Source: a virus (Duplodnaviria; Caudoviricetes). From it: a stretch of 35,316 nucleotides of DNA. Shown piece after piece: positions 1-35,316 of the stretch (the first letter of the stretch is position 1; each line of letters starts with the position of its first letter). Under the pieces are notes generated by a model, which saw nothing but the letters and a program-made list of their open reading frames with translations, was not told the origin of the DNA and ran no database searches. A program made the translations under genes and the position numbers. The DNA is taken from positions 1 to 35,316 of IMG/VR virus record IMGVR_UViG_3300010234_000033; one strand, given 5' to 3'.

Positions 1-55
1 TGATTTTGTACTATGGAGTAAGTGATGAGGTTTTTTGATTGTGTAAAATGTGAAA
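1..55. repeat. 55-bp terminal direct repeat (left copy); probable assembler k-mer overlap showing circularity
   Basis: Bases 1-55 (tgattttgtactatggagt...aaaatgtgaaa) are identical to 35262-35316. Confidence 0.95.
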
Positions 56-183
56 GTAAGAACGCATATAATTACCATAATTCTTATTCTAACATTTGCG
101 AGAGGTGCTACATAAAAGACTCGTTAAAATTACTTGGTCTTAACATGGTTATTATAAGCTTAATGTATTTAATTTTAAAATAA
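25..183 (+). CDS. 52-aa CxxC/CxxC zinc-finger peptide with hydrophobic C-terminus (not in ORF track)
   Basis: Hand translation MRFFDCVKCESK...ICERCYIK...LLGLNMVIISLMYLILK; GGAG RBS upstream. Confidence 0.6.
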   Translation: MRFFDCVKCESKNAYNYHNSYSNICERCYIKDSLKLLGLNMVIISLMYLILK

Positions 184-210
184 AATAACTCGAATTATAT
201 AAAGGATGAA

Positions 211-387
211 ATGGAAGAAAGTAAAAAAGTAAGAACTGAGTTTGTATTGGTTAGTCATTTTAATGATACCACCTCAGATGATTTGAATATTTGCCAGAGT
301 TACGATGAGGCGGTCGAATATCTCAATAAAACCGACTACAAGGCTGACTGGTTTAGCATTGAGAAGAGATTTATTAAAATAAATTAA
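211..387 (+). CDS. 58-aa hypothetical protein (not in ORF track)
   Basis: Open frame MEESKKVRTEF...EKRFIKIN; AAGGA RBS. Confidence 0.6.
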   Translation: MEESKKVRTEFVLVSHFNDTTSDDLNICQSYDEAVEYLNKTDYKADWFSIEKRFIKIN

Positions 388-410
388 TTCATATTATTTA
401 GGAGAAGCAA

Positions 411-647
411 ATGGATAGCTGGAGCGAATTTACGAGGTCTGGGAAAGGTCGATCTGCAAAGAGTATTGCGGTTAACTTGATAGATCGCAGATACATAAAG
501 GTTAGCGATCCTAAATTTGGCAATGATTCGGTTGTTATTATGAGAGAATCAGATTTAAAGGAAATGGAAAAGCATTTACAGGCTTATAAGATAGCCTTTG
601 AAACTACAAAAGATTTACATACTAGCTTAATAGAATTTAGGCAGTAA
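411..647 (+). CDS. hypothetical protein
   Basis: 78-aa ORF with AGGAG RBS in the early + strand array. Confidence 0.7.
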   Translation: MDSWSEFTRSGKGRSAKSIAVNLIDRRYIKVSDPKFGNDSVVIMRESDLKEMEKHLQAYKIAFETTKDLHTSLIEFRQ

Positions 648-717
648 TCAATCTAATTTAGAATGTAATTTTTACACTGCCTTTAATGCAAAATATTGCG
701 CATGGTATAACGAATAT

Positions 718-1323
718 ATGGAATACAAAAACAAACCTACATTAAGACAATATAACTCAGCTATTAACAAGGCTAAAAAATTCGTTAAGATGCGAAACGA
801 ATTAAGATATGAAATAGCTAAGTTAAGCTTTGAGGTATGTTATTCAACTTTAGGCGGTCAAATACCTAGAGGCTGTTATGGTGTCCAAAGGTTTGCAGAC
901 GATATAGGGCTTGGTTATAAAGTTCTCCAGCGTTGGCGTAGAGAGTATGACTTAGTAGTTTCAAAGATAGGTGTTGCTAATGTTAACGACATTAAGCGCA
1001 AGGCTTTAGACTCTACTCTTAAAGCGGTTGATAAAAAGACATCACAAAAAGAAGTTAGAAATATTTATAACCAATACTTAAATAAAGAGAGAAACCCCGA
1101 AGATGCCTACGTTTTAGATATCGCTAAAAGAATTAAGAGTTTTAATTTTGGCATTTCTCATAAATTAATTTTAAGTAAATGCGATCAAGAGCAATTGGCC
1201 ATAATTCACAGTGTAGCAAAAGAGATAGTTAAGACTTTAGATAACCATTTTAAAGGTAAAAAGAAGAAAGTAATAGTTAATCGAAAGGCAGTAAAAAGAG
1301 TGCAACAAATTTTAAACAATTAA
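718..1323 (+). CDS. basic putative DNA-binding protein with HTH-like segment
   Basis: GVQRFADDIGLGYKVLQRWRREY resembles a helix-turn-helix; very Lys/Arg rich. Confidence 0.5.
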   Translation: MEYKNKPTLRQYNSAINKAKKFVKMRNELRYEIAKLSFEVCYSTLGGQIPRGCYGVQRFADDIGLGYKVLQRWRREYDLVVSKIGVANVNDIKRKALDSTLKAVDKKTSQKEVRNIYNQYLNKERNPEDAYVLDIAKRIKSFNFGISHKLILSKCDQEQLAIIHSVAKEIVKTLDNHFKGKKKKVIVNRKAVKRVQQILNN

Positions 1324-1333
1324 TTGAGGCGAT

Positions 1334-1540
1334 ATGATTAAAAAACTAAAACAACTAAGGCACCATAAATCAGTATTGAAAACTGAGTGGTACATTAAAA
1401 ACATTGGATTACTTAAAGAGACTTTAGAAATGTTTCAAGAGTTCTACAATACTTCTGGAAAGGCATTTAGAAAACCTGAGAGTGAGCTAGAAAGATCATT
1501 GTGTAGAAATATGCGTGAGCTTGGATTGGAGATTAACTAA
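1334..1540 (+). CDS. hypothetical protein
   Basis: GAGG RBS; stop overlaps the next start. Confidence 0.65.
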   Translation: MIKKLKQLRHHKSVLKTEWYIKNIGLLKETLEMFQEFYNTSGKAFRKPESELERSLCRNMRELGLEIN

Positions 1541-1758
1541 TGGATTTACAAAAGCTTGAAACAGGAAATGTTCTTCAAGACAAGATAAAAAACTGGGCAT
1601 CAGTAATTAAAAACTTTAAGGACGTTATGGATATAGAGAATAATAACGTGGTTAATTTAGTTATTCACCGAGTAGACTTGTTGGAGGTACACAAAGAAAT
1701 AGAGAGTATTTTAATTGATAAACTAAACTATTACGTAGAAAGATTTAATAAACTATGA
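1540..1758 (+). CDS. hypothetical protein
   Basis: TAATG coupling to the upstream ORF; GGAG upstream. Confidence 0.65.
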   Translation: MDLQKLETGNVLQDKIKNWASVIKNFKDVMDIENNNVVNLVIHRVDLLEVHKEIESILIDKLNYYVERFNKL

Positions 1759-1830
1759 ACTTTGTAGGTATGTATGGATAAAACAAAAGAAAAATTAAAA
1801 CAAGCTAGATAAAACAGGGGAGGTACGTAA

Positions 1831-2016
1831 GTGATTTGTATTTTAGTTTCTTGGATATATTGTATCTGCCCTATTCACAATGGGTGGCACGTAGCACGTA
1901 GAACAGTTATAGCAGGCGAAGTGATACAACCGAGTAAATATTTTCATATTTGTGCAAAAAGTAATAAGTTAATAGATAAGAAGATTGAGCTTTTAGAGGC
2001 AGAGATTAGAATATAA
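1831..2016 (+). CDS. hypothetical protein
   Basis: GTG start preceded by a strong GGAGGT RBS. Confidence 0.6.
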   Translation: MICILVSWIYCICPIHNGWHVARRTVIAGEVIQPSKYFHICAKSNKLIDKKIELLEAEIRI

Positions 2017-2044
2017 AACTGAGTAGGTATATAAGGAGGGCTAA

Positions 2045-2248
2045 ATGGACTTATTGGAAGAATTAAAAGAGTTAAGAATTACTTATAAGAAGTTACGTGA
2101 ATGCATCATCGAGGTGAGCAAGCAAGAAACACCGTATAAAATACATGAACACAGAGATGCACTAGAAGATAGAATGCATAACTTGATAATTAAAGCTAGA
2201 AGATGTTTAGCCGAAACAGATGATATTCCAGAGGCAACCAATGAGTGA
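2045..2248 (+). CDS. hypothetical helical protein
   Basis: AAGGAGG RBS. Confidence 0.7.
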   Translation: MDLLEELKELRITYKKLRECIIEVSKQETPYKIHEHRDALEDRMHNLIIKARRCLAETDDIPEATNE

Positions 2249-2429
2249 TATAAAAGAATGTGCAGCAAGAAAACCTTATTATGAATACATACAAAAAGCT
2301 GAAAGTGTTATTCAATTTTTAGAATACCTTGGAGGCACTGGCCCATTTAACCCATACAAAGAGACTATAATAAGGCTTCAAGGATATGTATCTGGAGCCA
2401 AGATGGTAGAGCGTGAAAACGATTTATAA
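2241..2429 (+). CDS. hypothetical protein (start revised to MSDIKEC)
   Basis: GAGG upstream of the ATG at 2241, which overlaps the end of the previous gene. Confidence 0.6.
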   Translation: MSDIKECAARKPYYEYIQKAESVIQFLEYLGGTGPFNPYKETIIRLQGYVSGAKMVERENDL

Positions 2430-2447
2430 TAAAATGGAGTAAAATAT

Positions 2448-2636
2448 ATGGATAAAATATTTACACAATTGCTTTACGCTCCAATAGCGATGCCGCAGCC
2501 GGAGTATATAATTTCAAATGTGCCTCTTGAAAAATTTACCAATAGTGAGCTTGATGAGTTGAGAAAAATATCAGAAAAAAGTTATCAAGTGGGTTTAGAA
2601 ATTAACGATATCATAGAAAAATTAAAATTAAAATGA
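2448..2636 (+). CDS. hypothetical protein
   Basis: GGAG RBS. Confidence 0.65.
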   Translation: MDKIFTQLLYAPIAMPQPEYIISNVPLEKFTNSELDELRKISEKSYQVGLEINDIIEKLKLK

Positions 2637-2646
2637 GGTAGATTAA

Positions 2647-2820
2647 ATGAAAAACTTAATGATTTTACTATACGCAGAGTTAGCAAGTGCTTTTTCATGG
2701 GGGTATGGTCACTATTTGGCAGATAGTAGTTTTTTTAAATGGCTATGTGTTGTTATGGCTTTTATTTTTGCGGGCGCTTTTCTTGTGGCGTATATGGAAG
2801 AAACAAAATGGGAAAAATAG
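2647..2820 (+). CDS. 57-aa small membrane protein (not in ORF track)
   Basis: MKNLMILLYAELASAFSWG...WLCVVMAFIFAGAFLVAYM; GAGGT RBS; fills the gap between neighbours. Confidence 0.65.
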   Translation: MKNLMILLYAELASAFSWGYGHYLADSSFFKWLCVVMAFIFAGAFLVAYMEETKWEK

Positions 2821-2835
2821 AATGAGGCAAATTAT

Positions 2836-3075
2836 ATGCTTAAAGAGATAAGAGAGAATCTTAACGAGTTAAATAAAAGATATATCCAGTGTGATGTTAT
2901 TTTTATGAATGAATTACACTTAAGGCGTTTAGTTGACGAGCGTATGACTGGATTAAAGCCACAGGAAACGTGGCAAGATTTAATAGGCGCTCGAATGTTT
3001 GGAATATTGATAGCCTTTAACCCATATACTGAGAAAATTGAATATGGTTACAATTTAAAAAAAGAAATATTTTGA
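2836..3075 (+). CDS. hypothetical protein
   Basis: GAGG RBS; 79 aa. Confidence 0.65.
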   Translation: MLKEIRENLNELNKRYIQCDVIFMNELHLRRLVDERMTGLKPQETWQDLIGARMFGILIAFNPYTEKIEYGYNLKKEIF

Positions 3076-3081
3076 GCGAGT

Positions 3082-3282
3082 ATGAGTAGCGACAAGGTAT
3101 TAATATTAACAGAAAAGCTAATAGAACTTTTTAAGCAAAATGGTTTAATTAAAGAAATAGATGGGGAGCTTAGGTCGGTCGATGCTGCAAGTTATGGCGC
3201 CAAGGTATTGGTAAGTAAACCTATGAATATCTCAAATGGCGCTGTATGGGATGAGAAGCTACAAAAGTTTGTAACTAGATAA
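3082..3282 (+). CDS. hypothetical protein
   Basis: Tight packing in the early array. Confidence 0.6.
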   Translation: MSSDKVLILTEKLIELFKQNGLIKEIDGELRSVDAASYGAKVLVSKPMNISNGAVWDEKLQKFVTR

Positions 3283-3287
3283 AAGAG

Positions 3288-3512
3288 ATGAGTATGGATA
3301 CTAAATTAAATCGGTCGAAAAATGATGTGTTACCACCAGTTAAAGATATGCCCACATATTACACTGTAGAAGAAATAGATAAGCTCGAAACCGAAAACAA
3401 AAAGCTGCGTGAGTGTCTCGGGACTTTTGTCCATATACCCTTAGATGCTACCAGTGCGCCTGAAACATGGTTTAGTGAAAGGGCTAGAAAATGCCTAAAG
3501 TCTATAAAATAA
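3288..3512 (+). CDS. hypothetical coiled-coil protein
   Basis: IDKLETENKKLRECL heptad pattern. Confidence 0.6.
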   Translation: MSMDTKLNRSKNDVLPPVKDMPTYYTVEEIDKLETENKKLRECLGTFVHIPLDATSAPETWFSERARKCLKSIK

Positions 3513-3751
3513 GTGAAACAATTATGGAAATAGAAGTTATACCACCAAAAAAATGCGGAAAATGTGATTCACCAAGGGTCTACACCTCACGGTTTGCACC
3601 GGTAAAAGGCTTTATATGCGAAGAGTGTAAACATTTCACTTCTAGCGAAGGTGATATCTATTTTATCCCCTACACGTTTAGCGGGCACCACTGCGTTATA
3701 AAACATAATGACCTTAAAAGAATGTTAAAACATAAAGTAGATTCTAATTAG
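3491..3751 (+). CDS. zinc-ribbon protein
   Basis: CGKC...CEEC pairs; last gene of the + arc. The true start may be at MEIEVIPP. Confidence 0.6.
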   Translation: MPKVYKISETIMEIEVIPPKKCGKCDSPRVYTSRFAPVKGFICEECKHFTSSEGDIYFIPYTFSGHHCVIKHNDLKRMLKHKVDSN

Positions 3752-4307
3752 GCAAATTCTCAAGTTCTCTTTTCCCCAAAACTATCGCCTCATCTAAATT
3801 CCCTTTCGATCTAACAATATCCTTGAAAAATATCGGATAGAAAAACTCGTAGGTTATTCCGTAACTTTCCTCATTAAAACTAAAAACCCCATTGCAATAT
3901 TTCTTTAACGCCTTAAATGTCGCGTCCTCACCAATTGACTCTATAAACTTAGCTTTTTGACCTTTGGACCATTCAAGCATTTCGTTAGATTGCTCTATTA
4001 ACTTTTTACTTTCGGTTTCCTCTCTTGTTTCCCTCGGAGTGGTTTTCCTGAGAATAGTTAAAAACTCAGATAATGAGGGCATCCGGTCGCAGGTTAAAAC
4101 TGTTTGGTCTACGGCCTTTTTAATTTCTCCGAGTGTTACGTCAGCGTCTAAAAGCCTTTTTGACCATATCTCGGCAGTGACCTCTAGTTTTCTACCGTAC
4201 GTTAAAAACAATTTTAAGCACTCTTCTTTGAACTTACTTGCTAAGTGCATTGAAACACCAGGATAAGAGGGTCTCAGATTGGTTAAATCACCTTGCATTA
4301 GTGACAT
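3744..4307 (-). CDS. putative replicative helicase loader/inhibitor (SPP1 G39P-like N-terminal domain)
   Basis: W..RLLD....EIKKAV......DRMPSLSEF pattern resembles G39P-family proteins; GGGAGG RBS; overlaps the end of ibrA. Confidence 0.5.
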   Translation of the reverse strand: MSLMQGDLTNLRPSYPGVSMHLASKFKEECLKLFLTYGRKLEVTAEIWSKRLLDADVTLGEIKKAVDQTVLTCDRMPSLSEFLTILRKTTPRETREETESKKLIEQSNEMLEWSKGQKAKFIESIGEDATFKALKKYCNGVFSFNEESYGITYEFFYPIFFKDIVRSKGNLDEAIVLGKRELENLPN

Positions 4308-5512
4308 ACTAAAGCCTCCCTCTCTTTTTGTTTTTTCTTAATCATTTTATATTTTCCATACGCCTCTGATTTTGGTTGCGTGAAACCTAAGCCCTTACAC
4401 CAATAATCATTTCTAAGAATACTTCTGGCCATGCGTCTCCAGCTTGGTGCCCAACATTTAGTTTCAAGTTCTAATGGTGCTTCATCTGGTATAGCTTTAT
4501 AGCCTCTTCTTTTCCAGCCTATTATAAATTTTTTAAAGTTTTTTAAGTAATGATCCCTGGTTTTATCTGGCAACGTAGAGATTAAAACATTAACGTAACT
4601 TTTCCACGTATGCCCCTCGGGCTTAATTACTTTATGGGCACCGTTTATATTCCCTTTTTCTCTACTGTAAAGAGATCCGCTATTAACACCGTTAACCCTT
4701 GCAATAAGACGCGGCCATGTCTCAGGTTCTATTATGTGATATAACCATAAACCTTTTTTCTGGTCGTCTCCATAAGGTTGACACAGCCTCTGTTGACTTG
4801 GCTTAACACCGGCCATCTGCATTTTGTCGTATATTCTATTATGTGGGAGATGCGAGTTTTTGCCTTGATATATCCAAACATCTTCTGTTTTCCAATCATA
4901 TATAGGATAGATATTATAGCTAGAATCAGTCACTTTTGTGGTCCAGCGTCTATCGTTAAACATTCTCCCTTCTTTATTCCACGTAGCAATAGCACAATAC
5001 CGATGCAAGCTCTCGTCTGCCCTAATGCCTACAAAAACCGCCGTGACATTATCACCACCGTACCAGTCCCCAAATAAAACCATTAACTCTTCAAATTCCA
5101 TTTTAGGGATGTAGAAATCATACTGTGATAAATCACTAGCTAACTCGGGTTTTTCTCTAACCCAGAAGTCTTTTTTTGTCTCGTCCCAACACGTCCACCT
5201 AGGTTCAAAATTGGTTACAGCGTTCCTTAATAGCAATTCACCACAAAACCAATGCAGATCAATATTCTCTTTATATAGCTCAATCATGCTTTCAATATGG
5301 TTTATTGTTTCAGTATATTGAGCCTCAAGATCAATTATTAACACGCCTATTTTTCTATTTCTTTTTATTGCCTCCTCCATTAATAAGTGGAGCATAACAG
5401 TACTATCTTTACCGCCCGAAAAACTGCAATAAATACTCTCGAAATTATCAAAAACTTCTTTAATTCTCTTTTTACTAGCCTCTAACACGTTTTCATTTAA
5501 ATAAAACTTCAT
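4298..5512 (-). CDS. ibrA: IbrA/YbdN-family protein: PAPS-reductase-like PP-loop domain plus DUF3440-type C-terminus
   Basis: SFSGGKDS PP-loop, GIRADESLHR, YPIYDWKTEDVW, RLCQPYGDDQ and PSWRRMARSILRNDYWCKGLGF are typical of IbrA/YbdN. Confidence 0.9.
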   Translation of the reverse strand: MKFYLNENVLEASKKRIKEVFDNFESIYCSFSGGKDSTVMLHLLMEEAIKRNRKIGVLIIDLEAQYTETINHIESMIELYKENIDLHWFCGELLLRNAVTNFEPRWTCWDETKKDFWVREKPELASDLSQYDFYIPKMEFEELMVLFGDWYGGDNVTAVFVGIRADESLHRYCAIATWNKEGRMFNDRRWTTKVTDSSYNIYPIYDWKTEDVWIYQGKNSHLPHNRIYDKMQMAGVKPSQQRLCQPYGDDQKKGLWLYHIIEPETWPRLIARVNGVNSGSLYSREKGNINGAHKVIKPEGHTWKSYVNVLISTLPDKTRDHYLKNFKKFIIGWKRRGYKAIPDEAPLELETKCWAPSWRRMARSILRNDYWCKGLGFTQPKSEAYGKYKMIKKKQKEREALVCH

Positions 5513-5522
5513 AACAACACCT

Positions 5523-6692
5523 TTAATAAAGTACCGAGGTTCTGCCTTTTGCCATGGCCGTATCCATGTCTACCTCTTCTAGTCCTCTCGATTTTAGATA
5601 TAAGTTTAAATACTTTAATGCAAGTTCATTTGCTTTTATCTGTTCACTTTCAGTTAATAAATTATAACCACTGCAAAATTTAGAAGGTATCAGTGAGTCT
5701 CTTGCAACACTGGCTTGGCCCAGCCATGCAATTCTATTCATTGATGGGTTAGTTAAGTAATGTTCACAACTCTTCTCCCATTCGCTAATTACTATATTTA
5801 AGTTATGCTCAAAAAGATTTAAGTCTTGAAAAAACTCTTTATAGGCCGCTTCACACTCACTTTTACTCATACCCTCTTTAGTGGTCCCATAAAAGTTATA
5901 TTTATAGCACTCCCATTTGTCATAGGTATGAAAAACTCTATTTGGATCACTCGTATTCATAGTCGTTGTTTTCTCGTCGCCATCATTAACCAGTTCATCG
6001 TCTATTAAATAGTCTTTTGTTTCAAACTTCATACCGTCAGGACTGCTTTTAGCTATATCCCATGCCTTGTTAAAATCATCGTCTGAAAATAGATTGGCCA
6101 AGCCTGTTATCTGGCATAATCTCAATATCTCATCCTCGTCCATACCTAATTGTTTAGCTATCCTTTGGTTGGTCCAATTTCTGTTTTTTAACTCCAGTAC
6201 AATTTCAGACATAACATCAACGCTGTGTTTTCCCCTGGCCCTATTATGTCTAATCGTGGAGGCCATACGGTTACTTTTTTCACTCTTGTCTTTATTGATA
6301 ATCGTTACGGGTAGGTAGCCATTAATCCTTTTAGTTATTTGAGGGCATTCTTTCCCAACTCTATTTCTATGGAAGCCGTCAACTATTTCATATTTCTCTT
6401 TTTTCTTCCATGTAACAATTGGCTGTGTGTAGCCATCCTCCTCTATAGAGGTTTCAAGTAGTAACATTTCTGGAGGTGCCACACTGTTAGGGTTGTAATC
6501 ATTGGCGTGGACCGTGTCCCCTTTAACCCATAAAACGCAGTTAACAGGTTCATGATTCATGGGGCTTTTTGAATGCATCTGCTCTTTTACTGTATTTTCT
6601 ATTAAAATATAGTCCTCTGGGTCCTTTATTTCGTGCAATAGGTTAAAAAACTGCTGCATACATTGCTGAAACTCAACATTTTCAAAATGCAT
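5523..6692 (-). CDS. ibrB: IbrB/YbdM-family ParB/Srx-domain protein with an extra ~140-aa C-terminal domain
   Basis: ANDYNPNSVAPPEM, DGYTQPIV, IVDGFHR, STIRHNRARGKH and LGMDEDEILRL are IbrB motifs; AGGAG RBS. Confidence 0.88.
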   Translation of the reverse strand: MHFENVEFQQCMQQFFNLLHEIKDPEDYILIENTVKEQMHSKSPMNHEPVNCVLWVKGDTVHANDYNPNSVAPPEMLLLETSIEEDGYTQPIVTWKKKEKYEIVDGFHRNRVGKECPQITKRINGYLPVTIINKDKSEKSNRMASTIRHNRARGKHSVDVMSEIVLELKNRNWTNQRIAKQLGMDEDEILRLCQITGLANLFSDDDFNKAWDIAKSSPDGMKFETKDYLIDDELVNDGDEKTTTMNTSDPNRVFHTYDKWECYKYNFYGTTKEGMSKSECEAAYKEFFQDLNLFEHNLNIVISEWEKSCEHYLTNPSMNRIAWLGQASVARDSLIPSKFCSGYNLLTESEQIKANELALKYLNLYLKSRGLEEVDMDTAMAKGRTSVLY

Positions 6693-6806
6693 AAAAACTC
6701 CTTAATTTGATTGATATTACCGCCAAGTAATGATATTTATAGTTCGGTGCATACTATCATAATTTTATAATTATGCAAGTTCTCAGCACAGCCTAACACC
6801 GCCTTT

Positions 6807-6836
6807 AAACCCCTCACCTAGAGGGGTTTTTTGTTT
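6807..6836 (+). terminator. intrinsic terminator, possibly bidirectional
   Basis: AAACCCCTC-accta-GAGGGGTTT hairpin followed by a T-tract. Confidence 0.75.
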
Positions 6837-6863
6837 GACACTGTAATTTTTTTAAAATACCGT
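6835..6863 (+). promoter_or_regulatory. sigma70-type promoter for the 6897 gene
   Basis: TTGACA, 17-nt spacer, TACCGT. Confidence 0.5.
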
Positions 6864-6896
6864 TTTCCAAGGCGAAAAAATAACTAAAGGAAATTC

Positions 6897-7190
6897 ATGA
6901 CTAAACAAGCTAAAAAGCATTTGGCTTTTAATGATAAAAAGGCATTTTGCGGGCGCTATTTAAGCGGTTTAATTTACGTTTTAGAGTTAAAAGAGACTAC
7001 TTGTGCGGATTGCTTAAAGTATAAGGACATTTTACCATTTGAGGCGACTAGAGAGATTAGAATGCAGAAAAAACGTAATTGCTTAAGATGTGACAAGGCT
7101 TTTATCCCACGAAACAAATATAACTTTTTATGTAGCTGTGTTGGCAAGGTCGATCTGTTTGACGTTGACGAGTACGGGATATTTGCTTAA
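6897..7190 (+). CDS. Cys-rich zinc-finger protein lying antisense to its neighbours
   Basis: H...CG, CADC, CLRC, CSC motifs; AAGGA RBS. Confidence 0.7.
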   Translation: MTKQAKKHLAFNDKKAFCGRYLSGLIYVLELKETTCADCLKYKDILPFEATREIRMQKKRNCLRCDKAFIPRNKYNFLCSCVGKVDLFDVDEYGIFA

Positions 7191-7501
7191 GGGAAAACGT
7201 ATTTATAAGGAACCAGAATGTATTCAGGGGCGAAGTATTTCCACTCATCCGATAGGTTAAATTCGACCTCTGTACAGTCTCTTTTTTTACGCTTTTTTAT
7301 GCACTTTCGATGAAAAATTATGTTTTCTTTTTCAAATCTAAGTCTGTAAAAACGCTCATTTTTTGCTCGGATTGGTGACTTTCGAGATAAACGTTTCGAG
7401 GAGCAAGAGTTTACGCTCGCGCCAACTAATAAGGTCATCGAAGTCACTGTCAGCACGCGAAACCTCTTCTTTATACTTATCGACAAATTTAAAAAATTCA
7501 T
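7187..7501 (-). CDS. putative lipoprotein, o-spanin-like position
   Basis: KKRFR, then a hydrophobic stretch, then a VNSC lipobox-like site; overlaps the upstream gene in another frame at the end of the lysis cassette. Confidence 0.45.
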   Translation of the reverse strand: MNFLNLSISIKKRFRVLTVTSMTLLVGASVNSCSSKRLSRKSPIRAKNERFYRLRFEKENIIFHRKCIKKRKKRDCTEVEFNLSDEWKYFAPEYILVPYKYVFP

Positions 7502-7601
7502 TCAATGCCCTTTGTTCTTTTGTTGGAAATTGGTCAATAACCTTATTAAAGGCTAAAGCGCCCTGCTCGGCTATTTTAATTATTGCATTTACATCAACCA
7601 T
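7356..7601 (-). CDS. lysis-cassette helical protein (i-spanin position; transmembrane segment unconvincing)
   Basis: GGGTGG RBS before MVDVNAII; follows the holin-like gene. Confidence 0.45.
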   Translation of the reverse strand: MVDVNAIIKIAEQGALAFNKVIDQFPTKEQRALNEFFKFVDKYKEEVSRADSDFDDLISWRERKLLLLETFISKVTNPSKK

Positions 7602-7773
7602 TTTTACCACCCTTAAAGCTTAAAACACTATCCACAACACCTTGAGCGCTTAAATAAGCTATTGCAAGGCCTTGAACTAGTTCCAAAGCCTTTGAGTTAA
7701 TACCTATTAAGTCGCCTAGGAAAATTAAAAAGGCACCCACCAGGAGCGCCCTCAGCTTTTTACTTTTTAGCAC
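7594..7773 (-). CDS. putative two-TM holin (start revised to the GTG at 7773)
   Basis: MLKSKKLRALLVGAFLIFLG...LVQGLAIAYLSAQGVVD has a class II holin-like layout. Confidence 0.55.
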   Translation of the reverse strand: MLKSKKLRALLVGAFLIFLGDLIGINSKALELVQGLAIAYLSAQGVVDSVLSFKGGKNG

Positions 7774-8140
7774 TTGCAGCTTTTTTAGTTTTCTTAACAG
7801 GCTTAACCACTTCCGGTGCTTCGCTTGATAAAATACCACTAGCTCTTTTACTAAAGCTCTTGTTAACAAAAGCCTCTGCAACGTCAGCCGCTAATAGTCC
7901 GCTTGATCTAAGGGAGGCCGCTAACTCGTCTTTAAAGGCATCGTCTACTTGATCGAAAGTCGACACCGCTTTAGATAATGCGTTTAAAGATGTCATAATA
8001 ATCATAGGCACGTCCGCCCCTGGTTGCCACCCGTCTGCTAATGATTGCCTGATACCGTGTACGATATCCTTAACTGCAATTCTCACGTTTTTAACCGGTT
8101 CTGCTTCCAAAACCTTTGTTTCAACTAGATTAACTTTCAT
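7760..8140 (-). CDS. hypothetical protein with a Lys-rich tail, in the lysis cassette
   Basis: ATGA overlap with the endolysin gene; AGGAG RBS. Confidence 0.7.
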   Translation of the reverse strand: MKVNLVETKVLEAEPVKNVRIAVKDIVHGIRQSLADGWQPGADVPMIIMTSLNALSKAVSTFDQVDDAFKDELAASLRSSGLLAADVAEAFVNKSFSKRASGILSSEAPEVVKPVKKTKKAASAKK

Positions 8141-8520
8141 AAAAATCTCCTTACTTGTAAGTGAAAGTGTGCGCCGCTTCCAGTATCATGGTGAATACAT
8201 ACTCGCGGCTTTATTTTAATATTTGGCATAGTCCCGTAAATGCTCCCATATAATTCATTAAGCTTATATTTAATTCTCTCAATATGGAAATCGGTCCACT
8301 TGTCGCTTTTAGTTGAAATATCAATTGCTCTACCGTCGGGATGGGTTTGAGATTTGCGCCCGTTGGCACCGTCTGTTATTGAGGTTATCACGATAGGTAA
8401 GTTGTTTTCATGGGCATAGGAGCAAAAGGATAGAAAAACTATAAGCAAACAAAGATCGACCGCCATTAAATCGCTTGGATTAACCTCTAGTTTATATTCT
8501 AAGTTTGCGAGTGAACGCAT
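8137..8520 (-). CDS. endolysin, peptidase M15-like zinc peptidase
   Basis: IVITS, S.TH..GRAID and HFHLQ zinc-ligand motifs. Confidence 0.75.
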   Translation of the reverse strand: MRSLANLEYKLEVNPSDLMAVDLCLLIVFLSFCSYAHENNLPIVITSITDGANGRKSQTHPDGRAIDISTKSDKWTDFHIERIKYKLNELYGSIYGTMPNIKIKPRVCIHHDTGSGAHFHLQVRRFL

Positions 8521-8750
8521 TAGTTACCCTTAAGCTCCAATTGAACTAGTCGTTTTTCTAAACTTTTTAGTTTATCTCTGTCGTTTTCCTGTTGCGTTAT
8601 AACTACCGCAACGTTTGTATTTAAATCCGCTATATTTGTCGCCATTGTCTGTATTTCTGTTTTCATACCGCTAACGAAATAGAGCAAAAATGCGCCGAGA
8701 ACCGATAACGTCGCTTTGAAAAAATAGTCAACTGTTTCATGCATTCTCAC
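8520..8750 (-). CDS. single-TM plus coiled-coil protein (holin/XhlA-like)
   Basis: ATLSVLGAFLLYFV transmembrane segment then heptad repeats; directly upstream of the endolysin. Confidence 0.55.
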   Translation of the reverse strand: MRMHETVDYFFKATLSVLGAFLLYFVSGMKTEIQTMATNIADLNTNVAVVITQQENDRDKLKSLEKRLVQLELKGN

Positions 8751-10885
8751 CTCCTCGCTCTTTTCCTCACTCTAAAATCTTTTTTATCACCTAGATTCCC
8801 CTCTTGATTTTGAGGCGAAACCGCCTTAATCGCTTGGGCTTTTCTGGCAGTACGCGAAATGCCTTTAGAGGCGGCGCCAACAAAATCACCTAGTCTTTTT
8901 TTCTCTTTAACCGCTGGAGATAATAACTTTTGAACTTCTCCCCCTGCCTTTGGTGACGCCTTAAACTTAGTCCTCATTGTCGCAGCCCTTGCTTTTCTTT
9001 TAGCGGCTTCAAGTATTGCTTCGTTTTCAACTGAACTTTTTAAAGTTTTACCTATGTCGGAGAATAAATTACTCCCCCCAGTGCCACTACTAGACAAGAA
9101 TTTTGAACCCGTCCTCCTTCCAAGGTGGAGGATTTCTCCAAAATCTTTCATCTCTTGAGGTGTTAGTATTTTTTTAGCTAAAGGAAGTTTAGCTTTTAAG
9201 CCCTTTATAGTGCTCCCAAACATTAAATCGTTTGATGCGTTTAGCTTTATAATATCATTCAAAAACGCACCTTTAATTTTTTTAAACTCCTCAGGGGGGA
9301 GGATTGAAGCCAAAACATCAATCGTTTCAGGGCTGCCGTTTTTAATAAGCTTAGTGTAAATAGATTTCCCGTCAGATGCCTTGTCTATTATATCTGAGAC
9401 TTTCGACGTTTGATTAAATAGATCCGTTAGTCTCTTATTATTATCGACTAATTGTTTTGCTATAGCGGGGTCAACGTCAACTTTAACACTTTCAACGATG
9501 GCGCCTCTCATTTCTCTGTATATTTTCTGCAATGCCTTTAGGTCGCTTGGAAGTTCGGCTGCGGTTTTATTTTTAGGGTAGGCAACTTTTTTTATCTCGT
9601 CCATTCTAGCCAAAACAGTGCTTAAACTACCATCTCCACTTTTTGCACTTCTTATAGCCTGTAATATTTCCTTGGCTTGACTGCGTGATGTTTTAGTAAT
9701 CCCCTCAACTACATTTCTCGAAGCTCTTTTTTCCAGCCTTGTTAGATTTCTTGATAACTTATTGAGAGATTTCTCGTTAAGGACGTAGCCGGGCAACATA
9801 CTATCTAAACTCTTATAAGTAATATCCACTTGGTTTAAAGCGTCATCTATGCCAGCCTTGAACCCGTCTCTTATTGAATCACCGGCCGCAAATACGTCTA
9901 ATGGCTCACCGTTACCTATCTTTTTTACGTAGTTATAAGATGCGTCAGATATGTCATCAATCGCACTGTTGAACTTTTTAAGCCTTGCTTCGCCTAATGG
10001 CCCCTCGGCTATATTTCTACCTCTTCTGCTTATAAAACTATCTTCTCCGAATTCTATTGCCTCTGGAAGAGACTTAGGGTCTATCCCGTGCTTTTCAGCT
10101 ATTATTTTAAGCTCTTTAAAGTCGTCAGCCCTGCTCGGATTAAAGATATTTCCGACTGAAGTCTTTAAAGCTTTTCCTGACTCGGTTAACAAATTGTCAG
10201 CATTTTTTAAGCGTTCGGCAGCTTCACTTGCCTTTAAAACAACGGGTGTTTTTTTAACCATGTCTTTAGCGGCGCGAGCAACTTTCCCCCCTGCCTTAGA
10301 TACACTTTTAAGCGCCCTGCCTCCAGCCTTAACAGTACCGCCTGTCACTAACGTTAACGGGTCGGCCAGCATGTCTACAGCCAATCCAGCAGCCCCGGCG
10401 GGGCTAATATCCAATGGGTCGCCTTTTTCAATTAATTTTAATGGCTGCTCTTTTATCTTAAAGCCTTGCTCTTTAAGTTGCCTAGTTACGTCATCGTCAA
10501 TGTTTAGTAATTGAGGGGATATATCAGATAGGCTTATGTTCTCGGGAACACCTGCCTTTAAAGCTATTTCTTTTCCAGTAGGCGCTAACGCCGGATCTTC
10601 TCCAAATTGTCTATAATAACCCTTTGCGGCTTCCTCTAATCCGCCGCCTTTTTGAAACTCACCAATTGCACTTCTAACTGGTGCGCCTGTGTACGAGTCG
10701 ATACTTTCGCCAATGTCTATAGCACCTTCCACTAATGGAGCGTAAAAAGGCTGTGATTCTTTTTCTTGTTTTCGCTTTTCTTTTTCCTCTAGTAAAGACA
10801 TGAACAATTCGCCGCCATTTGTTTCGACTTGTTTGCGACTCTCTTTTTCTGCCATTAATGCATTTAATAATTCATCACCTGGCAC
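8747..10885 (-). CDS. large putative internal virion/DNA ejection protein
   Basis: 712 aa, Ala/Gly/Lys-rich and helical; third of three genes after the tail genes, matching podovirus synteny. Confidence 0.65.
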   Translation of the reverse strand: MPGDELLNALMAEKESRKQVETNGGELFMSLLEEKEKRKQEKESQPFYAPLVEGAIDIGESIDSYTGAPVRSAIGEFQKGGGLEEAAKGYYRQFGEDPALAPTGKEIALKAGVPENISLSDISPQLLNIDDDVTRQLKEQGFKIKEQPLKLIEKGDPLDISPAGAAGLAVDMLADPLTLVTGGTVKAGGRALKSVSKAGGKVARAAKDMVKKTPVVLKASEAAERLKNADNLLTESGKALKTSVGNIFNPSRADDFKELKIIAEKHGIDPKSLPEAIEFGEDSFISRRGRNIAEGPLGEARLKKFNSAIDDISDASYNYVKKIGNGEPLDVFAAGDSIRDGFKAGIDDALNQVDITYKSLDSMLPGYVLNEKSLNKLSRNLTRLEKRASRNVVEGITKTSRSQAKEILQAIRSAKSGDGSLSTVLARMDEIKKVAYPKNKTAAELPSDLKALQKIYREMRGAIVESVKVDVDPAIAKQLVDNNKRLTDLFNQTSKVSDIIDKASDGKSIYTKLIKNGSPETIDVLASILPPEEFKKIKGAFLNDIIKLNASNDLMFGSTIKGLKAKLPLAKKILTPQEMKDFGEILHLGRRTGSKFLSSSGTGGSNLFSDIGKTLKSSVENEAILEAAKRKARAATMRTKFKASPKAGGEVQKLLSPAVKEKKRLGDFVGAASKGISRTARKAQAIKAVSPQNQEGNLGDKKDFRVRKRARR

Positions 10886-11903
10886 CGTATGCTCCTTGCC
10901 CTTTCAAGCCTAAGAAATAGTCAAGCTCCTCATCTGTTAACTCTTTAGGGTTAATTGACCCCTGCGTGTACAGCTTCTCTACTTCTTTATAATCTTTTAT
11001 ATTAGCCGTTCGTTTCGTAGGCGGCGCTTTAATATCTGAAGCTGCGGCTATATCACTAGGGTTGCGCAGCCTGCCTGCAATTTTAGAAGTGAAGTCAGCT
11101 TCGACGTCACCTTGCAACCCTTTCAGGTTTGTCATTATAGGGTCTTGCCCTGGGACAAAGTCAAAGGCTAGGGGGTCTTTAGCTATTATTTGGTTTAAAA
11201 TGTTTTCATCTGCCTGTGACAACACGCCAAGTCTAGCCATGTCTTTATATTTCAAAAGCAACTGCTTGGATAACTGTTTCCCTCTTCCAACGGCCTCTCT
11301 GTTAAATACTTCTGACCCGTACCCTTTTTCATAATCAAGCCCTTTTTGTCCGGTGCCTTTCCATCCCGAACCTTCGCGCCCACCCCTTAAAGCAATCATT
11401 TCGCCTAGTATATTGTTAAATTGATCTTTTAGCTCTGTCGCCTCTTTGATCTTTTTTGCGTCATCCCTTGTTCTTGCATACCCTAAAGTTGTTTGGAGAT
11501 CCTCATTGGTTTTAACATCGCCGCCTTGCTTAGCATCGGCCAGCTTGCTCATAACTCCGCCTAGCATTTTGTAAGGTTCTTTACTCTCTCCGGCGCTATA
11601 AAGCTCTTCCCTAGTATCGTCATCTAAGCTTAGACCGCTTTCGGCTAGTCTTTGCTCAATGCTAAAAGCTTTTTTCCGCCAGTTTTCACCTGTTCCGCTG
11701 GGTTGAGATTTTTTGTACGCCCTCTTCTCTTTGCGCATTTTTTCATCGTATTCTCTTTTTTCTTTTAGCAGTTTTGCTTCGTACTCTCTATCTTCTTTTT
11801 TCTCTTTTAGTTTACGGCGATAATTAACCGCGCCAGGTACGTCTAGCGTTTTATCAAAGCTGCGAATAAAAGAACTTGAAAATGAATCACCAAAATTTCC
11901 CAT
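10875..11903 (-). CDS. putative internal virion/ejection protein
   Basis: Charged helical 342 aa; middle gene of the trio. Confidence 0.6.
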   Translation of the reverse strand: MGNFGDSFSSSFIRSFDKTLDVPGAVNYRRKLKEKKEDREYEAKLLKEKREYDEKMRKEKRAYKKSQPSGTGENWRKKAFSIEQRLAESGLSLDDDTREELYSAGESKEPYKMLGGVMSKLADAKQGGDVKTNEDLQTTLGYARTRDDAKKIKEATELKDQFNNILGEMIALRGGREGSGWKGTGQKGLDYEKGYGSEVFNREAVGRGKQLSKQLLLKYKDMARLGVLSQADENILNQIIAKDPLAFDFVPGQDPIMTNLKGLQGDVEADFTSKIAGRLRNPSDIAAASDIKAPPTKRTANIKDYKEVEKLYTQGSINPKELTDEELDYFLGLKGQGAYGAR

Positions 11904-11910
11904 AATTTAC

Positions 11911-12642
11911 CTATCCAAAAAGACTACCGGCTAAACCTTTTCCAGCCTGGCCAGCAAAAGCTCCGCCAGCCGTTCCAAGTATAGAACCCAATAGATCGGG
12001 CTTTTCCTTTCTTACAAATTTTCGTTTCATCCCTGTGGCACCTAGATTTTGAGTCAATAGCTGATTAAGTCCGCTTAACCTATTTAACCTTTGAGTTTCA
12101 AAAGAATCTCTTGCCTGTTTTACTGCTTGGTTTTGAAGGGCTGGAGACATTGCTCTTGCTCTACTTGCTTGATCTCTTAAGTCAGAACCAGCGCCTAATA
12201 TAGTGCTTAAACCTGTAGACGTTCCACCTAGTCCCCTTTGAGCGACTAATGACTTCGCCTGCCTTTCGCGGTCCTCGGCACCGGTAACTAAGCCTTTTAC
12301 TTGCCTTTCGGTGCCCATTTTAGCAATTTGACGTTCTCCTGCTTCGTTAAACTTTTGTCCGCCAAATCTATCTATGTCACCACCTAGTAGATCGTAACTT
12401 TTACGCTGTATTTCCCGACCTCTTAAAGCATTTGCATAAGCATCGGGGTCTTGAGGTAGCTCTATTATTTTAGCACCACCACCGCCGGTTAAGCCTTTGA
12501 ATGCGCTTCCTAATGTTTTATCGACTCGACCGGATAACTTGCCACCTAATAGCGCCCTATCTTGCAATGACCACATAGGTGCCAATGCCAGAGATGGTGA
12601 CTTAGTAACAGTTTTTACAATTTTACTTAAAAAACCCATCAA
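11911..12642 (-). CDS. putative ejection (pilot) protein, P22 gp7-like position
   Basis: AQRGLGGTS motif and Gly-rich amphipathic C-terminus LLGSILGTAGGAFAG. Confidence 0.6.
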   Translation of the reverse strand: MMGFLSKIVKTVTKSPSLALAPMWSLQDRALLGGKLSGRVDKTLGSAFKGLTGGGGAKIIELPQDPDAYANALRGREIQRKSYDLLGGDIDRFGGQKFNEAGERQIAKMGTERQVKGLVTGAEDRERQAKSLVAQRGLGGTSTGLSTILGAGSDLRDQASRARAMSPALQNQAVKQARDSFETQRLNRLSGLNQLLTQNLGATGMKRKFVRKEKPDLLGSILGTAGGAFAGQAGKGLAGSLFG

Positions 12643-12974
12643 CGGCCTCCCTTAAGGTAAGTGCATACGTTTTTATCAAAATCATTACTTAATGAGTCGC
12701 AGGCAAAAGACTTTATAAACGCACTGGCCTGCTTGTATTTAACCTGCTTGTTTTTAGCCTTGTCTATTTTAGACTTCGCAGCCGATGCATTACTCACTAA
12801 ACAATTATACTCATTTTGAGTTAAGTTTTTTAAAAATAAAGCTGTGTTTGTCACGTCATAACCACACTCAAGGAAAATAGCGGGCAAGTATTCCTTTTTA
12901 ACCTTTGAGTAAATCGGGGTCATGTCGTATGCATATAGATTAAAACTGAATAAAACTAAAATTAATAATTTCAT
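12639..12974 (-). CDS. secreted 4-Cys protein, possible tail-fibre partner or chaperone
   Basis: Signal peptide MKLLILVLFSFNLYA; lies immediately after the fibre gene. Confidence 0.6.
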   Translation of the reverse strand: MKLLILVLFSFNLYAYDMTPIYSKVKKEYLPAIFLECGYDVTNTALFLKNLTQNEYNCLVSNASAAKSKIDKAKNKQVKYKQASAFIKSFACDSLSNDFDKNVCTYLKGGR

Positions 12975-12975
12975 T

Positions 12976-14010
12976 TTACCTTCTTTTTATAATTGTTACT
13001 TGAGTGTAAACTTCTGAGTCACCAAACCCGCCCGCTAGACCAAAACCGTCTACATAGGTCGTATTACACTCCTGTTGTATTTGGAAAACCTTACTTGCAG
13101 TTATTGTAAAAACACCTTCAATTATCGAGTCAGTTTGTGAACAGTTCGTGACTGTGTTGGGACAAAAAGCGTTAGAACCTAAAATGGTAGTTGTTGCATC
13201 ACTAGTGTTTTGAAGTCGAGCATGATGTTGTGCCACAAAATAACCAGGGACACGTGCCTTTAAATAATACTCGCCGGCCTCAAGTGTAAATTGATTACTT
13301 GCAAGGGTCGCAAAAGCAGCTCCCGAAGCAGCGTTTAAATCTCTAGTTCTCCAAGCCCCACTATTACATTGCCCACCGCTGGTGCTATTAGCTTTTTGGT
13401 CTGAAATAAAAACAATCTCATCGCCTTTAGCGCCTACTATTTCCCAGTTTGAGTTATCACTTACAACCTCAATGGCCGTATCTTGCCCGTAAATATTGTA
13501 AGTTGTGAAACCGTCTATTGTTTCACTTCCGTCTGGGTCTAAAATAACCGGTCTACTGTCGTCAGTGCCGATTGATTTGATTTTATATCTTTTACCTTGA
13601 ACACCTACCGCTGTTGGGAGTGTTAAAGTAAAACTAGCACTAGTCGGGTCTGCTAAAACAATGTCGTCGCTGGTGGTCAGTGTATAATCTCCGGTTTTTG
13701 AAACAACCGCGCCACTCATGGCACCACTTGCAACCTTAGCAAAAGTCACTGAATTGTCAGCTAATTGAGCTGTGTCAACTGCACCGTTTTCCAATCCCGC
13801 GCCCTCAATAGTTCCATCGGTTATACACCCGCCGTCTAAATTTCCATTAAGCCTATTATAAACCGTGTTTAAATCACCATTGTATTTAGTAGAAGTTAAA
13901 ACCGAGTTAGCACTGACATTAGTCCTAGAATCGGCCGTACAAGTTCCGGCGTTAGCTTCAAAAGCTATTAGAAAAATTAAACTAGTTAGGATTGCCATTT
14001 TTTTGAACAT
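12976..14010 (-). CDS. tail fibre/spike-like protein with an N-terminal Sec signal peptide
   Basis: MFKKMAILTSLIFLIAFEANA leader; AVDTAQLADNSVTFAKVA repeats; SKTGDYTL...FTLTLPTA...IDG domain; beta-sandwich C-terminus; GAGGGG RBS. Confidence 0.7.
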   Translation of the reverse strand: MFKKMAILTSLIFLIAFEANAGTCTADSRTNVSANSVLTSTKYNGDLNTVYNRLNGNLDGGCITDGTIEGAGLENGAVDTAQLADNSVTFAKVASGAMSGAVVSKTGDYTLTTSDDIVLADPTSASFTLTLPTAVGVQGKRYKIKSIGTDDSRPVILDPDGSETIDGFTTYNIYGQDTAIEVVSDNSNWEIVGAKGDEIVFISDQKANSTSGGQCNSGAWRTRDLNAASGAAFATLASNQFTLEAGEYYLKARVPGYFVAQHHARLQNTSDATTTILGSNAFCPNTVTNCSQTDSIIEGVFTITASKVFQIQQECNTTYVDGFGLAGGFGDSEVYTQVTIIKRR

Positions 14011-15886
14011 CTATTTGCCCCTCTATAAGAGAAATACTTTCGTTTTCTGCATTTTTGTAAAACCCGAGTAATAATGATTGACCTGATTTGAAAATTTCAC
14101 CTATGTACCTTACAATGGTTCTACCGTCCGACAAAATATTCTCATCTAATTTTGACACGTCTAAAATAAAACCCGTTGTTGGATTCGAGAACTCAAAATC
14201 ATTTTCATATACCGTTTGCAGGTCATAATCTAAAAATGTTTTTACCGTTATTTCGGTTTGAGATGAGAGCGCCCTAATTATTAAAGGGCCAAAATTATAA
14301 CTTGCATCTAAATCATTGCCATTAGTCCACCATAATAAACAAAAAGCATCAATATTCTCGTTTGCGTTATCAATATCAATATCAGTTAAATCATTTTTGA
14401 TTGAATACTCATAAATATACCCGCCCTGACCTGCTAGATAGACAACCTCTTCGCCGTCTGTGTCTAGCCCTAAAGCGCCGTCAGTAAAGGATAGGCTAAA
14501 TTGATAGGGTCTAAAACCGCCTATCTCAAACTCGTAGTTATAGGCCTTAGAAATTGAAGTGTTAGAACCTTCACTTATAAAAGTCATATAATGATCTAAA
14601 GTCGGATAATAGACGCTAAAAAAATTGTCGTAGTTAGATTTATTTAGCTCGTAGACATAACCGTTTCGAGTAAAAATGTCGTCAATGTCGCCCATTGCTA
14701 AAGTAATTGGTTTATTTCCCTTTTCAACTAAGCGACCGTTAACAATTACACGCCAACCCTTAGAACTTAAAAAATAAATATTTCCATTAACAACCTGAAT
14801 GCTGTCATGCGAAACACAACCGACATCGGCACTAATTATCGACTTCGATGCAACGCCGCCGACCTCACTGTAAAGCTCTATTCTATTTCGCTTAAAGCCC
14901 ACTAGATACGGATCTAAATTTGAATCATTGAAAAACCCAACTGCAATGCCTGTAATTGGACCCTCACCACCAATAACCACAACTGTTCTGGTTAAGGTAC
15001 CGTCAAAAGCGTCAGGTATATACTCTTCACTTAAAAATATCTCAGAGGCGCTGGCCGTATTCCCAGCCGTTGCCAACTTGTTACCGTAAACGGCCAAATA
15101 TTTAGCGCCGCCTGCTATATGTTTAGCGTTTTTAGTAGGTGGAGCAAGTGTGCTAGACGGGTCGTCGTCAATAGTATCTGTTGTTGTTGCAAGTGCTATT
15201 TCTGCCCAAAAAACCCAGTCACCACCGCTGCCAACGTCTTTTAGGTATATTCTTTTTTTGTCTATATTTGAATTGCTGGCACTTGTAGGAATCGCGCTAA
15301 CGTCTATCTGCTCGCCTGTCCCTGTTATTGTAACTGTTGAGCTGGTTGTACCTATATTGGTTTCAAACCCATTTGTTGAATCGTAAAAAGTAATTGCCAC
15401 TTGGTAGGTGGACGCCGAAAGGGTGTTACCCGAACCACTTACACCAACCGTTACTCCGCCTGGGGCATCCTCACCTAGTTGCGTGAACGTGCTCCCATTG
15501 TATTGAAAAAGCCCGTCGCTTCCAATTGCAATTATATGTCGTATGTTATTAGCATTCCCAAAGGCAACGCCTCGGTGCTTATTTGCAGCGGTTAAGCCTG
15601 TTTTTAAGCTAGTGTGTGCTCCTGTGGCATTTGCCTTATATAAAACTGTTTGATCTTTTGCGAGTAGGTAAGAATTGCTTGAATTATCTCTAAAATAACT
15701 TATAGAGTTTGGAGCTTCACTAAAAGCGGTTGCGTTAAATCTAACTAAACCGGGTCTAGTCTCTAATATATCCCCATTACTATAGACGTTTTTAGCGTCT
15801 AGCATTCGGTCTTGAGCGTCTGCCTTGTAACTTACAGGCATGTTAAAGCGTTTAATGTTTTTTTGTGCTCTAAGCCTTAAAGGCAT
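13982..15886 (-). CDS. tail nozzle/DNA stabilisation protein (P22 gp10 / T7 gp12-like position)
   Basis: 634 aa, beta-rich; LETRPG near the N-terminus; VGCVSHDSI...IYFLSSKG propeller-like blades; follows the adaptor. Confidence 0.7.
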   Translation of the reverse strand: MPLRLRAQKNIKRFNMPVSYKADAQDRMLDAKNVYSNGDILETRPGLVRFNATAFSEAPNSISYFRDNSSNSYLLAKDQTVLYKANATGAHTSLKTGLTAANKHRGVAFGNANNIRHIIAIGSDGLFQYNGSTFTQLGEDAPGGVTVGVSGSGNTLSASTYQVAITFYDSTNGFETNIGTTSSTVTITGTGEQIDVSAIPTSASNSNIDKKRIYLKDVGSGGDWVFWAEIALATTTDTIDDDPSSTLAPPTKNAKHIAGGAKYLAVYGNKLATAGNTASASEIFLSEEYIPDAFDGTLTRTVVVIGGEGPITGIAVGFFNDSNLDPYLVGFKRNRIELYSEVGGVASKSIISADVGCVSHDSIQVVNGNIYFLSSKGWRVIVNGRLVEKGNKPITLAMGDIDDIFTRNGYVYELNKSNYDNFFSVYYPTLDHYMTFISEGSNTSISKAYNYEFEIGGFRPYQFSLSFTDGALGLDTDGEEVVYLAGQGGYIYEYSIKNDLTDIDIDNANENIDAFCLLWWTNGNDLDASYNFGPLIIRALSSQTEITVKTFLDYDLQTVYENDFEFSNPTTGFILDVSKLDENILSDGRTIVRYIGEIFKSGQSLLLGFYKNAENESISLIEGQIDVQKNGNPN

Positions 15887-18004
15887 TTAGACCTCCCAAC
15901 CATACGTGTCGCCATTAACATCTCTAACGGCAGTAGGTTTTCCGCGCTGCCTACGTGCCTTTGCTTGTAACTGCTTTTTAAATAACTCGTAATTGTTTAA
16001 TTTAGTTTGAACGCCGTTTCGGTCTTTATATTCATAACCTTTCCACACAACACCCTCAAAAAGTGCTTTTTCCCATGACTTCGGAGCGTCTATATCTAAA
16101 TCTGATACATAAACCGTTTTATGCGGTCGTCGATAGATCCAATAGCTTAAAGTTCTTTGAGCATCGGTAGCACCGGAGCTTAATTGTGGATAGAGTAAAA
16201 TGCTAGTCTCACCTATAAAGTCATAGGAATAAGGCGAGGTGCTTTCACTTGAGTTTGGATCTGCACGTCTAACCTTATTTGAACTCTCTCTCACTAGAAA
16301 CTTGTTACCACTTTCAAGATAAGGGTGCTCGCTAGAAAGTTGGTCTATTTCTGATACGTCAGGAGGAGTTAAAACAGAGGTTGGGTCACTTGAAATTGTG
16401 TAAGTTGTAGTTGTGTTATCTTCAAGATTTGCCACAAAAAACGGTTCTCCAAAATCAGTATCAGTGCTTGATTTTTTGGCCATGTAAAGACTTCTGTAAA
16501 TAACCGAAGGTTCAACGGTAGTATCACCACCAAAAACCGGAATACTTGTAACTGCCAATGATTGAACATCAAAATCAGCATTAACCTCACCAGAGGCGAC
16601 ACTTGCTTGTGACTCAACGTGTGAACTACACTCACCATCAAATATCTTATAGGTCACGTAAACTTTATAGTCTGAAAAAGTTACCCCGTCCCCGACATCA
16701 CTTAGTGAAACACTTGTTAAAGTCGGAGTCGCTTGATCGTCTGTAGTGTTTAAAAATGCCACCACCAGCACCGTAGAACTAACGGTTAACAAGGCCATTG
16801 CATTAGTGTTAATTTCAGCCGCCGTGTTGGCCTGTGCGTATGTCCCGTCAGAGTTAGACCATGCGCTACCGTCCCAATATTTATTTTGAGCGTCCACGTT
16901 TAAAATGTATTTAATTTCGGTCCCTGTCGGTTTTGATGCACTCTCTGAGAACGCCGATAACTCACCAACTGTGAATCCAGTATCTAAAGTTATAGACGGA
17001 CTAGAAGTCGCATAGACCGGAGGAGGTGCCGTTGTATAACTAGCCCCTGTATTTTGGACAGTGTTAAAAATTTGAATATTGCTAACCCACGCCTCGATTG
17101 TCGCTGTTATAGCGGTAGCATAGTCAGCACCAACTCTTAAATATCCCGTATTGTCACTTCTAGTGCCTGGTGAGCTAGTAGCGGTAGCACCGACCTTGGA
17201 ACCGTCAATATAACACCTATATTCTCCATTAGTAGTATCGAAGCTCATTTCTATTTTGTACGTTTGAAGCGCCGTAGGATTAAAGGCAAAATTTGCCGTA
17301 GTTATCAAACCGCCTGAACTAGTATAAAGCTTTATAGATAACCCAGCCGCCCCGTGTGATAACCTTAATAGATTGTTAGTCCCATTAACCGCGCTAGACG
17401 TACTAAAAATATATTTATCAGAACCAGGGTCCCCACTATATTGGGGGGTGTAATCAAATCTAAATGTCCCCGTATTTGCAAAATCTAAAACATCTCCATT
17501 GTATTGAGCATATTGCTGAGTCCCACCAGCTAGTTTTAGATAATTATCCTCAACTGTCGGGGATGGTGTCCCGTTTAATGAAGCTGTATTTGTTCCAATA
17601 CTAATATCGGCATTCCCATTACTTGTTAAAAATGTGTTTCTAAATGTTTCGGCAGTGACTAGTTCTTTTCCTAGATACGCCGTTGTTGAATTAAATAAAA
17701 TCTTAGCACTGTCATAGGTATAATCACTCGCTGACGTGGTGTTGTAATCCAAGCTTGTACTTGTCGAAGTTAGCGCGACAGAGGGCGCGGTGGGTATTTC
17801 AGGACATAAATTAATTATCTCCTGTTGTGTAGGTAAAAGCTTTTTAAGCTTAAATTTATAATGCCCTAAAGGTAGTTCGCTAGACATGTCGGCTAAAATC
17901 TCATCGACCCATACCGCTATTCTCGCTTTACTAGAATCACTCGTGTCCCACAACCTAGTCGCCAATCGGTCAATAAAAGATTTCATAGTCCAACGCATTG
18001 TCAT
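15887..18004 (-). CDS. head-tail adaptor with large inserted beta domains including a LamG/ConA-like domain
   Basis: Helical N-terminus and LLYP...YWIYRRP...APKSWEKALFEGVVW C-terminus are adaptor-like; the central region with YRCYIDG and LRVG is LamG-like. Confidence 0.65.
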   Translation of the reverse strand: MTMRWTMKSFIDRLATRLWDTSDSSKARIAVWVDEILADMSSELPLGHYKFKLKKLLPTQQEIINLCPEIPTAPSVALTSTSTSLDYNTTSASDYTYDSAKILFNSTTAYLGKELVTAETFRNTFLTSNGNADISIGTNTASLNGTPSPTVEDNYLKLAGGTQQYAQYNGDVLDFANTGTFRFDYTPQYSGDPGSDKYIFSTSSAVNGTNNLLRLSHGAAGLSIKLYTSSGGLITTANFAFNPTALQTYKIEMSFDTTNGEYRCYIDGSKVGATATSSPGTRSDNTGYLRVGADYATAITATIEAWVSNIQIFNTVQNTGASYTTAPPPVYATSSPSITLDTGFTVGELSAFSESASKPTGTEIKYILNVDAQNKYWDGSAWSNSDGTYAQANTAAEINTNAMALLTVSSTVLVVAFLNTTDDQATPTLTSVSLSDVGDGVTFSDYKVYVTYKIFDGECSSHVESQASVASGEVNADFDVQSLAVTSIPVFGGDTTVEPSVIYRSLYMAKKSSTDTDFGEPFFVANLEDNTTTTYTISSDPTSVLTPPDVSEIDQLSSEHPYLESGNKFLVRESSNKVRRADPNSSESTSPYSYDFIGETSILLYPQLSSGATDAQRTLSYWIYRRPHKTVYVSDLDIDAPKSWEKALFEGVVWKGYEYKDRNGVQTKLNNYELFKKQLQAKARRQRGKPTAVRDVNGDTYGWEV

Positions 18005-19158
18005 GACAAATACTCCTTACTTTCATTTGAAACACCCGATAGGCATAGGCAATAGAAAATACCACTAATTAAAAATAGACTTGAGATGTGCAACGTAAAA
18101 TTGCCAAAACAATTTATAAAAACCCCGAACAATGCACTACTGGCAATAACGTTTTTACTTCTGAGCAATGCCCGACTAAATAAAGCATAAAAACCAATAA
18201 ACCCAAACACTCCGAAGGCCATATAAGACGCTAAATACTCCGAGTGCTCTTGATACCACTTAACCCCGTTAATAACGTACATGCGTGGGAAATGGTCATA
18301 AAACCACCCCGTCCCATTGCCAACTAAAAAGGTCTTAAAGTCTGTTATTGATAAAATTAAGGACCATGATAAAAATCTCTGACTATCAAAACCCGAAACA
18401 CCATTAGGACCAATAATTAAAAAGGTACCTATCAAAACGACTAGGACTAGAATTAAAGGCAGCGTTTTGTAATGGACTAAGAGGTTTTGTTTTTTGAATT
18501 GAGAGTTTTGGAGAACACACACAAAAAAGAAATACAAAACGCTGCCGATAAAAGATATATTTGCTATTGCCGAGTCGTAAAAATAAAGGCCCATTATAAC
18601 TAACGGCAATAATTTTAAATATTTTTTAATAAAGAACACAGGTCCACAAATCGCGAGCATGGCACCTGATAACATACTATTGTTTAACGGCCCTATGGCC
18701 TTGCCTGGAGCTGCTACTTTATATTGCTTAATGCCTGCAATATATTCAGCATAAAAGGAGTAAGGGCTAAAACCAAGCTTGTTAACCACCGCCCACGTTA
18801 TATTAACCAAGGCAGTAATAACTATAAATTTATAGATAACGTCTAATTGATACAAACTAAAATTCTCATAGAAGTTTTTCAGAAATAGGACACCGGCAGT
18901 TATATAAACAATATGGTAAAAATTGCCTATTGACGCATAATTATCCACATTAAACCAACTCACCACTAAAAGGATTGATAAACCTATTTTTTCTGGTAAG
19001 GGAAATTTTCTAACTGACTTGCTAAAAAAATAAAGTGAAGCCATAACGGCAAGCCAAAAAAAGGAGTCCTTGCCCTCTCTTAAACCGCCTCTAGTAACTC
19101 TGAATATTAAGGGAGTAGTCACAAGCACTACCCCCCAAAAAAAATTGAAATTAATCAT
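18001..19158 (-). CDS. O-antigen ligase / O-oligosaccharyltransferase-like (Wzy_C) polytopic membrane protein
   Basis: About 10 hydrophobic segments; GPLNNSMLSG; R...W, G.G.G.F and HSEYL...FG..G match the WaaL/PglL periplasmic-loop signature. Confidence 0.75.
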   Translation of the reverse strand: MINFNFFWGVVLVTTPLIFRVTRGGLREGKDSFFWLAVMASLYFFSKSVRKFPLPEKIGLSILLVVSWFNVDNYASIGNFYHIVYITAGVLFLKNFYENFSLYQLDVIYKFIVITALVNITWAVVNKLGFSPYSFYAEYIAGIKQYKVAAPGKAIGPLNNSMLSGAMLAICGPVFFIKKYLKLLPLVIMGLYFYDSAIANISFIGSVLYFFFVCVLQNSQFKKQNLLVHYKTLPLILVLVVLIGTFLIIGPNGVSGFDSQRFLSWSLILSITDFKTFLVGNGTGWFYDHFPRMYVINGVKWYQEHSEYLASYMAFGVFGFIGFYALFSRALLRSKNVIASSALFGVFINCFGNFTLHISSLFLISGIFYCLCLSGVSNESKEYLS

Positions 19159-19676
19159 CTTAGCCTTACGAAAGCCTCGACTGCCGCACTAGCTGACGCA
19201 TCGTCGTAAAATACACCGCCTGGGACATCACTGGCAGCTACGGACGCCAAGTCCTCTGCCTGTGCATAACCTGCAACGTTTTCACTGATAAAAAATTGAT
19301 GACCTGCCGACGCTGTTCGGTTGGTTGAATCAAATAGTAGCTTGTCGGTATAACCGTAGGTTCTACATCTACAAATTGCTTCGGCCGCGCATGACGCATC
19401 TCTGTTAGAATCTAGCATACAAACCGGCGAGTCTCCTGCCGTTGTACTAGTTGAGAACGTATAACCGTCGTCAGATGCAGTATCAAATACAACTAAAGAA
19501 CCATCGGAAGCGGCTGACGCTCCGTTGTTCTTAACATAAACAAACCAGTTTTCTAAAGATCCCTCTTGAAGTGCTCCGGTTGCATCAATTGAAACCGATC
19601 TACCTGCCGGTCCAATGTCCGCAAAAGCATGTAGGCTTATTGTTAACAAAAATAATAGGGTGAGTAATTTTTTCAT
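19155..19676 (-). CDS. capsid decoration/cement-like protein with a Sec signal peptide
   Basis: Directly after the major capsid gene; small, Ala/Gly/Ser-rich beta protein; leader MKKLLTLLFLLTISLHAFA; GGAGA RBS. Confidence 0.6.
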   Translation of the reverse strand: MKKLLTLLFLLTISLHAFADIGPAGRSVSIDATGALQEGSLENWFVYVKNNGASAASDGSLVVFDTASDDGYTFSTSTTAGDSPVCMLDSNRDASCAAEAICRCRTYGYTDKLLFDSTNRTASAGHQFFISENVAGYAQAEDLASVAASDVPGGVFYDDASASAAVEAFVRLR

Positions 19677-19691
19677 TTTTCAAATCTCCAT

Positions 19692-19713
19692 AAAAGGAGG
19701 GTGTTACCCCTCC
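19692..19713 (-). terminator. intrinsic terminator/attenuator after the major capsid gene
   Basis: Minus strand reads GGAGGG-gtaaca-CCCTCC-TTTT. Confidence 0.7.
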
Positions 19714-19727
19714 CGATTAATAATTAA

Positions 19728-20690
19728 TTAAACTGTAATGTCGTTAACTCTTGAGTGAAATTTTCTCTCGCTAGCAACGGTGTTACCATAAAGGAAAATT
19801 CTCTCTAACAACGCATCGGCAGTCTCAAGGTCTTTAATTGATTGACGTCTCATATTGTTGTCTTTTTGAACGTGAAGCTTAAAGTGCTCCTCATCAACAT
19901 GAAATAGAGTATTCCCTGGCATTTGGTTTTCTACCATGTAAGGAATACCGTTATAAACAATCATTGTCCCTTTGTGACCAAAACCGTCTAGCTTAGAATC
20001 ACTAGTCGTTCTTTGGTACGCTGTAAACAACCCTTTAAATTTAGAGAAAACGTTTTTATCCATCAAACCAAGTGATGGTGCTCCCCTACCCTCTTCAACG
20101 GCAGAATCATAATTAGAATCTACAATTGCCTGAGTAAGTGTTCTGTTAACCCCACTATTGTCGTCAACGGTTGAAACCCATGTCGCAAGGTCTGCCGGAG
20201 CAATCCCACCGTACGTTCCACTCGAAGCGATAACAGCTTGTAGGCCAATAAATTGTTTAGTTGAAGCCGCACCGGTCGCAGCCGTTCCGTCAGATAGGGC
20301 ACCTTTAATCATTCTTTGTTTAAAAGCAAGCTCACCTTGTCTAACTTTTTTGTCAACTAGTTTAAGTACACCTAGTCTCCCTGCGTTTTTAGCAATGTCT
20401 GCTTTATAAATTACGACTGACTCGTAAATATATTTCCAGTCATGCTCACTAGCAGAAATACCGTCATACTCTTGAAGAGATAGAGCGTCTCTAGGGCTAT
20501 AAAACTCACCTGTTGTTTCGGTGTCGTCAGCGGCCATTAGTGGACAAATAATCTTGTTACCACCGTCTTCTAGCTCTTGTTTTTCTCTAAGTTTGTTTAA
20601 AAATGCATTTGAAGTGAAGATTCCTTCAGTCATTTTATCTTTAATTAGATCATGTGTAACTGCCGTAATTTGGCCATATGTTAATGCCAT
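19728..20690 (-). CDS. major capsid protein (HK97 fold)
   Basis: 320 aa; follows portal and scaffold; GGNKIICPL, FIGLQAVI and YNGIPYMVE segments; followed by a terminator. Confidence 0.85.
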   Translation of the reverse strand: MALTYGQITAVTHDLIKDKMTEGIFTSNAFLNKLREKQELEDGGNKIICPLMAADDTETTGEFYSPRDALSLQEYDGISASEHDWKYIYESVVIYKADIAKNAGRLGVLKLVDKKVRQGELAFKQRMIKGALSDGTAATGAASTKQFIGLQAVIASSGTYGGIAPADLATWVSTVDDNSGVNRTLTQAIVDSNYDSAVEEGRGAPSLGLMDKNVFSKFKGLFTAYQRTTSDSKLDGFGHKGTMIVYNGIPYMVENQMPGNTLFHVDEEHFKLHVQKDNNMRRQSIKDLETADALLERIFLYGNTVASERKFHSRVNDITV

Positions 20691-20708
20691 TTTTCTTACC
20701 TCTGGGTT

Positions 20709-21770
20709 TTAAAACCCTTTTTCTTTGACCTTACTCATTAAGTAGTTCATATAATTGCCTGAATTGTCTTTTTGCTCATTTGTGTTGTTTAGTGGTGTAT
20801 CGCCCGACCCAACACGTTGAGCACTTTCAAGTTTTGTCTTATTAAGTTTGTTGCTCGACTCTAAGGCTTTTTGAATTTGCTCACCATGGACCGCTAGCAT
20901 TGCCTGCTTAACGCTCATTGATTGGTTTTCATCGCTAGTCCAAATCTTGTTAACAGATTCCCAGTCAGGAGATATTCCAAGCTTTTTTAATTTAAGACCG
21001 TAATCATTACTCACTTCCTTAAAACCGTCCTCCCACTCTTTTTCAGCACGACTGACGTTAGCTTCTACCTCTTGATTTTCTTTGTTTTTCAAAAGCTGTT
21101 CAACTGATTCCAAGCGCCCATTTAGTTGTTTAACTACAGGGTCGTTTGGGTTGCCTTGATGTCTTGGAGCTACCTGCTTAACGTATGACATTATGTCTTG
21201 AAATAATTCAGGGTCATTATTCTGAATACCCTCTAAAGCTTCGGCCATAATTTGGTTATTAGTTAGTTCCTCATTAAATTCATTTTGTCGATTCTCGAAC
21301 TCCTGTTCCTTTTCGACGAAACTGTTTTCACGTTCTGTAAATGCAGTCTCTTTGTCGCTAAATTCCTTTTCGCGCTCTTGTGATTTGTACGTATAGTCAG
21401 CTCCCATTGATAACATTGACTTTAAATCGTCCATGTTTTCGATGTTAACCGGAAGTCCTTTCCTTAAAACTCCAAGGTCATTAATTGACTCAAGAAATTT
21501 AGACTCGTCAAAATCACCATTTTCTACTTCAAGGTTGTTAAGTTGGTCTTCGACGCTTAACTCCTCTTGATTTTCCTCGGTAGTTGTTTCATTTGACTCC
21601 GTTTCCGGCTGGTCACCAACTGCCTCGCTTGTCGTGTCCACGTCGTCCGCTCCTAGTGAATCTAGGTTGGCGTCGTCCATGTACTTCTCAACTGCACTAG
21701 GTGCTGCGCCAAGTTCTCCGCGCTCATTCCCTAGTACTAGTTTAAGAAAATTCATAATACTTAACTTCAT
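20709..21770 (-). CDS. capsid scaffolding protein
   Basis: Acidic N-terminal region, GADYTYKSQE motif and coiled coils; between portal and capsid genes. Confidence 0.8.
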   Translation of the reverse strand: MKLSIMNFLKLVLGNERGELGAAPSAVEKYMDDANLDSLGADDVDTTSEAVGDQPETESNETTTEENQEELSVEDQLNNLEVENGDFDESKFLESINDLGVLRKGLPVNIENMDDLKSMLSMGADYTYKSQEREKEFSDKETAFTERENSFVEKEQEFENRQNEFNEELTNNQIMAEALEGIQNNDPELFQDIMSYVKQVAPRHQGNPNDPVVKQLNGRLESVEQLLKNKENQEVEANVSRAEKEWEDGFKEVSNDYGLKLKKLGISPDWESVNKIWTSDENQSMSVKQAMLAVHGEQIQKALESSNKLNKTKLESAQRVGSGDTPLNNTNEQKDNSGNYMNYLMSKVKEKGF

Positions 21771-21779
21771 TATATCCCT

Positions 21780-23852
21780 TTAGTTAGCTGGCTGGTCTTG
21801 ATTGACTCCAGTTAATTTTTGGATCTCTTCTTCTCTTAAAATTTCTTCAAGCATTTTACGCTCCTCTGGGCTTAGTAACTCAGGGTTAATTTGTGCTTTT
21901 AATTTTAAGTTTTCTATTTGCATTTGTTGCATTTGTGACTGTACTTGTTCCAATGCGGCGTTTTGCTCATTTCTAGCGCCTACCATCTCAAGTATTTTCT
22001 CTTTTCGTGGCATCTCTGCTAACTGTAAATACTCTTCATAGGTTATAAAGCCAGCGCCTAATTGAGCGTACAAGAGAGAGTTATAAGCCTGCTTGTCTAC
22101 GCCTGCCATTGACCCCGATGCTATACCGACATCAAACTCAAGGTCTGACATTTCAAGAGGGTTAAATATAATTTCTTCCTTAGATTGCTCGTCGACGCCT
22201 AGATATTTTTCATCGGTCCAAAATTGTATAATATTACAAGCTGTTAAATGACCTAAACGGCCTAAAGAGTAGTAAGTGTTTTGTCGATCTATTAACCTTA
22301 TTCTACCTATTGCTTGGTTTTGTGTACGTTCAACTGTTGTTGCGGCTGCATTAGGGTGAGGTGTCTTGCCCTCGGTGACTTCATTTACACCCGAAAGCTC
22401 ACGCATTTTGAGCATCCTTTCAGGAGCGAACCTTACAACCTGTTCGCTTATAACACCTGGAGGGATATTTTGGATTGAAGTGCCTTGAGGCTTGAAATAC
22501 AGGGCACCGTCCTCGTTGGTGATATCGTCCTCAGTTAAACCAGTTTCAATATCGACTTGCTTTTCGGGATTAGCAACACGTTGCAACCCTTTATAAGCCT
22601 TGTAAGTCATAACCGTCTGCATTTGCTGACTGTCAAAAATATTTCTTATTACTCCGTCGCCAAAAATAGTTCCATTCCGGTAACAGTAAAAAGGTACTAG
22701 ATTAATTTCGCCATGGTCATACTTGTTTACACCATCGTAAACGGTAGTTTGACCCAAGCTTTCAATGACCCGATATCCACCGGGGTATTTAAGCATTTCT
22801 CCTTTAGGGTTTTCTTTTTGCAGGGTTGCGTGAGCTTCAATATGATTTTCTAAAATCTTAATTTTTAAAAGTAAGTCACCAACTGCGTCAGGGTTTTCCT
22901 GTGCTAACTCTTGAGCTATTTGTTCGGCAGCTTCAAAGCCTTGTTCTGGAGTTAGGTTTAATTGTGAATAAAGTTCGGTTAAGTCAGCGTAGTGACTTTC
23001 GCCGTGTGCTTTATGGTTTTCATATAATTTAACGTCAGGGCTATTGCCTTCCATTAACTCTTTTTTTTCACTTTCCAACTCTTGAGCTGTTATCTCTTCG
23101 GGTATTGGCTTAAGTGAAAAATCTTTAACATAGGTATATTTAAGCTTTAAAAGGTTTTTATTTGAATAAGGCTTAGGCACAGACCGTCTATGTCGTTGTT
23201 GCGTATCATGCTTTTCCAACCCTCGATAACTGTCATTGGCCTGCGTGACTTCTTCGCCTTTCATTTTAGAGATTTGCTTGGAATATTTAGGGTATGCCCT
23301 TTCAAGCCATGATCTTGAACGAAACACTGTAAATTGAGCTGAGTCAGATTGTTCAATAAATAGAGAGTTTCCAGAGATTAAAACTTCGTTCTCGTCCCAT
23401 CTCAATATTTCGTTTTTAAGCTCACCTTGCCCATTGTTAGCGAACGGGTCGTAACAAGGATGAATAAAACCAGGAGCGTCAGTTATGGCATTTCTAACAA
23501 CCATTGGGTACATGAGGTCGAACTTCTGCTTTTTAAATACGTGCTCAATGGCTTTACTTAAAACAGTAGCTTTTTGCGCGTTATCCTCACCATTCATTTT
23601 AGCAACCGGCATAGGCATTGAATCGGTTAAAATAGGCACCATTGTTTCAATAATGCTGAAAATATTATTCTCATAGGGCTTATATTCGGATTGGTTTTCC
23701 CAGATAACCCCATGATATGAACGACGTTCAACACGCCAACAACTTTCAAATTGTTCTCTATAGTTTTTAAGGTCCGCACAAACATCGTTTACGATATCTA
23801 TAGGGTTTTCCTTATTCTCGCTGGTCATTTTTTCTTTTAATTTTTCAAGCAT
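21780..23852 (-). CDS. portal protein (P22-like)
   Basis: 690 aa; NNIFSIIET, LVPFY...FGDGVIRNIFDSQ, ELSGVNEVTEG; Gln-rich C-terminal coil. Confidence 0.85.
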   Translation of the reverse strand: MLEKLKEKMTSENKENPIDIVNDVCADLKNYREQFESCWRVERRSYHGVIWENQSEYKPYENNIFSIIETMVPILTDSMPMPVAKMNGEDNAQKATVLSKAIEHVFKKQKFDLMYPMVVRNAITDAPGFIHPCYDPFANNGQGELKNEILRWDENEVLISGNSLFIEQSDSAQFTVFRSRSWLERAYPKYSKQISKMKGEEVTQANDSYRGLEKHDTQQRHRRSVPKPYSNKNLLKLKYTYVKDFSLKPIPEEITAQELESEKKELMEGNSPDVKLYENHKAHGESHYADLTELYSQLNLTPEQGFEAAEQIAQELAQENPDAVGDLLLKIKILENHIEAHATLQKENPKGEMLKYPGGYRVIESLGQTTVYDGVNKYDHGEINLVPFYCYRNGTIFGDGVIRNIFDSQQMQTVMTYKAYKGLQRVANPEKQVDIETGLTEDDITNEDGALYFKPQGTSIQNIPPGVISEQVVRFAPERMLKMRELSGVNEVTEGKTPHPNAAATTVERTQNQAIGRIRLIDRQNTYYSLGRLGHLTACNIIQFWTDEKYLGVDEQSKEEIIFNPLEMSDLEFDVGIASGSMAGVDKQAYNSLLYAQLGAGFITYEEYLQLAEMPRKEKILEMVGARNEQNAALEQVQSQMQQMQIENLKLKAQINPELLSPEERKMLEEILREEEIQKLTGVNQDQPAN

Positions 23853-23959
23853 GGATATAGATTAAGGAATAAACAGAATAAAATATCATAAAAACGACTT
23901 TCCGAAATTATATAAACTCTTAAGGTTTTCGTTTTTAAAATACAGAAAAAAGGAGTGTT

Positions 23960-24358
23960 ATGCCTAGTTATAGATTTCATTGCAGAAATGAGAAATGTGG
24001 AGCTGACTTTTTAAGACATTTTAAAATTGAAGAGTTTGAAAAAAATCAATATGGTTCGGGTTATGGTTGTTTTAGATGTGGTTTTCCACGTATGGCCGTA
24101 ATCAAGTCTAATAAAGTCGCTAAGGATGGTTTCCAACCAGGCTTTCAGCGAAACATAATGAAACATTGTGCTACCTATGGAGAATATAAAGCCCACCTAA
24201 AAAGAATGGGCTTAGTTGAAATAGGGCACGAGGACTTGGAAGAATCAGAAGATAACAAAACAGAATATTGGACCGACGACATCTTGAAAAAGGTTTATGC
24301 TAACGGGATTAAGATATCAGGCCGTGAGGCGGACGCTCTTAAAAAGGGGCTGGCTTAA
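23960..24358 (+). CDS. FmdB-like zinc-ribbon protein
   Basis: MPSYRFHCRNEKC...CFRC; AGGAG RBS. Confidence 0.75.
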   Translation: MPSYRFHCRNEKCGADFLRHFKIEEFEKNQYGSGYGCFRCGFPRMAVIKSNKVAKDGFQPGFQRNIMKHCATYGEYKAHLKRMGLVEIGHEDLEESEDNKTEYWTDDILKKVYANGIKISGREADALKKGLA

Positions 24359-24636
24359 TCAAAAGGGTCTACGATGTTACCCATTAAAGCCGTTTCCATG
24401 TCTTTAGATGGGCTATAGCTCCAGCCCTTAACTATTTTTTTAGGTTTGGTTTTCTTTTTAACCTTAAACTCTATTTGCTCGGCGCTCGGAGCGTTTTTAT
24501 TTAAAGATTTTGCAAATTCTGTGATGTATTTATTTTGCTCTAGTTGCCTAACTTCTATTCTTTTCATGAAATTAAACACTGAATGCGCAAATATAAAAAA
24601 GAGTGCTAAGTAACCGCTGTAAAATATAATTTCCAT
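24355..24636 (-). CDS. N-terminally anchored small membrane protein
   Basis: IIFYSGYLALFFIFAHSVF transmembrane segment. Confidence 0.65.
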   Translation of the reverse strand: MEIIFYSGYLALFFIFAHSVFNFMKRIEVRQLEQNKYITEFAKSLNKNAPSAEQIEFKVKKKTKPKKIVKGWSYSPSKDMETALMGNIVDPFD

Positions 24637-24645
24637 TAATCGCCT

Positions 24646-25926
24646 TTAATCTATTTTATACTCTCTAACGCTAAACCTTAAGTCAATTTGGGCATTGTTA
24701 GTATTTGTGTCAACAACAAAATATAAGACATCGGTAGGCGTCAACCTAAAGCCTACAGGTTCGTTTAAAGTTACAATCGAATCGGTGCTTGTATCAATTA
24801 ACACCCTAAACACTTCATAGGTCGTTGCTACGTTTCGGTTATAAGCATACCCTTTAACTGTTAATCTAGGGCTACCACCGCCCGAAAGTTTGTTTACATT
24901 AATCCAAAGAAATTTTGCGACCGCGTAACTATTTGAATCAACAAAGAATATTGCCTGCTGAGTCACGCTGTTACCCGTAGGAATAAAAGCCTGTGTAGTA
25001 CCTGCCGTTGTTGCCGTGAAGGTTATATCGTTTCCATTACTCCCAGTGCCCGCATTTGATGCCACAGAAACCCTATTAATGCCTAAGCCTGAGAAACTAG
25101 TTACGTCACTCCCATCACTACCTAGAACGTGAGTCGCTTCACTGCCTAAACCATTCTCGTCGATATAATCAATGAATAATGAAGTGGCACCTGAGGCGGT
25201 CGCCCCGTCATCTGTATTGTCATAGGCAATCGTGAAAGTTTGAGCTTCACCACTTGCCAAAGGTGTAAAATTACCAGTAGTTGCCCAAACAGTCTCTTCA
25301 CCATTTGCGTCTGTTAAGCCCTCTCTATAACCAAATTTTGTAAAATGCGAGACGCCTGATCTTTGACCTATTACAACCTCATCCTCTGGAATAGTAGGTC
25401 TTACAACTAGAGCGTCATTGTCTATTGCTACGGGCTGGTTTGTAGGACTAACGCTTGGAACAAAACCTGAACCATAATAGGTTTTTAATCTAAAATAAGA
25501 CTGAGCGCCGGCATCATTAACAAATCTAACTCTAAAATAGCGTCCCAGTTTAACAGCGGTATGAAATTCAGCAATACCAGAGGCAACTTTAAAGCCGGCA
25601 GGAGGAAAGCTTGAATCCCAATTGGTCCCGTCATTGGAAAAATCAAAATATAAAGTCCCTGAATTGTCAGCCTTAACCATAACGCCAACTTGAGGCATTG
25701 AGTTTATTTCTCCGGTGCCTGTAAACGTAGCACCGCTTGTAAGTGCTGTTGTGCTGGAGTTACCGCTAGACTCGATAGAAGAACCACTCATTAAAGCGCG
25801 TTTTGCATATTGATCGGTTGCGGCGTCGTAAACGTGTGAACCTTTAACAATATCCGCAACCGGTTCGTTAACATGAGTTACTGCATATAAGTTAAAAGAA
25901 ATTAACCATAAAAATATAAATCTCAT
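24646..25926 (-). CDS. 426-aa secreted Ser/Thr/Gly-rich beta protein, possibly virion-associated (start revised)
   Basis: ATG at 25926 follows the upstream stop and a GAGGT; gives signal peptide MRFIFLWLISFNLYA. Confidence 0.65.
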   Translation of the reverse strand: MRFIFLWLISFNLYAVTHVNEPVADIVKGSHVYDAATDQYAKRALMSGSSIESSGNSSTTALTSGATFTGTGEINSMPQVGVMVKADNSGTLYFDFSNDGTNWDSSFPPAGFKVASGIAEFHTAVKLGRYFRVRFVNDAGAQSYFRLKTYYGSGFVPSVSPTNQPVAIDNDALVVRPTIPEDEVVIGQRSGVSHFTKFGYREGLTDANGEETVWATTGNFTPLASGEAQTFTIAYDNTDDGATASGATSLFIDYIDENGLGSEATHVLGSDGSDVTSFSGLGINRVSVASNAGTGSNGNDITFTATTAGTTQAFIPTGNSVTQQAIFFVDSNSYAVAKFLWINVNKLSGGGSPRLTVKGYAYNRNVATTYEVFRVLIDTSTDSIVTLNEPVGFRLTPTDVLYFVVDTNTNNAQIDLRFSVREYKID

Positions 25927-25933
25927 TCCTACC

Positions 25934-26158
25934 TCAATTAAAAAAATCACTGCTATCTTTTTTGGACCGCATGCTCTGCTTGGCAAAATACTCAACATCT
26001 TCTTTTCGCTTGCCAATAAATTCATTAAATATATTATGAATAGTAATCGCCGATTGCCTTAAAGGATCGACCTCTCGATGAATCTTATTAACAACCTTAT
26101 TTCTAAGAGCTTCGATTGCTTCAATCTGTTCTTTTGAAAACTCAATTTTATCACTCAT
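25934..26158 (-). CDS. hypothetical protein (start revised to MSDKIEF)
   Basis: Start overlaps the end of the upstream gene. Confidence 0.6.
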   Translation of the reverse strand: MSDKIEFSKEQIEAIEALRNKVVNKIHREVDPLRQSAITIHNIFNEFIGKRKEDVEYFAKQSMRSKKDSSDFFN

Positions 26159-26402
26159 TAGTCTCTTCCGTTTCACATATTGATAAAAACTCGTTAAGCC
26201 AAAATCTAGCCTCACTGATTTTTGTCTCAAGTTTATCTATTTCAGGATATTCCCCCGGTGGGTACTCTCTGCAATACTCTTCTATAATTAATAACAACTC
26301 GTCAAGGTAGTCGCCTGTGTCATCCTCTCTTAAGTGTTTTTTTAAACTATCTATTCTGTTTAATATTGGATCGCTCTCATAGGGGAAAATTAATAGTTTC
26401 AT
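26151..26402 (-). CDS. acidic hypothetical protein (start revised to MKLLIFP)
   Basis: ATGA overlap with the phosphoesterase stop. Confidence 0.6.
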   Translation of the reverse strand: MKLLIFPYESDPILNRIDSLKKHLREDDTGDYLDELLLIIEEYCREYPPGEYPEIDKLETKISEARFWLNEFLSICETEETNE

Positions 26403-27127
26403 GGGAGCGCCTTGTCCCATCTGTTTTTAGAATCTAAATTCATTTTTATAATTCTCGGATAACCTGATTTGCTTATAATCATACAACCTAATAATGGTTT
26501 AGGTATGTGATTTTTCCCATAAGCAAAGGCCATTGACTCGCGGTCGATTAAGCAACCAGCATAAGCGTCAAACCTTTCATCTATGGCCGTAGCTTGCCAG
26601 ATTATTTGCATTTTCCCATGGAAGTGCCCTTGCACTGCTCCATAACAGCCCATTTCTTTAACCAACTTACCATTTGCACTTGTCTTGCCATGGCACAAAT
26701 AAATATCTCCCATTTTGGTTTGAAGTATAATCTCTTCATGCCATGACCATTTTTTAACACCTAGTATCTCATTATAGCTTTTAAATAAATGTCTAGGTAG
26801 GCCGTGATGTTTTTGGCGGCGATAAACTAATGACCCATGATTAGATTCACAAAGGTACATTTTAGGGAATATTGCCTCTAGGCGCTTAATTGAATCAATT
26901 GCAGCTTCAAGTTCTCCAGAGGGGCTAAATTGCATGTCTGGGTCGGTGTCATGGAAGCTTATAGAATGAGAGTCAATCTCATCACCTAGATTTATAACAA
27001 GTGAATTTTTATCTAGGTATTTTTCTTTTACGGCTATTAAAAATGAGTATAAGTCAGGATGCTCGAAAGGAGCGTGCGCGTCTGGGATAACGAGACACCG
27101 CTTGTTTTTAGCGTTAAGCAACTTCAC
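26399..27127 (-). CDS. calcineurin-like metallophosphoesterase
   Basis: DAH, GDEID, SNH, HG and GHFH motifs in canonical order. Confidence 0.85.
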   Translation of the reverse strand: MKLLNAKNKRCLVIPDAHAPFEHPDLYSFLIAVKEKYLDKNSLVINLGDEIDSHSISFHDTDPDMQFSPSGELEAAIDSIKRLEAIFPKMYLCESNHGSLVYRRQKHHGLPRHLFKSYNEILGVKKWSWHEEIILQTKMGDIYLCHGKTSANGKLVKEMGCYGAVQGHFHGKMQIIWQATAIDERFDAYAGCLIDRESMAFAYGKNHIPKPLLGCMIISKSGYPRIIKMNLDSKNRWDKALP

Positions 27128-27183
27128 TTAATTAGTGTTAATTAAAAACTGATTTTTTGCAAATTTGAAAGTTTCAAGGTCGG

Positions 27184-28836
27184 TTATTTAAAAATGTCAT
27201 TCATTCTTTTTGTGCCAGATATCGCTGCTTCGATGTTTTTATCTTTACGTGCGTTAATTAAATCTATCGCATAACCGTGTTGCCTGCGACCCATTAAGGT
27301 TAAGCAAAAAGCAACAACCCTATCGCGCCCATTAAGTTCGACAATACCGTTTTCGCCTCGTGTAATCATTCCAATTTCTTCGATTAGTAATATATCTAAA
27401 ATGTGCCCAACCTCATCTCTAATTTTTGATATCGCTTCGTTAAGCATGTCGTTTTTAGAGACTTTAGTGGTCCGCCAACCGTAATTAGTTCTAACCTCTC
27501 TGGTTTGCTTATCCTCAATAACTTCTTTATAGAGCTTAGGATATCCGCTATTTTTAATCGTCGTGACTGTCGTGTGACCCATATTGTTACACTCTGGGAT
27601 AATTAAGGCAGTATTATAAAGCTCGCCCAACTCCATTAATAAGTGCCCAAACATGTCGGGATCTATTTTCCCATGCCAACGCGCAACCTGATTATATTCA
27701 TGGTCCATTATGTATAAGCTCGAAGCGTCTCCAATTGCCAAACCTTCCGAAATATCAGCACCGATATAATATAGCTTTTTAGCCCTAGGAGGTGCATAAA
27801 TCTTAAGCCCGTCAAAAAACTGCATTATTAAATAAGACTTGCTTAAATTTAACTTGTGCTTAATGTCGTTAATCTTATTATTTTGCAATCTGTTGGTTAT
27901 TTTTGTAACTGCATCAAGATCAAACACCGGAGAACCTGTGTATAAAAACATCTCATTGTCATCCAATGGAAAATCTTGTTTAAATCGCTCCTCTGGAGAA
28001 TATAATTGTAATTCATCACTTTGCTGATATTCACTCAATTTTAACCTCCTCCACATTAGATTATGTTCAGTAACACCAGGATGTCTTTTCATAACGTCTT
28101 TTTCGTATTTAGTGAGCTTAAAATCGTCAGGTGGCTTGATTATATAATCGTCGACTTCATACCATGCGATAAAAAACCACTTATAAATAGAATCACCCCG
28201 TTTAGCAGCCTGTGCAAGATCAAAAAACGGCTTACCTATTCCAGCGCGTCCGTTTCCGGTCGATTCCTTAATTATAGTAGTTCCTTTCGCTAAAGGGATT
28301 GAGTTTTGAATACCGTCATCAATTTCTAGCATGTATCGAATAAAGGCAGCCTCACTAATATGCGCGAACATACGAGAGTCAGACCTTCCAGCATTAGGGT
28401 CGTTCCCAGTGCCAAATAAAAGCTCATTCCCTAGCCCTGGTTTAATACTTCTTTTGGCCATATCAGGGTTATCAAAAACAAGCTTTTCAGTGTTGTTAAT
28501 AGATATCATTGGAAGCAATTCTTTTGGATAGTTCTCTATAAATACGCCATACATCTTTTTTATAGACATCGTTCGATCATATTTGTCGGCTATAGCTATT
28601 CCGCCATGCCTTTCGAGTGTTGTTAGCTCATTAAAAAATTGGCCGCTGACATCGGTAGTAAACCCACATTGCCTAGGTTTTCCAACTGCTATTCTCACAG
28701 GTCCATTGATTGATTTTTTAAACTCATTAAACCTTAATTGATATTTTCTAAGGTTAAACGGCTGAATGCCATTGGTTTTGGTTTTAATCTTTAAGAAGTT
28801 TTTAGCGTAATAAGGATAATTAAAGAGGTCGTGCAT
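27184..28836 (-). CDS. terL: terminase large subunit
   Basis: KPRQCGFTT Walker A, HISEAAF Walker B, ESTGNG, and YIGADISEG nuclease motif. Confidence 0.92.
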   Translation of the reverse strand: MHDLFNYPYYAKNFLKIKTKTNGIQPFNLRKYQLRFNEFKKSINGPVRIAVGKPRQCGFTTDVSGQFFNELTTLERHGGIAIADKYDRTMSIKKMYGVFIENYPKELLPMISINNTEKLVFDNPDMAKRSIKPGLGNELLFGTGNDPNAGRSDSRMFAHISEAAFIRYMLEIDDGIQNSIPLAKGTTIIKESTGNGRAGIGKPFFDLAQAAKRGDSIYKWFFIAWYEVDDYIIKPPDDFKLTKYEKDVMKRHPGVTEHNLMWRRLKLSEYQQSDELQLYSPEERFKQDFPLDDNEMFLYTGSPVFDLDAVTKITNRLQNNKINDIKHKLNLSKSYLIMQFFDGLKIYAPPRAKKLYYIGADISEGLAIGDASSLYIMDHEYNQVARWHGKIDPDMFGHLLMELGELYNTALIIPECNNMGHTTVTTIKNSGYPKLYKEVIEDKQTREVRTNYGWRTTKVSKNDMLNEAISKIRDEVGHILDILLIEEIGMITRGENGIVELNGRDRVVAFCLTLMGRRQHGYAIDLINARKDKNIEAAISGTKRMNDIFK

Positions 28837-29014
28837 TGTTATTACTCTCGGATAATTCTCTTTTTAAAACCTTATTTTCTGCCATAACAAGCCTATTTCT
28901 ACTATGCTCATCTGAGAGTAAATTCATTAGATAAAAACAAAGGCACACGGATAAAAAACCTGCCATTATAAAGAATATTTCAAAGAAAAATAAAGATTGT
29001 TCAGAAAAACACAT
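28820..29014 (-). CDS. small membrane protein
   Basis: Hydrophobic N-terminal half plus a short coil; overlaps the terL start. Confidence 0.55.
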   Translation of the reverse strand: MCFSEQSLFFFEIFFIMAGFLSVCLCFYLMNLLSDEHSRNRLVMAENKVLKRELSESNNNARPL

Positions 29015-29126
29015 AACACGCCTTGATTAAGATTTTTCGATAATACGTTTTAGCTTTAAGAGGCGGCGGCGATTTTCACCGTCCGCCGTGACAAGTAGTG
29101 TATTAATTAAATACAAGCACTCGTCT

Positions 29127-29663
29127 TTATTCTTCTGATTCAATCTCAAAATACTTTAAAAATTCACTTTCGCGCAAAATACGTCTATCAATTACAACCT
29201 TAGCGTCGGGATAATCTCCCTCTTCCGGCATGAACCCACGCCTTATTTTACGGTCTAGCTCTTTTCCGATCTGTTCTTCACCTTCAATAGTTCTAGGAAT
29301 ATAAAAGGTGTACATGTCAGTTAAGCGCACATCATCAAACTTTTTACTGTATTTATACTTTTCACCTAGTTCTAATCTATAGGCACCGGCATCTAACTTA
29401 ACGTGGTGAGTCGCCTCATTTGTGCATTTGTCCATTTCTAATTTGTTTAAAATATACTCATCGGGAACCGAAATTAATTTACGTTGTCTAAGGAATGTTA
29501 AAAACCTCACAAACACATCGCCCGTCTCGTTATCCTTAAACGTTTTTCTAAGCGCCTTAATTGAGTCCTTATAACGTTTTAGCTCTACCTCTGAATCAAT
29601 CCTTGAATAACTTTTAATAAGCTCATTTACGCCTGCCATGGCGTCTGATTTTGTCTTAGTCAT
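29127..29663 (-). CDS. hypothetical protein
   Basis: 178 aa; AAGGA RBS. Confidence 0.75.
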   Translation of the reverse strand: MTKTKSDAMAGVNELIKSYSRIDSEVELKRYKDSIKALRKTFKDNETGDVFVRFLTFLRQRKLISVPDEYILNKLEMDKCTNEATHHVKLDAGAYRLELGEKYKYSKKFDDVRLTDMYTFYIPRTIEGEEQIGKELDRKIRRGFMPEEGDYPDAKVVIDRRILRESEFLKYFEIESEE

Positions 29664-29677
29664 AATAATCCTTTATT

Positions 29678-29785
29678 TTAAAATTTAAACCCTAATAATC
29701 CAATAAAAACGCCCATGAATAGACCCAGTGAAAATAAGCACGTTAAAAGCAAATCAGCGTCAAGATTACAGATTGATTCATTCAC
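29678..29785 (-). CDS. 35-aa single-TM peptide (not in ORF track)
   Basis: GTG start overlapping the terS end: MNESICNLDADLLLTCLFSLGLFMGVFIGLLGFKF. Confidence 0.45.
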   Translation of the reverse strand: MNESICNLDADLLLTCLFSLGLFMGVFIGLLGFKF

Positions 29786-30245
29786 TTTTCTTGGTCCTTA
29801 CTTTTTTTAAATACTCTTCGATACCACCAACACTTGCCTTTACATTTAGTTTGTCGTTCCACATACCTAAATGCCTGCCTATTAACTCATTAGCTCTTAA
29901 GGCGCCTTTAGAATCAAAGATAAAATCTCCCGTTGGTTTTCCCTCACGGTCGGTTGCCTCAACGGCTTGCATACACCTATCTCTAATTTCCATTATTGAT
30001 GAGAGAACATTATCGGCACTGACTCTTACTTTTTCAGCTCGCTCATCTAGCAAATCATTAATACGCTGCACAACGTGAACTTTAGTGAACATTCTAGCGC
30101 CTAGCGTCTTAGAGGATTCATAAGATGCTCCAGGGTGTGAGAACTGGTATGCTTTTAATTGATTTAAGGTTTCAATATATTTTTGGCAAAACAGTTCTTC
30201 TGTGTCGCTTAAATTTGTAATATTATCTTTTTTCTCTCTTGGCAT
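29778..30245 (-). CDS. terS: terminase small subunit
   Basis: LSDTEELFCQKY...AYQ, VSADNVL and ALRANELIGRHLGMW are Terminase_2-type motifs. Confidence 0.88.
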   Translation of the reverse strand: MPREKKDNITNLSDTEELFCQKYIETLNQLKAYQFSHPGASYESSKTLGARMFTKVHVVQRINDLLDERAEKVRVSADNVLSSIMEIRDRCMQAVEATDREGKPTGDFIFDSKGALRANELIGRHLGMWNDKLNVKASVGGIEEYLKKVRTKKSE

Positions 30246-30252
30246 GAAAAAA

Positions 30253-30792
30253 TCATAAAGCTAGACCGTCAACTACCGTATTGTTTTTCGAGTATTCGAT
30301 TTTTTCTTTTAGATTTTTAATTTCTTTTTCTGTGGTTTGTGGATCTGTGAAAATGCTTAATTGCCTTTGAAGTTCTAATCGCTCCTCGAGATTTTTTATC
30401 TCGAGTTCTTTATATTTCTCTTTTATTGAATCTAGTAATATTTTGGTTTCGCTTAGTTTTGGGTCTTCCTTCCCAAACATTAACCACATCACGGTTATGG
30501 CATCAATTTCGGCATTGTCGAATTGAGGGAGTATATTCCATAGGAGTTTTTTTTCTTGCCATATTTTATTGAAGAAAACTGCTAAAACTAGCACCTCCTC
30601 ATAAAAAGCTGTTCTCCTCCCGTTTTCCCTATCTGAGTAACAACCCATAGGGATATTGGTCCCCTGTGAAACATCAATTAATTTTAACTTTAATTTTTCC
30701 CTTACCCATTGCAATCGTTTATGCATCGGGTTGGCTTCGCTTAATGCCTTTCTTACCTGTGCTCTGTCGCCTCTTTTCCTTTTACCGTCCAT
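30253..30792 (-). CDS. XRE-family HTH regulator with C-terminal coiled coil
   Basis: RLQWVREKLKLKLIDVSQGTNIP...YSDRENGRR. Confidence 0.7.
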   Translation of the reverse strand: MDGKRKRGDRAQVRKALSEANPMHKRLQWVREKLKLKLIDVSQGTNIPMGCYSDRENGRRTAFYEEVLVLAVFFNKIWQEKKLLWNILPQFDNAEIDAITVMWLMFGKEDPKLSETKILLDSIKEKYKELEIKNLEERLELQRQLSIFTDPQTTEKEIKNLKEKIEYSKNNTVVDGLAL

Positions 30793-30809
30793 TGGTATTG
30801 CCTTTAGTT

Positions 30810-31169
30810 TTACTTGTGTTTAATTACTATCGTACTGTCTTTTGTGCTGTCGAAATCTCCAAGTAAACCATAGCTCTCAACTTTGTTATTTTCAAATTTT
30901 ACAAAATATTTTTCATGCTCATAATTTCCATAACCCACAAAACGCCTTGTGTAATAAATCCAATAAAGAGTGCTGCCTTTAGCACTTTTACTTTTTGGTT
31001 CTCCTTTAATAATTTTTACTTCTTTTTGGGTTTGGCCTAATTGTAGACCTTTTTCCCTTAATTCTCTTCGCTCCTTTTCACGCTTAACCTGCTCATGCCA
31101 TGATTCAGGGGCTAAATCTGGAAACATTCCACAACCTTGAAATAATATACATAATATTAAAACTTTCAT
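30810..31169 (-). CDS. lipoprotein with SmpA/BamE-like domain
   Basis: MKVLILCILFQGC lipobox; LQLGQTQKEV..IKGEP...WIYY...VKFENNKV. Confidence 0.7.
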   Translation of the reverse strand: MKVLILCILFQGCGMFPDLAPESWHEQVKREKERRELREKGLQLGQTQKEVKIIKGEPKSKSAKGSTLYWIYYTRRFVGYGNYEHEKYFVKFENNKVESYGLLGDFDSTKDSTIVIKHK

Positions 31170-31192
31170 AAAACCGCCTTTGCTGGATTAAT

Positions 31193-31201
31193 ATTATAGC
31201 A
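31193..31201 (-). promoter_or_regulatory. extended -10 promoter for the leftward arc
   Basis: Minus strand TGCTATAAT about 25 nt upstream of the 31169 start. Confidence 0.55.
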
Positions 31202-31211
31202 TGAAATTAAG

Positions 31212-31284
31212 TTATCCACATTTTGACGCGAGTTATCCACATAACTATTCAAATAATTACAATGAGTTAAATTAGTTATTCACA
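31212..31284 (+). promoter_or_regulatory. three DnaA boxes, putative replication origin
   Basis: TTATCCACA at 31212 and 31233, TTATTCACA at 31276; same orientation; AT-rich flank. Confidence 0.7.
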
Positions 31285-31677
31285 TCAATTTTAATGCTTA
31301 ACGTTGTTTTTTTATTGATTTTTTGCATTTTCCTGAAAAATTTAATAATAGGAGGGGAAGGAATTTTGTGGCAAGTTCAAGGAGGCAATTTAACCTAGAC
31401 GCCTTAGAGGGCTAGACGGTTATTGCCTTGATGTTTTAAACACCATGAATCGCTTTGCGAGGGCAGGAACCCTAAGATAAACTTAGGCCCTATTTTAGAG
31501 CTAATTTTAAACTATGTAAAATTTACAACCCTTAGTTTTACTTATAGTTAATCGGCTAACCTATAAGCTTAAATTATACCTTAATAATAACATACACTTA
31601 AACCATGAACAAATACCCGACAATAATACTTACTATTAAATTAAATATATATTATAGTATTAAAAAAGGCGGTTATC

Positions 31678-31938
31678 ATGAATCAAGGCAAGTTAAATAA
31701 GACATTTATTGAATCACTACTTAAAGAGGTTATGCCAGCGGTTAAGGCTAATAATGGTGACGATCTAAACTATGAATTTGAACAAAATAATGCGTTTTTT
31801 GAGAGTGTTTACGACCACTTAGAGAACGCTCTTTTTGAGTACATGCAAGATAATTTGGAGTATGTAGGTGATTCCAAAGACTTAGAGCATCATATTGATA
31901 GGGCCATTCAGAGAACTAATGATTTAAAGAATTTATAA
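31678..31938 (+). CDS. acidic hypothetical protein, first gene of the early arc
   Basis: AAAGGCGGT RBS-like motif. Confidence 0.7.
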   Translation: MNQGKLNKTFIESLLKEVMPAVKANNGDDLNYEFEQNNAFFESVYDHLENALFEYMQDNLEYVGDSKDLEHHIDRAIQRTNDLKNL

Positions 31939-31984
31939 AAGGCGGTTTAATGGAATACCTTATAAAAATAACAAAGGAATTATT

Positions 31985-32284
31985 ATGGAAAATTTAAGAC
32001 GTGTATTTATTTCAACTCATATTTATAGCGATAATCCTGGTTACGACAAGGTCGCAAATTATGACACTAGAAAGGAGGTTGAAACTCCTGATAGATTCCA
32101 CAAAAATATTAAGGTTTATAATACAACGCCCAAATATCAAAAAATTGTCGAGCTGGAGGGATTCTTTCATTGTTTCCAAACTGAAAGCTCAGACAATGAG
32201 CATTATACGGTTGCAGTAATTGAAAAACTTAATGGTCAAGTTATGATAGTTGACGCTAATCATATTAGATTTATGGATAGGTGA
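31985..32284 (+). CDS. hypothetical protein
   Basis: AAGGA RBS; C-terminal TVAVIEKLNGQVMIVDANHIRF motif. Confidence 0.7.
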   Translation: MENLRRVFISTHIYSDNPGYDKVANYDTRKEVETPDRFHKNIKVYNTTPKYQKIVELEGFFHCFQTESSDNEHYTVAVIEKLNGQVMIVDANHIRFMDR

Positions 32285-32287
32285 TTT

Positions 32288-32479
32288 ATGGGACGATGTA
32301 AAAAAAATGAACGCAACGCTGGCAGACCTCTCAAGGGTGACAAGCCCAGAATTGCTACTTCGATTAGTATTGACTCGGACGCTTTTAACGACCTTAAAAA
32401 GCTATTTCCGGTCTTTAGCGAAGGCGTTGAGGTAGCAATTAAAGAATATCTTAAAAATATAGGCGAAACCGATGAGTAA
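32288..32479 (+). CDS. ribbon-helix-helix (CopG/BrnA-like) DNA-binding protein
   Basis: AGRP motif, then ATSISID strand and two helices. Confidence 0.6.
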   Translation: MGRCKKNERNAGRPLKGDKPRIATSISIDSDAFNDLKKLFPVFSEGVEVAIKEYLKNIGETDE

Positions 32480-32705
32480 AAAACTCTATTCCAATGAGAT
32501 TAACAAGGCCTTACTTTTAAAGTTAAACAACACAACTCTTATAGAAGTTGAAAAGCTAACCAAAATTAACAAAGTGAGAATACACCGGATTAGAAATAAG
32601 ATCGGGAACCCATGCACTATGAGAGAATTATCAATATTTGAAAAGTCGGGAGTTATTAATATTGCTGACATTTTTCAAAATATCAAAAAGAATTTGCAAA
32701 AATGA
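32472..32705 (+). CDS. Cro-like HTH protein
   Basis: TTLIEVEKLTKINKVRIHRIRN. Confidence 0.5.
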   Translation: MSKKLYSNEINKALLLKLNNTTLIEVEKLTKINKVRIHRIRNKIGNPCTMRELSIFEKSGVINIADIFQNIKKNLQK

Positions 32706-32739
32706 AATTAGTATAATACAAAAATAAAAGGCGGTATTT

Positions 32740-33540
32740 ATGACAAATTTAATTAAACAAGAATCTATCTTGTTCCAACCCGAAACGGTTAAAGAGTTAT
32801 TTGCGACGTGTGCTTCGTTAGCTAAAACTCCTTTTTTAAAACCTGAATTAAGAAATAAACCCGAAGCGGTTTTAAGCATAATTCTGTTAGCTAAAGAGAT
32901 TGGTGTTCAGCCAATGACAGCACTTGCAAAAATGCATTTTATCCAAGGGCAACCAACATTGCCGGTCCAAATGATGTTAGCACTAGCCAAAGAGTACGAT
33001 AAAACTATCAAGTATAAAGTAGAACAGGATAACAAAAACGAAAGTGTTACTGTTAGCGCGATTGACAGTGACGGTGATGTTTTAGCCTCTTCTACATGGG
33101 ACGCTACAAGAGCTTCAAAAATGGGGTTACTGGGGCGCGACCAATATAAAAAGCAACCTTTAACTATGTATAAATGGCGAGCGACCGCCGAGGTTATTAG
33201 GTTTGTTTGTCCTCAAGCCGTTAATGGTCTATTGGGCACCGAAGAGTTTAAAGACTTAGACGGCAAAATAATAGAAGTTAAAACTTTAGATCAAGAGTTA
33301 GAAGAGGATTTTCCAATACCAGAGGCTGAAAAAACTATAGGTAATTTATACCGTATTCAAAATGGTAAGCATCGCGGTTCTCAGTTACAAGATTTTTCAA
33401 GAGAAGAGCTGGAAGAATATAAAGAACAATTAGAAAAACAACTAACCTCTAAATCTGTTAGGCCATGGCACGATAGTTTGCACCATGTAATTTCTAACTA
33501 TTTAGATCAATACGACCATTTTAAAGCATTGCAGGATTAA
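32740..33540 (+). CDS. RecT/Redbeta-like single-strand annealing protein
   Basis: KPEAV...EIGVQPMTAL..MHFIQGQP, RASKMGL and YKKQPLTMYKWRA. Confidence 0.75.
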   Translation: MTNLIKQESILFQPETVKELFATCASLAKTPFLKPELRNKPEAVLSIILLAKEIGVQPMTALAKMHFIQGQPTLPVQMMLALAKEYDKTIKYKVEQDNKNESVTVSAIDSDGDVLASSTWDATRASKMGLLGRDQYKKQPLTMYKWRATAEVIRFVCPQAVNGLLGTEEFKDLDGKIIEVKTLDQELEEDFPIPEAEKTIGNLYRIQNGKHRGSQLQDFSREELEEYKEQLEKQLTSKSVRPWHDSLHHVISNYLDQYDHFKALQD

Positions 33541-33825
33541 ATGATTAGTGAAAATCTAGTTTTAGAACTTTTAAACAAAATCATGGAAGTTAATAACAAA
33601 ACCGAAAAAGCAGTTTTCTTTGATTATTCGGGACATATTAACAACGTATCACTCAGGGTTTGTGCCGGTAAAAAAGGCGAGCACGTGAAAGACGATGACG
33701 GTTTTAAAATATACGACTATAACAAAGAACTTTTTGAAGCGCGTATAAGCTTAGAGCGTGCAGATGAGTATTATGTAAAAGATATCATTTTAAAGCTAGA
33801 TAGGTTTATTGATGAAAGTAATTAG
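33541..33825 (+). CDS. hypothetical protein
   Basis: Abuts the recombinase stop; VFFDYSGHIN motif. Confidence 0.7.
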   Translation: MISENLVLELLNKIMEVNNKTEKAVFFDYSGHINNVSLRVCAGKKGEHVKDDDGFKIYDYNKELFEARISLERADEYYVKDIILKLDRFIDESN

Positions 33826-33910
33826 GTATTTATTTTTTTTGTTATTAAGCTTAATTTTTGTGGCTTGGATGAGGTTTGTCTATAACGATGTTATTAACCC
33901 TGGTAAGTAG
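33812..33910 (+). CDS. 32-aa single-TM peptide (not in ORF track)
   Basis: MKVIRYLFFLLLSLIFVAWMRFVYNDVINPGK. Confidence 0.5.
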   Translation: MKVIRYLFFLLLSLIFVAWMRFVYNDVINPGK

Positions 33911-33916
33911 GTCCGT

Positions 33917-34066
33917 TTGTACACTGAATTAGTAAAAGAAAATTGGCTTACTACTCTCTTATTTGGGAGCAAATGCCGTAATTGTAAAAAAAGACATTAT
34001 AAAACAAGAATGGCTTTAGCCGGTAGGTTTTGCCCTTATTGTTTTTGTGTGTTTATGAAAGGATGA
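33917..34066 (+). CDS. 49-aa zinc-finger peptide (not in ORF track)
   Basis: TTG start; CRNC...CPYC. Confidence 0.45.
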   Translation: MYTELVKENWLTTLLFGSKCRNCKKRHYKTRMALAGRFCPYCFCVFMKG

Positions 34067-34074
34067 ATTTTATT

Positions 34075-34221
34075 ATGAAATATTTAAAGAGATTACTTTT
34101 ATTTATACCAGCATGGCTAGTAATGAGTTATGTCTTGATTTGTAACTATGGGTTCAACAAAAAAATACCACTCAACAAAATTGGTCGGTGGTTTTATAAA
34201 AAATGTGAATTTACGTTCTAA
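34075..34221 (+). CDS. small membrane protein (start revised)
   Basis: MKYLKRLLLFIPAWLVMSYVLIC; AAGGA upstream. Confidence 0.55.
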   Translation: MKYLKRLLLFIPAWLVMSYVLICNYGFNKKIPLNKIGRWFYKKCEFTF

Positions 34222-34236
34222 ATAAAAGCAGGAGTT

Positions 34237-34455
34237 ATGATGAGTAATGAATTTAATACAAAATACACAGACAAGGTTGTTAAAGATTCTATCCGTCTTT
34301 TAAAAGAAGTTGAAAGTTCTTTATTGAACTACAAACATCTTTATCATGAGCGAGTTGGATTAATTAAAGAGTTAACCATTAAACTCGCAAGAGCGGAAGC
34401 ATATATAGATAGTGTTGGTGAATTGAAAGGTTACAACGAAATTAATAATAAATAG
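34237..34455 (+). CDS. hypothetical protein
   Basis: AGGAG RBS. Confidence 0.7.
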   Translation: MMSNEFNTKYTDKVVKDSIRLLKEVESSLLNYKHLYHERVGLIKELTIKLARAEAYIDSVGELKGYNEINNK

Positions 34456-34469
34456 TTGCGAGGATTTTA

Positions 34470-34610
34470 ATGAATAGTTTAACCCTGGGGTTTTGGATAT
34501 TTACCTTTTTACTATGGAGTACTTTTTTGTTTCTTGAAAGAAGTAACGAAATTAGTTTTTACGTAATAGGTAGTTTAATGTTTATAATAGGACACCTTCA
34601 CAAAATATAA
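34470..34610 (+). CDS. 46-aa two-TM peptide (not in ORF track)
   Basis: MNSLTLGFWIFTFLLWSTFLF...FYVIGSLMFIIG; GAGGA RBS. Confidence 0.55.
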   Translation: MNSLTLGFWIFTFLLWSTFLFLERSNEISFYVIGSLMFIIGHLHKI

Positions 34611-34621
34611 GGTAAGATTTT

Positions 34622-34711
34622 ATGAAAGATACAGAATGTATATTTATAGTTGTTGCGTTAAACGCTTTATTGACCATGCTTATTGGTTTTAAGGTTTTTG
34701 AATTAGTATAA
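34622..34711 (+). CDS. 29-aa single-TM peptide (not in ORF track)
   Basis: MKDTECIFIVVALNALLTMLIGFKVFELV; AAGGT upstream. Confidence 0.5.
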   Translation: MKDTECIFIVVALNALLTMLIGFKVFELV

Positions 34712-34727
34712 ATGAATTAATTTTATT

Positions 34728-35252
34728 ATGAATGAAGATTGGAAATATATAAAAGGTACGGAACGAAACTACTTGGTAAGCAGTAAAGGTCGCATTATGA
34801 GCCTAAAGCACAAAGCAAAACCGTGGTTTTTAAAGTTTGGGAATAACAAGCAAGGGTATGAAGTGGTTACTTTGATGTATCCTAACTATGTCTCTAAAAA
34901 TAAATTAGTTCACCGATTAGTGGCTGAGGCGTTTTTATTTAATGATAATAATTTACCAATGGTTAATCATAAAGATATGAACCCTGTTAATAACAATTTA
35001 GAAAACCTTGAATGGTGTGACAATAAATACAACTTAAATCACGCAAAAAATATTAAAGGTAATTGGCAAGCACGTGGTGAAAAAAGTGGCAAAACAAAGC
35101 TTAATAATAAGCAGGTTAAAGAAATTGTTCAAATGCTAAGCGATAGAACTGACAAAGAGATATCAGAGCAGTTTGAAGTAAGCGTTTCAAATATAAATGG
35201 TATAAGAAATGGCAAATCATGGTCTTGGTTAACCGGCATTGACGCAAAGTAA
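34728..35252 (+). CDS. NUMOD4-HNH homing endonuclease
   Basis: EDWKYI...YLVSSKGRI (NUMOD4); VHRLVAEAF...VNHKDMNPVNNNLENLEW (HNH); C-terminal HTH. Confidence 0.9.
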   Translation: MNEDWKYIKGTERNYLVSSKGRIMSLKHKAKPWFLKFGNNKQGYEVVTLMYPNYVSKNKLVHRLVAEAFLFNDNNLPMVNHKDMNPVNNNLENLEWCDNKYNLNHAKNIKGNWQARGEKSGKTKLNNKQVKEIVQMLSDRTDKEISEQFEVSVSNINGIRNGKSWSWLTGIDAK

Positions 35253-35261
35253 GATTGCAGT

Positions 35262-35316
35262 TGATTTTGTACTATGGAGTAAGTGATGAGGTTTTTTGAT
35301 TGTGTAAAATGTGAAA
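35262..35316. repeat. 55-bp terminal direct repeat (right copy)
   Basis: Identical to 1-55. Confidence 0.95.

Follow-up and report, generated by a model that had tools for sequence, protein, structure and literature searches.

Two outer parts of the virion, the capsid cement protein and the tail fibre, are probably exported, folded with disulfide bonds outside the cytoplasm and added to the particle at lysis in an uncultured podovirus and its relatives. Tailed-phage assembly is taught as a wholly cytoplasmic process. The stretch of viral DNA analyzed here (35,316 nucleotides, referred to as the window) is a complete podovirus genome of 35.3 kb, and an outline of the process that it suggests is as follows: portal, capsid, adaptor and nozzle, having no export leader, would stay behind, while cement and fibre would be exported via Sec leaders, cleaved by signal peptidase I and disulfide-folded in the periplasm, where they may trimerise. 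The exported parts would bind finished heads and tails when the inner membrane fails at lysis, the freed N-terminus of the fibre docking on the nozzle and the cement binding the capsid. Periplasm-matured parts of tailed phages are not described in the literature found, most subscription journals and supplements lying outside the search, and no paper found on these phages describes an assembly route via the periplasm; supplements on virion proteomics could bear on its novelty.

Leaders were scored not by SignalP but by a rule of our own, which requires a basic n-region, an 8-residue hydrophobic core with a mean Kyte-Doolittle value of at least 2.2, small residues at −3/−1 and no membrane span past the cut. 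The rule is passed by five of the 56 window genes scored (the gene at 24355-24636 was left out); applied as a null to 1838 internal positions, it fired at 14 of them. Four of the five, all on the minus strand, are those that a preliminary description of this DNA had singled out: the genes for the cement protein (19155..19676; leader of 19 aa, Sec-type, at 19620-19676), the tail fibre (12976..14010; 21 aa, 13948-14010), a small post-fibre protein (12639..12974; 15 aa, 12930-12974) and a beta-rich protein of 426 aa (24646..25926; 15 aa, 25882-25926). Under the same rule they have the n-region, core, −3/−1 residues and lack of a further span expected of Sec/signal peptidase I substrates. The fifth, at 30810-31169, encodes a BamE-like lipoprotein. 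Other details of that description also held: a purine-rich, RBS-like stretch precedes all four ORFs, the first three mature proteins have 4, 6 and 4 cysteines (the 426-aa protein has none), and portal, capsid, adaptor and nozzle fail the rule, as do the scaffold and three ejection-type genes. The portal is P22/SU10-like (21780..23852, minus strand; Pfam P22_portal, E 2.7e-11), and the major capsid protein (19728..20690, minus strand; NF033394, E 1.5e-51; phrog_9953) is about 25% identical to those of Myxococcus phages Mx8/Mx9.

Could the leaders be artefacts of wrong start calls? Within the first 60 codons, in-frame starts occur only at codons 1 and 5 of the fibre gene and codons 1 and 10 of the cement gene, and therefore the mature N-terminus of neither protein can be reached by initiation. 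The objection keeps some force for the other two genes: ATGs at codon 18 of the post-fibre gene and codon 46 of the 426-aa gene make leaderless forms possible, judging from the window alone. With leaders conserved across 108 cement and 76 fibre homologues, this explanation is largely refuted and its probability is close to negligible.

The identity of the post-capsid protein as a cement is solid. Its structure model (173 aa; pLDDT 94.7) has the beta-tulip plus C-terminal domain fold, and its top match in the PDB is the HFTV1 cement protein (8QSY; Z 13.7, rmsd 2.2 Å, 114 residues aligned), followed by cement/decoration proteins of Sf11 (Z 12.0), FCWL1 and Pam3 (both Z 11.9); the structure prediction and Foldseek comparison proposed earlier have thus revealed a capsid cement/decoration fold. 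Two of 12 orthologues match Pfam Phage_cement_2 (PF09956; best E 1.2e-4), the window protein itself giving no match, and in 17 of 18 loci the gene lies directly behind that of the capsid protein. Fold and post-capsid slot are shared with the beta-tulip cement/decoration proteins of HFTV1, Sf11 (9OCB), Pam3 (8HDT) and TW1 (5WK1), the phi29 gp8.5 base (6QYY), lambda gpD and the family PF09956. Profiles of the cement, the fibre, its anchor and the capsid protein gave no significant match when searched against PDB sequences, and among cultured phages the cement protein is without a match. Known beta-tulip cement families are made in the cytoplasm. Unlike them, the cement of the window clade combines a conserved leader of Sec type with two to three cysteine pairs; the post-capsid gene of Mx9 is leaderless and encodes no cysteine, and the distant homologues P0320, P0323, P0330, P0333 and P0335 are leaderless with 0–2 cysteines, P0330 passing the Phage_cement_2 cut-off.

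The leader occurs in 102 of 108 cement homologues (Ala at −1 in 98) and in 74 of 76 anchor-bearing fibre homologues, far beyond chance; homologues of both proteins thus largely keep their leaders. These counts are not phylogenetically independent. Cysteines follow a similar pattern. Mature cysteine counts are even in 105 of the 108 cement homologues and cysteine counts in 75 of the 76 fibre homologues. For comparison, the count is even and non-zero in 6 of the 18 control capsid proteins and in 8 of the 14 control nozzles. In the cement, disulfides are predicted between mature C67 and C85, both invariant in 106 aligned rows, and between C77 and C83, which are lost together in two rows; a third pair, C3/C25, occurs together in ten rows and unpaired in one. 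Sec-type leaders combined with paired cysteines make periplasmic folding likely, and for cement and fibre Sec export, signal peptidase I cleavage and intramolecular disulfides are all strongly indicated.

The tail fibre (344 aa; PHROG tail fibre, E 2.8e-23) has the features of a podovirus tail fibre: a slot after the nozzle, a conserved N-terminal anchor containing a cysteine pair (mature C3/C41), a variable tip and domains of the receptor-binding type. Conservation is highest in the anchor, whereas tips are exchanged, and two homologues carry the second domain of Mtd, a known receptor-binding protein. Homologue counts refer to the 76 of 90 matches that remain after 14 lacking the anchor were set aside. 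The anchor has no significant match in PHROG. The window tip is 36.5% identical to that of the tail fibre of Sulfitobacter phage pCB2047-A (YP_007675462.1), which is leaderless and has no cysteine, the anchor homology between the two not being significant. A relative, L022, provides a natural experiment: the slot again holds a fibre with this anchor, but the leader and the two anchor cysteines are all missing, so that leader and cysteines are coupled. If these fibres are indeed exported, they would need periplasmic expression to fold, and annotations that dismiss signal-peptide genes as non-structural would miss receptor-binding proteins.

How would an exported fibre reach the particle? The predicted dock is the nozzle/hub (13982..15886, minus strand; phrog_511, phrog_3287; a weak match to PDB 8JOV chain A, E 0.0054). 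Three copies of mature fibre residues 1–62 modelled with the nozzle gave an ipSAE of 0.54, the best of three controls giving 0.00; at least 70% of contacts are shared between runs, and partner pLDDT is at least 84. Of 157 solved complexes, 116 reach the docking mark, as do 2 of 215 mismatches; scores of 0.60 or under belong to 18 of the 157 solved complexes and to both mismatches, so the value of 0.54 is graded weak. Periplasmic trimerisation, docking of the freed N-terminus on the nozzle and binding of cement to the capsid are moderately supported suggestions. The adaptor (15887..18004, minus strand; SU10_adaptor, E 2.7e-5), which is about 350 aa in most relatives, contains in the window a beta-rich, leaderless insertion of about 350 aa that is also present in two relatives, L006 and L007; this insertion, and not the fibre, could be the host binder, which counts against the reading preferred here.

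It can also be supposed that the exported proteins are virion folds repurposed to act on the host envelope, never joining the particle, as receptor blockers, agents of superinfection exclusion, surface adhesins like the MATs of Bdellovibrio or XepA-type lysis helpers, with the Wzy_C-like membrane protein discussed below altering host LPS. Precedents exist: MATs, fibre proteins of the bacterial host itself, are reported to have signal peptides (PMC10769870), O-antigen ligases are found among Wzy_C enzymes, and the post-fibre slot is filled by unrelated small basic proteins. This supposition nevertheless appears improbable, as canonical virion slots are kept by the cement gene (17/18 loci) and by the fibre gene (15 of 15 informative loci), the anchor is conserved most while tips swap and recurs in the leaderless L022 fibre, and the docking model, weak as it is, points the same way. 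Two complete relatives, G005 and G007, moreover contain no other fibre candidate: a composition screen of ORFs of at least 100 aa, with capsid, adaptor, nozzle and ejection-type genes set apart, found no leaderless Ser/Thr/Gly-rich fibre or spike.

The host-envelope supposition draws more strength from the 426-aa protein. This protein (NCBIfam XepA, E 2e-5) has the tandem jelly-roll arrangement of the XepA family, and its best structural match is XepA of the Bacillus subtilis element PBSX (6I56; Foldseek E 2e-9; Z 15.7, rmsd 13.5 Å, 196 residues aligned). Since its score against NCBIfam NF047953 is 23.9 bits, below the equivalog cut-off of 400 bits, it is XepA-like and not a XepA member. XepA has two jelly-roll domains and is reported to be exported, as the 426-aa protein would be, but it has 279 aa versus 411, comes from a monoderm host and is reported as absent from mature particles (PMC6834076). 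A leader is present in only 7 of the 120 best homologues of the 426-aa protein, 113 being leaderless. It is a candidate for either a vertex spike or an exported non-virion protein, and the chance that it joins the particle is about even. For the post-fibre protein (111 aa, 4 cysteines) joining is rather doubtful: its slot holds a small leader-bearing gene in 6 of 14 informative loci, and the window protein resembles none of the other five significantly, these being without mature cysteines. Both proteins are predicted from their sequences to share the export route of cement and fibre. The earlier proposals that outer virion parts are exported and disulfide-folded, and that the leader-bearing proteins are of virion type, are strongly supported for cement and fibre, by leaders, cysteines and L022 on the one hand and by fold, domains and slot on the other, and less so for these two. 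Export is also not obligatory in the clade, because the L022 fibre is leaderless, L014 has no cement gene and the beta proteins of L005 and G002 have no leader.

Alternatively, the leaders might be uncleaved or slowly cleaved and tether the proteins to the inner membrane, so that assembly is staged at that membrane and export stays incomplete. An amphipathic N-terminal extension ending in Gly, carried by 9 of 17 scaffold proteins and by 6 of 17 capsid proteins, would fit such membrane-associated assembly; in the window, the putative scaffold, assigned by slot and acidic composition (20709..21770, minus strand), has one of 18 aa. Nevertheless, the strict small-residue pattern at −3/−1 and the cysteine pairs whose presence tracks that of the leader indicate cleavage and an oxidizing compartment, making retention at the membrane very improbable. 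The extensions were also considered as class III (prepilin) leaders, an idea that was rejected: all 14 aligned proteins have the Gly, but no hydrophobic helix follows. None of the 14 proteins has a Pfam match, no phage-encoded prepilin peptidase was recognized among 30 window proteins scanned against Pfam, PHROG and NCBIfam, and nothing was found in the literature on prepilin-peptidase processing of capsids.

Directly behind the cement gene, its start overlapping the cement stop, lies the gene for a membrane protein of 385 aa that resembles O-antigen ligases and O-oligosaccharyltransferases (18001..19158, minus strand). Its Pfam Wzy_C match is below the cut-off (E 0.0056), but atlas features (0.99 to Wzy_C clusters) and structure (TM 0.75) point to a Wzy_C-type fold, and R261, W265 and H305 are invariant in 15 of 15 sequences, giving the conserved Arg and His of WaaL and O-OTases. 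The Arg is presumably catalytic. PglL-type enzymes carry extra PglL-type domains. A PglL-type general O-OTase was rejected for the window protein, which at 385 aa contains the Wzy_C domain only, against a length of about 525–600 aa (PMC9829042); a catalytic role of the His is described in the same paper. Closer in arrangement are TfpO, TfpM and PglS, which have a Wzy_C domain, a conserved His and a gene downstream of an exported cognate protein (PMC9829042, as far as available); likewise, the window-type gene directly follows that of the exported candidate acceptor, the cement, in 15 of 16 informative loci. A pilin acceptor ending in Ser/Thr was rejected, the cement mostly ending in Leu-Arg/Lys (Leu-Arg in the window). 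The expected co-occurrence of leaders with the Wzy_C gene is seen in this linkage but breaks down in L012, which has leaders without the gene, and thus the gene is not required for leaders. Glycosylation of the exported parts is possible. An elaborate version, in which cement and fibre are exported and oxidized, the Wzy_C protein is a dedicated oligosaccharyltransferase moving O-antigen or capsule units of the host from their lipid carrier to the cement to give host-sugar-coated virions, and heads assemble at the inner membrane via cleavable Gly-ending scaffold/capsid leaders, seems unlikely. If the export reading is true, the phages gain disulfide-stabilized, possibly glycosylated surface parts.

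The timing of the final step is the most tentative part. That exported parts are added at rupture of the inner membrane, as first proposed, is backed by the weak docking model and by a precedent in phage phi18:3 (below), and timing by holin-triggered mixing of compartments may be suggested weakly; if true, lysis becomes an assembly step. The candidate lysis genes (7187-8750) have no match among the Pfam, PHROG and NCBIfam models scanned, which leaves room for particles that enter the periplasm, or exit the cell, without lysis or in stages and are completed on that route instead of by mixing at lysis. Such a route is highly improbable: no secretion-channel genes were recognized, and the cassette appears to resemble holin, peptidase and lipoprotein. 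No prophage of the clade was found in a scan of genome contigs with the capsid protein. Leader style and a GC content of 37% resemble, we assume, those of Bacteriovoracaceae; no Bacteriovoracaceae phage of this kind is among the matches listed, and Aequorivita, a MAG label on the proteins of one relative, was not trusted as host.

Some known systems are partly comparable. Coat proteins of filamentous phages (inoviruses) are made with signal peptides; they stay membrane-embedded and assemble during extrusion, whereas the window encodes soluble parts of a tailed phage. Head spikes of RcGTA were rejected as a precedent for the fibre: the particle structure shows residues 2–10 of Rcc01080, and a passage on a 'signal' in that paper is unrelated (PMC7296036). 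The cultured Cellulophaga phage phi18:3 comes closer, as gp085–gp087, 3 of 12 examined proteins annotated from MS/MS proteomics in its record notes, pass our leader rule, although their detection could reflect co-purification. They are likened to the window proteins by the leader alone: with 0, 1 and 3 cysteines, unlike the window clade, they indicate that disulfides do not explain export in general. Phage phi18:3 is also a cultured source of particles, and L022 and the window together form a natural leader-minus/leader-plus pair of fibres.

The window comprises an entire virus record (35,316 bases) that has direct terminal repeats; the phage belongs to an uncultured podovirus clade, and the window is counted among the 18 distinct loci compared here. 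The minus strand encodes the late arc, in the order terminase, 426-aa beta protein, portal (P22_portal), scaffold, major capsid protein (NF033394; about 25% identical to those of Myxococcus phages Mx8 and Mx9), 173-aa gene, Wzy_C gene, adaptor (SU10_adaptor), nozzle, fibre, 111-aa gene, three probably ejection-type genes and a last block that is probably the lysis cassette. The preliminary description had assigned Sec-type leaders and RBS-like stretches to the post-capsid, fibre, post-fibre (111-aa) and beta proteins, with cysteine counts for the first three, and all of these were borne out on re-reading. Leaders were scored with a simple rule devised for this analysis, which has a null rate of 14/1838; it was passed by five of the 56 scored window genes, these four and a BamE-like lipoprotein with a lipobox (30810-31169, minus strand). 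Translation from the leader-encoding start stands for the fibre and cement genes, in which no in-frame start codon coincides with the mature N-terminus, but is less secure for the post-fibre and beta genes, which have possible downstream ATGs. Because of the BamE-like lipoprotein and the Wzy_C gene we infer a diderm host; a capsid-protein search of genome contigs found no prophage. Small lipoprotein-like genes similar to the BamE-like one occur in three relatives (G002, G003 and G006).

The 173-aa protein is a capsid cement. Its mature chain is predicted with a pLDDT of 94.7, and the model matches the HFTV1 cement/decoration protein (Z 13.7, rmsd 2.2 Å, 114 aligned residues) as well as those of Sf11, FCWL1, Pam3, T1, TW1 and XM1. 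In 17 of the 18 loci the gene lies directly after that for the capsid protein, each of these copies encoding an N-terminal leader. The expectation that homologues keep it was confirmed in 102 of 108 database homologues, with Ala at −1 in 98 and an even mature cysteine count in 105; the six failures comprise three apparently truncated gene calls, one slightly below the hydrophobicity bar, one shifted by one residue and one distant leaderless match. The cysteines behave as pairs: across 106 rows C67/C85 are invariant, C77/C83 are lost jointly, twice, and C3/C25 occur jointly ten times with one unpaired case. Such parity is absent from the controls, counts being even and non-zero in 6/18 capsid proteins and 8/14 nozzles. 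A library-wide profile search yielded 248 proteins; among the best 150, 134 new ones were inspected and most have leaders, partly because the query profile contained the leader. The weakest of these listed matches include leaderless forms with 0–2 cysteines, one scoring above the Phage_cement_2 cut-off, and the family thus connects ordinary cements of the cytoplasm with a branch that has paired cysteines and is predicted to be exported. In two loci (L024:9333-9923 and L025; proteins P0072 and P0077) an extra acidic/helical segment of about 25 residues lies between leader and mature start.

The 344-aa protein following the nozzle is the tail fibre; it matches PHROG tail-fibre families and has its tip in common with that of Sulfitobacter phage pCB2047-A, a fibre free of leader and Cys. 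The conserved portion is an anchor, the first ~50 mature residues, and tips are swapped; two homologues carry the second domain of Mtd. The anchor is present in 76 of 90 homologues, and of these 76, 74 pass the leader rule, in line with the preliminary expectation, and 75 have an even cysteine count. Fourteen of the 15 fibres among the loci have a leader. The exception (L022:14310-15170) has the anchor at its very N-terminus, preceded by an RBS-like stretch, and neither anchor cysteine remains; its genome retains a leader-bearing cement and Wzy_C. This fibre ties the leader to the disulfide; it also means that the anchor occurs without an export signal and that export is not obligatory.

When three mature anchors were modelled with the nozzle, ipSAE was 0.54 against 0.00 for the best of three controls, at least 70% of contacts were shared between runs and the partner had a pLDDT of 84 or more. 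By the tool's rating this is weak: its mark was reached by 116/157 solved complexes and 2/215 mismatches, of which only 18 solved complexes, but both mismatches, had an ipSAE of 0.60 or below. A composition screen of two complete relatives found no leaderless fibre or spike candidate. As counterpoints, a leaderless beta-rich insertion of about 350 aa lies in the adaptor of the window (15887-18004, minus strand) and of two relatives (L006 and L007), and the beta protein of G002 is leaderless. A free-standing leaderless 461-aa gene related to this insertion occurs at L002:1991-3376 (minus strand).

Most likely, and with some confidence, cement and fibre are exported, oxidised in the periplasm and joined to particles at lysis, as the preliminary description had proposed for outer virion parts. 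Both would pass through Sec, lose their leaders, and be oxidised and kept in the periplasm; heads and tail cores would meanwhile form in the cytoplasm, and contact between the two sets would come with failure of the inner membrane at lysis. Leaders, folds and the coupling of leader with cysteines are direct results; export, docking and timing are inferred. The main rival, in which cement and fibre act on the host envelope only, is considered improbable. In T7, lambda and T4 it is well established that fibres and decoration proteins can be added late, onto completed particles. All parts come from known families, and the arrangement is classed as a variant of tailed-phage morphogenesis. The literature searched, with incomplete coverage, contained no description of periplasmic maturation of tailed-phage parts. 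In the cultured Cellulophaga phage phi18:3 (NC_021794, L114:3892-9584), gp085-087 pass the leader rule and, according to the record notes, are annotated from MS/MS proteomics, as 3 of the 12 proteins so annotated in the 29,000-71,400 stretch. As these proteins contain few cysteines, export may have reasons other than oxidation. The RcGTA head fibre was considered as a precedent and rejected.

The predicted co-occurrence with Wzy_C was found: in 15 of 16 informative loci the gene lies directly after that for the cement. The cement and fibre leaders are both retained in L012, which has no Wzy_C, L014 lacks cement and Wzy_C alike, and L011 ends too early to be informative. Arg261, Trp265 and His305 are invariant (15/15), and the Atlas places the product among Wzy_C clusters. 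PMC9829042 describes dedicated O-oligosaccharyltransferases as periplasm-acting enzymes that have a Wzy_C domain, require a conserved His and are encoded directly downstream of their own acceptor gene. This layout would fit glycosylation of the cement; the TfpO/TfpM acceptors, however, end in Ser/Thr, which the cement does not, and modification of LPS instead is equally open. The version of the mechanism that includes glycosylation is doubtful, and if true it would represent a new kind of system.

The 426-aa and post-fibre proteins are weaker cases. The former has a double jelly-roll fold that comes nearest to XepA, reported in PMC6834076 as exported yet missing from mature particles; this counts against the 426-aa protein as a virion part. 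Conservation of its leader failed: of the best 120 of 791 homologues, 113 (about 50–65% identity) are leaderless and seven, the window's own included, have one, and 6/7 leader-bearing vs 24/113 leaderless forms in this set are Cys-free. The leader is optional among clade members, being present in the window, L012 and L038 but not in L005 or G002, and the gene resembles a mobile phage gene that acquired a leader secondarily. A small leader-bearing gene occupies the post-fibre slot in 6/14 informative loci; the window's copy has no relationship to the rest, whose mature forms lack cysteines.

An amphipathic N-terminal extension, with an invariant Gly as its last residue, occurs on 9/17 scaffolds (the window and eight relatives) and 6/17 capsid proteins (sites: window 21717-21770, minus strand; L002:8710, L005:9938, L006:9938, L019:9920, L024:8220 and L106:9555). 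Since capsid proteins without it begin at the residue following that Gly or at a neighbouring one, these sequences suggest a cleaved leader, a candidate assembly leader. Prepilin leaders resemble it but are followed by a hydrophobic helix, which these extensions lack; no peptidase for it was identified. Overlapping small genes at 7187-8750 (minus strand) resemble holin, peptidase and spanin-type lipoprotein, with no match among the families scanned. A PAPS-reductase/DUF3440 gene is paired with a ParB-like gene at 4298-6692 (minus strand), possibly as a DNA-modification module. The 40-kb record G006 (L108-L110) carries two divergent copies of the terminase-to-portal region; its assembly may be chimeric. 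A Cys-rich zinc-ribbon-like gene at 23960-24358 lies on the plus strand, opposite to the late operon, and its position just upstream of portal is conserved across the relatives examined.
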